DNA from: Phycisphaerae bacterium
GTDB lineage: Bacteria; Planctomycetota; Phycisphaerae; UBA1845; Fen-1342
Direction of reading: 5' to 3'
Assembly: GCA_963675745.2 (NCBI GenBank)
Contig: CAXXWX010000012.1
Coordinates: 18,969-82,968, forward strand
Length of the DNA stretch: 64,000 nt
Part shown: positions 1 to 64,000 of the stretch, one piece after another
How the letters are laid out: each line of letters begins with the position of its first letter
How positions within the stretch are numbered: position 1 is the stretch's first letter
Notes under the pieces: model-generated
Database searches by the model: none
Told to the model about the DNA's origin: nothing
The model's input: only the letters and a program-made list of their open reading frames with translations
Translations under genes and position numbers: made by a program

Positions 1-113
1 ATCGGCAAACGTATGCGTGGTTCGGAAGTCGGCGCGCTGTTCTAATGGCGGTGGTCGGCGAATCACGCGACACTGCGAATATGCACCAGGGGCCGACCGT
101 GGAAGGACAGATA

Positions 114-1028
114 ATGAGCGCCGTCGAGATTGACAACATCACCAAGGCATTCGGCAAGACCGTGGCCGTCGACAATCTGTCGCTGCGCGTCCCGCGCGGC
201 AGTGTCTACGGCTTCATCGGCCCGAACGGCTCCGGTAAGACAACCACGCTGCGCATGATCATGAACATTTTCTACCCTGATCAGGGCACGATCGAAGTCT
301 TCGGCCAACGCCTCAGCGGCGCGTGTACCGATCGCATCGGCTATCTGCCAGAAGAGCGCGGCCTCTACAAGAAGATGACGGTGCGCGACATATTGCTGTT
401 TTACGGCGGCCTGAAGAGCAACCGCAACCTGCGGGCCGATGTTGATCGCTGGCTGGAGAAGTTCGACCTGGCCGACCGCGCCACCAGCAAGGTGGAGTCG
501 CTCAGCAAAGGCATGAGCCAGAAGGTGCAGTTCATCGCCGCCGTCGTCACCGCGCCGGAAATGGTGATCCTGGATGAACCGTTCAGCGGGCTGGACCCGG
601 TCAACACCGACCTGCTGCGCGACGCCGTACTGGAGCTTCAGCGCCAGGGCACCACGGTGATCTTCAGCACGCACGATATGAACGTCGCCGAGGACATGTG
701 CGACTATATCTTCATGATCTTCAAGGGGCGCAAGGTGCTCGACGGGACGCTGGCCGCCATCCAGGACGACTATGGCAGCGACACCGTACGCCTGCGGCTC
801 GACGGCGGTACGGAGGTGTTGCGCGGCTTGCCGGATATTGAGAGCATTCGCGATCACGGCCAGCTCCAGGAGCTGCGCATCAAGGACGGGGGTGATGCGC
901 AGCAGATACTCGCGGCGCTCGTGTCGCGCGCGCGGGTTCGACATTTCGAGCTGACCCGCCCGTCACTGCACGACATTTTCGTGCGCATCGCCGGCCCGGC
1001 CGCCATCGAGGAGAACAGCCATGCGTAA
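114..1028 (+). CDS. ABC-2 type transporter ATP-binding subunit
   Basis: Walker A GPNGSGKTT, signature LSKGMSQK, Walker B ILDEP, H-loop STH. ATG at 114 preferred over the ORF-track start at 45. Confidence 0.93.
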   Translation: MSAVEIDNITKAFGKTVAVDNLSLRVPRGSVYGFIGPNGSGKTTTLRMIMNIFYPDQGTIEVFGQRLSGACTDRIGYLPEERGLYKKMTVRDILLFYGGLKSNRNLRADVDRWLEKFDLADRATSKVESLSKGMSQKVQFIAAVVTAPEMVILDEPFSGLDPVNTDLLRDAVLELQRQGTTVIFSTHDMNVAEDMCDYIFMIFKGRKVLDGTLAAIQDDYGSDTVRLRLDGGTEVLRGLPDIESIRDHGQLQELRIKDGGDAQQILAALVSRARVRHFELTRPSLHDIFVRIAGPAAIEENSHA

Positions 1029-2334
1029 GGTCATCAGGGTCGCGGTGCGTGAATACAAGGCGGCGGTAAAGACCAAGGCCTTCATCATCATGCTGGTGCT
1101 GCTGCCGATCATGATGGGCGGCAGCGCGATCTGCATGAAGCTGCTCGAGGATCGCCTCGATACCAACGACAAGCGCCTGGCGATCATCGACCGTTCGGGC
1201 CAGATCGCACCGGCCGTCGTCGCCGCCGCCAAGGCACACAACGAAAACGAGATCCACGACGCCGACACGGGAAAGAAGATCGGTCCCGCGTACTACATAG
1301 AAATCGTGCCGCCGCGCGCGGATGACCCGGCGGCACAACGCCTGGAGTTGTCCGACCGCGTTCGCGCGCGTGAGCTCTACGCATTTGTCGAGATCGGCGC
1401 GGACGTGGTAGCGCCCGGCGATGATGCAGGCGACGCGCGTATCGGCTACCACTCGGATAACGCCGTCATGGACGACACGCGGCGCTGGATCGGCGCGCCC
1501 ATCAACAACCAGATTCGCGCCCTGCGTCTGGGGGCCGCCAACCTCGATCCGCAGACTGTTGACGAGATCACGCGCTGGACGTCGGTCGAGCCCCTTGGAC
1601 TGGTCAGTGTCGGCACCGACGGGGTCGTGACCGAGGCCGAGCGCAGCAGCGAGCTGGTGGCCATCTTGCGCCCGATGATCACGATGATGGCGATGTTCAT
1701 GATGGTGATCGCCGGCGTGGCCCCGCTCGTGAACGCCGTGCTCGAAGAGAAGATGCAGCGCATTGCCGAGGTGCTGCTGGGCTCAATCAAGCCGTTTGAG
1801 CTGATGCTGGGCAAGCTGATCGGCACAGTGCTGGTTTCGCTGACGATCCTGGCGCTCTACCTCGGGGGCGGGTTCCTGCTCGCCTGGCACAACGATGTCA
1901 CCGAGTACATTCCGCTTGATCTGCTGCCGTGGTTCCTGGTCTTCATGGTCGCCGCGATTTTGATGTTCGGCTCGCTGCTGATCGCGCTGACGGCGGCGTG
2001 CAGCGATCTGAAAGAGGCCCAGTCGATGATCATGCCGGTCTGGCTGCTGATCATGCTGCCGATGTTCGTGTGGCTGCCGGTGGTAAAGCAGCCGTTGAGC
2101 GATTTCGCCACATGGGCCTCGCTGTTCCCGCCCGCAACGCCGACACTGATGCTGCTGCGGCAGACCTCGCCGACGGGCATCCCGGCGTGGCAACCGTGGG
2201 TCGGCCTGATCGGCGTGCTGGCGGTAACCGCCTTCGCGATCTGGGCCGCCGGCCGCATCTTCCGCATCGGGCTGCTGATGCAGGGCAAGGCGCCGAAGCT
2301 CACGGAACTGCTGCGCTGGGCCGTGCGGGGGTAG
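1021..2334 (+). CDS. ABC-2 type transporter permease (NatB/YhaP-like)
   Basis: N-terminal TM, large extracytoplasmic loop, EEKMQRIAEVLLGS..PFELMLGK motif, several C-terminal TMs; overlaps the ATPase stop. Confidence 0.9.
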   Translation: MRKVIRVAVREYKAAVKTKAFIIMLVLLPIMMGGSAICMKLLEDRLDTNDKRLAIIDRSGQIAPAVVAAAKAHNENEIHDADTGKKIGPAYYIEIVPPRADDPAAQRLELSDRVRARELYAFVEIGADVVAPGDDAGDARIGYHSDNAVMDDTRRWIGAPINNQIRALRLGAANLDPQTVDEITRWTSVEPLGLVSVGTDGVVTEAERSSELVAILRPMITMMAMFMMVIAGVAPLVNAVLEEKMQRIAEVLLGSIKPFELMLGKLIGTVLVSLTILALYLGGGFLLAWHNDVTEYIPLDLLPWFLVFMVAAILMFGSLLIALTAACSDLKEAQSMIMPVWLLIMLPMFVWLPVVKQPLSDFATWASLFPPATPTLMLLRQTSPTGIPAWQPWVGLIGVLAVTAFAIWAAGRIFRIGLLMQGKAPKLTELLRWAVRG

Positions 2335-2451
2335 GGGGGGCAAGGCCGGCGTCAGCTTTTCCCTTATCCAGCCCGACATCGTCGCGAGCCCGCACACGGC
2401 CGCCGCGACGGTATGTTGGACCCGCAGACCGCTACGCGGTACATTCACGAT

Positions 2452-2910
2452 ATGCGTAAGCACAAGCGACGGATGGAGACGCTTGCAGTCATCGCCGTGG
2501 CGTTCCTGCTCGGCGGGTGTACATCATCCGTAGCGCGGCCGGACCCGGCACGCTCGAGCTTGCCAGAGCCGGCCATGCCGCCCGGTCGACTTGGTTATCC
2601 GCTCGGAAAATACTTGACCATCGAGGGCGTGAGAGCCGAACGCGGCAAGGTCGGCGTTCGCACGCTCCTGGTGGACAAGGCTGATGGCCGGGAAGTGTCT
2701 CCGCCGATCGGGCTGTGGATCGACAATACTGATGCGTTACCGGCTGGGACACGGTGCGTATTGCGCGGATACGAGAGCGGTAAGATGATCGGCCTGCCCC
2801 GTGAGGTGGCTGAGAAGGAGAATCTCCCGCTTCCACAGGCCGGCTGGCAGTTCTATCGCTACTTCATCGCGACCTCGGTGGTCGAGCCGATCGACCTGAA
2901 GATCAAGTGA
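2452..2910 (+). CDS. hypothetical lipoprotein
   Basis: Basic N-terminus, hydrophobic stretch and lipobox-like LLGGC; start codon uncertain. Confidence 0.6.
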   Translation: MRKHKRRMETLAVIAVAFLLGGCTSSVARPDPARSSLPEPAMPPGRLGYPLGKYLTIEGVRAERGKVGVRTLLVDKADGREVSPPIGLWIDNTDALPAGTRCVLRGYESGKMIGLPREVAEKENLPLPQAGWQFYRYFIATSVVEPIDLKIK

Positions 2911-3182
2911 CCCAAGTCGCGCAGGTCGCCTGACGCCGGCTGCGCGCCGAGTGCTCGCCTTCGGAGCCACGGCGGTCCGCCCGCGCAGCACATCACCCGC
3001 GCCTGGAATCACAGCTACGCCTGCCGCGCGGAGAGATGCACATTTTCGCGCAGCGCGTTGGTCAAGGCGATGCGGAGACGCTCGAAGACCTGCCGCCGCA
3101 AGAAGTTACGATTCTCGAATGGAAGCCGGAGTGACGCACCGCGCGGCGCTCGCTTCTCTGGCCGCGACGAAGGTGAACCGCG

Positions 3183-5084
3183 ATGCAACGAATGACGGAT
3201 AACGCAGCGATTCCGTACGGCGCGATGCTTGCCGCGGCTTTCTGGATGGTTGGGTCAGCAGCGGCCGCCGCGCCGCCACAAACGCGTATCGATGAGATCG
3301 CGGCGATGCTGGACGCCGAGCCGATTGGTCTGGGTCCGACCTGCGCGGATCGGGCGGCGTGGGATGCGTTGGGCAGGCGCGATGACTTTCGGGCCATCGT
3401 GGCGGCCGCTGAGAAGTTGCTGACACAGCCGCTGCCGGAGCAGTCCGAGGAGTTGTTCCTGGACTTCTCGCGCACCGGCAACCGCCGGCCGTGGGAGCGC
3501 GTGGCATTCTCGCGACGGGGGCGCATCAAGACACTCGTGCTGGCCGAGTGTGTCGAGAACAAGGGGCGTTTTGTGCCGGCGATCCGGGATTTGGTGGCGG
3601 CGCTGTGTGACGAGCCGACATGGGTCTATCCGGCTCACGATCGGAGCCTGGGGAACTTCCGGCGCGAGCGCATCGACATTGATCTCGGGTCGGCGTACGT
3701 CGCCGGCGAATTATCGCTGGCGTATTACCTGCTCGGCGACAAGCTCGGCGAGGACACACGTACGCTGATTCAAACGACCGTGGCGGCGCGCATCCTGGAT
3801 CCATTCACCGACATGGTGCGCGGCAAACGCGATTCAAACTGGTGGCTGAAGGGCGAGAACAACTGGAACTCGGTGTGTCTGGCCGGCGTCACCGAGGCGG
3901 CGTTGTCGCTGGTGCGCGAGCGCGAGCGGCGCGCATTCTTCATCGCGGCCGCCGAGCAATCCTCAAAGCACTATCTGAGTGGGTTTACCGCTGACGGGTA
4001 CTGCTCGGAGGGACTGGCGTATTGGAACTACGGCTTCACACACTATGCGCAACTCGCGATCGTGATCGAGCGGGCCACGCACGGGCGGGTAGACCTGATG
4101 GCCGCTGACGGCGCCCGCAAGCCGGCGGGGTTCGGCGCGCGGTCCGAGATCATCGGCGGCGTGTATCCCACGTTCGCGGATTGCCCCATGAATACCAGGC
4201 CAAGCGCCATTCTGGTGGACTACATCGAGCGGCGGCGCAGCGCGGAAAGCCGCACGCCGCGAGCCTCCACGACAAAGGGCCGCGGCCTGGCCCAGACGGT
4301 GGCGTTTACGTTTGGCGCGAGCGGCTCGCGATCGGGTGCGGAACAGGGCGTCGTCGAGGAGCATCTGCGCACGTGGTTCGACGAGGCGGGAGTGCTGATC
4401 TGCCGGCCCGCGCCAGGCACGCCGGAGCGTCTGGGAGTGGCCCTCAAGGGTGGGCACAACGCCGAGCATCACAACCACAACGATGTGGGTTCGTTCATCG
4501 TTGTTGTCAACGATCGACCGGTGCTGGTCGACCCGGGCACCGAGGTATACACGGCGCGCACGTTCAGCTCGCGGCGTTATGAGAGCAAGGTTCTGAACTC
4601 CTTCGGCCATCCGGTGCCGGTTGTCGCCGGAAAACTGCAACGCACCGGGGCCAGGGCTTGTGGACGTGTACTCGAGCGGGAATTCACCGACGCCCGCGAC
4701 TCGCTGACGCTTGACATTAGCGCGGCGTATGACGTCGCTTCACTACAGCGGTTGGAACGCAAGTTCGTCTATGAGCGGGGTAGCGCGGAGTGTTTGCGCG
4801 TGATCGACACTGTCGAATTCTCCGAGCCCGAGCGATTCGAACTCGCGCTCGTGACGTTCGGCAAATGGAGCCAGGTCTCGACGAACGTGCTGCGCGTCGA
4901 TGATGAGGGGCGTGCCGTAGACGTAGAGATTCTGACCGGCGGGGTCGAGTTCGCCGTTAACGCCGAGGAAATCGACGAGGATGTGCGGATAGGCAAGAAG
5001 CCCACGCGCATCGCGATCACGCTCACACAGACGGTGCGCGCCGCCGATGTCACGATGCGGATCAGCCCGGTCCAGGGTAATTAG
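3183..5084 (+). CDS. heparinase II/III-like secreted polysaccharide lyase
   Basis: Signal peptide; NNWNSVC, DGYCSEGLAYWNYG and KGGHNAEHHNHNDVGSF motifs typical of heparinase II/III-family proteins. Confidence 0.8.
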   Translation: MQRMTDNAAIPYGAMLAAAFWMVGSAAAAAPPQTRIDEIAAMLDAEPIGLGPTCADRAAWDALGRRDDFRAIVAAAEKLLTQPLPEQSEELFLDFSRTGNRRPWERVAFSRRGRIKTLVLAECVENKGRFVPAIRDLVAALCDEPTWVYPAHDRSLGNFRRERIDIDLGSAYVAGELSLAYYLLGDKLGEDTRTLIQTTVAARILDPFTDMVRGKRDSNWWLKGENNWNSVCLAGVTEAALSLVRERERRAFFIAAAEQSSKHYLSGFTADGYCSEGLAYWNYGFTHYAQLAIVIERATHGRVDLMAADGARKPAGFGARSEIIGGVYPTFADCPMNTRPSAILVDYIERRRSAESRTPRASTTKGRGLAQTVAFTFGASGSRSGAEQGVVEEHLRTWFDEAGVLICRPAPGTPERLGVALKGGHNAEHHNHNDVGSFIVVVNDRPVLVDPGTEVYTARTFSSRRYESKVLNSFGHPVPVVAGKLQRTGARACGRVLEREFTDARDSLTLDISAAYDVASLQRLERKFVYERGSAECLRVIDTVEFSEPERFELALVTFGKWSQVSTNVLRVDDEGRAVDVEILTGGVEFAVNAEEIDEDVRIGKKPTRIAITLTQTVRAADVTMRISPVQGN

Positions 5085-5125
5085 GGCGATTGCGGGAGTG
5101 GCGCGGCGTCGTTCGTTACGCATCC

Positions 5126-5151
5126 GCACGGCTCACAGAGCCGTAGCACAC
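5126..5151. repeat. REP-like palindromic repeat (same family as 57561-57633)
   Basis: GCACGGCTCACAGAGCCGTAGCACAC is nearly identical to GCACGGCTCACAGAGCCATGGCACAC at 57608-57633; intergenic. Confidence 0.75.
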
Positions 5152-5184
5152 GTGGGAGTGATGCGCTCAGGAGGTTTTGTGCTC

Positions 5185-7557
5185 ATGAAGACCGGCATGG
5201 ACAGAAGATCACTGACCGCCGCGCTTGTTGGTCTGTATTTGCTGGTGCCGACACTGGCCACTGCCAGCGATCTGGCCGGCGGCAGCTATCGGCGTTTAAC
5301 GCACGATGGCGCCTGGTGCTGGTTTTCCGACCCGCGCGCCGTGTACGACGAGAAATCGAAGTGTACATACGCCGGTTGGGTGAACAGCCAGGGGGACGTT
5401 GTGGTGGGGGCGTTTGACCACCAGACGGCCGATGTTCAAACGGCGATTCTGCACCGCAAGCTCGAGGCCGACGACCACGCGGCACCTTCGCTCGTGATTC
5501 TGCCCGACGGGCGTCTGCGCGCGTTCTACGCAAAGCATGGCGACAACGTGATGCGCACTCGAATCACACGGCGATCGGCAGATGTCTTGGCCTGGGAGCC
5601 CGAGCAAACGCTCGATCTCAACAACCCGGATGAGCTGAAGCCCGGTCATCCGAACAGCGTCTGCTATTCCAATCCCGCCTTGCTGAGCGGCGGTGAGCTC
5701 GTGTTGTTCTGGCGCGGGACGAATTTCAAGCCGTGCATGGCCGTATCGCATGACCAGGGCGCTGGTTTTGAGACCAGCCACGTGGTATTCGAGGCCCCCG
5801 GCGCGGACGCCGGTAATCGCCCTTACCTGAAGGTAGCTTGCGATGACGGCCAGCTCATTCACATCACGCTGACCACGGGGCACCCGCGCAACGAGCCGCA
5901 CAACAGCGTGTACTACTGCTCGTTCGACGGAACGACGTTCCGCCGGGCGGATGGCGACGTCATCGGGACCATCGACGACCTGCCGCTGGATCCGGCGCAG
6001 TGCGATATTGTCCACGATGGTCAGGCGACCGGCGTACGGGCCTGGATCTGGGACATCGCCGCCGACGCCGATGGTCATCCCGCAATTGTCTATGCCCGGT
6101 TGCCGGCCGAAACGCGGCACGTGTACTACCACGCCGCCTGGGATGGTGAGCAGTGGGTGCATCACCCGATCGTCGGCGGGGGCGCGTGGTTCCCGCAGAC
6201 ACCCGAGGGCAAGCATGAACCGGAGCCGCACTATTCCGCCGGTCTCGTGCTGGATCACGCCGACCCGCGCCGAGTCTACCTCGCGCGCCCCGTGCTCGGC
6301 GTGTTTGAGATCGAGCGCTGGGAGCTGGACGACAGCGGAGACCGTTGGCGGCAAACGGCCGTCACGAGCGGATCGCGGTTCGACAATGTGCGTCCCTTTG
6401 TGATTCGCAATGCGCCGCCGACCGGGCCGCGCGTGTTGTGGATGTGCGTGGATCAGCGCTATGAGCATTACACGCGCTATGGCTGCTCGATCCGTATGGA
6501 CCGGCCGGAGCCGCCGCGAACCACCGATCCGCTGAGTCCGGTGACCATCCAGCGGATTATGGAACGCGTGGGGCGCTGGCAACTAGCGAACCCGGCGCGG
6601 CACGCGCCGTGGGATTGGACCAACGGCGCGCTCTATGCGGGGATGATGGCGCTGGTGCGCGTCTCGCAGGATGGCCGGTTCGAGCAGGCCATGTTCGAGA
6701 CCGGGAGGGCGATCGAGTGGAAGCCCGGGCCGCGTGAGTTCTTCGCCGATGACCACTGTGTCGGACAGATGTACATCGAGATATACATGCGTCGGCATGA
6801 TGAGGCGCTGCTGGCACCGATTCGGGCGGCGATGGACGCCGTGGCCGCGCAGCCGGCGGACGAATCGTTGCTGTGGGAAAATGATGTACACCTGCGCGAG
6901 TGGGCGTGGTGTGACTCGCTGTTCATGGCGCCGCCGACACTGGCCCGGCTGTATGAAGCCACCGGCGACGAGCGGTACCTGAAAGAGCTCGATCGGCGAT
7001 GGTGGAAGACGGTGGATTATCTGTATGACACAGAGGAGCACCTCTTCTTCCGCGACAGCCGCTACTTCGACAAGCGCGAGGCAAACGGCCGCAAGGTATT
7101 CTGGAGCCGCGGCAACGGCTGGGTGCTGGGTGGCCTGGCGCGCGTGTTGCAGAGCCTGCCGAAAACGCATCCCTCGCGAGCACGCTACGAAACCCTCTTC
7201 GTCGAGATGAGCACGCGCATTGCCGAGTTGCAGCGGCCGGACGGACTGTGGCACTCCAGCCTGCTCGATCCGGCGTCATATCCGCAGCCGGAGACCAGCG
7301 GCTCGGGCTTCTATTGCTTCGCGCTGGCGTGGGGCATCAACAGCGGGTTGCTGGACCGGGACAAGTTTCGCCCGGTAGTAGAACGGGCCTGGACAGCGCT
7401 GGTCGATTGCGTGGACGCCAACGGCATGCTGGAATGGGTGCAGCCGATCGGCGCCGATCCGCGCCTGGTGTGCGCGGCCAACACGGATGTCTACGGTGTC
7501 GGCGCGTTTCTGCTCGCGGGTGAGCAGGTTAGACAACTCGTGTCAGGCGCGGAGTAG
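5185..7557 (+). CDS. BNR-repeat (BNR_4-like) domain fused to GH88/GH105 unsaturated glycuronyl hydrolase
   Basis: RBS AGGAGG upstream; N-half GAWCWFSDPRA, DDHAAP, RPYLK; C-half DWTNGALY, WAWCDSLFMAPP, FWSRGNGW, ETSGSG. Confidence 0.85.
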   Translation: MKTGMDRRSLTAALVGLYLLVPTLATASDLAGGSYRRLTHDGAWCWFSDPRAVYDEKSKCTYAGWVNSQGDVVVGAFDHQTADVQTAILHRKLEADDHAAPSLVILPDGRLRAFYAKHGDNVMRTRITRRSADVLAWEPEQTLDLNNPDELKPGHPNSVCYSNPALLSGGELVLFWRGTNFKPCMAVSHDQGAGFETSHVVFEAPGADAGNRPYLKVACDDGQLIHITLTTGHPRNEPHNSVYYCSFDGTTFRRADGDVIGTIDDLPLDPAQCDIVHDGQATGVRAWIWDIAADADGHPAIVYARLPAETRHVYYHAAWDGEQWVHHPIVGGGAWFPQTPEGKHEPEPHYSAGLVLDHADPRRVYLARPVLGVFEIERWELDDSGDRWRQTAVTSGSRFDNVRPFVIRNAPPTGPRVLWMCVDQRYEHYTRYGCSIRMDRPEPPRTTDPLSPVTIQRIMERVGRWQLANPARHAPWDWTNGALYAGMMALVRVSQDGRFEQAMFETGRAIEWKPGPREFFADDHCVGQMYIEIYMRRHDEALLAPIRAAMDAVAAQPADESLLWENDVHLREWAWCDSLFMAPPTLARLYEATGDERYLKELDRRWWKTVDYLYDTEEHLFFRDSRYFDKREANGRKVFWSRGNGWVLGGLARVLQSLPKTHPSRARYETLFVEMSTRIAELQRPDGLWHSSLLDPASYPQPETSGSGFYCFALAWGINSGLLDRDKFRPVVERAWTALVDCVDANGMLEWVQPIGADPRLVCAANTDVYGVGAFLLAGEQVRQLVSGAE

Positions 7558-7598
7558 CGTCGCGGACAACTCATGCCGCCCAGATGGTGAGGTTACCC

Positions 7599-9953
7599 AT
7601 GTACACGCTTCTGATCTGCTGTTTCTGCGCTGGATTCGCGGGAGCCGACGCAAAGCCGCAGTGGATTGCGCCGGAGATGGCGCCCGCAACCACGCCGCCA
7701 CGACCTTGTCCGCTGCTGCGCCACGTGTTCACGCTGACCGACACGCCGGTCGGCGCCACGGTGCGTGTCATCGGGCTCGGGCACTACGAGTTGCGTCTTA
7801 ACGGCCAAGTCGTCGGTGACACGGTCGTCAACCAGGCCTGGTCGCAGTATGACAAGACGCTGTATTGGCGGGAATTCGACATCACGTCGCTGCTGAAAAC
7901 CGGGGAGAACGTCTGTGGTGTGGTGCTGGGTAATTCGTTCTGGCAGGTGGCGCCGGCCAACGACGCCGGGCGGTTCGTGAAGACCGACGCGATGCCGGAT
8001 TTCTCGGGCGGGCATCCGTACCTGCTGTGGTTGGAGGCGCGCATTCGAAACGCCGACGGCGAGGAGACCGTTATCCGGAGTGACTCCGCGTGGCGCTGGA
8101 CGGACGGGCCGCTGACCTTCTCACACATCTACGCGGGCGAAGATTATGACGCCCGGCTTGCGCCAACCGGTTGGGACAAGGCTGGATTCGACGACAGCGC
8201 GTGGCAGCCGGCACAGATCGTCGAAGCGCCGCCGGCGGCAATGCTGGCGCTGAGCAGCCCGGGTCTGAAGACGGCCGAGGTGTTCAAGCCGACAGAAATC
8301 CGCGAACCCGAGGCCGGCATCTTCACGTACGTCTTTCCGCAGAACTGTTCGGCTCTGCTGCGCTTTACGGTGCGCGGCGCGCGGGGCAGCACGATTCGCT
8401 TCAAACCCTGCGAGTACATGGACGACGCCGGCCGCGTGCGTTTCACGTACACCTGGGGCACGGGCAAGGACATCTGGCACGACTACACGCTGCGCGGCGG
8501 TGATGATGAATCGCACCAGACGGTCTTCTGCTATGTCGGCTGCCAATACGTCGAGGTGACCGGCGCCGTGCCGCGCGGGCATGCAAACCCGGACAGCCTG
8601 CCGGTCGTGGCGCAACTGGAGCTCGTACACGTCCGCGCGGCCAACCGGGTCGCCGGTTCATTCTCGTGCTCCAGCGAGTTGCAGAATCGCATCCACCATA
8701 TCATCGACTGGTCCATCCGTTCGAACATGAGCCATGTCCCGACCGACTGCCCCCACCGCGAGAAGAATGGCTGGCAGGAGCAGACGTGGCACATGGCGCG
8801 CTCCGTCGGCTACCTGTACGACGTGCACGACTGGTATCGCAAGATCGCCCGTGACCTGCGCGACACGCAGCTTCCCGATGGGCACATACCGACCAATTGT
8901 CCGAACTACCTGGTCGGGATTCCGCCGCACGGCTTCTGGAACGAGGCGCCGGAGTGGGGCGTTGCCGGCGTGCTGGCGCCGTGGCATCTATACGAGTGGT
9001 ACGGCGACCGTGAAGCGCTGGCCGCCGGTTATGACAGTATGAAGGCGTTTGTCGACTACCTGACATCGCAGGCCAAGGACGGCGTGATCAAGAGCAACCT
9101 CGGCGACTGGTATGACTGCGGCCACGACAAGGGCGACGGTCCGTCGCAATGGACGCCGCTGGAGGTGAGCGCCACGGCGGTCTGGGCGCTGGGGGCATCG
9201 ACAGTGGCGCGCGCGGCGGCGGTGCTGGATCGTCCCGCCGACGCGGCGCGCTATCGCGCATTGTTCGAGAAGATCCGGGCCACGTTCCAGCAGCGCTTCT
9301 GGGACAGCGCGAGCAAGACCGTCAAGAACAACGGCTCGTGCCAGGCGGGAAACGCGGCGGCTTTGTGCATCGATCTTGTGCCGACGGCGGACCGTGCCGC
9401 GGCGGTTGAACGCATTGTTGACGATCTTGCACGCCGTAAGTGGCAGCAGACAACCGGTGAGGTGCTGCACGTGTTTCTGATTCGCGCACTGGCGGATGCC
9501 GGGCGAACAGACGCGCTGCACAAGGTATATGCCCGCACGGAACGTGGCAGCTACGGCTACATGGTCGAAAGCGGTCTCACGACGCTGCCTGAGAGCTGGA
9601 ACGCGCAGCCCGGCACCGGCAACAGCCTGAATCACTTCATGCTTGGCCACCTGGTCGAGTGGCATTTCGCGTACGTCGCCGGAATACGGCAGCAGCCGGG
9701 CGGTGTCGGCTGGCGCAAGATTGTCATTGAGCCGCACCCCGGGCCGCTGACGCACGCCCAGGCGTCGTTCGACAGCCCCGCCGGGCACATCGCCGGCCAG
9801 TGGCGCCGCGCTGACGGCGTCTTTGAACTGACTGTTGAGATCCCGAATGGTGTGGACGCGCTGGCTGTGCTGCCGGACGGATCGCGGCACAAGTTGCCAC
9901 CAGGATCGACGAAGCTGCATTGCCCGGATGTTGAGCCGTCACCCGGCGGCTGA
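7599..9953 (+). CDS. alpha-L-rhamnosidase (GH78)
   Basis: GLGHYELRLNG, IYAGEDYDAR, PTDCPHREKNGW, LGDW, TTLPESW and SLNHFMLG motifs. Confidence 0.9.
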   Translation: MYTLLICCFCAGFAGADAKPQWIAPEMAPATTPPRPCPLLRHVFTLTDTPVGATVRVIGLGHYELRLNGQVVGDTVVNQAWSQYDKTLYWREFDITSLLKTGENVCGVVLGNSFWQVAPANDAGRFVKTDAMPDFSGGHPYLLWLEARIRNADGEETVIRSDSAWRWTDGPLTFSHIYAGEDYDARLAPTGWDKAGFDDSAWQPAQIVEAPPAAMLALSSPGLKTAEVFKPTEIREPEAGIFTYVFPQNCSALLRFTVRGARGSTIRFKPCEYMDDAGRVRFTYTWGTGKDIWHDYTLRGGDDESHQTVFCYVGCQYVEVTGAVPRGHANPDSLPVVAQLELVHVRAANRVAGSFSCSSELQNRIHHIIDWSIRSNMSHVPTDCPHREKNGWQEQTWHMARSVGYLYDVHDWYRKIARDLRDTQLPDGHIPTNCPNYLVGIPPHGFWNEAPEWGVAGVLAPWHLYEWYGDREALAAGYDSMKAFVDYLTSQAKDGVIKSNLGDWYDCGHDKGDGPSQWTPLEVSATAVWALGASTVARAAAVLDRPADAARYRALFEKIRATFQQRFWDSASKTVKNNGSCQAGNAAALCIDLVPTADRAAAVERIVDDLARRKWQQTTGEVLHVFLIRALADAGRTDALHKVYARTERGSYGYMVESGLTTLPESWNAQPGTGNSLNHFMLGHLVEWHFAYVAGIRQQPGGVGWRKIVIEPHPGPLTHAQASFDSPAGHIAGQWRRADGVFELTVEIPNGVDALAVLPDGSRHKLPPGSTKLHCPDVEPSPGG

Positions 9954-9997
9954 AGAGCTGTCGAGAGTCATGCCGCGCCAGGACTGAATGCCTGACG

Positions 9998-12190
9998 TTA
10001 TGGTGCCGCGCGGCGTGTCAGCCGCAGCGTCGAACCCTCGCCCCATTCGGCTCCCGTCACGCAGAGTGTCTCTCCGTCCGGGCCCGGCTGTTTGGGCGTG
10101 GCCTCGCCATCCCGTCCCACCAGTTCCGCGTTCCATACCCCCGGCGGGAGCATTATGTCCAGCGCGCCATCGCTTGTTCCTTCGACGCACGTCATCTCAA
10201 TCGTGTTTGTCGTGGCGCGTATGCGTAGAACGCGTTCGTGAAGGTGGATGCGATCAACGGTCAGTTCCGGCCAATCCGACGGAAGCCGTGGAGCAATGCG
10301 CACGCCGCCGGGTGTCGGCTCGAACCCGAGAAAACCATCCAGCATCACGGTCGGCACCATGATGCTCTCATAGAACTCGTGGTCGATACCCAGGCCGCCG
10401 GCGGTACCGCCGCCTTGCAGCGTGCCGTCGGCGGTCGCGTAGTAGGTTCGCGGGCCGCCGGCGTCCTGGACTTCGCGATACCAGGCGATGATGCTGCTCA
10501 GCCGTGCCCAGGCGTCATCGGGGCCGAGCACCTTCAGACGCGCCATCAGATCGTGATACGAGAACCCCAGGACCGCGCCACCATCCTGCACTTGTCCACC
10601 CCACGGAATCGACTCCGGCGTCGTCCAGAACCAGCCATAGTAATCGACATTGCGCCGTGTCGTGCTGCGCGGGGCGAAACGCCAATGGTAGACGTCGGCG
10701 CCCTGTGATGTGTCACCCTCGACCACGCGCGCGCCGGCGATCCAGCTCATGATGGCGGCGGCCTGCCGAGGTGTGGCGTAGTCGTAGTACACGGCTTCGA
10801 GGTTCATGAACGTGAAGCCGTAATCATGACTCCGGCCGTCATCGTCAATGCCGAGAGTGAAACGCTCGGTCGCGCTGTTCCAGAACTCGGCGTTGGCGGT
10901 CTTCACTTCTTGCGCGTGAACCTCCAGATCCTGGGGCTCAAAACGCAACGGGCCGCCCGGGATGTTCCACTCAGGATGGGTGGCGATGGCTCGTTCAAGC
11001 TCGGCCATACGCAGCAGCGTGTCGTAGTAGAGCATCGTTGCGTACGCGTCGCGTCGCCCGAACGGTAGCAGATCCCAATAGTTGCCGCCGATGCCCCGGC
11101 CGGGCAGAAGATGCTTGGTGCCGTCCGCGTCATGCCCGAGCCCGCTGCGTCCACAGTGCCCGACGAAGGGCGTCACTATGCACTTGTCCCGGCGGCCGTG
11201 ACACTCGGTCATCAGGTAACGCAGCGCCAGACGCATGCGCTGAATCTGATCACGCAGAAAACTGATATCGCGCGTCCAGCAGAAGTAGCGCTCGCAGCCC
11301 TTGACGAAGCACTGGTTGTTTACGTTGTGGCGCGTGTCGTACTGCGCGAAGAACGCCTGGATCTCAACCGTTGCACCGGGCGCGGCGTTTCCGAACTGGA
11401 TTCGCAGCGACGTGATTCGGCCGGCCCACGCCGGATGCCGATGCATGGGGATCATGGTGCAGACGAACTGATCCGATGTGACCGCCGCGAAGTACATGCG
11501 CCGCGCGGGCGAGAAGTCCGGCGCGTCGGCGGTCGTCCATTCAATGTAGGGTTGTGCGTCGCCGAGGCCCTGGGCGCGCCAGCGGAGCTGCATGAACGGG
11601 GCCTGAAGGACATCAATGTTCACGGGAGGCGGCTGAAGCGCGGCGTGCGGCGCGGTGAGCTCGACTTTCCAGGCCAGGTCGCTGATGCCGGCGTCATTGC
11701 CGTGGATCACGGTCCAGCCGTCCTGATTACGCACATGCGTGCTGTGCCAACCATCGGGCATGCCGGCCAGGGAAAAGTGCCAGCCCCAGGCCCCGTCACC
11801 ACCCTGGCACCAGAACGGGAACGGCCAGCCCTGCTGATGGGCGATTGAGGCGTGTTGATGCGTGGCCACGTAGCCCTCGGCGTCGATGATCCGGCCGCGC
11901 AGCGCGTCGCGCCAGCGCCGGCGCAAGCTGTCCATCCGTTTGTCAGTCGCCACCGCCGGCCAGAGCGTTGGATCGGCGAGCCACGCATCCCACAGGGTCG
12001 CCTTCGGCCCGCCGCGCGCGTAGTGCTCCCAGTACAGGTCGCGCAGGCCGGCCATCGCCTGGTCGAAGCCGGGAACGACGAAGCGCGGGAAGTCCGCCGG
12101 CGGCCCGGCGGTATCCGCAGAGGTCCGAATCGAGCCGCCGCCGACAATCACGATGACGGTGGCGACATATGCGCAGGCGTTCAAACGCAC
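9998..12190 (-). CDS. secreted hypothetical protein, probable (alpha/alpha)6 glycoside hydrolase-like
   Basis: 730-aa ORF with signal peptide; the C-terminus (LDGFLGFEP..IAPRLPSDW) resembles the tails of six-hairpin glycosidases. Confidence 0.55.
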   Translation of the reverse strand: MRLNACAYVATVIVIVGGGSIRTSADTAGPPADFPRFVVPGFDQAMAGLRDLYWEHYARGGPKATLWDAWLADPTLWPAVATDKRMDSLRRRWRDALRGRIIDAEGYVATHQHASIAHQQGWPFPFWCQGGDGAWGWHFSLAGMPDGWHSTHVRNQDGWTVIHGNDAGISDLAWKVELTAPHAALQPPPVNIDVLQAPFMQLRWRAQGLGDAQPYIEWTTADAPDFSPARRMYFAAVTSDQFVCTMIPMHRHPAWAGRITSLRIQFGNAAPGATVEIQAFFAQYDTRHNVNNQCFVKGCERYFCWTRDISFLRDQIQRMRLALRYLMTECHGRRDKCIVTPFVGHCGRSGLGHDADGTKHLLPGRGIGGNYWDLLPFGRRDAYATMLYYDTLLRMAELERAIATHPEWNIPGGPLRFEPQDLEVHAQEVKTANAEFWNSATERFTLGIDDDGRSHDYGFTFMNLEAVYYDYATPRQAAAIMSWIAGARVVEGDTSQGADVYHWRFAPRSTTRRNVDYYGWFWTTPESIPWGGQVQDGGAVLGFSYHDLMARLKVLGPDDAWARLSSIIAWYREVQDAGGPRTYYATADGTLQGGGTAGGLGIDHEFYESIMVPTVMLDGFLGFEPTPGGVRIAPRLPSDWPELTVDRIHLHERVLRIRATTNTIEMTCVEGTSDGALDIMLPPGVWNAELVGRDGEATPKQPGPDGETLCVTGAEWGEGSTLRLTRRAAP

Positions 12191-12333
12191 GATTGATCTC
12201 CGGATTGACCGTTGACGTGGTCTCTCAAGCTGAACGCATCATATCCAGGTGGCGCCGGCTTCTCGCCTGCGACGCCCGGTGTTGCTGGGGGCTTGATACT
12301 TCGTTGCCGATTGGCAGCCCGAAGGAACGTCGC

Positions 12334-14526
12334 CTATTCGCTGTCGGGGCGCGGCTTCTCATGCGGTGGCTGAGGTGTTGCCGCGACCTCGGCCAGTTTC
12401 TTCCGCGGCTTCAATTTCTTGTCGGCCAAGCCGGGGAAGTCCGCGGCGTACCGGAAACTGCAGAAAATCCCGCCCGGTCCGCCCGGTCCGCCCGGCCCAC
12501 CCGGTCCGGCACCTGGTCCATCTGGCCCGGGGGCGCCAGGTCTGCCACCTGGTCCGCCAGGGCCTCGACGATCATCGCGCCGACGCGTGCCATCAGCGCC
12601 ATCTCCACCAGGAGGGCCAAAACCGCCCGGCGGCCCGAAGCCCGGTGGAGGACCGGCCCCGGGGCCTCGTTTGAAGAACTCCTCCCCTTCCTTCAGTTGC
12701 GCCTTCTGCCGTTCGGTCCAGATCTTCCCGAGCTGCTCGTCCACATGTTGCTGTATCTGCTCAAGCTCGGCGCGCTGGGTTTCAGACAGCGCCAGCTTGT
12801 CCGCCAGGACCTCCGGGATCACCGTGCCGAGATGCGGCGGCTGGAAGCCTCCAGAACCTGGGCCGCGCGGCCTGCGGGGCCGATTCCGGGGCGGTTCATG
12901 TTGCCGGCCAGGCCCGCCGGGACCGCCGAACATGAGTTTCATGGGGTCTTCGAGTTTACGCCGTTGTTCATCGGTCAACAGGCGCGCCAGCTTCGCATCG
13001 ACCTCTGACTGCAACTTCTCGATCGACTGCTTCTGTGAATCCGTCACCATCAAGACATGCTGAAGGAATTCCGGCACCAGCTCACCAGGGCGTGGCATGC
13101 CGCCGGGCCCGCCGGGGTTTCCGCCGCCGGGGTGTTGATACTGCCAGACGATCTCGCCGTCCGGCGTGACTTCGAAAAGCCGAGCCTGGTTGCCCGAACA
13201 GATGAGCGTGTTCCCATTCGGCAGACGTTGGGCGCCGGAAATCAACATCGAGAAGAAGTCCGACTTTTTCGGAGCCGTGTATGACCATGTCGCTTGGTCG
13301 GGGGCAAACGGGGTGTTCTGCTTGTGGTAGGCACCGTCTGCGCCGATCGGCGTCTCAATCTCGTCGACCGACGAGTACATTCCGTCGGTCCGTCCGCCAC
13401 CGTTGTTGAAGACGAGCACGTGGCCGGCTCCCGGCAAACCGTCGTCGATCCAATGGGCCGAGTGTTGAGCGAACAACCGCTGATCGGATCGCGAACCCTG
13501 GCGGTATGCCTGCGGATTGCCCCAGCGATACAGCAGATCTCCGCCCTTGCCGCTGCGGCCGCCCTGGTGGGATGCCGCCTCGGCTGTTGTCGTGCTGTGA
13601 TCGATCACCCAGATTTCACTGAACTCATGCACGCTGATCATGATCTGATCGAGCGCGGGGTTGTATGCGACGAAATTCACATGCATCCAGTCGCCCCCTC
13701 CCGGTCCACCGCCGTTGCGTCCGCGCTGATCCTGCGCAGGCTCATCGTCGTCAGCGTCACCGCCGACGTAGCCCAGAGAGCGCAACTTCCTTAGCTGCAC
13801 AGGATCCTGCATCATGCGGTCCATCATGCCGGAGCCGAAGTTGACATCGATCAACTCGGGATGTTCGGGCACATCGCCGAAGTTGGGCCTGGTCTCGTCG
13901 ATATCCTGAATCAGGTGATCCCAGGCGTGCCAGCGCCAGACAATCTCGCCGGTGGTCCTGCCGGTCGGCTTTATCTCAAGCACGCACTCCGCGAGCATTT
14001 GAGAGTCGACCGAATCCGGCCAGCGTCCGGCCGCAATGGCCTCGTCCTTCGTCTTTGGGTCGGACGCGACGACCAGCGTGTTTCCGTTAGGCAGCCGGCA
14101 GATGTCGTGGTGCGGGCGGAGCTTGCTGTCGGCGAAGCGGTAGTCCCAGACCAGCTCACCCTCCCAGGTGAACTCCTGGATGCGACCACCGGCGCCGGGG
14201 CCGCCGCCGCCGAGTCCGTGTTCGGCGGCGGGTCGCAGCAGATTTCCGTTGTCGAGCAGGTACGCGCTGAGGGCGGGCGAGTATTCACTCTTCCACTCGT
14301 TGACAATCCGGCCCTCCATATCGATCAGATACGTGGAGGTTGCGTTCATGGGAGCCACCAGCGTGTATCCCTGGAATGCGGCCGGGGCGTTGACGGTTAC
14401 GCCGTCCCGCTCGTCTTCAGGCTGATTGCCGTTTGGCTGTAGCGCCGCTGTCCGTGGCGAAAGCGGCACGGCCACCACCAGGAGCATGAGCGCGGGAAAG
14501 ACGGCGAAACTGTCCAGGAGCTTCAT
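12334..14526 (-). CDS. arylsulfotransferase (ASST)-like beta-propeller protein with Gly/Pro-rich C-terminus
   Basis: GYTLVAP, HHDICRLPNGN, DWMHVN, GDLLYRWGNP, QHSAHWI and SGAQRLPNGNTLIC motifs; GPGG repeats; RBS GGAG before the ATG at 14526. Confidence 0.8.
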   Translation of the reverse strand: MKLLDSFAVFPALMLLVVAVPLSPRTAALQPNGNQPEDERDGVTVNAPAAFQGYTLVAPMNATSTYLIDMEGRIVNEWKSEYSPALSAYLLDNGNLLRPAAEHGLGGGGPGAGGRIQEFTWEGELVWDYRFADSKLRPHHDICRLPNGNTLVVASDPKTKDEAIAAGRWPDSVDSQMLAECVLEIKPTGRTTGEIVWRWHAWDHLIQDIDETRPNFGDVPEHPELIDVNFGSGMMDRMMQDPVQLRKLRSLGYVGGDADDDEPAQDQRGRNGGGPGGGDWMHVNFVAYNPALDQIMISVHEFSEIWVIDHSTTTAEAASHQGGRSGKGGDLLYRWGNPQAYRQGSRSDQRLFAQHSAHWIDDGLPGAGHVLVFNNGGGRTDGMYSSVDEIETPIGADGAYHKQNTPFAPDQATWSYTAPKKSDFFSMLISGAQRLPNGNTLICSGNQARLFEVTPDGEIVWQYQHPGGGNPGGPGGMPRPGELVPEFLQHVLMVTDSQKQSIEKLQSEVDAKLARLLTDEQRRKLEDPMKLMFGGPGGPGRQHEPPRNRPRRPRGPGSGGFQPPHLGTVIPEVLADKLALSETQRAELEQIQQHVDEQLGKIWTERQKAQLKEGEEFFKRGPGAGPPPGFGPPGGFGPPGGDGADGTRRRDDRRGPGGPGGRPGAPGPDGPGAGPGGPGGPGGPGGIFCSFRYAADFPGLADKKLKPRKKLAEVAATPQPPHEKPRPDSE

Positions 14527-14877
14527 CCTATTCTCCGAGGTTGGGTAAGATGCGCGGCAAGCGCATGGCTTGACTGCGCCCTCACCAGGAACACACGCAC
14601 GGATCAACGATCCGCTCACTTGCCAAACCTGCGCAACCGCTCAGATTCGTCACCGCCGGAACTCGCCGAATTGTCGGCGCCAGGTTCCGTTTGAGCAATG
14701 AGGCTCGCGATTCTCTATTCATACCAGAAGAACATGAAGCGAACGTGAATCCCGGTGTCGAATGGGGCAATGACACCGATCGAACGCCGCTATCGCCGCT
14801 CGCCAGGTCGGCGATTGTGTGCGCCAGGGTCTCGCGCGGCACGGCGCTGCCTTGGATGACATCAGATCGCGTTGCGC

Positions 14878-16329
14878 TCACCTGCGGGCACCGTTGCCCC
14901 GAACGGATTGCCCCCGGCGCAAGCGGCGGAACGCCTCGGTGACGAGCTTGCGCGTGTGCCGGTGGTCCACGATCGGGCGGGGATACTCGATGCCTTTCGA
15001 AGGTCGCTCGGGGAGTTGATGGAGCTGGTCGGCGGTCAATCCCGCCAGCTCGGGGACAAACCGTCGGGTGAAGTCACCCTCCGGGTCGTAGCGGCGGCTC
15101 TGGCTGGAGGGGTTGAACACGCGGAAGTAGGGTGCCGCGTCGGTGCCGGTCGAGGCCGACCATTGCCAGCCGCCGTTGTTGCTGGCGAAATCGCCGTCCA
15201 CCAGGTGCCGCATGAAGTGCCGTTCGCCCAAGCGCCAGTCGATGAACAGATCCTTGGTAAGGAACATCGCGGCGATCATCCGCAGCCGGTTGTGCATCCA
15301 ACCGGTCTGGGCCAGTTGCCGCATCCCGGCATCCACAATCGGGTACCCGGTCCGTCCCGCGCACCAGGCGGCGAAGTGCTCGTCGTCGTAACGCCACGGC
15401 AGACCGTCCGTTTCCGTTTTGAAGGGCCGGCCCATGCACACGCGGGGAAAGCCGATCAGTACGTGCCGGTAGAACTCGCGCCAAGCCAGCTCGCTGATCC
15501 AGGTTGTCATGCCCTGCTGGCCCGAGTCGAGCCGGCCGTGGTTGGCGTCGAGGGCTGCGCGCAGGCATTGTCTGGGCGACAACACACCGGCGGCCAGGTA
15601 GGGCGAGAGTGTGCTGGTGCCGTCAACACCCGGATAATCGCGGGCCACGTGATAGTCGCCGATTCTCCGCGAGACGAAGGCCGTGAGTCGCTTGCGGGCC
15701 ACCGCCTCGCCTGCCGGCCACAGGTCGGCACGACGCTGACCGGTGAACCCCCTGAGTCTGGCTGGAACGGCGTCGGGTTTGATCCCGAGATCCTGTCGGC
15801 GGCGCGGCGTCGGCCGGAGTGGCGGTGTTCCTCCTTCGTTCAGGACCTCACACCACTTGCGTCTGAATGGCGTGAACACCGTGTACCAGCCGCCGGCCTT
15901 GGTGCGCAAGCTACCGACGTTAACAATGATCTGGTCGGTGAATGCGTGAACGCTCCGGCCGCACTTCTCAAACAAGGTTGTGGCCGCGCGGTCACGTTGC
16001 AGCTCGTTGACCTCATACTCCCTGTTGAAGTACAGGGCTTCGCAAGCGTGTCGTCTGGCGAGGTTGAGGAGCTTGCTCGGAACCTCGTCGAAACGATCGG
16101 CCCGGATGAGTCGGAGAGGGATGTTGAGTTCAGCAAGGGCCTTTGACAACGCGCTGACGCTGCGCAGCACGAAGTCCACCTTCATACAACCCCAGTCGTG
16201 ATCGGCCCACTGCGCGGGGCAGATCGCGAAGACGGCGATGACACCCTCATTCGCGGCCTTGCAGGCATGGTGCAGAGCCGTATTGTCCCGCACGCGCAAG
16301 TCAGATCGAAACCACATCAGGGCCCGCAT
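14878..16329 (-). CDS. phrB: deoxyribodipyrimidine photolyase (class I CPD type)
   Basis: WFRSDLRVRDN, GTSTLSPYL, ELAWREFY, TGYPIVDAGMRQL, GWMHNRLRM, NNGGWQW and FRVFNP motifs. Confidence 0.95.
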   Translation of the reverse strand: MRALMWFRSDLRVRDNTALHHACKAANEGVIAVFAICPAQWADHDWGCMKVDFVLRSVSALSKALAELNIPLRLIRADRFDEVPSKLLNLARRHACEALYFNREYEVNELQRDRAATTLFEKCGRSVHAFTDQIIVNVGSLRTKAGGWYTVFTPFRRKWCEVLNEGGTPPLRPTPRRRQDLGIKPDAVPARLRGFTGQRRADLWPAGEAVARKRLTAFVSRRIGDYHVARDYPGVDGTSTLSPYLAAGVLSPRQCLRAALDANHGRLDSGQQGMTTWISELAWREFYRHVLIGFPRVCMGRPFKTETDGLPWRYDDEHFAAWCAGRTGYPIVDAGMRQLAQTGWMHNRLRMIAAMFLTKDLFIDWRLGERHFMRHLVDGDFASNNGGWQWSASTGTDAAPYFRVFNPSSQSRRYDPEGDFTRRFVPELAGLTADQLHQLPERPSKGIEYPRPIVDHRHTRKLVTEAFRRLRRGQSVRGNGARR

Positions 16330-16461
16330 GTCTCAGCTACTCCGAAGGGGATGCACGAGCTTGCCCTTCGGCCGGCGGCGCAGGCGTCGGGCGCGGGCAC
16401 CCAGGGTGTGTGCTGACTCGCCTGCAAGTTCGACCATCGAAACGCCATCCAGCCGGCTCGA

Positions 16462-17781
16462 TTATTCAACCTCGGGCAGCGTCGCGCCGGTGGCGACGCC
16501 GAGAAGCCCGCAAACTGACAACAGCAGGATAATCCCCGCGGGCGTGATGATGATGCTGAGCGGGGCCAGCACCGCGGTCATGAGCAGGATGACGCCGATC
16601 ACCGTGTTGCTGACCGCCACGTAGTCGGTGCGGCGGTTGCCGCCGGCCATGTCCACGACGTATGTTTTGCGTCCGAGCCGCACACCGCTGTGGGCGATCC
16701 CCAACAGGAAGAACGCCGCGGGGTAGGTCCAGACGGAATCGCGCAGCGGAGAATCAAAGGTGGCAACCGCGGCGACCACCAGCCCGACGACGGCCGCCCA
16801 CGCCGACGCGACCAACAGCACGCGCCGGCTGGAAACGTCGGCCCAGATGCCCCAGAACGAGGCGCTGAGGCTCGCGGCCAGCGCGTTGGCCAGCACAAAC
16901 CAGCCGAGCGAGGCAAGGTCAAGTCCATGCCGCTGCTGAGCAAGCACCACGTAGTACGGAGCTGACAAGGCGGAACAGAGCAGCAGGGCGCGGGTAATGA
17001 CGAACCTGCGGAACTGGCGATCGGTTCGCAAGAGGTCCAGCCGTTTGAGCGCCTCGGAGAATGCGTTGCCGCCGCCTGCGGTTTCGCCGGCGAACTCCCT
17101 GATGTTGCCGTACACCAGCGCCGCCAGGAACCACAGGGCGGCCGCCGTGCTGAGCAGGGTGAAGTAGAACATCGGCGAGTCGGAGCCGGGCGCGCGCGTT
17201 CCCAGATAAAGTCCGAGCAGAATCGCCGCCAGTCCCGAGATGGTCGCCCCCAGTCCGCTGACCCGACCGCGGCGCGTCTTCGGGATTGTCTTGCCGAGCA
17301 CGTCTTTGGAGGCAACCGAGTTCAGCCCGCGCGAGAGACTGAACACCGCCAGCAGCAGGACGATTAGCCAACCCGCCGTCGCCCCCGTCGAGACGGCCGC
17401 GACCACGCCGATGCCCAGTACAGCCAGCGCCTGGAGCACGCTGCCGATTACCCAGACCGTCTTTCGCTTGGGCATGCGGCGGACAAAGCTGGCGATAAAC
17501 AGTTGAGGGACCAGTGACCCGGATTCTCGAAGGGGCACCAGGAATGCAACCAGCGCGCTCGGCGCTCCGACAAAGCCCAGCAGCCAGGTCAGCACGGTTT
17601 TGGGGTTCGCCAGATGATCTCCCAGGTTGCTCAACGTCTGGCAGATGGCGATGAGATAGAAGTTGCGCGGTACGTACCGGCAAGCGTCCTCCGAGATATC
17701 CGTGCAGACCCGGGCGTCTTCCTCACTGGCAATCGCCTCGTAGGTCCGATCACGCCGGCTTGGTCCAGTTGCTAGTTCCAT
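16462..17781 (-). CDS. MFS transporter
   Basis: About 12 hydrophobic segments; KDVLGKTIPKTRRG and RLGRKTYVVDMA motifs. Confidence 0.85.
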   Translation of the reverse strand: MELATGPSRRDRTYEAIASEEDARVCTDISEDACRYVPRNFYLIAICQTLSNLGDHLANPKTVLTWLLGFVGAPSALVAFLVPLRESGSLVPQLFIASFVRRMPKRKTVWVIGSVLQALAVLGIGVVAAVSTGATAGWLIVLLLAVFSLSRGLNSVASKDVLGKTIPKTRRGRVSGLGATISGLAAILLGLYLGTRAPGSDSPMFYFTLLSTAAALWFLAALVYGNIREFAGETAGGGNAFSEALKRLDLLRTDRQFRRFVITRALLLCSALSAPYYVVLAQQRHGLDLASLGWFVLANALAASLSASFWGIWADVSSRRVLLVASAWAAVVGLVVAAVATFDSPLRDSVWTYPAAFFLLGIAHSGVRLGRKTYVVDMAGGNRRTDYVAVSNTVIGVILLMTAVLAPLSIIITPAGIILLLSVCGLLGVATGATLPEVE

Positions 17782-19288
17782 CGATCATCTCGCAGAGTGA
17801 CAACCAGCCGACTTTTCGGCAGCGCGGCGAATTCCCTCTGAGCATGCCTTCGAACACAAGACCGTGCATCGGCATCACGGCGTACCAATACGCCAAACCC
17901 ATCAGCCCCCGCGGCTTGAAGCGCGCCGTTTGCGTCAGCCTGCACGCTTCGGTGTCACGCTCATCAGGGCATATCTCGAAACTTAGCAGCGCCTCGCCGG
18001 GCAGTTTCATCTCGGCCCGTAGTTCGAGGCGCCGACCGGGCTCAACTCCGGTCACGCGCCAGAAATCCAGCGCCTCGCCGTACCAGAGTCGTTCAGAGTC
18101 GCGCCGGCCGCGGCGCAGGCCCGGGCCGCCAACGAGTCGGTCGATCCAGCCGCGCAGGCGCCACAACCAATCGGCCGCGTAGTAGCCGTGATCGCCTCCG
18201 ATTCTGGACACGGTGCAGTATACGTCCTCCGGTCGCGCATTCACGCCGGTTGAGCGACGGTCGACAAAGACCGTACCGCCCGACCAGTCGGGATCGCCGG
18301 ACATCGGTCCCGCGTCGGACCACGCCGTCTCGATGTGGTGGGCGCGCGTATTGCCCAGAGCGGCGTCGATAGCTTCGCGGATCGTCAGCAGGCGTTGCGG
18401 CATCAGACGAACCGCCGAATCATCCCGGCAGACCACGCGATTGCGCAGACCCTCTGCCAGCGGGCGCGCGATCCGATGGCTGATCGGCGTCACCAGGTGG
18501 ATCCAGAGCGAGCTTAGTCGCGGCGTCAGGACCGGCACCGGGATAATGACGCGCCGGCGCACGCCGAGTGCCTGGGCCATGACCTGCATGATCTCGCGGT
18601 AGGTCATCACTTCGGCGCCGCCGATGTCAATGGTGTTGCCCACGGTGTCCGGGCAATTCAGGCAGGCAACCAGGTAGTGCAGGACATTCTGAATCGCGAT
18701 CGGTTGTGACGCGGTGCTGACCCAGCGGGGCGTTATCATCACGGGCAGCCGTTCCACCAGGTATCGCAGAATTTCGAACGAGGCCGAACCGGAGCCGATG
18801 ATCATCGCCGCGCGCAAGACCGTTACCGGCACCGGCCCCGACGCCAGCGCGTTTTCGACCTCGCGCCGAGAGGCAAGATGTTCGCTGAGTCCCTGACCAG
18901 TCTCGCCCAGCCCGCCGAGGTAGATGATGCGATCCAGGCGCGCTTTCGCCGCAGCCTCAGCGAATGTCGTCGCCAACCTGCGGTCGTGTTCACGATAATT
19001 ATGGCCGGCGGCCATCATCGAGTGGACCAGGTAGTACGCCGCACCGCATCCTGTCATAGCCTCGGCGAGCGCTTGCCGATCGCTGACATCGCAGCGCACT
19101 ACCTCGACGTTGGTGTCGCCAATCCACTCGCGCGAATCCAGCTTACGCGGCTCGCGTGCCAGGCAACGGACGCGATGCCCGGCCGCCAGCAGCCGCGCGA
19201 CAAGTCGTCCGCCGATGTAGCCGCTGGCACCGGTCACAAGGACCGGCCTCTGTCCACGATCGGCGTTCGCATCGGCGTTTGTCATCAT
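17750..19288 (-). CDS. YbjT-like atypical SDR / NAD(P)-binding protein with DUF2867 C-terminal domain
   Basis: VLVTGASGYIGG, YYLVHSM, HLASRREVE, GSGSASFE, LDFWRV, AEMKLPG. A probable 1-nt insertion near 17833 gives a corrected end GMLRGIRRAAEKSAGCHSAR* with the stop at 17785. Confidence 0.88.
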   Translation of the reverse strand: MMTNADANADRGQRPVLVTGASGYIGGRLVARLLAAGHRVRCLAREPRKLDSREWIGDTNVEVVRCDVSDRQALAEAMTGCGAAYYLVHSMMAAGHNYREHDRRLATTFAEAAAKARLDRIIYLGGLGETGQGLSEHLASRREVENALASGPVPVTVLRAAMIIGSGSASFEILRYLVERLPVMITPRWVSTASQPIAIQNVLHYLVACLNCPDTVGNTIDIGGAEVMTYREIMQVMAQALGVRRRVIIPVPVLTPRLSSLWIHLVTPISHRIARPLAEGLRNRVVCRDDSAVRLMPQRLLTIREAIDAALGNTRAHHIETAWSDAGPMSGDPDWSGGTVFVDRRSTGVNARPEDVYCTVSRIGGDHGYYAADWLWRLRGWIDRLVGGPGLRRGRRDSERLWYGEALDFWRVTGVEPGRRLELRAEMKLPGEALLSFEICPDERDTEACRLTQTARFKPRGLMGLAYWYAVMPMHGLVFEGMLRGNSPRCRKVGWLSLCEMIDGTSNWTKPA

Positions 19289-19417
19289 GCGTTTGATCCC
19301 GGCCGCCTGGGCGGGACAGCGTGTCAGAAGAGCCAAGTTCCCTGCTGGTCTGATTGCGCGGCAGCCATTGCTCGTCTCGACGCATCCATGCCGCGTTTGA
19401 AGGCTATTCCAAGGGCA

Positions 19418-20341
19418 TCAAGCGGATGCGGGGGGGCTGTTTGTGATCACTACGTTCCGGCGCCGGCCGCCAAAAAGCCGGTTCTGCAGCGCCGTCCATA
19501 GCGCGGAACTCCCGAGGTTGTCGACAAACTCGAGCATCAGGATGCTCACGTCGTCGTGCTGTAGCCGGGGGTCGTTCGAGTGCTGGCGCAGCTCTTCAAT
19601 GATCGCCGGCACCAGGACCTGGGGCGCACGATCGGGCGTGGCCTTCAGGATATCGGCGAGACGCCTTCGACCGAACAACTCGCCAGTCTTGTCGGGGACC
19701 TCCAGGACTCCATCCGTGATTATGAGTATCCGATCGCCGAATGCCGCGCGCCGCACGCATCGCGTGTAGCGTGTTCGCGGGTCGGCGGCCAGGACGATAT
19801 CGAACAGTCCTTTCCGCGGGACAGGTTCGAGTAGTGACCAGCATCGCGCCGCCGCCTCGTAGTACCAGGCCGGCTCATGTCCGGCGTAGCTGATCGACAT
19901 TCGTCGAGTGGGCGGGAAGTACGTGAGCGCGGCGGCCGTCGTGAATGACCCGTTGTCGAGTTTCGACAGGCGGAGATTCAATTGTCGCAGGACCTTGCGT
20001 TCGTCCATGCGGTTTACGGAGCGCCGCAGCAGATCGTGCATGGTCTGGCTGATGACGGCCACGCTCTCGCCGTGTCCGGTGACATCTGCAAGGCACGCCC
20101 GTGAGATCAGGCCCGAGCCACAGACGGAGAGATAGTGTACGTCGCCGCCCCGCGCACCCTCACAGGACTGCGAGAACAGCACGCCGCGCAGGCCGGGCAG
20201 TTCGATCGGGCCGTCGAAAGTCTGGTTGCCGCCCCAGACTTCGTTGCAGACGAGCCCCACCGATTCACCACCCATTTGCAAGGGGCCGCCGACTGGCACA
20301 GTCGCTTTACCTGGGTCGGGAGCTTCGCTCATTTGAGCCAT
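19418..20341 (-). CDS. stand-alone PP2C/SpoIIE-family Ser/Thr phosphatase
   Basis: GGDVHY, LADVTGHG, YAGHEP, ITDGVLE and DDVSIL metal-binding motifs; no N-terminal sensor domain. Confidence 0.88.
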   Translation of the reverse strand: MAQMSEAPDPGKATVPVGGPLQMGGESVGLVCNEVWGGNQTFDGPIELPGLRGVLFSQSCEGARGGDVHYLSVCGSGLISRACLADVTGHGESVAVISQTMHDLLRRSVNRMDERKVLRQLNLRLSKLDNGSFTTAAALTYFPPTRRMSISYAGHEPAWYYEAAARCWSLLEPVPRKGLFDIVLAADPRTRYTRCVRRAAFGDRILIITDGVLEVPDKTGELFGRRRLADILKATPDRAPQVLVPAIIEELRQHSNDPRLQHDDVSILMLEFVDNLGSSALWTALQNRLFGGRRRNVVITNSPPASA

Positions 20342-20563
20342 CCTTCGCGTTACAATCCCGCCCGCAGCGTTCGCGTGCGGATATCGACGGCGTTGCGCGG
20401 CGCCCCATCCGGTGCGACTGGAACGGTCCGTTGCCGGGCCCTGACCGCGCCGGCCGGCGAGGCATCCTCAACATCGGCTGGTGTAATGATACGGGGCCAC
20501 CTGCCACTTGGGCAGGTGGCGTTCGCCTCAATCCCAACCGGCGAGCCCGTATCTAACAGGCTA

Positions 20564-20590
20564 TTCGCCCGGGCGATGACTCTGGATTCA
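20564..20590 (-). promoter_or_regulatory. putative SigK-type ECF promoter, copy 1 (drives PP2C-SDR-MFS-phrB)
   Basis: Minus strand reads TGAATCC-agagtcatcgcccgg(15)-GCGAA with an A/T tract upstream; same motif and spacing as 24641 and 27508. Confidence 0.72.
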
Positions 20591-20619
20591 GATTTTTCGC
20601 AAAACGCGGGGCAATGTGC

Positions 20620-21061
20620 TGCGTCAGGAGCCATCCGCACGCGCTCCGGCCAGGTCATGCTCTATCAACTGACCGATGCCGGGCGGACCGTCTGCGCCGA
20701 CGTCGGTATTCACGCCGGCCCCGCCCCGCGCGTCAGCCTCGAACATCGCTATTGGGCGCGCCGGGCGGCCGACATGTTCGACCACCGGGGTTTCGAAGTC
20801 ACGCACGAGTATGCCGTCCAGGGCAACGGCACCGTGGATGTGCTAGCAGAGCGCCCGGGCGAGCGGATCGCGATCGAGATCGAAACTGGAAAGTCCGATA
20901 TCTCCGCCAACCTCGCCAAGCTCCGCAACGCGGGCTTTGACCGGGTCGTCTTGCTGGCTACGTCTCCATCCGCGGTTACCGCCTGCCAGCGCGCGATCGC
21001 ACAAGTGCCGGCCGACCACGCACTTCCGGTCGAGCAACTGACTTGGCTGGACGTTTCTTGA
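20620..21061 (+). pseudogene. 5'-truncated remnant with winged-helix-like plus PD-(D/E)xK-like C-terminus, mobile-element type
   Basis: Only the last ~145 codons of ORF 20135-21061 look protein-like (SLEHRYW, VDVLAE..IAIEIETGKSD); the upstream part overlaps the PP2C gene and promoter. Left boundary approximate. Confidence 0.55.
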
Positions 21062-21203
21062 AGGGCCTGCAAGTCCGCTTTCCATTGTGTCAGGTGGCCG
21101 ATTTTGCTAACTTCCGGATTGGAGACCGGTTACGCCCAGGTGACCTTCCAGAAGAAGGGGGCGACCTTTTCTCGTTCGTGCTGATGTCCGGAGGGATGAC
21201 GCG

Positions 21204-23999
21204 ATGCAGAAGTCGCGCAAGTTGTGGCCGTGGGTGTGGGTCGCCGCGTTGGGCGGCGTTGTTTGTGCTGTGGCGTGGGCCGGGAATATTCGCCATGACG
21301 ACATCGACGGCGATCCCGATAACGATCCGGACTTCAATGAGTTCTACAACTTGGCCGCCGATCGTGACTTCGATGCTGCCGGGGCCGTTGTGTCCGAGAC
21401 CGACGGCCAGGCGACACTCCTCGCTGGGTCTGGCACGCTCATTCAGCCGGAATGGGTGCTGACCGCAGCCCACGTGGCAAACGGGCTGAGCCTGAATACC
21501 GCATTCTCGCTTGGGGGGACAACATTCCAAGATGGAATGTTGTACGAGGTCTCCGGCTATATTCTGCCCCCGACTTATGATCCCAGCGGCGCTGGGTGCC
21601 CCGTGGGCCCAAGCGGCCCCACCACCGGCTGCCACGGAGATGACATTGCGCTCCTCCGACTGCGGCAGGTTGTGAGTGGGGTCGCTCCGGCGACCCTTCC
21701 CACATGGCCTGCAACTGGGCTGCTAGACTACACCGTGACGATCACCGGCCTCGGCGACCGCGGAACGGGTTTGAATCCCAACACCTTGGTCAGCGGAACG
21801 AGGATCGCGGGCACGAACACAATTGACGCCCGCGGTAGCGATGTTGGCGGTATCGATCCCAACGTGGCTGGCTGGTCATCGAACATCTTTGTAGTCGACT
21901 TTGACGACCCCAACGGCGTTTTTCCGAACCGTTGTGGCTCGTCAACGCCGGTGAGCTACGAGTACCTGTCGGCGAGGGGTGACAGTGGCGGTGGCTGGTA
22001 CTGCCGCTACTACGACAACGGCTGGAAACTGGAACTGGTTGCTGTGACGTCTTTCGAGTACGGCCCCCAGGGATCAGTTCCTCACGGCGGCTACGGCTGT
22101 CTCGCCTTGGGCACGTCAGTGCCAGCTCACAGGGATTCGTGGATCAGTCCACTGCTCGGGGAGGATCTCGAGTGGAAGTGGGTCGGCGGCTCTGGATCCG
22201 ATTACGATGATCGGCTGAACTGGAACGTCTCCCTTGCTGATCCCAACTTGGGGACATTCGTGGTCCTACGACTGCCGGGCGAACCAGACAGCATCGTCTT
22301 CGACCGGCCCGAAGCGTACACGGTCTCGCTGCCAAGCGCTGCCATGGTTAGGGAGATGAGCATTGAGGGTGGCAGTGACGTCACGCTCGATGGCACGTTC
22401 GGCTACACGATCACTGACTTGGCAGCCCTGTCCAACGGCGGCGTTCTTCATCTCGATGCAGGAGCGACGATCAATGCGGGCGAGCTGCGCGTCGGCGAGT
22501 ATGGGGTCGGCACTTTGAGCCAGAGCGGTGGAATCGTCACGATTGAGAATAGCCTCCACATCGGCGTCAATTGCGGAGCCGACGGGACGTACAACCTTGC
22601 CGGCGGAACCCTGGTCGCTGACACGATCAACATCGCATTCAACGGCCAAGGAGAGCTGAACTGGACAGACGGGACAATTCTGCCCTTCACTCCCGGCGGC
22701 ACCGTCACGGTCAACGTCTGGTCACCCAACGGCAGCGTCAACATCGCCGATGGACTGACCTTCGACGGCGTCGTGAACGAGCTGTCGGCGGAAGATGTCG
22801 ATAGTGACGGCGTGATCGACGATTGCGACGAGTGCCCGGATACGCTTCCAGGCGTCGCAGTCGACGAGGTCGGATGCCCGCCGCCCACCCCCGGCGATGC
22901 GGACCAGGACGGTGACATCGACCTGCGCGATATCCAGCAGTTCCAGCAGTGCTTCGATACCGATCCATCGGGCGGGTGCCCGGATGCCGTCGATGTCGAC
23001 GGCGACGGTGACGTGGATCTGGATGATTGGGACGAGCTGGCCCCGATTATCGAAGGTCCGGGCAGCCAAGCGCCGCCTGCCAATATGGTCTTGGTCCCTG
23101 GTGGTTCATTCCTGATGGGCGATAGCTTCGACGACGAGGGCCACGATGATGAGCTGCCGGTCCATGCGGTCTATCTGAGCCCGTACTACATCGGCACTTG
23201 CGAGGTGACCAATCAGCAATACTGTGACGGGCTGAATTGGGCCTACGGTCAAGGGCTGATCCAGAATCCGGATCTTCACGGCGGTGTGGTGTATAAGATC
23301 GGGGGAACGAGCACGTGCTATTGCGACACGACGAGTTCGTCTTCGTACAGCCGGGTCACATGGAACGACAGCAGCTTCGGTGTGGTTGCGGGCGAGGAGA
23401 ACCACCCTGTGGTGATGGTGACCTGGTACGGTGCGGCGGCGTACTGCAACTGGCGCAGCAGCATGGAAGACCGCACGTCGTGCTACGACACGAGCACATG
23501 GACGTGTAACTTCGGCGCGACCGGCTACCGTTTGTCGACTGAGGCCGAGTGGGAGAAGGCAGCCCGGGGCGGACTAAGCGGGCAGCGCTTCCCGTGGGGC
23601 GACATCATCAACCATAGCCGCGCCAACTACAGAGCCTGTGGCGCCTGTGCCTACCCGTATGACGATAGCCCGTACACGAGTTACACGTTTCATCCCGATT
23701 TCGACGACGGCGAGTATCCGTACACCGGCCCGGTGGGGTATTTCCCCCCGAATGGCTACGGCGTGTACGACGCGTCCGGCAACATCTGGGAGTGGTGTAA
23801 TGACTGGTTCTTGAGTACATACTACGCGGGCTCGCCGAGTTCGAACCCGACCGGTCCCACGGGTGGGTCACGCCGCATTCTGCGCGGCGGCAGTTGGATC
23901 GACGTCGCAAGGGAATGCCGCGTGGCAGACCGCGGTAATTACCCGCCCGACGAACGCTACAACTACCTCGGGTTTCGCTGCGTGGTGGGTAATCCGTGA
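21204..23999 (+). CDS. secreted multidomain protein: trypsin-like serine protease + beta-rich repeats + Ca-binding/dockerin-like repeats + FGE-sulfatase (SUMF1) domain
   Basis: Catalytic triad VLTAAHV / DIALLRL / GDSGGG; DSDGVIDDCDECP and GDADQDGDIDLRD repeats; FGE motifs FLMG, EVTNQQY, RLSTEAEWEKAARGG, GNIWEW, RGGSW, GFRC. Confidence 0.85.
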   Translation: MQKSRKLWPWVWVAALGGVVCAVAWAGNIRHDDIDGDPDNDPDFNEFYNLAADRDFDAAGAVVSETDGQATLLAGSGTLIQPEWVLTAAHVANGLSLNTAFSLGGTTFQDGMLYEVSGYILPPTYDPSGAGCPVGPSGPTTGCHGDDIALLRLRQVVSGVAPATLPTWPATGLLDYTVTITGLGDRGTGLNPNTLVSGTRIAGTNTIDARGSDVGGIDPNVAGWSSNIFVVDFDDPNGVFPNRCGSSTPVSYEYLSARGDSGGGWYCRYYDNGWKLELVAVTSFEYGPQGSVPHGGYGCLALGTSVPAHRDSWISPLLGEDLEWKWVGGSGSDYDDRLNWNVSLADPNLGTFVVLRLPGEPDSIVFDRPEAYTVSLPSAAMVREMSIEGGSDVTLDGTFGYTITDLAALSNGGVLHLDAGATINAGELRVGEYGVGTLSQSGGIVTIENSLHIGVNCGADGTYNLAGGTLVADTINIAFNGQGELNWTDGTILPFTPGGTVTVNVWSPNGSVNIADGLTFDGVVNELSAEDVDSDGVIDDCDECPDTLPGVAVDEVGCPPPTPGDADQDGDIDLRDIQQFQQCFDTDPSGGCPDAVDVDGDGDVDLDDWDELAPIIEGPGSQAPPANMVLVPGGSFLMGDSFDDEGHDDELPVHAVYLSPYYIGTCEVTNQQYCDGLNWAYGQGLIQNPDLHGGVVYKIGGTSTCYCDTTSSSSYSRVTWNDSSFGVVAGEENHPVVMVTWYGAAAYCNWRSSMEDRTSCYDTSTWTCNFGATGYRLSTEAEWEKAARGGLSGQRFPWGDIINHSRANYRACGACAYPYDDSPYTSYTFHPDFDDGEYPYTGPVGYFPPNGYGVYDASGNIWEWCNDWFLSTYYAGSPSSNPTGPTGGSRRILRGGSWIDVARECRVADRGNYPPDERYNYLGFRCVVGNP

Positions 24000-24043
24000 A
24001 TTCACTGGGATGAATCGCCTTATGAAGTCGGGGCGGAGGTACA

Positions 24044-24478
24044 TCATCGACGATAGGAGCCCCTCCCGTAGCCAGCCCGTGCTGGGGCATAGCTCCCGTA
24101 ACGTCGTCCAGCGTGGACGATCTTCTCAGCCACGTGTCGGGGCCACGATCTGCCTTGAAGGTCTCGCGGATACAAAAACAGCGCGCGGGCCCCGTTGTTA
24201 CTGTACGCCTGCTGCTTATGGCGTACGCCGTCCATGTACGTCGGTCGGTCGGGCATGCCGGTGTACTCGACGATCAGATTGCCGTATGTCGGCAACGTGA
24301 AGTCTGGGTGCCACACGCGAAACCTCCCACGATCATAGATCACCGTAGGCATTTCGTAGAAGAAGGGAATTCCGTACCGGCCCAGCAGCCGTCCGACCTG
24401 CGCCTCTCCGCGGGAGCGGTATGGCGGCTCGTCCGGTCCCAGGCGGTCCTCAAGCCGCACCTTGGGTGGATAGTCCAC
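24044..24478 (-). CDS. hypothetical protein, PD-(D/E)xK nuclease-like, mobile-element associated
   Basis: SRGEAQVGRLL, FFYE and WHPDFTLP..IVEYTG pattern resemble the restriction-endonuclease-like fold. Confidence 0.55.
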   Translation of the reverse strand: MDYPPKVRLEDRLGPDEPPYRSRGEAQVGRLLGRYGIPFFYEMPTVIYDRGRFRVWHPDFTLPTYGNLIVEYTGMPDRPTYMDGVRHKQQAYSNNGARALFLYPRDLQGRSWPRHVAEKIVHAGRRYGSYAPARAGYGRGSYRR

Positions 24479-24640
24479 GCACGGGTCACCCAGTCCATCT
24501 GACGTATGGCCCTGGCGAGATCACTTCTCCTCGCTCCCGCCAAGTGTCTTTGCGAGATCCTCGGCGATCTTCCCGAGCTTCCGCTCTGTCTCTGCTGCCG
24601 CCCTGTTCAGCCGCTCCAGGTGCTGGTTATGTCCAGTTTT

Positions 24641-24667
24641 TGAATCCAATCGACGCTGCGCGACGAA
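24641..24667 (+). promoter_or_regulatory. putative SigK-type ECF promoter, copy 2 (drives lipocalin-sigma-antisigma-B12 protein)
   Basis: TGAATCC-aatcgacgctgcgcg(15)-ACGAA, preceded by a T tract, 43 bp upstream of the lipocalin ATG. Confidence 0.78.
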
Positions 24668-24710
24668 CTCCCCCACAGGTCCAGATTACTTCTGGCATTA
24701 AGGAGACATC

Positions 24711-25274
24711 ATGTGCAGGAATACACGCCGCTGTGCCACGTTACTGTCGGTTCCGCTGCTAGCGCTCGTAACCGGGGGTTGCCCCGCCATAGATGAGGCG
24801 TTTTACCCACGACTTGAAACCGCTTCCGACGTGGATATCGAGCGTTACGCGGGCAAGTGGTACGAGATCGCCAGATACCCGGCCATTTTCCAGGAGGGTT
24901 GCGTCGATGTAACCGCCGAGTACACCGTGCTCGCGGACGGGGCTGTTCGTGTGGTGAATACATGCGGCTCAACCGACGGGAGTTCACGCGACATCGTCGG
25001 TACGGCGAGAGTGATCGACCCAACCACCAACGCGAAGCTGAGCGTTTCGTTCTTCGGACCGCTGTTTGGCGCTCCGTATTGGATTATTGAACTCGACGAC
25101 GACTATCAGTATGCCGTCGTTGGCAACCCGAGCCGGGAGTTCCTCTGGATTCTCAGCCGCACGCCAGCGCTCGACGACACAACGCTCTCGGGGATCCTCG
25201 GGCGCCTGCCGGATTACGGCTATGACCCGGACAGGCTCATCTGGACAGTCCAGAGCGAAGCCATGACTCCGTAG
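24711..25274 (+). CDS. blc: lipocalin family lipoprotein (Blc-like)
   Basis: Lipobox GGC; DIERYAGKWYEIARYP, TAEY, YWIIELDDDYQYAVVG and LWILSR motifs; RBS AAGGAG. Confidence 0.9.
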   Translation: MCRNTRRCATLLSVPLLALVTGGCPAIDEAFYPRLETASDVDIERYAGKWYEIARYPAIFQEGCVDVTAEYTVLADGAVRVVNTCGSTDGSSRDIVGTARVIDPTTNAKLSVSFFGPLFGAPYWIIELDDDYQYAVVGNPSREFLWILSRTPALDDTTLSGILGRLPDYGYDPDRLIWTVQSEAMTP

Positions 25275-25483
25275 CTCGGGCGCTCTGACGACCATCTGCT
25301 CCTTGTCGCCCCGGTGGCAGTGGCGACTCAGCGGTATGGCAAGCGCGTAGCGGGCGCCCGCAGGAGGGGCAGGCAGCCAATCATCCGCTACAATCACCGG
25401 TGCCGGCACCGTTGCCGGCCCTGGACAATCGGTTCTCGACCCGCTTCGGAATCCGGCGCTTACCCTGGGTTGGAACGCGCGCA

Positions 25484-26053
25484 ATGCCGCAAACCTTGCT
25501 CGAACGAGTCGCCTCCGGTGACGTGGCTGCCGTGCAACAGTGCATCGATCGCTACGGCGGGCTGGTCTGGTCGCTGGCGCGGCGGTTGGTGCCCCGCCGG
25601 GCTGACGCGGAAGACGCGGTCCAGGAAGTGTTCATCGCGTTGTGGAAGAGCGCGGAACGGTTCGACCCCGCGGTTGCCGAAGAGACGACATTCGTGGCGA
25701 TGATCGCTCGTCGCCGACTCATCGATCGGCAACGGCGTCTTGCGCGGCGCATCGAAGGTCGGCAGTCGGTGCCGATCGAGGATGTCCAGGTCGCGTCGAC
25801 GGAGTCCGATCAAGACGGTGTGGATGTGTGCGACGAGGCGGCCCGCGCCGCGCAAGCGGTGACTCAGCTACGGCCCGAGCAACAGAAAGTGCTGCGCCTG
25901 GCGGTGTATGATGGTTGGTCGCACCAGCGGATCGCCGACCACTTGCAGATGCCCCTGGGTACCGTGAAGACGCACGTCAGGAGAGGTCTGGTGCGGGTGC
26001 GCGAGCTGCTGACGAGCTCCGGCGCCACGGCCGAACGGGAGGCGACATCATGA
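25484..26053 (+). CDS. ECF RNA polymerase sigma factor (SigK-like)
   Basis: Region 2 DAEDAVQEVFIALWKSAERFDP and IARRRLIDR; region 4 SHQRIADHLQMPLGTVKTHVRRGL. Confidence 0.92.
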   Translation: MPQTLLERVASGDVAAVQQCIDRYGGLVWSLARRLVPRRADAEDAVQEVFIALWKSAERFDPAVAEETTFVAMIARRRLIDRQRRLARRIEGRQSVPIEDVQVASTESDQDGVDVCDEAARAAQAVTQLRPEQQKVLRLAVYDGWSHQRIADHLQMPLGTVKTHVRRGLVRVRELLTSSGATAEREATS

Positions 26054-26295
26054 AGCGCCACCCCGGCCTGCCGCGTGACGAGCACATGCTACAACTCATG
26101 GCGGATCGTGCCACAGAGGGATTATCGCGCTGCGATGCGCTGGAGTTGGACAGGTACATGGCGCAGAACCCCGACGCCGATCGCGACGCGCTCGATTACG
26201 CCGCCGCGGCGGTCTGTCTGGCATTCGGCGCCGGGCGCGGCGAAGCCCTGCCGGATCGTGTACGCGACAGGGTGCTTTCGGCGGCCGCGCCGTAG
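26050..26295 (+). CDS. 81-aa anti-sigma-like protein (N-terminal cytoplasmic part only; no TM or periplasmic domain)
   Basis: ATGA overlap with the sigma stop; helical sequence MKRH..LMADRATEGLS..ELD..EALPDRVRDRVL resembling RskA-type N-terminal domains; stops where the linker/TM would begin. Confidence 0.65.
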   Translation: MKRHPGLPRDEHMLQLMADRATEGLSRCDALELDRYMAQNPDADRDALDYAAAAVCLAFGAGRGEALPDRVRDRVLSAAAP

Positions 26296-26342
26296 TGCCG
26301 GCGGGTTTGCCTCCGCTGTGTTAAAGATGGGTAGGGTGTCCT

Positions 26343-27401
26343 GTGAACGAAACCGCAAAGCAGCTCAGCAACACGATCGAGTCGGTCTCGAAGGCCCTGG
26401 CCGAGTGGACGATAAACCGCCACATCGAGTCAGACCCCGCTCTACCCGAGCGCTACGGCACGACCTGGCGCGCGGACTGGACAGCCAACTTGCAGTCGCG
26501 CCTCGCTTATCTGGCCCAAGCCGTCGCAGTCAGAAGACCCGAGCTCTTTACGCAGATGATGGCCTGGACGGCGGAAGCCGCTCTGGCGCGCAGAGCGAAG
26601 CCTGACGATCTCCTGAACAGCCTGGAGCACATGCGCGACGTGCTCGCCCAGGAACTGCCGCCGCCCGTCGCGAACACCGCGTCGGAGTATGTGGATCAGG
26701 CGCTTACCCGCCTGCGCAGCGCGGAAATTGAGTCCGCGGTGGCACTGAACCCGAGCGAGCCACACGGCAAGCTGTCGCTGCGCTACCTGGAAGCCGCGTT
26801 GGCCGGCGACCGCGGCAAAGCCTGTGGCCTCATTATCGAACAGGCTCAAGCCGGCGTATCGGTGGCCGAGCTCTACGATCGGGTCTTGCTGCCGGCGCTG
26901 TCAGAAGTTGGCCGCATGTGGCACCGCGGCGAGATTTCCGTTGCTGACGAGCATTTCACCACCGCGACGACCCAGGTGCTGCTTGGCGAGCTCCGGTCCT
27001 ATTTCCCGCAGCCCGAACCGCGCTCGGCAACCGTGGTGGCCGCCGCCGTGAGCGGGGATTTTCATGACAACGGTCTGCGTATGGCGGCGGATTGCCTCGA
27101 GATGGACGGCTGGCGCATCCTGTACCTCGGCGCGAACATGCCGGCTGACGACATCGTCGAGTTTCTCGATCAACACGCCGCCGACCTGCTGGCGCTATCG
27201 GTGAGCACATGTCTTCTCGTGTGCCGAGCCGGCGAGCTCATCGAGGTCGTGCGTGCCAATCACTCCAGCGACAAACTGAGGATCATCGTTGGCGGGGCGC
27301 CATTCGACCTGATTCCCGATCTGTGGGAAGAACTTGGGGCGGACGGTTGCGCTCACAACACCACGCAGGCCGTCGAACTGGCGAACAAACTCATTCCGTA
27401 A
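26343..27401 (+). CDS. cobalamin-binding photoreceptor-like protein (globin-like N-domain + B12-binding_2 + B12-binding), no HTH
   Basis: CarH-type W-x9-EH (WHRGEISVADEH), base-off DxHxxG (DFHDNG), YLGANMP, LALS and IIVGGAP motifs; helical N-terminal ~125 aa. Confidence 0.85.
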   Translation: MNETAKQLSNTIESVSKALAEWTINRHIESDPALPERYGTTWRADWTANLQSRLAYLAQAVAVRRPELFTQMMAWTAEAALARRAKPDDLLNSLEHMRDVLAQELPPPVANTASEYVDQALTRLRSAEIESAVALNPSEPHGKLSLRYLEAALAGDRGKACGLIIEQAQAGVSVAELYDRVLLPALSEVGRMWHRGEISVADEHFTTATTQVLLGELRSYFPQPEPRSATVVAAAVSGDFHDNGLRMAADCLEMDGWRILYLGANMPADDIVEFLDQHAADLLALSVSTCLLVCRAGELIEVVRANHSSDKLRIIVGGAPFDLIPDLWEELGADGCAHNTTQAVELANKLIP

Positions 27402-27507
27402 CGCGCCCCGCGGCGCGCCGGTAACGCACGCTCCACTTGACGCGGAGAAACTGCCGCCCCGCGCGGCGGTTGGCTGCGGTGTTGCCCGCAGTTTTTCTCC
27501 CAACTCC

Positions 27508-27534
27508 TGAATCCATCCGGCCCATCCGTGCGAA
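27508..27534 (+). promoter_or_regulatory. putative SigK-type ECF promoter, copy 3 (drives fasciclin-DUF378)
   Basis: TGAATCC-atccggcccatccgt(15)-GCGAA with a T tract upstream, ~96 bp before the fasciclin ATG. Confidence 0.78.
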
Positions 27535-27630
27535 ATGCCAGTTGAGTGAGCCGAAGCTCGCTCGGAAATCGATGACCAAGACCGGTCGTGTGCGTCTACG
27601 ACCACGATTAATTCGAAAGGAAGCTGAGAA

Positions 27631-28560
27631 ATGAAAGCCAAGAGATTTCTGAATCGAACCATGCTCGCCACGGCAGCCACGATCCTGATCGCGACGAGTT
27701 CCTACGCCCAGTGCAGCGCCGGCGCGAAGTCCGCAGAAAGCCAACATGACCTTGTCGACACGGCGGTTAACGCCGGCCAGTTCAAGACGCTTGTCGCCGC
27801 CGTCAAGGCCGCCGGGCTGGTGGATGTCCTCAAGAGCGATGGGCCTTTCACTGTTTTCGCTCCGACTGACGAGGCCTTCGCCAGACTGCCGGACGGCACG
27901 CTCGAAAGCCTGCTCAAGCCGGAGAACAAGGACAAGCTGGCCGCGATTCTGACCTATCACGTCGCACCGGGGAAACTCAGCGCGAGTGACGTCACGCGGA
28001 CGAGCGGAGCGGTCTCCGCCAACGGGCAATGGCTCGGATTCAAGTCGAGCGACGGTAAGGTCATGGTGGACAGCGCCACAGTGGTCGCGGCGGACATCAA
28101 GTGCGCAAACGGTGTGATTCACGTGATTGACCGGGTCGTGTTGCCCGAGCAGCAGAACATTGTGCAGGTCGCGGCCGGAGCCAAGACTTTCAACACGCTG
28201 CTGAAGGCCGCGACGAGCGCGGGTCTGGCCGGAGCCCTCCAGTCGGATGGACCATTCACCGTGTTTGCGCCCACCGACGAGGCCTTCGCCAAGCTGCCGG
28301 CTGGAACGCTGGAGAATCTGCTCAAGCCCGAGAACAAGCAGCAGCTCGCGACGATCATCAAGTACCACGTGATTCCGGGCCGCGTTTACTCGCCGGCCGC
28401 GATGAAGGCCAATGACGCCGGCACGCTGGCCGACCAGAACGTACGTTTCACTCGTAAGGACAACGCGCTGTACGTCGACAAGGCCCGCATCGTCGCGACG
28501 GACATCGATGCATCCAACGGCGTGATCCACGTGATCAATGCGGTCATGATCCCCGGCTAA
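27631..28560 (+). CDS. fasciclin (FAS1) domain protein with two tandem domains
   Basis: Signal peptide; two copies each of [14 protein letters not shown] and NGVIHVI. Confidence 0.95.
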
Positions 28561-28617
28561 ACCAAAACTGAGTGCTTAAAGCGTCGAGACTATGGCGCTC
28601 GAATGAAGGAGTAAGTC

Positions 28618-28842
28618 ATGAAGACGATGGATATACTCGCCGCCGTCCTGTTGGTTGTCGGCGGTCTGAACTGGGGTCTCTGGGGTGCGTTTGAGTTCGA
28701 TCTGGTGGCGGCTATCTTCGGTGGCAACACCGCCGTCCTGAGCAAGCTTGTCTATGTTGTCGTTGGCCTGGCGGCCGCCTACCAGGCGTTTGCACTCAAG
28801 GCCATCCAGCGGCGTTGGATCTGCGCTCCCGTCACCGCCTGA
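28618..28842 (+). CDS. DUF378 small membrane protein
   Basis: LLVVGGLNWGL..FDLVAAIFG..VYVVVGLAA; RBS AAGGAG. Confidence 0.9.
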   Translation: MKTMDILAAVLLVVGGLNWGLWGAFEFDLVAAIFGGNTAVLSKLVYVVVGLAAAYQAFALKAIQRRWICAPVTA

Positions 28843-28908
28843 TAGCAGTCAGGAGCACCCGGCAGACTGAGAGCCGACCCGGGAGTATTCGAGTGCGGCT
28901 GGAAGTCA

Positions 28909-28941
28909 AAAACACCCTCGCCCCGGCGGCGAGGGTGTTTT
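28909..28941. terminator. intrinsic terminator-like hairpin
   Basis: Perfect 14-bp stem AAAACACCCTCGCC / GGCGAGGGTGTTTT with a 5-nt loop, downstream of DUF378. Confidence 0.75.
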
Positions 28942-29078
28942 CTGCCTGGGTCGAGTTGGTCGACGTGCCTACCACCAATTGGCAACGCTGGAACCCTGCC
29001 GGTTGCTGTCGTTCGATCCCGGGGGTCGAAACTTCCCGCCGACTCGGCTGCGGGCATAACAAGAGAAAGGTCTGGCAA

Positions 29079-29813
29079 ATGAAACACTCACTCGTATCGA
29101 TAGCATCGGTCTCGGTCCTGATCCTGGCGTTTGCGGCATCGGTTGCGCCAGCAACGCCGGCGGGCGGTGGGAAGTGTGAGCAGATGATTTTCAGCTTTGA
29201 TAGTCCGCAAGATGTGGCGCCCTGGGTGGCTGTCAACGATAATGTGATGGGCGGTGTTTCGGATGGCCGTGTTCGGATGACCGACCATGCGACGCTGGAA
29301 TTCTTCGGCTCAATATCACTGGAGAACAACGGCGGTTTTGCTTCGATCCGTTCCCGCCGTTCTGATGTGGATCTGTCGAGCTTCGATGGCCTGCTAATCC
29401 GCGTGCGCGGCGATGGACAGCGTTACGACTTGAACCTGAGAACGAACGTGCGAATCATGGCCGGCTCATACCGGGCCAAGTTCGAAACGAATGTGGATGC
29501 ATGGCAGGAAGTCTATCTCCCATTTGCTGATTTCGAGCCGACGTCCTTTGGCCGCGTGCGCAGCGACCTGCCCGCACTCGATCCCAGCAAGATCCGCTCG
29601 TTTGGCTTCTTGATTGCGGACAAACAGGCTGGGTCATTCTCGCTTGAAGTCGACTGGATAAAAGCGGTGGTCTCCCCCGACAAACTGGACGCCCAAAGCA
29701 GCGCCGCGCTCCAGCCGGGCGGAGAATCGGCAGTGCGAAACTGGATCAAGTCAGCCATTTCTTACGGCGCGCCGCTGTACAACGCCGCTAGTGAAGTAGC
29801 TTCCGAATTGTAA
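29079..29813 (+). CDS. CIA30 (NDUFAF1-like) family protein, secreted, C-terminal extension apparently truncated
   Basis: WVAVNDNVMGGVS, SLENNGGFASIR, VRGDG and LIADKQAG motifs; signal peptide. Confidence 0.88.
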   Translation: MKHSLVSIASVSVLILAFAASVAPATPAGGGKCEQMIFSFDSPQDVAPWVAVNDNVMGGVSDGRVRMTDHATLEFFGSISLENNGGFASIRSRRSDVDLSSFDGLLIRVRGDGQRYDLNLRTNVRIMAGSYRAKFETNVDAWQEVYLPFADFEPTSFGRVRSDLPALDPSKIRSFGFLIADKQAGSFSLEVDWIKAVVSPDKLDAQSSAALQPGGESAVRNWIKSAISYGAPLYNAASEVASEL

Positions 29814-29848
29814 TACTTCTCGCGAAACGGGCTTGCGCGGCTAGTAGA

Positions 29849-33048
<3,200 letters not shown>

Positions 33049-33219
33049 TGAGCGGCCGTACCGATATCAAGCTCGCTCTATGCACGACGCCACGAACCGC
33101 GCGGCGAGGAGAAGACCTCGCGCCGTGAAAGACGAGCCTCACAGTGGGGCGCCCCTTCCGGGCGCCCGCTGTGATCGATCGTGCGATGCACTTGCCTGTC
33201 TCAAAAGCGGAGATTCCAA

Positions 33220-34074
33220 ATGTCACCGTCGTTCGTAAAAGTGTGGGTGCCTGCCGCTCTAGCCGCAGGTTGTATTCTCTTCGCCGGCTGTTCGATTCCG
33301 AGGCCGTGGCCGGAAAGCCCGCTATATGAAACGCCGACTAACGACCCGAACTGGGTGGCGCCCGCGAACAAACAGGAAGCCATGGAGGCCATGGCGGGGC
33401 ACTATGCCCACTACGACATCGTCGCGTACGACGGCGAGACGGCCAACGGCCCGCTCGCCACGTTTATCGTCTCGTATGGCTTTACCGACCTGGTCATCGA
33501 AGACGAAGAGCTGGTTGCGTACGATAGCTTCTGCCGTGCCGAATACATCGCCAACCAGAACTTCGACACGATCTTCTCCGATGCCGCCACACAGGCCATT
33601 CAGCCGGTTGGTGCGATCGTCGACGTTTATGAGGAAGATGGGGCGTGGAAGCTATGGCGGCCGCCGACACCGACGCTCAACGGTATTGCCGGTGACCCGA
33701 ATGTGCCGCTGTCGATGGATCGCAACGACCCCCTGATCAGCGACGACGATAACGATGGAAAGCCCGGCGTGACCGTCGTCGTGAAGCTGTTCGGGTTCAT
33801 TGAGGGGGAGATCTATATCGCCCGGCGCGAGATATTCCAGAACGCCATGACGCTCTATTCCGATGGCAGCCTGCGGGGCAGCGTCATCGACGACTCGGAG
33901 CAGCTCGTGATCGGGGCGTCGCTCGCGATTCTGGACACACCCAACAACCCGCCGCAGCGGCGCGATCCCGGCCTGAATCCGATCATTCTGATACCGGTCG
34001 CGGATGACATTGACACGTGCGAAGAACTCATGGCGCTTCGAGATTTGCTGTTTCCCGCTGAGCCGGGATTCTGA
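33220..34074 (+). CDS. hypothetical lipoprotein
   Basis: Lipobox LFAGC; acidic DDDNDGKPG motif. Confidence 0.65.
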   Translation: MSPSFVKVWVPAALAAGCILFAGCSIPRPWPESPLYETPTNDPNWVAPANKQEAMEAMAGHYAHYDIVAYDGETANGPLATFIVSYGFTDLVIEDEELVAYDSFCRAEYIANQNFDTIFSDAATQAIQPVGAIVDVYEEDGAWKLWRPPTPTLNGIAGDPNVPLSMDRNDPLISDDDNDGKPGVTVVVKLFGFIEGEIYIARREIFQNAMTLYSDGSLRGSVIDDSEQLVIGASLAILDTPNNPPQRRDPGLNPIILIPVADDIDTCEELMALRDLLFPAEPGF

Positions 34075-34235
34075 GAGGAATTACCTGGCCATCCGTTAGA
34101 GTCGGCCGACTGCTGGGGCGCTTCGCGGTTGAGCGCGGCGACCGATGTCCGAGTTAGCGGTGCCTCGGAGTTTGGGGGTCGGCTTGCCTGAACGTCCGAA
34201 TCGGGGGTCGGACGCTACGGCAAACGTGATTTGCG

Positions 34236-35165
34236 CTAGGGCAGCGCCTGCCCGCGCGCGGCGAGGTAGATTCGATACCACGCCTCGCGCGACAGCTTGA
34301 CTTCATCCGCCGCAATTGCGTCCCGGATTCGATCGGGGTTGCGGCTCCCGACGATCGGCAGGATCCCGGAGGGGTGGTGCAGCAGCCACGCCAGCACGAT
34401 CGATGTTCGGCTGACGCCGTAGCGCTGGGCCTCGGCGTCGAGCGCGTTGAGCAAGCGTGCCGGCGCATCGCTGTTGGGTGAGGGCGGGTCGCCCAGGCGG
34501 CCGCCGGCGACGGGGCTCCACGACGTCGGCGTGATGCCATGCTCGTGAAGGTGATCCAGTGTTCCGTCCTCGAAAGGGCTCAGCCGCAGCGGATGCGCTT
34601 CGATCTGGTTGCAGATCAGCGGTTCGCGCAGGCGCGACTGTAGCAACGATGTCTGGCTGGGCGTGAAGTTGCTGACACCGAAATGCCGCACCTTGCCTCG
34701 CTGCTTGAGACGATCGAACGCCGCCGCGACCTCGTCGGGGTCGCTTAGCAGGTCTGGCCGGTGAAGCAGGTAGACATCAATCGTGCCGATACCCAGTCGC
34801 TTGAGCGACTCCTCACACGACCATTCGATGTGGGCGGCGGAGAAGTCGAACCGATGCGGGGCGTCCGCGTCGGGCTCGCCCGCCCAGCGTATGCCGACTT
34901 TCGTCGTGATGATGATCCGTTCGCGCAGGCCCGCGTTGGCTTTCAGGAACTCGCCGAAGATCCGCTCACATTCTCCATGGGCGTAGATATCCGCGTGGTC
35001 GAAGTGGTTGTAACCGGCCTCGACGGCCGCTTCGAGTGCGGCGAAAGCTTCCTTGCGGCGCGGTTCGTCAATCTCGGCCGGGTCCCAGGTGCCGGGGATG
35101 CGCATGCAGCCGTAAATCAGGCGTGTGGATTGCAAGCCGCTCTGTCCGAGTTGAACGTGTCTCAT
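34236..35165 (-). CDS. aldo/keto reductase (YdhF-like)
   Basis: YGCMR, FDHADIY, TKVGI, LLHRPD, GKVRHFGVSNF and WSP motifs. Confidence 0.92.
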   Translation of the reverse strand: MRHVQLGQSGLQSTRLIYGCMRIPGTWDPAEIDEPRRKEAFAALEAAVEAGYNHFDHADIYAHGECERIFGEFLKANAGLRERIIITTKVGIRWAGEPDADAPHRFDFSAAHIEWSCEESLKRLGIGTIDVYLLHRPDLLSDPDEVAAAFDRLKQRGKVRHFGVSNFTPSQTSLLQSRLREPLICNQIEAHPLRLSPFEDGTLDHLHEHGITPTSWSPVAGGRLGDPPSPNSDAPARLLNALDAEAQRYGVSRTSIVLAWLLHHPSGILPIVGSRNPDRIRDAIAADEVKLSREAWYRIYLAARGQALP

Positions 35166-35296
35166 GGTCGCTCCAGCGCTTGAGGATTACCTGACACGAC
35201 GATAGCGAGCGCGCAGGCCTGCGTCGAGACAGGAGTGACTCGAATCCGGGACGAGCACACTCACAATCCGTATCCCGCGATTCGCCGTCGTGCCGC

Positions 35297-36616
35297 TTAA
35301 TCCACGCCGCGCACGAGGCGCACGTAGTTGAACACGCGTTGCACGTCGCCCTGCGGTCCAAAGCCCAAGGCTGGCAACTCCGCCGCATCTCCATCTTTGG
35401 CGTCGCTGCGCTGGCAGCCGGCGCCGTGTACATCGGTGATGGTAGTGCCGTCGTACGCTCCCAGGCCGCGCCCGAAAGCGACGTAGACGGCACGACTACC
35501 GCTGCCATTCCAACTCAGATGGGTCGTGCTGGTCCAGAAGAACGGGTAGTCGGGTTCGCCGGCCAGGTTGGTGATCGCGGTCGTGTCAAAAACCGCATCG
35601 ATAGCCGGTGAGGCGGTTGTGTCCGGCGACCGTGTATAGTCCACGATGCTCTGGAGCTCCTTGGCGTTGGGCAGACGCCAGTCGTTGTATCCGAGGTGGT
35701 CCTCCGCATTCCGCTGACCGACCCACGCCAGGGCGTCTGCCCAGTTCATGCCCGCGCCGCTGTCGGATTGGGTCCACATCAATCCGGAGGCCTCGTCTGT
35801 GACCGTGCCGTCACCGTTGTCCACGAAGCGGTTCTCGCTATAGCCCGTGTCCCCGCGCACGCACATCACGCAGAACGTCTTGTCCCGTCCGAAAATCGTC
35901 AGGCCATAGCCCTTGATGCGACCGTCCGCGAAATTGACGCCGAAGAGTAGTTGGCCGGCTGCGGTCGAAACGTACATCGTACTGGAGGCGTATTGGGCGT
36001 CGATGATCCGCTCACCGGCGGCGGTATCGCCGTACGCAAAACCGAAGTAGTTGTTATCGATGAAGGGGATCATGCCGGCTGTATCCGCTCCATCCGGCGG
36101 TGGGTCGGTGCCGCGGAAGTCGATCAGCGAATACAGCTCCTTGATGCTCGGCAGCCGCCAGTCGTTGTACCCGCCGAAACTCTCCTCGTTGAGAACCGCG
36201 GGATAGAGCTGAGCCTCGGCCCACGTGAGCTTGTCGTCAGTGTCGATGTCGCCGTCACCATCCCTGTCCGGGCTTTGTTGCCAGGTCAGACCGGTGATAC
36301 CGTCGTAAACCGTCAGCCCGTCGGCGCTGAGTGTGTAGCTGGGCTGCGCGCCGGCGTACTGGGCGTCCTGACCGTGGAAGGCCTCGCCTTCGGCCGGGCA
36401 GGTAATCTCCACGAAGTCGCCGTAACACACGTCCTGGCCGGTATCGACGACCGTCCAGTTTTCCATGGCGACCGAAGTCGTGTCGCCCCCGGTCGCCGAG
36501 CTGTCGTCGTCCAGCGTGGACGTTACCGCATCCAACGGACAGCCCGCCATCAACGCCGTCGCTGCGACAGCCGCCGCAACGAACCACGCGCTGCGTATCT
36601 CAGTTCTCCGCTTCAT
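35297..36616 (-). CDS. DUF1566 (Lcl-like) domain lipoprotein
   Basis: Lipobox MAGC; two repeats of D..TGL.W..DWRLP(S/N).KEL; RBS GGAG. Confidence 0.85.
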   Translation of the reverse strand: MKRRTEIRSAWFVAAAVAATALMAGCPLDAVTSTLDDDSSATGGDTTSVAMENWTVVDTGQDVCYGDFVEITCPAEGEAFHGQDAQYAGAQPSYTLSADGLTVYDGITGLTWQQSPDRDGDGDIDTDDKLTWAEAQLYPAVLNEESFGGYNDWRLPSIKELYSLIDFRGTDPPPDGADTAGMIPFIDNNYFGFAYGDTAAGERIIDAQYASSTMYVSTAAGQLLFGVNFADGRIKGYGLTIFGRDKTFCVMCVRGDTGYSENRFVDNGDGTVTDEASGLMWTQSDSGAGMNWADALAWVGQRNAEDHLGYNDWRLPNAKELQSIVDYTRSPDTTASPAIDAVFDTTAITNLAGEPDYPFFWTSTTHLSWNGSGSRAVYVAFGRGLGAYDGTTITDVHGAGCQRSDAKDGDAAELPALGFGPQGDVQRVFNYVRLVRGVD

Positions 36617-36648
36617 TGTCAGAATCTCCTGGCGCAGGGACGACAACA

Positions 36649-38736
36649 CTAGCTGCCCGACAGCAGTGCCACGAACGGATCGATGTCGCCGTTATTGACG
36701 TAGCCATCCCCGTTGCAATCGGCATTCATGATCTCACAATCCGGGTGGGCGGCGGCGTAGCCGGCCGGGTCGCCAACCGCCAGCACGAACGCGTCGATGT
36801 CACCGTTGTTAACCGCGCCGTCGCAGTTCAGGTCGCCTACGCCGTACAACTCGGCGTCACGGACGAGGCGGACGTAGTTGTACATGCGGGACGCGTCACC
36901 CTGGGGCGCATCGCCGAAGTAGTAGCCATCGTACACGAAGGTGTAGCCGGTAAAGCTGCCATCCTTCCGGTCGCTGCGCTGGCATCCGGCGCCATGCACA
37001 TCCTGCCACTGGCTGTTCCAATAGCCCATGCCGCGGCCGAAGCAGACGTACGCGCCCGCTTCCGCAGCGCCACCCTCGTGGGTGTGCGTGGTACCGGTCC
37101 AGAACCAGGGGTAATCAACGGCACCGGACTCATTTGTGATCTGGGAGATGTTTAATACCGGGTCGATGGCCGCAGAGCCGGTCGCGCCCGGCGCCCGCGA
37201 GTAGTCGACAATGCTCTGCATCTCCTTGGCATTGGGCAGCCGCCAGTCTGAATAACCGAGGTGGCCCTCCGTGTTCTTCTGCTGGACCCAGGCGAGGGCG
37301 TCTTCCCAGATCATGCCGGAGCGCGGTCCGGTGTTGATCCCGTCGCCGCTGTCGTCCTGCGACCACACCAGGCCGGTGGCCAGGTCGGTGATCGTCCCGT
37401 CGCCGTTGTCCGCGAAGTTGTTGATGCCGTACTCGGTGTTCCCGCGACACAGGCGAACGTAGAACAGCTTATCGACGGGGTACCCTTTGATCCGCCCATC
37501 TGCGAAGTTCACACCGAACATCGCCTGTTGGCCGCCCATCACGGTGTCGAGAGACAGCGTTGTGGTTACCCACTGTGAGTCGATGATGCGCTCGCCGGCG
37601 GCTGTGTCGCCGTAGCCGAACTCGAAGCAATCAGTGTCGATGAACGGGATCAGGCCGTTGGGGTCGGTGCCTGCGACTGAGGGGTCCGTGCCGCGGAAGT
37701 CCATCAGCGAATACAGCTCCTTAATACTCGGTACGCGCCAGTCGCTGTAGCCGCCGTAGTTCTGCGCGTTCAGCGTGTCCGGGACGAGCTGACCTTCATC
37801 AAACGTCACTTTGTCATCGACGTCGATGTCGCCATCGCCATCCAGGTCGGCGTCCCGCATCCACGTCAGGCCGGTGACGTTGTCATAAACGGTCAGGCCG
37901 TCGCCGCTGATGGCGTAGCTGGGCTGGTGGCCGTCGATCTGGGCATCCTGACCGTAGAACGGGTCGCCGAAGGCGGGCGGCGTGATCGCGGAATCGTTGT
38001 CATAGCAGGTCATCTGGGCGGTATCGACGACCGTGTAGGCCCCGGTGGGCAACTCCGCAACCGTTAACACGGCGTCGTCCGACGTGGCCAAACCAAAGTC
38101 GTTGGTGATCACACAGCGGTAACTTCCCGCGTCGCCCCAGTCCACCGGATTGATCGTGTGGGACGACTCGGTCGCGCCGCCAATATCGACGGTGTCTTTC
38201 TGCCACTGGTATTCCAGCGGCTCGGTCCCATACGCCACCACCGTGAAAGTCACGGCGCTGCCCGGCGGCGCGGTCTGCGACTGGGGCTGCTGCGTGATCA
38301 TCGGCGGCACATCCCCGCCCGCGATCACCGTGAATCCGCCGGTCATCGAGAATGTGAGTGTTCCGCCTTCCGGCGGCGAGAACGTGATCGCAACATCCTT
38401 CGCTCCCGGCTGCTCTCCGGAAGGAATGTCGAAGACAGCCGTAATGACGTACTGCGTCGTGTGCGTCACGGAGCTGCCAATCAGGCTGCCGATCATCACG
38501 CTATCCGGCATGACTCCCGCGGGCGGTGCTGGTGGCGAATCCGTGTCCAGCGTGAAGGTCACGAGCAACGCCGTCGTACCCTGTGCGGCGGAGTTGGGGT
38601 CAACCGCCGTAGTCTCATTGGTGGCCTGCGCGGAGGCCGATGCAGCCGCCAGTTCAAGAACGAGTAGCAGGGCGACGGCCCCGTGCCGTCGTTCGGATTG
38701 CCGTCCCCGGTGAGAGTCCCTCTGAGTACGTTTCAT
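36649..38736 (-). CDS. secreted protein with Ig-like domain, two DUF1566 domains and C-terminal dockerin-like repeat
   Basis: ITQQPQSQT..YQWQKD..GSYRCVITN; DWRVPSIKEL and DWRLPNAKE; GDLNCDGAVNNGDIDAF / ADCNGDGYVNNGDIDPF. Confidence 0.85.
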   Translation of the reverse strand: MKRTQRDSHRGRQSERRHGAVALLLVLELAAASASAQATNETTAVDPNSAAQGTTALLVTFTLDTDSPPAPPAGVMPDSVMIGSLIGSSVTHTTQYVITAVFDIPSGEQPGAKDVAITFSPPEGGTLTFSMTGGFTVIAGGDVPPMITQQPQSQTAPPGSAVTFTVVAYGTEPLEYQWQKDTVDIGGATESSHTINPVDWGDAGSYRCVITNDFGLATSDDAVLTVAELPTGAYTVVDTAQMTCYDNDSAITPPAFGDPFYGQDAQIDGHQPSYAISGDGLTVYDNVTGLTWMRDADLDGDGDIDVDDKVTFDEGQLVPDTLNAQNYGGYSDWRVPSIKELYSLMDFRGTDPSVAGTDPNGLIPFIDTDCFEFGYGDTAAGERIIDSQWVTTTLSLDTVMGGQQAMFGVNFADGRIKGYPVDKLFYVRLCRGNTEYGINNFADNGDGTITDLATGLVWSQDDSGDGINTGPRSGMIWEDALAWVQQKNTEGHLGYSDWRLPNAKEMQSIVDYSRAPGATGSAAIDPVLNISQITNESGAVDYPWFWTGTTHTHEGGAAEAGAYVCFGRGMGYWNSQWQDVHGAGCQRSDRKDGSFTGYTFVYDGYYFGDAPQGDASRMYNYVRLVRDAELYGVGDLNCDGAVNNGDIDAFVLAVGDPAGYAAAHPDCEIMNADCNGDGYVNNGDIDPFVALLSGS

Positions 38737-39100
38737 GAGTCTTCTCCCTCGATTCTCGTTTCGTTTGTGTGCCCAGTGTGTAACGGCCTGCGCCTACCAG
38801 GCCGGCGGTGCGGGATGCGTCATTGCGTCACCCACGGTCCATGGAATCGCTATCACGCGAAACGGACACGGAGGTTGATAATCTACACCGCGTCGTGCAA
38901 TCTTCGGCCATCCTTGCCGTTTTCCAGGATTGACGGCGGCCGACCGCGCATGCCCGGCCATACGTAAAGTGCCGGCCGGCGGGGGGTTGCGAATTACAGC
39001 GCGCGCGTGGCGGGCGATGGTTCGCTGTGGATAATGGGTGTTTGATCACCTGCGTGGTGGAAAAGTGCGCTGAAGATCCGTTTACACCCGTGGAGCCGGT

Positions 39101-39751
39101 ATGGCTGACAAGACGGAGGAGTCGGGCGAGCTGCTCGCGCGGCTAGGCCAGGGCGACGAAGAGGCGCTCGCCGAGCTTTTCTCACAGCATCGTGACCGGC
39201 TGCTGCGAATGGTGGAGTTTCGGCTGGATGCGCGGCTACGGGGTCGCGTGGCGGCCGATGACGTTCTCCAGGAGGCTTACCTCGACGCTGCCAAGCGCAA
39301 GCAATACTTTGTCGACGACAACTCGAAGTCATTTTTCATCTGGCTGCGCATGGTGGTGACGCAGACGCTGATCGACGTCCACCGCCGGCACCTGGGCGCC
39401 CAGATGCGTGACGCGGGCCGCGAGGCCGCCAGACGTGGGGGGCGCTACTCGCAGACGACATCGGTTTCCCTGGCGGCCAACCTCCTGGGGACAGTAACCT
39501 CGCCGACGCTGGCGGTCCGTCGCGCCGAGCTGGCCGAACGCCTCCAGGCGACGTTGGACGAGATGGAGCCGATCGATCGCGAGGTGCTGGCGTTGCGGCA
39601 CTTCGAGGAGTTGACCAATCGTGAAGTCGCCGAGGAGTTGGGCATCCAGCAAAAGGCCGCGAGCATCCGCTACATCCGCGCACTGCGACGCCTAAAGGAC
39701 ATCCTCGCCGAGATGCCTCGTTTTGCGGATGCCTTCGGCGACGGCGTTTGA
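39101..39751 (+). CDS. ECF sigma factor (planctomycete kinase-associated type)
   Basis: RLDARLRGRVAADDVLQE, HRRHLGAQMRDAGRE, DREVLALRHFEEL and RYIRALRRLK motifs. Confidence 0.92.
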   Translation: MADKTEESGELLARLGQGDEEALAELFSQHRDRLLRMVEFRLDARLRGRVAADDVLQEAYLDAAKRKQYFVDDNSKSFFIWLRMVVTQTLIDVHRRHLGAQMRDAGREAARRGGRYSQTTSVSLAANLLGTVTSPTLAVRRAELAERLQATLDEMEPIDREVLALRHFEELTNREVAEELGIQQKAASIRYIRALRRLKDILAEMPRFADAFGDGV

Positions 39752-39781
39752 ACCAGGCCACCACCCGGCAGGATTCTGACC

Positions 39782-42700
39782 ATGGACGATCCGAACGCGC
39801 AGCGCGAGCCCTTTGAGCTGCTCGCCGACGACTTCACAGCGCGCTGTCGGCGCGGCGAGCGCCCCTCGATCGATGAATACGCTCGGGAACACCCCGCGCT
39901 GGCGGGTGACATCCGCGAGCTGTTTCCCACCATCGCCGCCATCGAGAACATGAAGAGTGCGGCGACGCGCTCCTCGAGCGGCGGCCCGGTCAGTGTCGAG
40001 CTGCAACTCGAGCGACTCGGCGACTTTCGCATCATCCGAGAGCTGGGGCGCGGGGGCATGGGCATCGTGTACGAGGCGGAGCAGGAGTCGCTCGGGAGGC
40101 GTGTCGCGCTCAAGGTGCTGCCGCGACAGTTGCTGCTCGATCCGGGCCAACTGGAACGCTTTGAGCGCGAAGCGCGCACGGCCGCCAATCTGCACCACAC
40201 GAATATCGTCCCCATCTTCGGTGTCGGCACACATGACGGATACCATTTCTTCGCGATGCAGTACATCCGCGGTGTCGGGCTGGACGTTGTCACGCGCGAG
40301 CTGCGCCGGCGGTTCAGCAGCGCCCGCGCGGACGCAGACTCCACACCATCCCGGTCACCGTCCAGTGGGGCTGACGCGGCCTTCGACGCTCTCAGCATCG
40401 CGCGTGCGCTGGCACGCGATGCGTCGTGGGATCGCCCGCACCCGGGCACCGAATCTCGCGTATCCACCGAATCCAGTGCGCCGACGAAGCGCCGGGCCGG
40501 CGGGAGCGCCGGACCCTCAGGCGACGAGTGCGGCGGCAGCGCGCCACGCGAATCCGAATCGGGCACCGATGCGCCGCCCGCGCTGTCCGTTGGTCCCGAG
40601 CATTGGCGCGGCATCGCACGCATCGCGTTACAGGTCGCCGACGCCTGCGAGTACGCGCACCGGCAGGGTACGCTGCACCGCGACATCAAACCGAGCAACC
40701 TGCTTATCGACGCCGACGGCATCGTGTGGGTGGCCGACTTCGGGCTGGCCAAGGCGCTTGACCAGGATGGCGTCACACAAACGGGCGGCGTGGTGGGCAC
40801 CTTGCGCTACATGGCCCCGGAGCAGTTCAAGGGCAAATCCGACGTGCGCAGCGATGTCTACAGCCTGGGAATGACGCTCTACGAGTTGGCGACGTTGCGC
40901 TCGGCCTTTGCCGCGACTGATCGTACAACACTGATCGACGCGATTATGCACGGGCGACCCAAGGCACCCCGGCAAAGCTGCCCCGGCATCCCGCGGGATC
41001 TGGAAACGATCATTCTCAAGGCCATCGCGCGCGAGCCGGATGCGCGCTACGCCACGGCCGCCGCCCTCGCCGGCGATCTGCGGTGTTTTCTCGAAGACCG
41101 GCCGATCCAGGCTCGCCGCGCGACGGTGTCTGAACGGCTCTGGCGCTGGGCACGTCGCAATCCGGCGCTCGCCGCGCTCAGCGGCACGGCCGCAACCCTG
41201 CTGGTTGCCGTTGCGGCGGTGGCGACCATTGCGTACGTGTACACAAGTCGGGCGAATGTGCAGGTCCGCAATGCCCTCGATGGCGAGCAAGAGGAGCGCC
41301 AGAAGGCGGAAGCGACCTCGGCATTAGCCATCGAGGCGCTCGACACGATCTTTGACCAGTTCGCGCCGATCCGGACCACCGCGGTTTCATCGCTGACCGT
41401 GGACGGCGCCGGGGATACCAAGATCGATGTGCCGATCGAACTGGTTCTTTCGCAAGAGAGCGCGACGCTGCTGGAGCACATGCTTGAGTTCTATCGCCGG
41501 CTGGCGGCCCAGGATGACGCGAACCCGGCCCTCCGCCTGAAGATCGCCGAGGCCAATCGGCGTGTGGGCAATATTCACTCCCGCCTGGGACATCTGGACG
41601 ACGCCGAGGCGGCGTACACGCAGGCCATACGGCTTTTCGAACAGCTTGAGGCCGATCGTGGCCCGACGCCGACCACGCGTGTCGAACTTGCCCGCATACA
41701 CAGTCAGTTGGGGACCGCGCTCATAGCGCAAGAGCGCATTGAAGATGGTCGCGAGTATTTCCGGCAGGCGCGGGACATTCTGGAGGCGTTACCATCAACA
41801 CCATCGCCATCGCCGGCGGTTCGTTTCGAGCTGGCGCGAACATACTACCTGCTTGCCAAGGCGCCGCGTCCGCCGATCCCGACCCCGCCGGGACGTGAGC
41901 CCGGCATGGGGCCGCCCCCGGATGGTGTGCCGCCGGCCGGCGAGCGTGGTCCCCCCGGGCGAGGTCACGGACGACCGGGCGGCCCACCGCCTCGACACGA
42001 GTTGCCTGATGAAGGAGGCGATTCCTGGGGCCGGGCGGTCGACATTCTGACCGACTTGAGCGCCGCGCATCCGGGCGTCCCGGACTATCGTCACCTGTTG
42101 GGTATCTGCTATCGCGACATGCCACCCCCCATGCCATGGTTCATTGATGATCATCCTTCACCACCTGATGCCATGGCTCGGGCCATCGAGATCCTGCGGC
42201 AGTTGGTGCGTGATTTCCCCGACGTTCCGGAGTATCGCTATGACCTGAGCGAGACCTATGCCATGGCGATCGATCATACGCCGGGCATAGGACCCGAGGC
42301 ACTGGCACTCGAGTCCCAGCGTCTGCGCGCCGCCCTGGACATCTCGGAGCGGCTCGTCGCCGAACATCCCAACATACCAGCGTACGTTGCCTCGCAGGTG
42401 CATATCCGCCTGAGGTTCGGGCGCGTCCTGCACCGCCTGAATCGGCTCCGCGACGCCGAAGAGCAGTTGCGGGAGGCGCTGGCTATCCAGACGGGGCTCG
42501 CGCGGCGTTTCCCCGACATGCCCAGCCATCAGGTGTCCGTCGCCGCGATCGAAGGCGCGTTTGCCGGGTTTCTGCGCCGGGATGGGCGGTTGGACGAGGC
42601 CCGGTCGCATCTCGATGCGGCGCTCGCGGCAATGGACCAACTGCCGGATGACTGGCAGCGCCCGCCCTACGTGCGCGATGTGCTCGCGGCGACCTACTTG

Positions 42701-42790
42701 GATCTCGCGCATGTGCTGCGACGCCTGGGGGATGAAACCGCGGCGGCGGATGCAGCCCGTCAGGCGGAGCGTTATCGCACCGAGCGGTGA
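39782..42790 (+). CDS. Hanks-type Ser/Thr protein kinase with TM and TPR-like C-terminus
   Basis: GRGGMG, VALK, HRDIKPSN, DFGLA, GTLRYMAPE and SDVYSLG motifs; hydrophobic segment followed by helical repeats. Confidence 0.93.
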   Translation: MDDPNAQREPFELLADDFTARCRRGERPSIDEYAREHPALAGDIRELFPTIAAIENMKSAATRSSSGGPVSVELQLERLGDFRIIRELGRGGMGIVYEAEQESLGRRVALKVLPRQLLLDPGQLERFEREARTAANLHHTNIVPIFGVGTHDGYHFFAMQYIRGVGLDVVTRELRRRFSSARADADSTPSRSPSSGADAAFDALSIARALARDASWDRPHPGTESRVSTESSAPTKRRAGGSAGPSGDECGGSAPRESESGTDAPPALSVGPEHWRGIARIALQVADACEYAHRQGTLHRDIKPSNLLIDADGIVWVADFGLAKALDQDGVTQTGGVVGTLRYMAPEQFKGKSDVRSDVYSLGMTLYELATLRSAFAATDRTTLIDAIMHGRPKAPRQSCPGIPRDLETIILKAIAREPDARYATAAALAGDLRCFLEDRPIQARRATVSERLWRWARRNPALAALSGTAATLLVAVAAVATIAYVYTSRANVQVRNALDGEQEERQKAEATSALAIEALDTIFDQFAPIRTTAVSSLTVDGAGDTKIDVPIELVLSQESATLLEHMLEFYRRLAAQDDANPALRLKIAEANRRVGNIHSRLGHLDDAEAAYTQAIRLFEQLEADRGPTPTTRVELARIHSQLGTALIAQERIEDGREYFRQARDILEALPSTPSPSPAVRFELARTYYLLAKAPRPPIPTPPGREPGMGPPPDGVPPAGERGPPGRGHGRPGGPPPRHELPDEGGDSWGRAVDILTDLSAAHPGVPDYRHLLGICYRDMPPPMPWFIDDHPSPPDAMARAIEILRQLVRDFPDVPEYRYDLSETYAMAIDHTPGIGPEALALESQRLRAALDISERLVAEHPNIPAYVASQVHIRLRFGRVLHRLNRLRDAEEQLREALAIQTGLARRFPDMPSHQVSVAAIEGAFAGFLRRDGRLDEARSHLDAALAAMDQLPDDWQRPPYVRDVLAATYLDLAHVLRRLGDETAAADAARQAERYRTER

Positions 42791-43012
42791 GGCCGGACTC
42801 GTGCAGTTCATGCCGACCACTGTTTGCTCGGCTTCAAAGCGCGCCGGCATCGTCATTCATCCCGCGAACGCAAACCGCCGCGTTTCTCCGGACACTTGTG
42901 GATGCCCGTGTGCGTTGTGGTCTGCCGGAAAGCAAACGTGAGCGCGTCTTCCGCGTCGATAAGGGTAGAATGGTGGTTCAGTGACAAGTGCGGCCGAACG
43001 GGATTCTGACCT

Positions 43013-43588
43013 GTGGACACCACGCGCCCCAGCCTGCTGATTCGTATCCGGGACGGCACGGATCGTACGGCGTGGGATGAATTTGACTCGATCTACCGCC
43101 CACTGCTCCACCGGATTGCGTTGGCGCGCGGACTCGATGCGGCCGCGGCCGAGGAAGCCACCCAGCAGTGCATGGCCGCCGTCAACCGCTACATCGGCGG
43201 GTTTGAATACGAGCCGAAAAGAGGCAAGTTCAAAGGCTGGCTGGCGACCATGGTCAACAACCGAATCAAGAACATGCTGCGTGACCGGCGCGATATTCAG
43301 GCCCAGACCAAGGACTTCGCCGAGCTGCATGACCAGGGGCCGTCGCCCGCCGATGTTTTTGACAAGCTCTGGCGTCAGGAACACCTGCGGCACTGTCTCC
43401 GCCTGATCAAGGGCGAGGTCGATGAATCCACTTTCAAGGCATTTGTGGCCTACGTCATGGAGGAACAGCCCGTCGAGCGGGTCTGCGAGGAATTCAACAT
43501 GACGCCGAACCAGGTTCACGCGATCAAGTCGCGCATGACTCGGCGAATCCGGCAGCGGATGACCGATCTTCTCGGCGACGAGGATTAG
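43013..43588 (+). CDS. ECF sigma factor (planctomycete kinase-associated type)
   Basis: TTRPSLLIRIRD..AWDEF..IY and RGKFKGWL motifs; C-terminal VHAIKSR region 4; GTG start. Confidence 0.9.
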   Translation: MDTTRPSLLIRIRDGTDRTAWDEFDSIYRPLLHRIALARGLDAAAAEEATQQCMAAVNRYIGGFEYEPKRGKFKGWLATMVNNRIKNMLRDRRDIQAQTKDFAELHDQGPSPADVFDKLWRQEHLRHCLRLIKGEVDESTFKAFVAYVMEEQPVERVCEEFNMTPNQVHAIKSRMTRRIRQRMTDLLGDED

Positions 43589-43592
43589 CCCC

Positions 43593-46339
43593 GTGTCCGA
43601 TTGCCCCCGCGGCGATGAGCTTCAACGTCGGCACGCCGGCGAGCTGGCGGAGGATGACGCCAAACGCATCGACGGGCACCTGTTGGCCTGCGCGGAGTGT
43701 GCCGCGAGATACAGCGCCTATCAGGAGTCCGAACGGGAGCTGCTCGCGGATCTGCGCGAGATTCGGGCGGCGGGGCTCGCGGACCTGGACACGCCGTCGC
43801 CGCCCACTGACGCCGCGCTCGGCTCGTCCCAACTGGCGATCGAGGGTTATGAGATCGTTGACGAGCTGCACCGTGGCGGGCAGGGCATCGTCTATCGTGC
43901 GCGTCAGCAACACACGCGACGCGAAGTTGCCATCAAGGTGTTGATCGCGGGAGCCTGTGCCTCACCGACGGCAAAACGGCGTTTCGAACGCGAGATCGAA
44001 CTGGCGGCCCAGCTCAGGCACCCGAACATCGTCACGGTTTTCCACTCCGGCCTGACGCCCGATGGCCGGCAATACTGCGTGATGGACTACGTGCGCGGGC
44101 GGCGCCTCGATCAATATGTGCGTGAAGAGGCACTCGCGCTCGACGGTGTGCTGGACCTGATCGCCACGATCTGTGACGCGGTCATGTATGCCCATCAGCG
44201 CGGGATCATCCATCGCGATCTCAAGCCCTCCAACATCATCATCGACGCGAGTGGGACACCGAAAGTGCTCGACTTCGGATTGGCCAAACGACTGATCGGC
44301 GCGGTGGACGCGGTTACCTCGCTGACCGGCGAGGTTTTCGGCACGCCGGCGTACATGTCGCCCGAGCAGGCGAGCGGCAAGCCCGAGGAAATCGACACGC
44401 GCAGCGACATTTACTCCCTCGGAGTGATCCTCTACCAACTGCTCACCGGCGGGTTTCCGTACCCCATTGATGTCCCGATTCCGGATGTGATCCGGCATAT
44501 CCGGGAGACAGCGCCAACGCGGCCGAGCGGCACCTGGACGCGCGAGAGCGGTGTCGCCAGGCGTTTGGCCGGACAGGTTCCGCCGACGAAATGCCCGATC
44601 GATGACGATGTGCAGACGATCGTCCTCAAGGCGCTCGCCAAGGAGCCTGAGCGTCGCTACCAGAGCGCGTTGGAGCTGGCCGGCGACTTGCGTCACTACC
44701 TGGCCGGCGAACCCATCGCCGCTCGGCGCACGAGTCACTGGTACGTGTTGCAAAAGACGGTGCGCCGCTACAAGGCGCGCTTCGCGGTGGCGGCCGCGAT
44801 GGTGTTGCTCGCAGTCGGCTCGACGATCGCATTGTCGATCATGTACGGCCGGCAGGCGCGCCTGTTGGCGCAGGTTGAGCGCGAGCGCAACCGGGCCGAA
44901 CATCGCTTTGACCAGGTTCGCACGCTGGCCGCTTCGTTCATGTATGACTTTCACGGCAAGATTGCCGATCTCAAGGGCGCCCTGCCGGCGCGACAGCTTC
45001 TGGTTACGACGGCGCTCGAGTACCTCGACAGCCTGGCCTCGGAGGCCGGCGATGATCCGGGTTTGTTGCGTGAGCTGGCGTCCGCTTACGAATACGTGGG
45101 CGACTTGCAGGGCAATCCCAACCAGGCCAATCTCGGCGACGCCGATGGAGCGCTCCAGAGCTACCAGAAGGGGTTGCAGATCGCCCGCGAACTCGTTGAC
45201 GCGAATCCCGACAGCGCCGTGCTCAGGTGCTCGCTGGCGATCGGTTACGAGAAGACCGCCGACATACAGCGTGTGCTCGGAATGTCACAGGAGGCGCTGG
45301 CGAATTACCAGCAGGCGCTGGCGGTCGCCGAGCAGTTGGCGCGGGTCGATCCGAACAACTCCTGGTATCGGCGCCGATTGGCGATAAGCCATGACAAGGT
45401 CGGCGACGCCCAGCGTGATCTCGGTCAAATCGACCAGGCGCTGGCCAGCTATCAAGAGAGTCTGGCGAGCCGTGAGGCGCAGGCCGAGGCCTTTCCCGAC
45501 AACGCCGATCTGCAGCGCGACCTGTATGTGAGTTACATCAAGGTGGCCAACATCCAGCGTGACTCCGGGCAACCCGCCGAAGCACTGGCCGGCTACCTGA
45601 TGGCCGCCGATATCGCCGAGACGCTCGTGAAGCTGCGTCCGCACCAGGTGCGCGCGCAGCGCGACCTCTACATTGTCCACAGCCAGATCGGGTATACGCA
45701 GGTGATGCTCGGCCGGGCGGCCGAAGCGGTTGCCAGCCACCGCCGGTCGGTGGAGGCCGCCCGGGAACTGACTCGCGCCGATCCGTCCGACGCGCGCGCC
45801 CAGGGCGACCTTGCGCTCGGCTACAACCTGCTTGGCGAGGCCCAGGTGGCGGCGCGCGAGCCGGCGGCGGCGCTGGAGACGTTTCAGAAGGCGCGCGAGA
45901 TTCTGGAGAAACTCGCCGCCGCCAGCCGCGAAGATGCCCACGTGCAGGCTGATCTCGCCTCCGCCCACAGCCAGATCGGCGGCATCCTGGCCGGCATGGG
46001 CCGCGTTGACGAGGGGCTGGCGGACTGTCTGAAGGGTCATGAGGTCTTCGAAGCGCTGGCCCGATCTCACCCCGACAACGCCCGATATCAGCGTGACCTG
46101 GCGGAGTCATTCCACCGCCTCGCAAATGCGTCGACATCGCCGCCGCCACCGAGGACGCCGCACCGACGGGCGTCCGGCTGCAAAGCTGGCACACAGCCCG
46201 CGGACGGCTGAAACGCGCACAGACCGTGCTCACGACGATGCGCGAAGCCGGCACGTTGCTCGAATCCGATTCGGTGCTTGTTGAGTCGGTCCAGTCCGAC
46301 CTGGGCCGGTGCGAATCAGCTATCGCCGAGCTCGAGTAA
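43593..46339 (+). CDS. Ser/Thr protein kinase with N-terminal zinc-finger (HxxxCxxC), TM and TPRs; frameshift near 46130
   Basis: HLLACAEC, HRGGQG, HRDLKPSN, DFGLAK, GTPAYMSPE. The called ORF ends at 46211 with aberrant sequence; an alternative frame gives ..LQSWHTARGRLKRAQ..CESAIAELE* ending at 46339. Confidence 0.88.
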
Positions 46340-46512
46340 ACCGGGGACCGACCCACGTACGCCTTGGCCTGGTGGCTTCGCGACAGAAATTCTCGGTTTT
46401 CTCCCAAATCCCCCATCAGCATTGGCAACCTCCCGTGTACCCCTGATGAGTGCCGCTGTCGAAGTGTGTTCGGCGGGTGAGCCGGTGGGCTCGGAAGTTC
46501 AGGAGGTCAGTT

Positions 46513-48753
46513 GTGAGTACGAAGCACGCAAACAAGCGCATGAGCAGAGGCTCGAGCAAGGCCGTGGCCCTGGTGCTGGCGGTCGTCATAAGTCTTGGCA
46601 GCATAGCGGGTTGCCCGTCACCGGCCCAGGTGGTCGTGTATGCGATCGCCTACCAGGCGTTCAGTTTCGTTCTGGAAGAGACCGGCAAGTTCCTCGTCAA
46701 GGCGGCCGAGGAGTTGCGGCAAGCGGGGATCGTCGCATTGCCGTTTGAAGGCACGCCAACCGACCAGCCCGCCAGCGGCACGCTCTCACTGGAGCCGGGC
46801 AAAGTTAAGGCTCTGCCGCTGCCCGGAGAATCGAAGCCGTTGACCCACCAGGGCATAGACGGGTCGGCAACGGTCGCCGTGTACATCTCGGGCGTTGGCT
46901 CGACGAATCCCTGCGAAGACGGAACGTACGTCGGATCGTACGAACTGACCATCGTCGGCGGCGCCGTCACCATAGCCAATCCGTCGCTCGACCTGCCACC
47001 GGCGGCGCTGGCCGAAGCCACCACCGGCGTATTCAGCATTTGTCTGGCGGTTACCAGCACCGTTGACGTGCAGTTGATTATCGAGGAGCTGGTTGTGACG
47101 TTTGGTCCGCCCGTTGGCGCCAACCCGCCAGGCGAACAGCCGCCGAGCGAGCAACCGCCCGCGGAGCAACCGCCATCGGAACAGCCGCCGTCGGAACAAC
47201 CGCCGTCGGAGCAGCCGCCTGCCGGGTTCAAGCTGGCAACGGTCGCCCACAGCGGTACGGAGGAGCTGCTGGTCGGCCCCAGTGACTACATCGACTCGTC
47301 GGTCGCGTTCCGCCTGGAGCACCCGTTCAACCTCGGCGGATACGCGCTCAGCGGCGATGGGCAGAAGGTCTGGTTCTGGACTTACTGGCACTGGAGCGCC
47401 GGCCCCGACATGCCCAACGACTGGGCCCGTGTCTACTCGATGAACATTGACGGCAGCAATCTGCAACGCTCGGACATTTCGCTGGATGACGCCTATGGCG
47501 GCTGGAACTCGCCCTTCTACGGCATCGCCACCGACTATGACGGCTCCGACGCGATCATCGAGCTGCACGTCGTGTACAACCCGGGTACGTTCTCGGAATA
47601 CGGCGCCTCGCGGTTCTTCCACTGCACGCCGGGCGCGCCGGCCGACATGGTGTACGACACGACCGACAACCCGCCGACCGGCAGCGGCGGGCGCGGCCTG
47701 CGGCTCAACGACAACGCGACGAAGTTCTTCTGGATCAACGCGTCCAATCTCTGGGCGGTTGACCTGGCCTCACCAGCCGCCGCGACGCAAATCTGCACCG
47801 TGGATCACCTGAATTTCTATGGCCCATGGGATCCGGTCACCGGCGGCGAGTTCGCCTCCTTCGACATCGACGCCGCCGGAACGACCTGGATGATCAACAT
47901 CCGCTTCTGGGACAACGACACCCAGTCCTCGCGCTGGGAATTGGCGTCCGGTGTTGGCGAACTGCCCGACAGCACCCAGGGCATCACTCTGGCGCGGGAA
48001 GGCCTGGTCGCACCGTATTTCTGCATGACCGACGACGCTTCGATGGTCGCGTATCACAGCCAGGCGGGCGGAAACTGGTGCTACGTGCAAGGTCCCGGCG
48101 GCACTGCGGACCTGACCGCCGACGGCCCGCCACACACCAAAGCCACGTACGATGTGCGGCTATCGGACAATGGCAAGATCGCATGGTTCTGGTACGAGGC
48201 GAACGGCGATCTCGGACCGGGCGGCGCGACCGTCCTGTATGACCTTGACACCAAGACCCGCCGCATGGCCGGCACCAACTACTTCTACGGCAGCTCCACC
48301 GGACATCAACTCAGCGACGACGGCAGCGTGGTGGCCGCGGTATTCCACTGTTGCCGAAGCGAGCCGCTTAACCACGTATACGTACTGCGTGACGGCGTCG
48401 GCGCACGGGCCGGCTTCCCGGCGATCAGCGAAATCGCGTACCGGTTTGACGACGACAGCGATGCGCTGATCGTGCGCATCAAGGCCACCGGCGAAAACGG
48501 CCTCGATCGCCTCTTCACCATGACGCACATCAATGGCATAAGCCCCGCCGGCTTCTATGCCGCCGAGGAGAGCCCGCTGCACGGCGAGAATGAGCACTTC
48601 GCGGCGGTTGAAGGTGAGACCGACGTGTACGAGCGCGTCATCTACCTGAACGGGAAGAAGGAGCTGTTCAACGGGTCGCAATACTTGCGGATCGTGGCGG
48701 CGGATGGCAAGAAATCCCGCGTTACCTACGTGGACATCGCCCCGCAGCCGTAG
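46513..48753 (+). CDS. large secreted/lipoprotein with EQPP linker and probable beta-propeller C-terminal region
   Basis: RBS AGGAGG then GTG at 46513; signal peptide ending IAGCP; repeated LS.DG/NG motifs. Confidence 0.7.
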   Translation: MSTKHANKRMSRGSSKAVALVLAVVISLGSIAGCPSPAQVVVYAIAYQAFSFVLEETGKFLVKAAEELRQAGIVALPFEGTPTDQPASGTLSLEPGKVKALPLPGESKPLTHQGIDGSATVAVYISGVGSTNPCEDGTYVGSYELTIVGGAVTIANPSLDLPPAALAEATTGVFSICLAVTSTVDVQLIIEELVVTFGPPVGANPPGEQPPSEQPPAEQPPSEQPPSEQPPSEQPPAGFKLATVAHSGTEELLVGPSDYIDSSVAFRLEHPFNLGGYALSGDGQKVWFWTYWHWSAGPDMPNDWARVYSMNIDGSNLQRSDISLDDAYGGWNSPFYGIATDYDGSDAIIELHVVYNPGTFSEYGASRFFHCTPGAPADMVYDTTDNPPTGSGGRGLRLNDNATKFFWINASNLWAVDLASPAAATQICTVDHLNFYGPWDPVTGGEFASFDIDAAGTTWMINIRFWDNDTQSSRWELASGVGELPDSTQGITLAREGLVAPYFCMTDDASMVAYHSQAGGNWCYVQGPGGTADLTADGPPHTKATYDVRLSDNGKIAWFWYEANGDLGPGGATVLYDLDTKTRRMAGTNYFYGSSTGHQLSDDGSVVAAVFHCCRSEPLNHVYVLRDGVGARAGFPAISEIAYRFDDDSDALIVRIKATGENGLDRLFTMTHINGISPAGFYAAEESPLHGENEHFAAVEGETDVYERVIYLNGKKELFNGSQYLRIVAADGKKSRVTYVDIAPQP
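47134..47220 (+). repeat. coding 15-bp tandem repeat (EQPP[S/A] x6)
   Basis: Six degenerate 15-nt units encoding EQPPS/EQPPA. Confidence 0.85.
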
Positions 48754-48779
48754 CGCCCGTTGCGCCGCGACTGGCATTC

Positions 48780-48815
48780 ACACGCTCGACGGTCACAATT
48801 GACCGCCGAGCGTGT
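48780..48815. terminator. stem-loop downstream of the secreted protein gene
   Basis: ACACGCTCG-a-CGGTCA-caat-TGACCG-c-CGAGCGTGT; no U tract. Confidence 0.45.
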
Positions 48816-49039
48816 CTGCATATTCAGTTCCGTCACGCAATTGCGGCGCCGTGTGCCCGGCCAAACTCGCATTGACCAACACGCCTCAGGCCGGCCGGGA
48901 GAATCCTAACCGCGCTTGCGGGCACTGAGCGGCTGCGCCCGGTAGCCACTGAATGCGCGGGCGTGGCCTTGCCGCCCATTGCACGCTAGGATGCGCGCGG
49001 CGGCTGGGATACGCGCGTGTCTAACAGGGGAGACGATCG

Positions 49040-50149
49040 ATGGCAGACAAGAACATCCGGATCGGCATCGTGGGCTGTGGCGGCTTTGCGCGTTTTGCGG
49101 GCGGGCACTTCGCGCGGCTCCCGGGCGTGTCTATTGCCGCCATGTGTGAACCGGACAGCCGTGCCGCCAAGCTGGGGGCCGAGGCGTTTGGCGTACCGAA
49201 CGAGCCCGATGCGGAGACACTGGTGGCCCGGGCCGATGTTGATCTGGTCTACATCGCCACGCCGCCCGCGCTGCACCACCCGCAGGCCCTGGCCGCGCTG
49301 AACGCCGGCAAGCACGTGATCTGCGAGAAACCTCTGGCCGTCACGAATGCCCAGGCTGACGAACTGGTGCGCGTCGCGCGCGAGAAGGACCTTTTGCTGG
49401 TCGCGAACCTGATGCAGCGCTACAACCCGGTATACGACGCGGTAAAGAGGGTTATCGACTCCGGAGTGCTGGGAGCGCCGCTGCACGGTTTCCTGGAGAA
49501 CTACGCCAGCGATAGCCAGTTGACACCCGATCATTGGTTCTGGGATCCGCGGCTCAGTGGCGGAATCTTCATCGAGCACGGCGTGCACTTCTTTGACATG
49601 TTCGAGGGTTGGCTCGGCGACGGGCGGGTCGTGGCGGCTCAGCGCTGCCTGCGCGACGGGCGATTCGAGGATCAGGTGCTCTGCACGGTCGCCTACCCCG
49701 GTGATGTGCATGTGAATTTCTACCACGGCTTCACACAGCCCGGGCCCTTCGATCGTCAGACGTTCCGGTTGCTGTTCGAGCGCGGCGATATCACGCTGTA
49801 TGAGTGGGTGCCGACCGAGATGGTCGTGCACGCGCTGGTGGATGACGATCGCCTAAGCCGGCTGAGTGAGCTGCTTCCCGGGTCGGGCATTGAAGTCGTC
49901 GCGACATACACCGGCGCGGGGCGCGAGTTCATCGGCCGACACAAGACATTTGAGGCGGACCGGATGGTCAACGTGCGACTCGGCAGCCGCGCTGACAAGA
50001 TGGCGCGTTACGGCGAGATCGTCGAGGCGATGCTCACCGATCAGGCGGCCTGGATCAGTGATCGGGGACATCGACGCAAGATTACCGAGGAGAACGGGCG
50101 CAAATCCGTGGCCCTGGCGGTGGCCGCGACCGAGTTGGCGGCCGGTTGA
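49040..50149 (+). CDS. Gfo/Idh/MocA family oxidoreductase
   Basis: IGIVGCG, IATPP..H, GKHVICEKP and SGGIFIEHGVHFFD motifs. Confidence 0.92.
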   Translation: MADKNIRIGIVGCGGFARFAGGHFARLPGVSIAAMCEPDSRAAKLGAEAFGVPNEPDAETLVARADVDLVYIATPPALHHPQALAALNAGKHVICEKPLAVTNAQADELVRVAREKDLLLVANLMQRYNPVYDAVKRVIDSGVLGAPLHGFLENYASDSQLTPDHWFWDPRLSGGIFIEHGVHFFDMFEGWLGDGRVVAAQRCLRDGRFEDQVLCTVAYPGDVHVNFYHGFTQPGPFDRQTFRLLFERGDITLYEWVPTEMVVHALVDDDRLSRLSELLPGSGIEVVATYTGAGREFIGRHKTFEADRMVNVRLGSRADKMARYGEIVEAMLTDQAAWISDRGHRRKITEENGRKSVALAVAATELAAG

Positions 50150-50165
50150 CCGGGAGGATGTGCGG

Positions 50166-51230
50166 ATGATCTCACGCCGGTCCGACGCATGTTTGCTGAA
50201 GCCGGCCGACGTGCCGGCGTCACGCGATGACTTCGAGGTGGTTGGCGCGTTCAACCCCGGTGCGGTTGCCGGCCGGGATGATGACGAGGTCATTCTGCTC
50301 GTGCGTGTGGCCGAACGGCCGAAAGCGCGGCGCGGCGGGTTTGTGCCCTTGCCGCGCTGGGATGTAGACGCGGGGCGGCCGGTCGTCGATTGGGTGCCCG
50401 CCGACCGGTTGGAAGTGGTCGATCCGCGCATCGTGCGGCAGAAGCACGACGACCTGTGGCGGCTTACGTTCACATCGCACATCGTCGTCATGCGCAGCCC
50501 GGACGGCCGCTCCACGGGCCCGCTCGACCGTATCCGTTTCGTGCCGGAGATGCCGTATGAGGAATACGGCGTCGAGGACCCCCGCATCACCCGCATCGAC
50601 GACACATACTATTTCACCTATGTAGCCGTCTCGCGGCACGGGGCGGCGACGGCGTTGGCTTCAACCACGGACTTCCGCACATTCACGCGCCACGGCATCA
50701 TCTTCTGCCCGGAAAACAAAGACGTGGTGCTCTTCCCGGAACGCATCGACGGCCAGTTTGCGGCCCTGCATCGGCCCAACCCGTCGTCGCCGTTCAACAT
50801 GCCCGAGATGTGGCTGGCCCGCTCGCCCGATTCGATCAACTGGGGTGGGCACACGCACTTCCTGGGCGGCGCCGGGACCTGGGATACGGGGCGCATCGGC
50901 GCCGGACCACCGCCCATCCGCACCGAAGCCGGCTGGTTGGAGATCTATCACGGCAACCAGAAGGAGTCCATTGACGGTGTGGTTGGCGCGTATGCGGCGG
51001 GCGCATTGCTGCTGGACGGCGAGAACCCGGCGCGCATCATCGCGCGCTCACCCGAGCCCATCCTCACACCCCAGGCCGACCATGAACGCAACGGCTTTGT
51101 GCCCAATGTGATCTTCCCGACGGGCATAGTCCGCCGCGGGGATGCGCTGCTGGTCTATTGTGGGGCGGCCGATACGGCGGTTGGTGTGGTGGAGCTGTCC
51201 TGGGATGAGTTGCGCGCCTCGTTGAGTTGA
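50166..51230 (+). CDS. GH130 glycosidase/phosphorylase
   Basis: GAFNPGA, YGVEDPRIT, NKDVVLFPE, LHRP, IGAGPPP, YHG and VPNVIFPTG motifs; RBS GGAGG. Confidence 0.9.
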   Translation: MISRRSDACLLKPADVPASRDDFEVVGAFNPGAVAGRDDDEVILLVRVAERPKARRGGFVPLPRWDVDAGRPVVDWVPADRLEVVDPRIVRQKHDDLWRLTFTSHIVVMRSPDGRSTGPLDRIRFVPEMPYEEYGVEDPRITRIDDTYYFTYVAVSRHGAATALASTTDFRTFTRHGIIFCPENKDVVLFPERIDGQFAALHRPNPSSPFNMPEMWLARSPDSINWGGHTHFLGGAGTWDTGRIGAGPPPIRTEAGWLEIYHGNQKESIDGVVGAYAAGALLLDGENPARIIARSPEPILTPQADHERNGFVPNVIFPTGIVRRGDALLVYCGAADTAVGVVELSWDELRASLS

Positions 51231-51437
51231 ATGGCATGTGATCTCGTGAAGTAGCGGCCGGCGCCCCGCCGCCCGTGGGAAGGCGGAAACGCTGTTCACA
51301 CACCGACGGCCTGCGAGGCGCAGGCCGCTACTGGATTTGTTCACCGGATGGCCGTGCTGACGCAGGGTAGGTCGTGTTGGTGCCGGCTAGGTCGAGATTC
51401 GCGAGACCTGCCGCTATGACTTAATGAGGACCACCCG

Positions 51438-53051
51438 ATGGCGATGGAAGTGGATCTGCTCATACGCAACGGCACGCTCTACGACGGTACCGGCCGGCCG
51501 GGCGTGGTTGGTGATATTGGCGTTGACGGCGATTCCATCGCGTGCGTGGGCGCCGGCGAACAAGCGCGCGGACGCGTCGAGATCGACGCGCAGGGTTTGG
51601 CCGTCGCGCCGGGCTTCATCAACATGCTCAGTTGGGCCAACGAAGCCCTCATTCACGATGGCCGCTCCCAAAGCGACATTCATCAGGGCGTCACGCTCGA
51701 AGTGCTTGGCGAGGGGCACTCGATGGGCCCATGGAACGACACGCTCAAGCAGGTGCAGCGCGAGCAGCAGGGGCAGATCAAGTACGACATTGACTGGACC
51801 ACGCTCGGCGAGTATCTCGACTGGCTGGTTGGCCGCGGCATATCGCCGAACGTCGCCTCGTTTGTTGGGGCCACCACGCTCCGTGAACACGAGATCGACT
51901 TTGAGAATCGCCGCCCGACCGCCGACGAGCTCGGGCATATGCAGGGGCTGGTGCGTCAGGCGATGGAAGAGGGGGCGTTGGGCCTTTCCTCGGCGCTGGT
52001 GTACTCACCCGCTGCATACGCCCAGACTGACGAGCTGATCGCGCTGGCGGCGGCCGCCGCTGAATACGACGGCTTGTACATTTCGCACTTGCGTAATGAA
52101 GCCGACAGTTTGCTGGAGGCGTTTGACGAGTTTTTGACCATCGCGCGCACCGCCGGCATCCGCGCCGAGGTCTATCACATCAAAGCGTCGGGCCGGGCGA
52201 ACTGGGAAAAGCTGGCAGCGCTGCTGGCCCGCATCGAGGCGGCCCGCGCCGATGGCCTGGCAATCACCGCCAACATGTATCCCTATGATGCCAGCTCCAG
52301 CGGCCTCGATGCGACCATGCCGCCCTGGGTTCAGGAGGGCGGGCACAAGGCGTGGGTGGCCCGGCTGCGCGATCCGGAGATTCGCACGCGCGTGGCCCGG
52401 GAGATGCAAACTCCGACCGCTGAGTGGGACAACTTCTACGTCTCCGCCGGTTCGCCCGACAACATCCTGCTCGTCGGCTTCAAGAACGACGCGCTCAAGT
52501 CACTCGCCGGCAAGACCGTGGCCCAGGTCGCGGCGCAGCGTGGGACATCGCCCGCGGACACGATCATGGACCTGGTTGTCGAGGACGATAGCAACGTCGG
52601 GGCGGCTTTCTTCTCGATGTCCGAAGACAATGTCCGCCTGAAAATCGGTAAGCCGTGGATCAGCTTCTGCTCCGACGCGCAGTCGATCGCCAGCGAAGGG
52701 CTCTTTCTGAAACGCAGTCCGCACCCGCGCACCTATGGCTCTTTCGCCCGCGTGCTCGGGAAGTACGTGCGCGACGAAGGGTTGATTACGCTGGAAGAGG
52801 CGGTTCGGCGTTTGACATCGCTGCCCGCGGATAACCTGCGCATCAAACGCCGTGGACGGCTGGTTGAGGGCTATTACGCCGACGTTGTCGTGTTCGACCC
52901 GGCGACTATCAAGGATCGCGCGACATTCAAGCAACCGCACCAATACGCCGCCGGCGTGCGGCACGTGTTTGTCAACGGCGTGCAGGTGCTCAAAGACGGC
53001 GAGCATACGGGCGCGAAGCCCGGGCGCGTGGTGCGGGGGAATGCAGAATGA
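51438..53051 (+). CDS. N-acyl-D-amino-acid deacylase (D-aminoacylase, amidohydrolase family)
   Basis: NGTLYDGTG, VAPGFINMLSWA, SHLRNE, HPRTYGSF, ADVVVFDP and VFVNG motifs. Confidence 0.9.
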   Translation: MAMEVDLLIRNGTLYDGTGRPGVVGDIGVDGDSIACVGAGEQARGRVEIDAQGLAVAPGFINMLSWANEALIHDGRSQSDIHQGVTLEVLGEGHSMGPWNDTLKQVQREQQGQIKYDIDWTTLGEYLDWLVGRGISPNVASFVGATTLREHEIDFENRRPTADELGHMQGLVRQAMEEGALGLSSALVYSPAAYAQTDELIALAAAAAEYDGLYISHLRNEADSLLEAFDEFLTIARTAGIRAEVYHIKASGRANWEKLAALLARIEAARADGLAITANMYPYDASSSGLDATMPPWVQEGGHKAWVARLRDPEIRTRVAREMQTPTAEWDNFYVSAGSPDNILLVGFKNDALKSLAGKTVAQVAAQRGTSPADTIMDLVVEDDSNVGAAFFSMSEDNVRLKIGKPWISFCSDAQSIASEGLFLKRSPHPRTYGSFARVLGKYVRDEGLITLEEAVRRLTSLPADNLRIKRRGRLVEGYYADVVVFDPATIKDRATFKQPHQYAAGVRHVFVNGVQVLKDGEHTGAKPGRVVRGNAE

Positions 53052-53071
53052 TGAATGCAGAATGCAGAAAC
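53039..53071 (+). repeat. GAATGCA-type heptamer tandem array (left arm)
   Basis: GAATGCA GAATGAT GAATGCA GAATGCA GAAAC; contains the deacylase stop codon. Confidence 0.8.
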
Positions 53072-53085
53072 CTGGGATTGTGACT

Positions 53086-53172
53086 CGCTGGTGCGAGAAT
53101 AACCCGCTGGTGCGAGACCGCTGGTGCGAGAATCCTTTCTCGCACCCACTCCCGGCGGGAATCCTTTCCCGC
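53086..53172. repeat. REP cluster left of RAYT
   Basis: Three copies of CGCTGGTGCGAGA; hairpins GGTGCGAGAA-TCCT-TTCTCGCACC (53123-53146) and GCGGGAA-TCCT-TTCCCGC (53155-53172). Confidence 0.85.
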
Positions 53173-53186
53173 CTCCCGCCGTCACC

Positions 53187-53720
53187 TCACATATCCAGCA
53201 CATCCATCTCCAGCAGGCAGTCCCGCTCCCCCTCATACCACGCCGCGGAACTGAACCGCCAATCGCGCGGCGCGTTCACGAGCCCCTTGCGCACCGGGTT
53301 TTCATGCAGATACGCCAGCTTCTGCTCAAACATTGCATGAGATTGGAGCAGTTGCGGGTGAAACCCGTCCTGCCACAATCCCAACTCGCCACGGCCGCGC
53401 CGGGCACGTTGTGTGGCGCGCGTCATCCACTCCAGCAGCGTGGTGCGCCCATCGCGCTTGAGCAGGTCATGGACCGAGCGTGACGTGAAGCGTTTGAAGT
53501 CGCGCATCGTGGCGTGCAGGTCTTCCGCCGCCGCGATCAGGTGCAGGTGGTGGGGCATCACGACGTAGGCGAAGAGCTCAAGGCCCTTGCTGGCGTGGCA
53601 GAAGCGCAGGCTCTCGATGATTGGGTCGATGTAGCGCTGGTCGATGAAGACCGGGATCCAGTCGAGGACGGTGATGGTACAGAAGTAAGGATAGTGCTCG
53701 TCGGCGCGGTAGCGCGTCAT
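53187..53720 (-). mobile_element. REP-associated tyrosine transposase (RAYT / TnpA-REP, Y1 HUH family)
   Basis: YFCTIT, AYVVMPHHLHLI (HUH), LWQDGFH and YLHENPVRKGLV..DWRFSSA motifs; flanked by inverted REPs. Confidence 0.92.
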
Positions 53721-53745
53721 GGCGGCGTCCGTGTCTTAAGGACGT

Positions 53746-53835
53746 GCGGGAAGGGATTCCCGCGGGGAGAGGTGCGAGAAAGGATTCTCGCACCAGCGGC
53801 AGCGGAATCGCTGGTGCGAGCACCCGCGCCAGCGG
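53746..53835. repeat. REP cluster right of RAYT (inverted copy of the left cluster)
   Basis: 53746-53798 is a near-perfect reverse complement of 53119-53172, plus one degenerate copy. Confidence 0.85.
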
Positions 53836-53841
53836 CCGTGC

Positions 53842-53881
53842 GTTTCTGCATTCTTCATTCCGCATTCTTCATTCTTCATTC
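53842..53881 (-). repeat. GAATGMA-type heptamer tandem array (right arm, inverted)
   Basis: Minus strand reads GAATGAA GAATGAA GAATGCG GAATGAA GAATGCA GAAAC; contains the dacB stop codon. Confidence 0.8.
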
Positions 53882-55348
53882 CACATCCGGCCACTTGATC
53901 AGCAGCTTGACGGCCTCGTCCTGGAGGGCTTCATAGGGCTTCACGCTGCCGGGGATCTTGTTGTAGATGATCGAGAACGCCAGCCACTCACCCGACATCG
54001 TTTTCACATAGCCACTCAGGGCGCGCACGCCGCCGATGTAACCCGTTTTGGCGAAGACGTGGCCGTTCAGGCCGGCGAAGCGCGCTTCGAGTGTCCCGTC
54101 GATGCCGCCCTTGGCCAGGCTGTTGAGATATGCCGCCCCGTCGTCAGGCCGCGCGCGCATCACCGCCAGCAGATCCGTCAGCAGCCGCGACGTGACCTTG
54201 TTGTCCTCGCTCAAGCCGGAACCGTCGGCCACGACCATCTGCCGGTCGTCGATGCCGTTGGCACGCAGAAACGCGCGGATCGCCAGGCCGCCATCCGTCC
54301 ACGAACCGGGCACGTTGCGGCCCTGAAGAGCGGCGTATGCCCGCCCGGTCAGCTTGCACAGCGCCTCGGCGAAGAGGTTCTGACTGTTCGTGTTGATGCG
54401 GCCGAGGATGTCACGCATGCCCGTCTCGGCGGTGGCAATCACCGCCTCGCTCGGCGGTGGCAGCGCGCCGCCGAGCGGCTGCACGGCGCGCTTGATCTGG
54501 CCGTCAACGGTGACGCCGCGCGCCGCGAGATGTGTCCGCAACGCGTCACAGAAAAAGGCTCCCGGGTCATCGACCGGCTTGCTCTTCATCTCGGCGCGCT
54601 CGGCGCACGTCCCGCCGATCTTGTATGTGTTGCGGCCCGGCAGCTTTTCGATCGTGGGGGCGTGCTCGGACCCGGTGCGGCACTCGTTGACCACGCGAAT
54701 GTCCCGCACCGGCGGCATGACTTCGTAGGTAACGAACTGGCCGGCGGCGGTCGGGTGAATCGTGATATCGACGCAGTTGTCGTTAAAAGTCAGCCCCGTA
54801 ACCGCCGCCCCGTACCAGTGCAGCACGTCTTCACCCCATGAGGGGTGTGTCCACTGGCTGTCGAAAGCGTCTTCGTAGTAATACAGGTTACCCTTGACGT
54901 GCGCCAGGCCGCGCGCCTGCAACGCCGCCGCCCATTCGTCGAATACGCCGGTCGGCGTTTGGCCCTTGCGTTTGGCAAGTCGCGGGTCGCCGACGCCGGG
55001 ATCGCCGGTACCGATGACCCACAGGTCGTCGCCGTCGCGGCACAGATATGTCTCGAAGCTGTGATCGATGCCGAACATGTCCAGCCCCGTCGCACTGACC
55101 GGCAGCTTCATATTGCTGGCGGGTGTGTACGGCTCGTCGATGTCGCGCGCATACAGCTCGTGGCGCCCGGGCAGTTCGATCACGCGTGCCGTGACGGTTG
55201 CCCCAGTGTCATCGAGGCGCGTGAGAATCTCATCAAGCCGGCTGCGCAGCGCGACTTCGCGCGCGCCCTGCTGGCTGATACAGCCGGTGGCGAGGAGCAG
55301 CAGAAACGGCAGGGCGGCGTAACGCAGGCGTATGGTTCGTTTTCGCAT
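53876..55348 (-). CDS. dacB: D-alanyl-D-alanine carboxypeptidase/endopeptidase (PBP4, peptidase S13)
   Basis: SxxK PASNMK, G.GDP, SxN SQNLFAE, DGSGLS and KTG motifs; lipobox ATGC. Confidence 0.92.
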   Translation of the reverse strand: MRKRTIRLRYAALPFLLLLATGCISQQGAREVALRSRLDEILTRLDDTGATVTARVIELPGRHELYARDIDEPYTPASNMKLPVSATGLDMFGIDHSFETYLCRDGDDLWVIGTGDPGVGDPRLAKRKGQTPTGVFDEWAAALQARGLAHVKGNLYYYEDAFDSQWTHPSWGEDVLHWYGAAVTGLTFNDNCVDITIHPTAAGQFVTYEVMPPVRDIRVVNECRTGSEHAPTIEKLPGRNTYKIGGTCAERAEMKSKPVDDPGAFFCDALRTHLAARGVTVDGQIKRAVQPLGGALPPPSEAVIATAETGMRDILGRINTNSQNLFAEALCKLTGRAYAALQGRNVPGSWTDGGLAIRAFLRANGIDDRQMVVADGSGLSEDNKVTSRLLTDLLAVMRARPDDGAAYLNSLAKGGIDGTLEARFAGLNGHVFAKTGYIGGVRALSGYVKTMSGEWLAFSIIYNKIPGSVKPYEALQDEAVKLLIKWPDVE

Positions 55349-55363
55349 GATGTATGCACCTTT

Positions 55364-55416
55364 CAGCGGTCAGCGGTCAGCAGTCAGCGGCCAGCTTTCA
55401 GCTTTCAGCGGTCAGC
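55364..55416. repeat. CAGCGGT/CAGCTTT heptamer tandem array
   Basis: Seven full units plus a partial unit between the dacB start and the lower-GC cassette. Confidence 0.85.
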
Positions 55417-55423
55417 CGGCCCG

Positions 55424-56251
55424 TCATGTGCGTGGTGTTCTTTGAGCATTCCCCCAATCGGGGTCACGACTATACAAAAACACGCCATGTCTACCCGGGT
55501 GCTCTGGAAAGAGTTCGTTGCGCCGATCCGTAAACGAGGCCGCCCAGAAGACAGAGTGGAACCACTCATAGCCTGCCATGTCTAGAAGCGCACGGCGGAC
55601 GTCATCCATGTCAGCGAAACCGTAGGCATCGTATAACACTAAGATCACATGTGCACACTTCGCGCGTACTCGTTTCTTCTCCAGCTTTGCCCGCTTTGTC
55701 GTTACTGCATTCTGCACCAATCCCTGAAGCTCTTCGTGGATCTCTCCCTCCCACTTTGCTTCCGGGAGATGTACCAGCCTAACAGCAGCGCCGCCAGTGC
55801 TCACTTTCCGGATGCTGACACGTCCTTGTTCGTCGGTGAGCAGAATAGACTCTCCGGCAGGTTGTTTTGCGGCCACCCTTCGCAGATAGGACACCGCCTT
55901 CTTCACAAGCAAGCACCAATCCGCAGAGGTGCGCCGTGGCAAGTCTGGCTTACGGTGGACTGACAGGACGTACGTACCACTCAAGCACTGCTGAGTTGTC
56001 GCAGCGTCTCCCACTGCTTTCTCAAGCGCGCAACAAGCTGCCCAACACGCATTCTCGGCGGCTATGGTTATGCTCGTCACCTCAGCCGCGTACTTGCGGC
56101 CATCGACGTGAACCCAGAAGTCAGGTGGATCGTCCTTCTCGCGCTGGACGTCAACCCGCCGGCAGCTACAGTGCCGGATCAGTTGATGCCTCAGCGAATC
56201 GATGCAGACGAGTTCTTCGTCAATACGTCCCATGCGGTGTGCCCGTATCAC
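55424..56251 (-). CDS. hypothetical protein, possible PD-(D/E)xK fold
   Basis: 275-aa ORF in visibly more AT-rich DNA; DPPDF..YAAEVT motif; start uncertain. Confidence 0.55.
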   Translation of the reverse strand: MIRAHRMGRIDEELVCIDSLRHQLIRHCSCRRVDVQREKDDPPDFWVHVDGRKYAAEVTSITIAAENACWAACCALEKAVGDAATTQQCLSGTYVLSVHRKPDLPRRTSADWCLLVKKAVSYLRRVAAKQPAGESILLTDEQGRVSIRKVSTGGAAVRLVHLPEAKWEGEIHEELQGLVQNAVTTKRAKLEKKRVRAKCAHVILVLYDAYGFADMDDVRRALLDMAGYEWFHSVFWAASFTDRRNELFPEHPGRHGVFLYSRDPDWGNAQRTPRT

Positions 56252-56820
56252 AATCTGTATGCCGCCTCGTCACGCTCCATTGTCGGACCGCCCCATACAC
56301 TACAATCGCCAGTTTGTTGGTTGAAACGCGATCGCATCGATGCCGGGTCGTTGACAGCCACCTCTCCAAACAGGGTTATGATGTCATCTACCCACATACG
56401 GTACAGATGCTGGCGACGCGTCCGGTCAGAGTTAAACAGCACCGAGTCGAGACGAGCGTCCGAGTCGAAACATGGCAGGAACACAAAGCTGTGGATCAAT
56501 TGGTTCGCAATCCACCGCACAGGCTGCGTGACTGGTACGGGCTGCTCAAGGTCGTATTTCTGATCGACTTTGTCCCAGTTTAGGAAAGTGACTGCACTTC
56601 CCGTCCAGGGATAGCTCTGCAGGGGTAGCTGGCGATCGCGGAGGTCATCCGAGATTCGGTGTGCCTCAATCAGCTTCCTAATCGCATAGAACCCGATCAT
56701 CAGATCTTTCTCAAGACCTGCGGTGGACCGCGCAACCCACCGCTTCAGTGTACGTCGCCGCTGGATCCGATGGGCGTGCCGGAGAAGTTCCTCTTTCCAG
56801 TATGGTGATTCCCAGATCAT
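56248..56820 (-). CDS. hypothetical protein
   Basis: ~190-aa ORF (MIWESPYWKEELL..GFYAIRKLIE..ANQLIHS) abutting the next gene; atypical composition. Confidence 0.65.
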   Translation of the reverse strand: MIWESPYWKEELLRHAHRIQRRRTLKRWVARSTAGLEKDLMIGFYAIRKLIEAHRISDDLRDRQLPLQSYPWTGSAVTFLNWDKVDQKYDLEQPVPVTQPVRWIANQLIHSFVFLPCFDSDARLDSVLFNSDRTRRQHLYRMWVDDIITLFGEVAVNDPASMRSRFNQQTGDCSVWGGPTMERDEAAYRL

Positions 56821-57011
56821 TGTTGCCAAGCTTTCGGTTCCGTGGGGGACGAATAATCGTGTGCCACATGACCATGGAGGACTGTAATATGATACGATGG
56901 GCAGTGCAATGCCGGTGGCTCGTCACTGTGCTACCGCACGCGCATGATACAGTCGGCGGTGCTATCCCGTTTGTATTATCCCCATGATTTGCCCCGCAGG
57001 GGCATCTGATT

Positions 57012-57173
57012 CTAGCCCAGCACGCGGTGCTGGGATTAGGTCATATACAGGACAGGTGAGTCCCGCCAGGGACGGCTGGATCCTCAGTCGTCCCTGACGG
57101 GACTCTGTCTTGATGTAGCCGTGGTAACCGCAGCACTTCGTACTGGGCCAGGTTCATTTCGTCCCTGCGGGAC
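57012..57173. repeat. REP/REPIN-like palindrome cluster (GTCCC..GGGAC family)
   Basis: CCCAGCAC-gcg-GTGCTGGG; long stem AGTCCCGCCAGGGACGGCTG-gatcct-CAGTCGTCCCTGACGGGACT; terminal GTCCCTGCGGGAC. Confidence 0.7.
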
Positions 57174-57216
57174 GGCACGGCGATGATCGGCCAATTGCGT
57201 TGCCGCTTGCGCTTGC

Positions 57217-57459
57217 CTATCCGATGATCAGCAGCGCTACGTACGGGACCACGTTGAAGAACAGAAGAAAGACCTTGAATAGTCCGAGGAACGAGTACAT
57301 GACCACGTTGAAGGTCTCGCGTGGAATCGGGAACCACAGCCTTTGTGTGCGGTACACAAGATCCGGGGCCGCGATGCACACGACGACCCATAGCACAAAC
57401 ACGCCGGCGTTGATGATCGTGCACCACATGAAGAACGTTGTCAGCGTCTGAATGTCCAT
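57217..57459 (-). CDS. small two-TM membrane protein (DUF6868-like)
   Basis: FFMWCTIIN and FKVFLLFFNVVPYVALLII motifs; RBS GGAGG. Confidence 0.75.
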   Translation of the reverse strand: MDIQTLTTFFMWCTIINAGVFVLWVVVCIAAPDLVYRTQRLWFPIPRETFNVVMYSFLGLFKVFLLFFNVVPYVALLIIG

Positions 57460-57560
57460 TGTGTGCCTCCGGAATCAGGTTGCATTGTCCTCTGTTCGGT
57501 ATGACACGCGCCGGCCGCGAATGTCAGTGTGTATCGACGCAGCCGCAACGTTTAGGCAAT

Positions 57561-57633
57561 GTGTGCCACGGCTCTGTGAGCCGTGCCGGCCATACGCGGG
57601 ATGCAAAGCACGGCTCACAGAGCCATGGCACAC
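57561..57633. repeat. inverted REP doublet (REPIN-like)
   Basis: GTGTGCCACGGCTCTGTGAGCCGTGC ... GCACGGCTCACAGAGCCATGGCACAC with a 21-nt spacer, right after the spmB stop. Confidence 0.8.
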
Positions 57634-57642
57634 CTTGCGCTG

Positions 57643-58200
57643 TTATGCAAACACCGCGTGCGAGACCCAGACCGCCGCCAGGATGCCGGCCAGGTCGGCG
57701 GTCAGACCGGCCAGCATGGCGTGACGGATGCGCTTGATGCCTACCGAACCAAAGTAAAGTGCGATGATATAAAACGTCGTGTCCGTGCTGCCGAACATGG
57801 TCGAGGCCACCTTGGCGTTGAAAGAGTTCGGGTCGGCTTGCACGACTTCCGTAACCACGCCCAACGCGCCCGAGCCCGACAGCGGTTTCATCAGGGCCAC
57901 CGGCAGGACTTCCGACGGCATACCCACCAGCGCGGTCAGCGGGGCCAGCGCGTCTGACAGGTAGCCCAACGCGCCGGACACGCGAAACATGCCAATCGCC
58001 ACCAGAATCGCCACTATATACGGCAGAACCTTGAGGAATATATCAAAGCCCTCTTTGCCGCCTTCGATAAACGCCTCATACACGGCGACGCGTTTGACCA
58101 TCGCATAGGAAATGATCAGAAAGAAGATCAACGGGACCGTCAACAGCGAAATCTGATCGACGATGAATCTGAACCACTCTTGCAGTATATCCAGCATCAC
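57643..58200 (-). CDS. spmB: SpmB-family membrane protein (nucleoside recognition Gate domain)
   Basis: VYEAFIEGGKEGF, LMKPLSGSGA and GSTDTTFYIIALYFGSVGIKRIRHA motifs. Confidence 0.88.
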   Translation of the reverse strand: MMLDILQEWFRFIVDQISLLTVPLIFFLIISYAMVKRVAVYEAFIEGGKEGFDIFLKVLPYIVAILVAIGMFRVSGALGYLSDALAPLTALVGMPSEVLPVALMKPLSGSGALGVVTEVVQADPNSFNAKVASTMFGSTDTTFYIIALYFGSVGIKRIRHAMLAGLTADLAGILAAVWVSHAVFA

Positions 58201-59177
58201 GCACCCTCCCCATCACCGGTCATCGCGGGTTCCTCGTGCTGCCGGGCGTCTTCCGCGGCTTGCACCGAGAACATGGGCAGCTTGCCCAGCACCTTCACCA
58301 TCACGATCGCCGTGATCGTCGCGACCAGGCCGGCGATCATGCACGTGCCGATGATCTCGAGTGGGCGGGCACAGCCGGCCGAGTTGCGCATCGCGATCAG
58401 TGTGGTCGGCAACAGCGTAAACCCGGCCGTGTTAAAGCCGAGCAGCATAATCTGTGAGTTGCTGGCCACGTCGGGGTGCTTGTTAAGACTCTGAAGCTCC
58501 TGCATCGCCTTGAGGCCGAAGGGTGTGGCGGCGTTGCCGAGGCCCAGTACGGTGGTGGTCCAGTTCATCAGGATCGCCCCGTTGGCGGGGTGGTCCTTGG
58601 GTACGTCGGGAAACAGAAAGCGGATGATCGGGTAGAACACGCGGGCCACCAGTTGCACGATGCCGGCCTTTTCGCCGACCTTCATCAACCCCAGAAACAG
58701 CACCATCACCGACACCAGCCCGAGCGCGATCTTGAAGCCGATCTCTGCATAATCAAAAGCGGCGTCGGTAAGCGATTGCAGCTTGACAATCCGCGGGGCG
58801 GCGACGGGCGTGTCGCCGACGAAGATTTCACAGTCGCCATGTGCGTGCGTGTCCCAGCGGAGGGCGTAGCCGGCGTCGACGCGCCGGGTCGAGATCAGCC
58901 AGGGGCGGTTCGGTTGGTGTATCTGGTCGTCGGGCGCAATGCGCAGCTCGCCGGGCACCAGACGCAGCGTGTACTCGCAGGCCTGCGGTGTTCCGTCGCT
59001 GCCGGGCGCGAGGATGGTCAGCCTGTTCTCGCCGTCGCGGAGGAGCTCGCCGGGGATCAGCGTTGTGGTGGGCGTGTAGTGTTGCCCGACGCACAGAACG
59101 AACGCGCTGAGGATCATTAACCCCCAGATAGTGTTGATGTTCAATATCGACCGCATCAGATCGCCGAGTATTCTCAT
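58197..59177 (-). CDS. spmA: SpmA-family membrane protein with extracytoplasmic insertion
   Basis: FLGLMKVGE, LFPDVPKDHPA, LGLGNAATPFGLKAMQELQ and LLPTT motifs; RBS AAGGAGG before the ATG at 59177. Confidence 0.87.
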   Translation of the reverse strand: MRILGDLMRSILNINTIWGLMILSAFVLCVGQHYTPTTTLIPGELLRDGENRLTILAPGSDGTPQACEYTLRLVPGELRIAPDDQIHQPNRPWLISTRRVDAGYALRWDTHAHGDCEIFVGDTPVAAPRIVKLQSLTDAAFDYAEIGFKIALGLVSVMVLFLGLMKVGEKAGIVQLVARVFYPIIRFLFPDVPKDHPANGAILMNWTTTVLGLGNAATPFGLKAMQELQSLNKHPDVASNSQIMLLGFNTAGFTLLPTTLIAMRNSAGCARPLEIIGTCMIAGLVATITAIVMVKVLGKLPMFSVQAAEDARQHEEPAMTGDGEGA

Positions 59178-59380
59178 TTGCAGCAGGCCCTCCTTGTTAG
59201 CCACATGGGCCAGCGTTGCCGTTGGCGCCCGAACAGCAAAACGTGTACCACTGCTCTTGAGCAGTGCGGAAACCGAAACCGCCCGGTGACAGGCACTGCT
59301 CAAGAGCAGTGGCACGCCGGTGCGCAACTGCCTCGGCCGACTCGGGGCTCGGCCGCTACGCAACGCCGTTGCGGGCGCCG

Positions 59381-60667
59381 TTACGTTGATTCGACGCTTT
59401 CGGCGGCCAGCAGGTCTTCGTATGTTTCACGCCGGCGGATCAGGTGCGGCGTGGCGCCGGACACGAGCACCTCGGGCGCTCGTGGGCGCGAATTGTACTG
59501 GCTGGCCATGGTCATCGCATATGCGCCGGCGGTGAAGACGGCGAGCACGTCGCCGCGCCGCACTGGCGGCAGCAGTCGTTCCCTGGCGAGAAAATCGCCG
59601 CTCTCGCAGACCGGTCCGACCACGTCGCACCGCACCAGGCCCTCCAGTGGCTGCTCGGGGGCCCGTGATGTCGGTACATACGCGCCCGGATTCACCGGCC
59701 AGATGAAATGGTAGGCGCCGTACAGGGCCGGCCGCACCAGATCGGTCATCGACGCATCAACTATCACAAAGCGGCGTGAGCGCGTCTCTTTCACGTGCAA
59801 TACGCGCGTCAGCAATACGCCGGCATTGGCGGCAATCGCGCGTCCGGGTTCGATGATCACGCGCAGGCCGGCGTCGCGCAGCAGGGGTGCCAGCGCGGCC
59901 GCGTAGTCCGCCGGCGCGGGCATGTCCTCATCGCCGTAATACGCGCCATAGCCGCCGCCAATGTCGATAGTGTCGATCGTGTGCCCGGCGGCGCGGAGCT
60001 GGTCGCACAGTTCCAATGCCCGGCTGACACTTCGGGCGTGGGCGTCCACATCGCGCACCGGCGAGCCGATGTGTACGTGAATCCCGCACAGGCGCACACC
60101 CGCCGCCTCTCGGCTGCTCTCAAACACCGCCAACGCCCGGTCGAGGGCTACGCCGAACTTCGTGTCGACGGTGCCGGTGGTCGTGAAAGCGTGTGTGCGC
60201 GCGTCGACGTTTGGATTCACGCGCAAGGCGGCGACGGCGGTCACGCCGCGCTCGCACGCCAGGCGGTTGAGCACCTCGAGCTCGGACTCCGACTCGACGT
60301 TAAACAGGCCGATGCGCGCGTCGAAGGCCTCGACAATCTCGCGGTCCGTCTTGCCCACGCCGGCGTAGACGATCTTTGCGGGGTCGGCCCCGGCGGCCAG
60401 CGCGCGGTGCAGTTCGCCGCCGCTGACCACATCAAACCCACTGCCGCGCTCGCGCAACAGCCGGCAGATGTGCGTGTTCTGGCAGCTTTTCACGGAGAAG
60501 CAGATCAGCGGATCAACGTCGGCAAACGCGTCGCGCACGCGGTCATAGTGCCCTTCAAACGTCCGCCGGGAATAAACATACGCCGGCGTGCCGAACCGTT
60601 CGGCCACAGTCTCGGCGGGCAGATCTTCGCAGCACAACACGCCGTTGCGGTATTCGAAGTGGTCCAT
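59381..60667 (-). CDS. lysA: diaminopimelate decarboxylase
   Basis: GTPAYVYS, FSVKS, FDVVSGGE, HVHIGS, DIGGG, IEPGR, VGPVCESGD and MASQYNSRP motifs. Confidence 0.95.
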   Translation of the reverse strand: MDHFEYRNGVLCCEDLPAETVAERFGTPAYVYSRRTFEGHYDRVRDAFADVDPLICFSVKSCQNTHICRLLRERGSGFDVVSGGELHRALAAGADPAKIVYAGVGKTDREIVEAFDARIGLFNVESESELEVLNRLACERGVTAVAALRVNPNVDARTHAFTTTGTVDTKFGVALDRALAVFESSREAAGVRLCGIHVHIGSPVRDVDAHARSVSRALELCDQLRAAGHTIDTIDIGGGYGAYYGDEDMPAPADYAAALAPLLRDAGLRVIIEPGRAIAANAGVLLTRVLHVKETRSRRFVIVDASMTDLVRPALYGAYHFIWPVNPGAYVPTSRAPEQPLEGLVRCDVVGPVCESGDFLARERLLPPVRRGDVLAVFTAGAYAMTMASQYNSRPRAPEVLVSGATPHLIRRRETYEDLLAAESVEST

Positions 60668-60866
60668 CGGGGTAGGAACCTTCCAGAGGTCGCGGGCAAG
60701 AGAGACGCTGTCGTCGCGGACAACTGTTGATTCAGAGAGATGCTAGCGACGGGCGACGAAGGCGGCAAGTTGGCGCGGCGACCATACAACCGGGCGACCA
60801 GGCGCTGGCGGCGGCGGACAACGGTTGTCGGCGCGACTCGTGCTTGCGGAGATCGACGGTGCCGCA

Positions 60867-62202
60867 CTACTCCGGCCGCGGCGCTGATGTTGCGTTCAGG
60901 CCGATCTGCACTGAGCCGGCGCTGTTATTCTCGATGCGCGCCGCGCCGCTGAAGACGTTTGCGGCGATGACCGCGCGTTGCACGCGCGGCCCGAGCGCCA
61001 CCTGGTTTGCATCATTGCGGAACTCGCAGCCGCGCACCAGGATCGTGCCGCTTTCCGCCTGGATGGCGGCGCGGCCCTCGCCGGCCTTGTCCCACTGCAT
61101 GAACGTGCAATCAGAGAAGCCCACCGTGCCGAGTCCACCCACGCGCGCGATCTGGTGGTTCGGCCCCCAATATGCGCAGTTGACAAAACGCACGCTGCCG
61201 CGATGGCCAGGGCCGACCACGACCATTGTCGGGTTATCGCCGTTGAAGCTGACAAACTCGCCGTTGGTGATCAGCAGTCCGTAGGGGGCGCTCTGATCGA
61301 CCATCACGCCGGCTTCCACGCAGTCGTCGGCGCCGATGCCCAGGAAGTTGCCGTTGCAGGCGCCCCGGGGCGTCTCGATGAAGTGATAACCGATGCGGTA
61401 TCCGAAACAGAACGTGTTGAGGACATATTGCCAGTCGCTGTGCGCCCGAAGATGAACCCCCTCGCCGTTGGCCTTCTGCCAGTCGATCAGCGGTTTGTGC
61501 ATACTCCACCAGGGGTTCCAGTGCACGTTCTCGATCCGGCCGATGTCGAAGATATCGTCAACGAAAATACCGCGGCGCAGCGGCTGGCCATGCACGTTGC
61601 GGATCAGGTGGCGCTGGTTTCGCGAGAGGCGTCAATGCCGTTGTAGGGATTGAGCAGTTCGACGTCGATAACCGCCGGGTTGTTGCCGAGCGCTATGGCG
61701 ATGGCATATGGGTATGGCTTGGGCACGCCCGTCGGATCCTGGTTGGGGGTGGTGAATGACCACACGCCTTGCAGCGTTGCGTTGGTGGTCAGCTCAATGA
61801 ACGGCGGCCCAACCTCAGAGCCCTCGCCGGCGACCGCGAGCAGAACGGTGCCGTATTCAGGCCGCGGTTGGCCCTGGTCGCGGATGCCCCGTGTGCGCCG
61901 GCACGGATTGCCAGATGCCGGCCAGTGTAACGGCCATCGGCACACGCAGATTGCCGGCGATCAGATATGTGCCGCGTGGGGCACGGACGATACCGCCCTT
62001 TGCTTTACCGGCCGCGTCGAGCGCCGCCTGAAAGGCCTTTGTGTCATCGGTCTTGCCGTCGCCGCGCGCACCGTAGTCACCAACATCATAGTCGGATCGG
62101 GACGCGGTCGAGTCAGTGTCGGGGCCGCGCGCCTGGCCGAACGACAGGGCCAGCAAGAGGGGCGAGTAGCGCGCCCGCCGGTAGCCAGAAACGTGGTGTC
62201 AT
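60867..62202 (-). pseudogene. pectate_lyase_3 / GH28-related beta-helix protein split by several frameshifts (possibly assembly errors)
   Basis: Consecutive minus-strand pieces: MTPRFW.. (RBS AAGGAGG), DYGARGDGKTDDTKAFQ, GNNPAVIDVELLNPYNGID, GQPLRRGIFVD..IGRIENVHWNP. Confidence 0.75.
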
Positions 62203-62720
62203 GAGGAACCTCCTTGGCCCGCAATGCGTCGTTGCCGCCTGATTGGTAAGTGCCGGGGGTGCCACGTTAATTAGAAACGCATCCGCAGACCGTGGCACAG
62301 GCCCGCAATTCGCCGAGATAACGAGCCGAAAGTCGCTGCGGGCCTGCGGTTGAGGGTGGGGTGAGTCTTGCCAGTGCTGCCATTGGCGGCGGCGTGGCGG
62401 GAATTTCCCGCGGATTTGTCAGTTGCCGTGAAATATCGGCGGAGGCGCGACGTTTAGCCCTGGGGAGGTTGTGTCGTTCCGGCGGCGCGATCAGGTTGGT
62501 TTGTGCGCCGGCGCGGCACTCGCCCCGAATCGGTTTTTGATCCGCTGCCGTGTTGTGATGCGCGGTTCAGCCGACAACCGCGCAAGTAGTCAGGTCTTTG
62601 CCACCGAGAAAGCTTCCCTGCTGCCTCCACCTTCCGTAGGATGTCCGGGATACGATTGGACAGTCTCGTTGACCTGTCCCGCCGGCGGCCAGATGACGAG
62701 CCAGACCCAGGAGCATCAGT

Positions 62721-62924
62721 GTGAACCTCAAACCTCTCGAATGCCTGCGACGCTGTCGCCATTTCGCGATCCTCGCGGGGATAGTCCTCGTGCTGGCCGG
62801 CGGCTGCCCGGTCGATACGGACGACCTGGCCACCGATGTGGTCAGCGCCACGCTGGATTCAATCTCGAATTCGCTAGTTGGAAGCGCTCTCCACCTATCT
62901 TGCGGGAAATCTGATGGTGTCTGA
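62721..62924 (+). CDS. small lipoprotein-like hypothetical protein (3' end may be frameshifted)
   Basis: RBS AGGAG, hydrophobic stretch, lipobox LAGGC-P. Confidence 0.5.
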   Translation: MNLKPLECLRRCRHFAILAGIVLVLAGGCPVDTDDLATDVVSATLDSISNSLVGSALHLSCGKSDGV

Positions 62925-62967
62925 CGTGTTCCCTCAAGGTGGCGCCACGAGTGCACGCCGCCGGCAC

Positions 62968-64000
62968 ATGGCAGCACATGCAGCACACCCGCCGCACGCC
63001 CGCGCGCACTTGCGAGCGGGAGGGGGGTGTTGCTCGGAGTTGCGATCATTGCGGGCGTGTTGATAGGCGGTTGCCGCGCGGCGGATCATCGCCGCGAGGC
63101 CGATCAAGTCGCTTACGACATCATCAGCCAGAAGCAGGCCGAGGCGCTGGGCCATACCGAGCCATTCACGATCGAATCGCCCGCGGACACGATTCGCCGT
63201 CGGCTGCTGCTCGACCCAGCACCTGCCATATGCCACCGGCGCGTCTCTGAGTGCCAGAGATGTTGAGGTGATTCCCCAGTGGCCGGACGCCGAATACCTG
63301 ACCAGGTCCGAACAGGCGGACGCGCTGGTCGAGTCATTTGCCACTGATCAGGTGTTGCGCATCACGTTGACCGATGCGCTACAGATTGCCGCGCACGAAA
63401 GCCGCGAGTATCAGTCTGCCAAGGAGCGGGTCTTCACGGCGGCCTTGCAGCTTGACCTGGAGCGGGATTCATTTCGGCGGACATGGTCGGGTGTGCTCGA
63501 GGGATTGTACGAAGCGCGGCTCGAGCGTGAAGTCGCCATTGATGATAAGGGCCACACCGACCGCCAGACCGTCGGCGGGGTGGTCGACACCGAAGGTATC
63601 CTCGGTCTTTCACAGCGCCTGCGGAACGGGATCACGTTCGCCGGTCAGATCGGGCTTGATCTGGCGGCGTTGCTGACACAGGATCGGGCGTTCTCGCGTG
63701 GCGTCTTTGCCGACATCAGTATCACGATTCCACTGCCTGCGCGGCTCCGGCACGTTTGTCGTGACCGAACCGCTCACGCAGGCCGAACGCGATACCGTCT
63801 ACGCGATCTACGAATTCGAGCGCTTCAAACCGCCAGTTCAGCGTCGATATCGCCAGCGAATACCTGGCAGTGCTGCGCCAATTAGATACCGTCGTGAATG
63901 CGGAAGAGAACTATCGGCGGCTGATCACGTCCACGCGGCGTGCGCGGCGCCTGGCGGATGCGGGGCTGCTGCCGGAGATCCAGGTCGATCAGTCGCGGCA
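62968..64000 (+). CDS. TolC-family outer-membrane efflux lipoprotein (partial, with frameshifts)
   Basis: Lipobox LIGGC; ITLTDALQIAAHESREYQSAKE..AALQL; later frames give TEPLTQAERDTVYAIYEFERF. Runs off the window. Confidence 0.7.

Follow-up and report, generated by a model that had tools for sequence, protein, structure and literature searches.

The window, by which we mean the whole stretch of 64,000 nucleotides analysed here, derives from a Phycisphaerae genome (G000) and harbors the gene of an ECF sigma factor together with three copies of a two-block motif, TGAATCC-N15-RCGAA, which we refer to as P1, P2 and P3. Given in coordinates of the window, the motif copies and the genes around them are:

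20564..20590, minus strand: promoter motif P1, heading a leftward unit of phosphatase, DUF2867 SDR, MFS and photolyase genes
19418..20341, minus strand: stand-alone SpoIIE/PP2C phosphatase, the first gene after P1
17750..19336, minus strand: NAD-binding SDR with DUF2867; translation probably begins ~90 nt into the listed ORF
16462..17781, minus strand: MFS transporter (Pfam)
14878..16329, minus strand: deoxyribodipyrimidine photolyase (PRK10674 527 bits, cut-off 506)
24641..24667, plus strand: promoter motif P2, heading the lipocalin, sigma, anti-sigma domain and photocobilin-like genes
24711..25274, plus strand: lipocalin (Blc-like lipoprotein; family searches)
25484..26053, plus strand: ECF sigma factor, 189 aa, SigK/LitS-like (Pfam sigma r2 and r4_2), likely ECF19
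26050..26295, plus strand: RskA-like anti-sigma reduced to a soluble N-terminal domain of 81 aa, with a 4-nt overlap with the sigma stop
26343..27401, plus strand: photocobilin-like protein, 352 aa (phycobiliprotein-type globin, B12-binding_2, B12-binding; no HTH)
27508..27534, plus strand: promoter motif P3, heading the fasciclin, DUF378 and CIA30 genes and probably reaching through katG as well
27631..28560, plus strand: two-fasciclin-domain protein (Pfam)
28618..28842, plus strand: DUF378 small membrane protein (Pfam)
29079..29813, plus strand: CIA30-domain protein (Pfam)
29849..30694, plus strand: protein of no Pfam family that recurs in orthologous clusters
30730..33048, plus strand: catalase-peroxidase KatG, 35 nt past the previous gene; putatively co-transcribed from P3
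33181..34074, plus strand: protein of no Pfam family that recurs in orthologous clusters (71-88% identity)

All three motif copies lie outside called genes and each is oriented into a gene, P1 being 222 nt from the PP2C phosphatase, P2 43 nt from the lipocalin and P3 96 nt from the fasciclin gene. Two ORFs that overlap P1 (20135-21061 and 20350-20658) were taken as non-coding, with weak codon bias in the overlap. A preliminary description of this DNA had reported three sites with an identical heptamer, a 15-nt spacer and RCGAA, and exact matching confirmed precisely these 3 in the window, compared to a mean of 0.03 in 100 dinucleotide shuffles, none of which reached 3. Its remark that other TGAATCC heptamers lack the -10 element also held, as none of the other 14 in the window is followed by RCGAA at N15. 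The same description placed the sites at operon heads behind an A/T tract. All three do point into genes and the tract is present, but it is short: within the 20 nt upstream, the longest A/T runs measure 6, 4 and 5 at the sites and 2-4 at the other 14 heptamers, so that the tract can be considered real but modest. By their protein families, the genes downstream are predicted to constitute a photo-oxidative-stress set, and the inducing signal is probably light or photo-oxidative stress. Since a scan for sigma-70 promoters and terminators stayed at shuffle level (promoters 3 vs 3.9, terminators 13 vs 14.6), it cannot bound the transcription units. An Rfam search over 12000-36000 found no riboswitch, its one match being at chance level (E 0.35). 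As we found no boundary repeats flanking the 4 kb that separate P1 from P2, the presumed origin of this stretch as an insertion is deduced only from the back-to-back promoters of relatives.

Across the 5.2 Mb scanned of the 91% complete G000 assembly, the exact motif is not enriched, with 4 matches at spacer 15, 5 at spacer 16 and between 0 and 5 at each remaining spacer length in the range 8-24. As many as 7 copies of TGAATCC-N16-CGAA occur in relatives that have no close orthologue of the sigma, and exact copies are scattered through the genomes at a background of 0-7 each, including genomes in which we found no close sigma. Because genome-wide exact counts did not separate genomes with the sigma from those without it, they were not used as support. 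The signal of the motif is instead its clustering and its conservation in orthologous loci. Three of the four exact G000 copies fall inside 7 kb, an arrangement expected genome-wide with a probability of ~8e-7 at the background rate for a motif that was chosen post hoc. Moreover, a scoring matrix derived from 40 orthologous sites and trained without G000 placed P2 (31.1), P3 (27.3) and P1 (26.3) at ranks 1 to 3, the next site, at 21.4, being inside an ORF; upon removing close relatives from the matrix, P2 (30.8), P1 (23.9) and P3 (23.1) kept the top three ranks, followed by a site at 22.1. Scored on core positions only, however, two intra-ORF sites tie with or beat P2. The earlier proposal that three copies define the regulon thus stands with flank-aware scoring of this assembly and does not with the core alone. 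The genome-wide PWM scan suggested as its check singled out the three sites; the exact count showed no enrichment. Further candidate members were rejected on flank score, namely the fourth exact match at C1:263353 and a site at C26:234390, both inside ORFs, and C5:30812, which belongs to a short tandem repeat.

Conservation upstream of orthologues, likewise suggested as a check, was assessed by enumerating words blind in 61 orthologous regions with G000 left out. The top word, GAATC-N17-CGAA, was present in 33/61 regions, whereas the best word in 20 shuffles reached 4-6. ATCC-N16-CG[AT]A was present on the forward strand in 38 of the same 61 regions and on the reverse in 7. The consensus of the 40 orthologous sites reads TG[A/C]ATCCR-N15-CGAA; ATCC is followed by R in 39 of them, and the position before CGAA varies (G 23, T 8, A 6, C 3), such that the R originally placed there is not fixed. 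The conserved motif heads genes for the sigma and for fasciclin, DUF378, DUF2867, lipocalin and photocobilin proteins: a counterpart of P3 comes after the B12 gene in 13/15 orthologous regions, the P2 position is the same in L078 and L080, phosphatase homologues in L146 and L159 have the motif upstream, as has the DUF2867 orthologue of L026 at a distance of 120 nt, and G483 contains both the sigma and a motif upstream of its phosphatase. In L078 and L080, the two closest relatives with long flanks, the P1 unit does not adjoin the sigma. Outside the class, the motif occurs in 15 of 27 photocobilin loci. Three genomes (G056, G514 and G517) possess the same kinds of target genes, yet no motif within 20 kb, and none of them has an orthologue of the sigma; in G514 and G517, an HTH+B12 regulator is found at the target cluster instead. 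These comparisons show that the motif goes with the sigma and not with the targets.

Mycobacterial SigK promoters are of the ATCC-N15-CCGAA type, and their targets include the fasciclin proteins MPT70/MPT83. The sigma encoded at 25484 is recognizable as an ECF factor by its short length and its composition of sigma-2 and sigma-4 domains only (TIGR02937 94.6 bits, cut-off 42.9). Its best NCBIfam matches, PRK12519 at 131 bits and SigK PRK09646 at 111 bits, both remain below cut-off. The closest families of this sigma are SigK-like, and SigK proper was rejected (111 bits vs a cut-off of 226; no sigma-4 cysteine pair). The only cysteines are Cys 20 and 116, and no conserved pair exists among 19 aligned orthologues. 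ECF18 was dismissed as well, since descriptions restrict this group to Proteobacteria and give it two sigma-4 cysteines, whereas the homologues and neighbouring genomes are from Phycisphaerae/Planctomycetota and lack the pair. The motif agrees with the promoter pattern of ECF19 (ATC at -35, CG or TG at -10), given as ATC/CG in a survey which assigns 0.62% of this group to Planctomycetes and describes an RskA-like anti-sigma at +1, with one membrane helix in ~80% (PMC7826278 supplement). Regarding autoregulation, P2 does head the sigma-containing group, and the motif lies within 300 nt of the sigma in 12/17 close orthologous loci; in the window, however, the control would be indirect, with the lipocalin coming first and a 209-nt gap preceding the sigma. 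Among 17 more distant sigma loci, only 4 have the motif less than 300 nt from the sigma, and 3 more have it before a fasciclin gene ahead of the sigma.

The idea that the motif is the cognate promoter of the 25484 sigma gained support from footprinting across orthologous loci, from matrix ranks 1-3, from motif absence in the three sigma-less genomes with targets and from the low score of the next ECF paralogue in G000 (52 bits vs 394), and on these comparisons it is very likely correct. We are thus highly confident that the sigma reads the motif, would start transcription a few nt after CGAA and would raise its own transcription through P2. Our main reading, to which we assign a probability of about three in four, is that the motif serves as this sigma's promoter for three stress-gene units, with light or photo-oxidative stress as inducer. 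By its targets, the sigma is closer to the light-induced LitS sigmas than to SigK. A genuine motif could also be read by another sigma or regulator, as G000 contains 15 other weak ECF-like matches, genomes that lack a close orthologue of the sigma also have exact copies and the motif stands directly before the sigma in only 4/17 distant loci. We regard this as very improbable, given that the motif is not found at the same kinds of target clusters in the three sigma-less genomes, resembles the promoter of the related LitS in two-block form and sequence, and travels with the sigma across classes. That a pattern picked by eye post hoc reflects mere chance would fit the spacer 15 count being no higher than that of spacer 16 and the over-representation of the heptamer alone in the window (17 vs 7), but the blind recovery of the motif from other genomes and its first ranks under a matrix trained without G000 render this scarcely conceivable.

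The truncated anti-sigma and the photocobilin-like protein are the unusual parts of the locus and were absent from the preliminary description. The 81-aa anti-sigma domain, which has neither a membrane helix nor an RskA_C domain, can be aligned to the N-terminal parts of full-length orthologues; RskA_C is present in both of the orthologues that were scanned for it. Intramembrane proteolysis therefore cannot be the switch here, as the anti-sigma lacks the membrane helix and the outer domain. Full-length RskA-like anti-sigmas are encoded in L018, L019, L020, L021, L024, L026 and L061, and the 81-aa length recurs in L078, L080 and L081. Close relatives keep the short domain at equal length and 70-81% identity, which makes selection on it likely. 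A Pfam T3SS_HrpK1 match on this ORF was discarded as chance (17.5 bits vs a cut-off of 30.9), and a profile of the domain found no solved relative. All shortened anti-sigmas (11 in one set of loci, including the window's and the membrane-less L017; 4 in another) lie beside or near a photocobilin gene, in loci mostly fetched by a photocobilin query.

The photocobilin-like protein is a predicted B12 light sensor. Its sequence retains the photoreceptor motifs W-x9-EH and D/ExH as invariant features and carries the B12-domain signature of photocobilins; W193, E203, H204, H241 and G244 are invariant in 73/73 aligned sequences, and H194, following W193, is conserved in at least 90%. The globin domain matches by profile that of SasPcob (E 1.4e-7), and the structure model (pLDDT 94.5) matches allophycocyanin with a TM of 0.83. 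A CarH/LitR repressor was rejected, since the N-terminal domain is a globin, an HTH is missing and the score is 66 bits vs the CarH cut-off of 400. A gene for a cobalamin adenosyltransferase is present in G000; a heme oxygenase of family PF01126, which would speak for a biliverdin supply, was not found in this 91% complete genome.

Among Planctomycetota, the sigma is present at 200 bits or more in 24/28 photocobilin genomes vs 50/401 overall, counts that overstate the association because the compared genomes are kin, and that use a 200-bit line chosen after seeing the data. At E 1e-40, no photocobilin was matched in 26/50 sigma genomes, so that the sigma family does not require one. Unlinked photocobilin genes have the motif upstream in 8/13 cases, and outside the class, where gene orders are shuffled, the sigma and photocobilin genes are no more than 1.5 kb apart in 11/27 loci. 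RskA was not found in 5/5 genomes with sigma and photocobilin, which were likewise selected after seeing the data; a positive control was recovered in 5/5, and with only two weak matches a short anti-sigma domain may have escaped detection. The photocobilin gene of G679 occupies the usual anti-sigma position, with a 4-nt overlap with the sigma stop, and that of G123 follows 43 nt after the sigma. Structure prediction lends weak support to a sigma-photocobilin complex: the pair scored 0.44 vs 0.01 for the best control, relative to a mark that is reached by 116/157 solved complexes and 2/215 mismatches but, at scores of 0.60 or below, by only 18/157 and both mismatches. The prediction runs agree in at least 97% of contacts, with a partner pLDDT of at least 88.

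Based on these observations, we tentatively propose, at a little short of even odds, that AdoB12-bound photocobilin would hold the sigma in the dark, alone or together with the 81-aa anti-sigma domain, and that light would break the Co-C bond and free the sigma. The freed sigma could then transcribe the three adjacent light-/oxidation-stress units from P1-P3, and newly made photocobilin, expressed from P2, would restore the off state. With somewhat more reserve, we consider that in Planctomycetota a photocobilin may have been recruited as a soluble light-gated anti-sigma binding the sigma directly, which would have allowed the membrane anti-sigma RskA to shrink stepwise from full length to a form without helix, to a 75-93-aa stub and to loss, the photoreceptor then occupying the place of the anti-sigma.

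Two other arrangements would leave the promoter and the sigma as described. The photocobilin might be only a co-regulated target, or a B12/redox sensor, with the sigma being released by, for example, proteolysis of the 81-aa anti-sigma or a PP2C switch. This would account for the 26/50 sigma genomes without a photocobilin match and for the weak complex score, and finds parallels in the truncated RskA reported at 9% of cysteine-less SigK loci, among them one of 81 aa from Nocardia, for which the accessible part of the study mentions no photoreceptor (PMC7509140), and in the Saccharothrix photocobilin, linked by prediction to STAS and SpoIIE proteins in the sections available of PMC10979010, a SpoIIE phosphatase heading the P1 unit here. 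We nevertheless find it rather unlikely, as every shortened anti-sigma lies beside or near a photocobilin gene (though mostly in loci fetched by that query), the photocobilin gene takes the place of the anti-sigma in G679 and G123, and the photoreceptor motifs are invariant. Alternatively, the photocobilin could act as an activator, its light state binding the 81-aa domain as an anti-anti-sigma and freeing the sigma, a variant of the proposed switch that leaves the promoter, its targets and the inducer unaffected. The conservation of the short domain in sequence and length would suit such a role, and stand-alone photocobilins are described, in the same accessible sections, as acting via protein contact in the light state (PMC10979010). 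We rate this as distinctly unlikely, because in the five genomes with sigma and photocobilin where no RskA was found the activator would have no target, and the sigma-photocobilin pair, the sole pair folded, scored above controls.

One of the closest counterparts to the proposed light-released sigma is Streptomyces LitS/LitR (ECF19s4), which shares an autoregulated ECF19-type sigma, light control through an adjacently encoded B12 photoreceptor and a near-identical -35 and spacer (consensus GCATCCR-N15-CVGAAD; PMC11519972). The -10 differs in that CGAA is one base shorter than the CVGAA of LitS, and LitS targets carotenoid genes, whereas the window has photolyase, lipocalin, fasciclin and catalase-peroxidase. 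Furthermore, LitR is a MerR-type DNA-binding regulator, whereas the B12 protein of the window lacks an HTH and carries a globin. The same applies to HTH+B12 regulators of the CarH/LitR type, such as those in the G514/G517 target clusters, which share the B12 photoreceptor fold but have a DNA-binding domain. Mycobacterial SigK-RskA (ECF19s2), with its mpt83-sigK-rskA cassette, likewise combines an RskA-like anti-sigma at +1 with a small local regulon and a fasciclin target, and SigK-type fasciclin genes of M. kansasii are light-induced; it differs by the SigK score and sigma-4 cysteine pair discussed above and by an RskA with membrane helix and outer domain. The light-dependent LitS of Burkholderia multivorans (ECF18s6) drives photolyase transcription (PMC7826278 supplement) from a related motif (ECF18: TGCATCTT / CGTA), but belongs to the Proteobacteria-only group with two sigma-4 cysteines, neither of which is true of the window's sigma. 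Photocobilins (SasPcob 8J2W, AbPcob 8J2Y) and photoglobins share the combination of globin, B12-binding_2 and B12-binding with W-x9-EH and E/DxH. The globin is N-terminal in the window's protein, and the available sections of the paper naming photocobilins note both domain orders and call the function of stand-alone forms less clear (PMC10979010). The partners named in the accessible parts of this literature are diguanylate cyclase, two-component, STAS and SpoIIE proteins and HTH factors, with no ECF sigma among them. A literature search, mostly outside subscription journals and covering text of the photoglobin and photocobilin papers, returned no paper on a sigma-photocobilin pairing.

As to the promoter, our analysis adds planctomycetes to the range of a known SigK/LitS-type motif and provides the map of a compact regulon from an uncultured lineage, which is useful but expected. 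The wiring matters more, as the known B12 photoreceptors controlling these sigmas act as DNA-binding regulators, whereas the stand-alone photocobilin described here has a candidate partner and an output promoter, and G679 and G123 offer natural minimal versions of the system. If the proposed switch is correct, it would give stand-alone photocobilins a defined target and provide a light-gated anti-sigma, a compact optogenetic part that could be used as a two-gene optical switch with a known promoter.

The three exact copies of TGAATCC-N15-RCGAA reported in the preliminary description were confirmed (mean of 0.03 in 100 shuffles) at the positions below, which also give the gene units placed behind them.

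20564-20590 (-): P1, 222 nt 5' of a stand-alone PP2C phosphatase gene, then a DUF2867 SDR, an MFS transporter and a photolyase
24641-24667 (+): P2, 43 nt 5' of a lipocalin gene, followed after a 209-nt gap by the next three genes
25484..26053 (+): sigma, the ECF sigma factor
26050..26295 (+): 81-aa ORF, RskA-like anti-sigma N-terminal domain, overlapping the stop of the sigma gene
26343..27401 (+): 352-aa B12-binding protein
27508-27534 (+): P3, 96 nt 5' of a double fasciclin gene, then DUF378, CIA30, an unknown protein, katG and a second unknown protein

Other TGAATCC heptamers had been described as lacking a -10 element, and 14 of the 17 in the window have no second block. The source genome (G000; 5.2 Mb, 91% complete) holds four exact matches, three of them inside these 7 kb, and spacers other than 15 yield 0-5. 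This total is ordinary; the clustering is not: its chance under the background rate is ~8e-7, with the proviso that the motif was picked after the fact. A near-match 47 nt 5' of an ORF (C5:30790-30838 in G000) arises where the heptamer region forms a short tandem repeat, and was judged unrelated to the set.

Conservation was analysed in other genomes, in 65 regions picked by gene position with the motif ignored: the 300 nt 5' of each sigma orthologue, fasciclin or unlinked B12 gene, and the 320 nt 3' of each linked B12 gene. Six loci were left out (three were duplicates, one was that of the source genome and two were distant), as were four regions shorter than 150 nt, giving 61. Blind two-block word enumeration returned GAATC-N17-CGAA as the top word, in 33 of the 61 regions, with the best word in 20 shuffles reaching 4-6. 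Allowing spacers of 15-17, the motif occurs in 12/17 sigma, 11/16 fasciclin, 13/15 post-B12 and 8/13 unlinked-B12 regions, counts that are not independent because of kinship between the genomes and because a region can be common to two divergent genes. A matrix of 40 sites has the consensus TG[A/C]ATCCR-N15-CGAA and puts the three window sites at ranks 1-3 in G000 (31.1, 27.3 and 26.3; runner-up 21.4). Without close relatives these ranks are kept by a smaller margin (30.8, 23.9 and 23.1; runner-up 22.1), and on core positions only, two sites within ORFs score as high as the window sites. A genome-wide matrix scan and conservation upstream of orthologues had both been suggested earlier as checks. 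The comparison was extended to another 17 sigma loci of more distant kinship: the motif lies within 300 nt of sigma in 4 of them, vs 0 inside coding sequence, and 5' of an upstream fasciclin in 3 more.

In one family (L068, L069, L070, L071, L076), the spacer of the site 5' of the photocobilin gene departs from the usual length by one base in either direction, and the gene can start ~10 nt past CGAA, from which a nearly leaderless mRNA would follow. Elsewhere (L128 and L134 in G234 and G159, L120 in G123, L122 in G316, L138, L024) the motif heads additional gene types: a longer sigma-70-family gene (spacer 15), a catalase, a DXP synthase and genes of SOUL heme-binding-like type. This hints that the regulon is broader in those genomes and includes a sigma cascade.

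In three genomes (G056, G514 and G517; 96, 93 and 86% complete) the same genes are clustered, no motif lies within 20 kb and no sigma orthologue was found; G483 has sigma together with the motif 5' of the phosphatase gene; the motif therefore follows sigma. The earlier assignment of the motif to this sigma is supported by footprinting and by this tracking, and we put the probability that sigma reads TGAATCC-N15-RCGAA at roughly 90%. Four genomes (L166, L167, L168, L169) carry a sigma orthologue with neither the motif nor an adjoining anti-sigma; in three, the next ORF resembles what we take to be a tricorn-type protease. In two of the genomes without sigma, another regulator sits in the target cluster:

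L163:11801-12700 (G514): HTH_17+B12 regulator
L164:8413-9306 (G517): HTH_17+B12 regulator

These are likely a second B12 light switch for the same genes. The comparison with these genomes suggests that the target set is under B12-type light control via either route.

Among promoters, this one joins the SigK/LitS type as a new member; the SigK consensus is of the form ATCC-N15-CCGAA. For LitS, the light-induced sigma, a passage of PMC11519972 gives GCATCCR-N15-CVGAAD. The best families for our sigma, PRK12519 and SigK, are both below cut-off, and the sigma-4 cysteine pair is absent from it. In the supplement of PMC7826278, ECF18 is Proteobacteria-only, has two cysteines and takes in Burkholderia LitS, the driver of a photolyase; ECF19 is RskA-associated (0.62% Planctomycetes), has the promoter pattern ATC/CG and includes Streptomyces LitS. 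Sigma likely belongs to ECF19. We consider it probable that the regulon responds to light or photo-oxidative stress. Fatty-acid desaturase and flavin amine-oxidase-like genes adjoin the module in several relatives (L017, L028, L164), recalling other singlet-oxygen regulons, which include lipid-modifying genes. SigK-type fasciclin genes of M. kansasii are induced by light, according to a part of PMC9861118.

The 81-aa ORF aligns to the N-termini of full-length neighbours, and RskA_C was found in the two neighbours scanned. Its length is identical in three close relatives, which rules out an assembly error; other lineages have stubs of 85-93 aa and a form without the membrane helix. According to PMC7509140, 9% of cysteine-less SigK loci carry a truncated RskA, and the N-terminal part alone is enough to inhibit.

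The best matches of the 352-aa protein are photocobilins and CarH-type domains. Its N-terminal domain matches the globin of SasPcob, a known photocobilin, by profile (E 1.4e-7) and allophycocyanin by fold (TM 0.83). W193, E203, H204, H241 and G244 are invariant in all 73 aligned sequences (73 of 120 homologues listed), the homologues carry the names Phycisphaerae or Planctomycetota, an HTH is absent from the protein, and an adenosyltransferase is present in G000.

We tentatively propose, as a real possibility, that the photocobilin would hold sigma in the dark and free it in the light. Among 401 genomes of the class Phycisphaerae, 28 have the photocobilin, 50 have sigma at 200 bits or more (a threshold fixed after seeing the data) and 24 have both, the genomes being kin and not independent. 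Outside the class, 34 of the sampled genomes matched, and among the 27 loci obtained sigma is within 1.5 kb of the photocobilin in 11 and the motif is present in 15. Five genomes, selected because no RskA lies downstream of sigma, yielded no RskA in a genome-wide search (positive control 5/5), and the start of the photocobilin gene is ~10 nt past the motif in three of the five. In G679, the photocobilin gene and the sigma stop overlap by 4 nt. The predicted sigma-photocobilin complex, given here with no interface, lends weak support at 0.44 vs 0.01 for the best control (the score mark was reached by 116/157 solved and 2/215 mismatched pairs, and at 0.60 or below by 18/157 and both mismatches), with contact agreement of at least 97% and partner pLDDT of at least 88. 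Counting against the link, 26 of the 50 sigma genomes are without a photocobilin match and a search of the 91%-complete G000 found no PF01126 heme oxygenase. The leading rival reading, which we find less likely, is that the photocobilin is a passenger.

That the photocobilin is an anti-anti-sigma, the other main rival, strikes us as more improbable still; the five genomes in which the search found no RskA would leave it without a target. The system offers a testable chance of a photoreceptor acting as an anti-sigma. We found no report of a photocobilin-sigma pairing in the literature searched, and the sections consulted of PMC8717448 and PMC10979010, whose figures and supplements may bear on novelty, do not name an ECF sigma as partner.

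The limits of the three units are inferred from spacing and co-occurrence in other genomes, the terminator scan being uninformative for them. Two proteins with no Pfam family (33181-34074 and 29849-30694) recur in such clusters, the former at 71-88% identity, and are candidate uncharacterised light-stress proteins. P1 and P2 face away from each other across a 4-kb stretch (20642-24478); in relatives the corresponding promoters stand back to back, 20-105 nt apart. The stretch holds nuclease-like ORFs at 20642-21061 (+) and 24044-24478 (-), with weak Pfam matches only (E 0.05-0.09), flanking a trypsin/dockerin/FGE-domain gene. It is likely an insertion; no boundary repeat was found around it. 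About 90-110 nt 5' of the sigma start, TACAAT is common to the window (25380-25395 region), L078 and L080, and six other loci (L058, L060, L061, L062, L019, L026) share TTGCG-N17-[C/G]AT[G/C][C/T]T; the element may be a housekeeping promoter for basal expression of sigma and anti-sigma. At the place of the ECF promoter in other loci, L078 and L080 retain a relic, GAATC.

Follow-up and report, generated by a model that had tools for sequence, protein, structure and literature searches.

The window analysed here, a stretch of 64,000 nucleotides from a Phycisphaerae bacterium (GCA_963675745.2, contig CAXXWX010000012.1, positions 18,969 to 82,968), carries three consecutive genes on the plus strand. 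The first (25484..26053) encodes a SigK-like ECF sigma factor of the ECF18/19 type with 189 aa, recognised by Pfam Sigma70_r2 and r4_2. Its stop codon shares an ATGA with the start codon of an 81-aa ORF (26050..26295), i.e. the two are translationally coupled. By its homology to the N-termini of full-length RskA proteins this ORF comprises the cytoplasmic anti-sigma domain only, and we refer to it as mini RskA. 47 bp downstream of its stop follows a gene for a photoglobin-B12 protein of 352 aa (26343..27401), hereafter the sensor, which was assigned by Pfam and fold matches. The three genes described in the first-pass annotation, namely sigma factor, coupled 81-aa ORF and B12 ORF, were all confirmed by ORFs and Pfam.

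The family profile of the sigma factor had its best PDB match in SigK (4NQW, E 9.4e-31), and the nearest NCBIfam models all scored under cut-off save for a superfamily model, including the SigK model with 111 bits (cut-off 226). The Cys pair in region 4 of M. tuberculosis SigK is absent, with no Cys in sigma residues 123-189; according to the accessible part of PMC7826278, this pair does not define ECF19 as a whole. Typical of the sigma group is an RskA-like gene with one TM helix at position +1, present in full length in 67 of 101 loci. RskA_C was found above cut-off in both full-length relatives scanned, of which the window keeps the N-terminal part only.

The C-terminal part of the sensor (26718..27401, +) consists of a linker and a CarH-type B12 module with four-helix cap and Rossmann domain, as judged from Pfam (PF02607 at residues 147-217, PF02310 at 230-344), fold and motifs. 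W193-x9-E203-H204, D239-x-H241-x-x-G244, GxxW and GxxxP are all present, and the four-motif signature of AdoCbl photoreceptor modules (GxxW/EH/GxxH/GxxxP, PMC11796333) is complete (G190-W193, E203-H204, G238-H241, G263-P267). W193, E203, H204 and H241 are found in 85 of 85 rows of the sensor-family alignment. The fold of the module is closest to photocobilin 8J2W (Z 26.9, rmsd 1.9, 207 aligned) and also resembles AppA SCHIC (Z 21.5) and AerR (7TE2, Z 21.2), while the NCBIfam CarH model reached 66 bits with a cut-off of 400. Many matches bear the JGI name of a methyltransferase corrinoid protein, an assignment we rejected as W and EH of the photoreceptor motifs do not vary and corrinoid models score far under cut-off. 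Pfam detected no HTH in the sensor, residues 1-125 being modelled as a globin, and the earlier description of CarH-type motifs without HTH therefore holds. By analogy with CarH, the sensor is predicted to bind AdoCbl and to undergo photoconversion in green light. Genes for a cobalamin adenosyltransferase and a methylmalonyl-CoA mutase are present in the source genome.

The approximately 130 residues at the position of the HTH adopt a phycobiliprotein-type globin fold, a photoglobin (residues 1-125, 26343..26717, +; fold and sequence matches). This replaces the view of the B12 protein as a bare, AerR-like module, and the architecture has already been described: photoglobin-B12 proteins are defined by a globin, B12-binding_2 and B12-binding in either order, all of which the sensor contains. 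For the fold comparison we used an alignment-based model of the globin, which matched allophycocyanin 8OR7 (Z 16.6, rmsd 2.2, 124 aligned); folded alone without alignment, the globin gave a pLDDT of 70 and a best fold match of Z 8.6, no clear match. In sequence it matches the globin of SasPcob (E 0.0094). The sensor is a relative of the photocobilins with reversed domain order. As far as the accessible text of PMC10979010 and PMC8717448 shows, it shares both modules, the B12 motifs and the fold with the photocobilins SasPcob/AbDPcob (8J2W/8J2X/8J2Y) and other photoglobin-B12 proteins; both domain orders are reported there, and stand-alone forms are said to act by protein contact. It differs from the photocobilins in having the globin first, Trp at the position of Cys46 and Asn at that of Asp270, where its group mostly carries His, Glu or Asn.

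The Cys/Asp bilin signature is thus replaced by Trp46/Asn49 in the window's sensor, and judging from the aligned sequences its group is mostly without a bilin-binding signature: position 49 (Asp270 of SasPcob) is His in 45, Asn in 19, Asp in 9 and Glu in 8 of 85 rows. AbPcob with His at this position binds biliverdin weakly (accessible part of PMC10979010), so weak binding by the Asn49 sensor might occur as well. No PF01126 heme oxygenase was found in the source genome (91% complete). Trp296 of SasPcob, which contacts both chromophores, corresponds to W75 (Trp in 82 of 85 rows), with the numbering offset between the two proteins derived from alignments. Among Trp46-type globins, contact position 18 is Ala or Gly in 77 of 86, as opposed to 13 of 40 Cys/Ser46 globins, and Asp49 is present in 5 of 86 compared with 36 of 40. 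Both differences would fit a globin re-used for protein binding.

The mini RskA owes its identification to homology with the N-termini of RskA_C proteins, as its sequence can be aligned to the first ~80 aa of relatives bearing this domain. Pfam yielded no true match on the ORF, a T3SS_HrpK1 match under cut-off was taken as chance, RskA_N matched weakly in 2 of 29 mini rows (best E 0.0012), and the anti-sigma profile found no RskA match in the PDB. A TM stretch was not detected in the ORF (best 19-residue hydrophobicity mean 0.93 vs 1.4-1.9 in full-length relatives). The last helix is kept, with P68 and R72 in at least 90% of 29 rows, and dN/dS values of 0.26-0.37 in minis (0.29 in the window), next to 0.13-0.28 for the same domain in full RskA, indicate purifying selection. 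Minis of 75-106 aa occur in 19 of the 101 sigma loci. One origin for all of them was ruled out by an AU test (p 6e-49), in which the mini group was defined by length after the sigma-only tree had been inspected. A broken gene was rejected because the 7-65 bp between mini stop and sensor start in the 11 mini loci inspected leave no remnant and because dN/dS is similar to that of the full-RskA domain. Size range, repeated origin and selection thus show that the short anti-sigma is more than a one-off broken gene, the reading that would have refuted the first-pass annotation. Natural RskA forms of ~81 aa are already published, forms of ~81-86 aa inhibit SigK alone, and abnormal RskA accompanies 23% of cysteine-less SigK as a published base rate (PMC7509140).

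The promoter motif named earlier is strongly conserved and was found at three sites in the window (24641 and 27508 on the plus, 20590 on the minus strand). Across 54 sensor loci we counted 87 copies of TGAATCC-N16-CGAA, with 16 nt between the two halves, whereas each of eight other spacings gave 0-2. Genome-wide there are 7 strict sites vs 2-9 at other spacings, so that only the three clustered sites stand out. The first predicted promoter (24641..24667, +) precedes a Blc-type lipocalin lipoprotein gene (24711..25274, +; Lipocalin_2 E 3.8e-48) and likely also drives sigma factor, mini RskA and sensor by read-through. The second (27508..27534, +) lies before a gene for a two-domain, MPT70/83-like fasciclin protein (27631..28560, +; Fasciclin E 2.1e-77), followed by DUF378 and CIA30-family genes (28618..29813, +; Pfam), which recur near the sigma factor in relatives; all of these are assigned to the predicted regulon. 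Membership of the downstream catalase-peroxidase gene katG (30730..33048, +; NCBIfam above cut-off), which has no motif of its own, is uncertain. The third promoter (20564..20590, -) would serve a leftward operon for a PP2C/SpoIIE phosphatase (19418..20341), an NAD-binding DUF2867 protein (17750..19336) and an MFS transporter (16462..17781), each assigned by Pfam, with a DNA photolyase (14878..16329), the sole PF00875 match in the genome, as the last gene of the run (all on the minus strand). Genes downstream of the motif in sensor loci include those for photolyase, GTP cyclohydrolase I, flavin oxidoreductase and fatty-acid desaturase; in the accessible literature on Pseudomonas and Rhodobacter, light or singlet oxygen induces photolyase, FolE and fasciclin. 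A sigma-70 promoter scan found none, Rfam gave no riboswitch match near the sigma factor, and the leaders before it are not conserved.

In line with the first-pass annotation, the B12 gene is syntenic with the SigK-like sigma factor, in dozens of loci across Planctomycetota. The RskA-like partner is full-length, ~80-90 aa long or absent, with repeated and independent changes (at least 18 on the sigma tree). The mini anti-sigma is not the essential third part it was taken for: the sensor is paired with full RskA in 28 loci and with none in 7. In L188 the start codon of the sensor gene and the stop codon of the sigma gene overlap, which puts the sensor in the anti-sigma slot, and L161 and L183 retain degenerate RskA remnants only. 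The seven loci without RskA support the sensor as an anti-sigma factor. So does co-occurrence of unlinked genes: when the sensor is distant from the sigma factor, the latter is present in 16 of 16 Trp46-type genomes vs 2 of 6 with other globins, many of the genomes in these counts being kin.

Reduced RskA was scored in 26 of the 54 sensor-bearing loci and in 4 of the 43 others (4 of 101 sigma loci were left out at contig ends), which favours the same reading, but the association was not significant in independent pairs (6 pairs; 2.2 in the same and 0.1 in the opposite direction, median p 0.5), nor in the genome-level version (0.8 versus 1.0). The published base rate of abnormal RskA likewise counts against linking RskA loss to the sensor, and two genomes with sigma factor but neither RskA nor sensor detected (G934, 84% complete; G647, 90%) against a light-released anti-sigma. 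Truncated or absent RskA is thus common without known sensor, as would be expected if truncation were general drift in cysteine-less SigK and the sensor merely co-regulated in a SigK-type photo-oxidative cassette, or signalling through another partner such as PP2C. A SpoIIE/PP2C gene indeed lies in the predicted regulon, and photoglobins next to SpoIIE and STAS are reported in the accessible parts of PMC8717448 and PMC10979010. We nevertheless regard such a lack of direct regulation as improbable, given the co-occurrence of unlinked sensor and sigma factor, the presence of PP2C in few related loci and a co-fold that passes against three controls.

In this co-fold sensor and sigma factor scored 0.62, and the best of the three controls, which comprised neither a Cys46 photoglobin with this sigma factor nor the sensor with another ECF, scored 0.00. 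Among solved complexes 116 of 157 attained the score mark, among mismatched pairs 2 of 215, rates that are only approximate for these alignments. Input was sensor and sigma factor only, each with a 45-row alignment, without cobalamin and without a sensor dimer; the model is consequently silent on which light state binds. Runs agreed in at least 97% of contacts, with partner pLDDT of at least 73. The predicted interface places globin residues 4-21 and 104-109 on sigma residues 9-21 and 43-57 (regions 2.1-2.2), to which the beta' clamp helices bind and which helix 4 of class I anti-sigma factors targets (accessible part of PMC7406223). Most contact columns were invariant in inter-protein mutual information over 45 pairs, and our PDB searches found no photoglobin-sigma complex. 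Sigma region 2 is a frequent docking surface in solved complexes, which weakens the co-fold as support; with this proviso the model supports sensor-sigma binding.

The co-fold, run for two of the three proteins named in the first-pass annotation, spoke for contact between sensor and sigma factor, at a site on the polymerase face that fits a direct inhibitor better than a sensor acting on the mini-protein. In the earlier proposal the mini RskA is the inhibitor, and light would let the sensor release the sigma factor, through the mini-protein or by prying helix 4 off region 2. The coupling of mini RskA to the sigma gene, its purifying selection and the overlap of the predicted site with the helix 4 target region agree with this, and as truncated RskA still inhibits SigK, some factor must remove it; with its last helix kept, escape of the sigma factor is not accounted for by direct sensor inhibition. 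At the predicted site, though, the sensor would block rather than free the polymerase-binding face, seven loci combine sigma factor and sensor with no RskA nearby, and two, L161 and L183, have degenerate remnants, so that we give this release mechanism little probability. Unlikely, if somewhat less so, is direct contact with another input or polarity, i.e. a light- or apo-state feedback brake, or sensing of cobalamin supply, redox or another tetrapyrrole. The co-fold fixes no binding state, biliverdin flips the dark/light effect of photocobilins on their partner enzyme (PMC10979010, accessible part), AppA SCHIC and AerR share the module fold, and the sensor gene probably lies within the sigma factor's own operon; on the other hand, none of the four light-response motifs is disrupted, and the predicted regulon includes photolyase and FolE, which would be of use in light, in agreement with release by light.

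We consider it an even proposition that the sensor, predicted to bind the sigma factor directly, is a soluble, light-released anti-sigma that controls a small set of photo-protection genes. Loaded with AdoCbl and in darkness, it would grip sigma regions 2.1-2.2 by globin helix A, so that the sigma factor could not dock on core RNA polymerase. On exposure to green light the Co-C bond would be cleaved, as it is in CarH and the photocobilins, and a change in sensor shape or oligomer would free the sigma factor, which would then transcribe the lipocalin, fasciclin and photolyase-ending operons and probably its own from TGAATCC-N16-CGAA, until newly made, freshly loaded sensor turned the response off. 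Given a cytoplasmic sensor, RskA could do without its membrane and periplasmic portion, which would be open to repeated loss, with the 81-aa piece likely kept as a secondary damper without sensor part.

Several known systems share elements of this arrangement. CarQ-CarR of Myxococcus is an ECF sigma system for photo-oxidative stress; the anti-sigma factors CarR and ChrR respond to singlet oxygen and are not photoreceptors. Rhodobacter RpoE-ChrR is likewise a photo-oxidative ECF system with similar targets (fasciclin RSP_1409, folE2; accessible part of PMC7074977), whose class I anti-sigma carries a cupin-like domain in place of the sensor's globin. Streptomyces LitR-LitS(-LitB) (ECF19s4) also places a SigK-family sigma factor under an AdoCbl photoreceptor, with an RskA-type gene near LitS-type sigma factors in about 22% of cases (accessible text of PMC11519972 and PMC7826278); LitR acts through its MerR HTH on DNA at litS transcription (PMC11519972), whereas protein contact is predicted for the HTH-less sensor. 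AerR/PpaA, too, is a B12 module that lacks an HTH and works through protein contact, with the repressor CrtJ as target and, unlike the sensor, no globin in the matched structure. SigK-RskA systems, including Nocardia SigK with an 81-aa RskA, share the coupled RskA gene, a fasciclin target and the nearest sigma relative, and in Nocardia, as here, a cysteine-less sigma factor occurs with a short RskA, functional in that case (PMC7509140). No sensor is known for them and the signal is unknown according to the authors, whereas here sigma factor and B12 sensor occur together. Partners named for photoglobin-B12 proteins in the accessible parts of PMC8717448 and PMC10979010 are kinases, cyclases, SpoIIE/STAS and HTH proteins; here an ECF sigma factor is predicted. 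Our literature search, with most subscription papers beyond reach, returned no paper in which an ECF sigma factor is bound by a photoglobin, a photocobilin or a B12 sensor. Of the wiring put forward as undescribed, the ~81-aa RskA had been published before (PMC7509140).

In the literature consulted, ECF sigma factors receive light indirectly, via the DNA-binding B12 repressor of LitR-LitS or an anti-sigma sensing photo-oxidative damage, and what our analysis adds to the gene pairing is the predicted sensor-sigma interface. If true, the photoreceptor would itself be the anti-sigma, a new wiring with a new anti-sigma fold, and stand-alone photoglobin-B12 proteins would gain a concrete target. 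With two soluble proteins, a defined promoter and predicted contact residues, it would also lend itself to synthetic biology as a compact switch operated by green light. That this is a new structural class of anti-sigma factors, with a bilin-binding globin as sigma clamp gated by AdoCbl photolysis, and a two-protein, kinase- and protease-free light switch replacing RskA across Planctomycetota, we rate at slightly below even. It would provide a candidate signal for cysteine-less, SigK-type sigma factors whose RskA has lost its sensing part, and so address a question raised by PMC7509140.

The gene arrangement proposed in the first-pass annotation was present in the window: an ECF sigma factor gene (189 aa, 25484-26053) is followed by an 81-aa ORF (26050-26295) starting within the sigma stop codon (ATGA) and, after 47 bp, by the gene of a 352-aa B12-binding protein, the sensor (26343-27401). 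The B12 motifs named at that stage were found in the sensor, as were the remaining two motifs of the light-response signature reported in PMC11796333, and W193, E203, H204 and H241 are invariant in the alignment of 85 of the 120 homologues listed. Those relatives that carry a name are Phycisphaerae MAGs, and a planctomycete from this class is the likely host. The earlier reading as a B12 photoreceptor devoid of an HTH holds for the motifs but overlooked the N-terminal third, a domain whose sequence matches the globin by which the photocobilin SasPcob binds biliverdin (E 0.0094). The alignment-based model (pLDDT 94, pTM 0.90) matches two solved structures, allophycocyanin 8OR7 over residues 1-125 (Z 16.6, rmsd 2.2, 124 aligned) and the photocobilin 8J2W over residues 139-351 (Z 26.9, rmsd 1.9, 207 aligned). 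The sensor has the photoglobin-B12 architecture, of which both domain orders are already published (PMC8717448; PMC10979010). Its bilin site looks changed, with Asn49 at the site equivalent to the bilin-coordinating Asp270 of SasPcob (numbering derived). Among 146 collected globin-B12 proteins 86 carry Trp46, five of them together with Asp49, and 40 carry Cys or Ser46, 36 of them with Asp49; the remaining 20 show another residue or a gap at position 46. Cys46 occurs in none of the 52 sigma-linked sensor proteins, and a search of the window's 91%-complete genome for a PF01126 heme oxygenase was negative. Cobalamin adenosyltransferase and methylmalonyl-CoA mutase are encoded there, so AdoCbl is likely available to the host. 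One 2.7-kb contig (L064) carries two photoglobin-B12-like genes on opposite strands, and at four loci (L107, L166 in G602, L167 in G596, L168 in G522) the sensor is apparently split over frames or stops, in L166 the sigma too, which may reflect assembly errors or decay.

SigK was the best match of the sigma family profile among solved structures (E 9.4e-31), and the region-4 cysteines of SigK are missing from the family. The 81-aa ORF aligns with relatives of 258-277 aa, both of the two scanned containing RskA_C, and judged by this alignment it is the cytoplasmic N-terminus of an RskA-type membrane anti-sigma factor. The sigma group was represented by 101 loci, collected via the sensor and then via the sigma as control, with duplicates removed. 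Of these, 67 have a full-length RskA, 19 a short one (75-106 aa) and one a TM-less one; 10 have none, and in four the gene is truncated by the end of the contig, three locus states being assigned by hand. The short length recurs in relatives. Short forms differ in their end points and do not form a single clade (24 rows; AU p 6e-49). Their dN/dS values in three groups (0.29, 0.26 and 0.37; corresponding domain of full RskA 0.28, 0.13 and 0.15) reflect purifying selection, and the last helix of the mini RskA stays conserved. In Nocardia a natural RskA of ~81 aa is reported to still inhibit its sigma, and abnormal RskA to accompany 23% of cysteine-less SigK (PMC7509140). Selection and the Nocardia precedent together make the mini-protein real and functional, yet not new, and it is not essential to the sensor-sigma pairing. 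We regard the first-pass model, in which the mini RskA inhibits the sigma and the lit sensor frees it as an anti-anti-sigma, as quite improbable. Elsewhere in the group, the gene after the sigma in L125 (G251) encodes a 221-aa RskA with an in-frame TM deletion that retains the N-terminal domain and an RskA_C-like part. Two sister loci on metagenome contigs, both with the sensor convergent to sigma-RskA, have an RskA of 80 aa in one and 258 aa in the other (L088, L104). L210 (G989) has tandem sigmas: the first is a distant ECF accompanied by a long RskA-like gene, the second a SigK-like sigma whose mini RskA measures 80 aa. A lone B12 module is encoded 4 kb upstream, and the full sensor at another place in this genome.

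At E 1e-70 the distribution of the sensor family is patchy: in the order 27 of 279 genomes have it, in a phylum sample 24 of 401, and among three same-genus genomes none. The sigma accompanies it in 26 of the 27 and 22 of the 24 genomes, a co-occurrence that is partly by construction because sensor-linked loci were the source of the sigma profile. Less circular is the comparison of genomes with the sensor far from the sigma, where the sigma was present in 16/16 with a Trp46 globin vs 2/6 with other globins (4 of 26 listed genomes untypable; many of the genomes compared are kin); RskA was absent at 4 of 10 distant sigmas inspected. RskA is reduced, i.e. short, TM-less or absent, in 26 of 54 scored loci with a sensor vs 4 of 43 without (Fisher p 4.5e-5, ignoring kinship), or 4 of 34 sensor-less loci when restricted to well-flanked ones; an independent-pairs test of sensor presence and RskA reduction was not significant. 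Two genomes with the sigma had neither RskA nor sensor detected. In L188 (G707) the sensor starts 4 bases inside the sigma end (7119-7697, minus strand), in the usual RskA slot. The reading that the sensor exerts no direct regulation on the sigma seems to us hardly probable. Five loci of family f21 (L212, L254, L255, L257, L260) have an orphan sigma without RskA followed by a common large secreted-looking ORF, a putative tricorn-type protease, the sensor lying elsewhere in each genome. In L173 (G899) an 818-aa frame appears to fuse photoglobin-B12 to a putative histidine kinase and receiver, and L174 (G656) contains a frame of about that length; the sigma is missing from both genomes.

The promoter motif noted earlier is in the window and is conserved in relatives' loci in a spacing-specific manner: TGAATCC-N16-CGAA was counted 87 times across the 54 sensor loci, compared with 0-2 for each of eight other spacings; the 46 sensor-less loci gave 21 vs 0-3. 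In relatives it is often placed ~215 bp ahead of the sigma. In the window it precedes blc (24641), the fasciclin gene (27508) and, leftward, a series of PP2C, DUF2867, MFS and DNA photolyase genes (20590); genome-wide there was no enrichment beyond these three sites. Genes that follow the motif in relatives include those of GTP cyclohydrolase I, flavin oxidoreductases and fatty-acid desaturases (candidate ORFs scanned: 18 of 41). Light is reported to induce photolyase and FolE in Pseudomonas (PMC9758184), and photo-oxidative stress to raise fasciclin and folE2 in Rhodobacter (PMC7074977). Between the two arms of the predicted regulon lie a trypsin-like, dockerin-like and FGE-sulfatase fusion gene (21204-23999, plus strand) and a short ORF that faintly matches an endonuclease (24044-24478, minus strand; E 0.093). 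A 281-aa protein with no Pfam or NCBIfam match (29849-30694, plus strand) recurs near the sigma in L119, L120, L159 and L163.

Because several loci have no RskA, sensor and sigma were chosen as the pair to be co-folded. The cobalamin-free model, with a single sensor chain, scored 0.62 vs 0.00 for the best of three controls; for comparison, 116 of 157 solved complexes and 2 of 215 mismatched pairs reach the mark for such co-folds, figures that are approximate with custom alignments. Runs agreed in at least 97% of contacts with a partner pLDDT of at least 73, and the model supports binding of the sensor to the sigma. The modelled contact involves the globin only, residues 4-21 and 104-109 lying on sigma residues 9-21 and 43-57, the latter corresponding in our reading to regions 2.1 and 2.2 (Pfam places region 2 at 21-89). 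Core polymerase is described as contacting these regions through its beta' clamp helices, and helix 4 of class I anti-sigmas as binding there too (PMC7406223). Position 18, the closest globin contact in the model, carries Ala or Gly in 51 of the 52 sigma-linked sensors; of 40 Cys/Ser46 photoglobins, 13 have Ala or Gly there and 31 have Arg, Gln, His or Lys at position 15. From the modelled blocking position on the sigma and the predicted protective regulon we infer that the sensor would hold the sigma in the dark and let go in light, with AdoCbl photochemistry as expected from homology to CarH and photocobilins, newly made sensor presumably providing the reset. What was observed comprises the gene order and synteny, the motifs, the fold match, the repeated reduction of RskA, the purifying selection and the conserved promoter motif; the sensor-sigma interface is predicted. 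We give a light-released dark anti-sigma of the SigK-like sigma an even chance of being correct. Another input or polarity for the sensor is unlikely.

Every part of the system is of a known kind. The nearest system is LitR-LitS of Streptomyces, likewise a B12 sensor coupled to a SigK-family sigma (PMC11519972; PMC7826278); there, as described in PMC11519972, the link of LitR to the sigma runs through DNA binding, whereas a protein contact is predicted here. Our literature searches listed no study in which an ECF sigma is bound by a B12 or globin photoreceptor. The sensor-sigma system is real, conserved and more specific than first read: a photoglobin-B12 protein is predicted to hold a SigK-like sigma by its polymerase-binding face, and RskA erodes alongside. 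If true, this globin-photoreceptor clamp on the polymerase-binding face of an ECF sigma would be what is new relative to the known parts.
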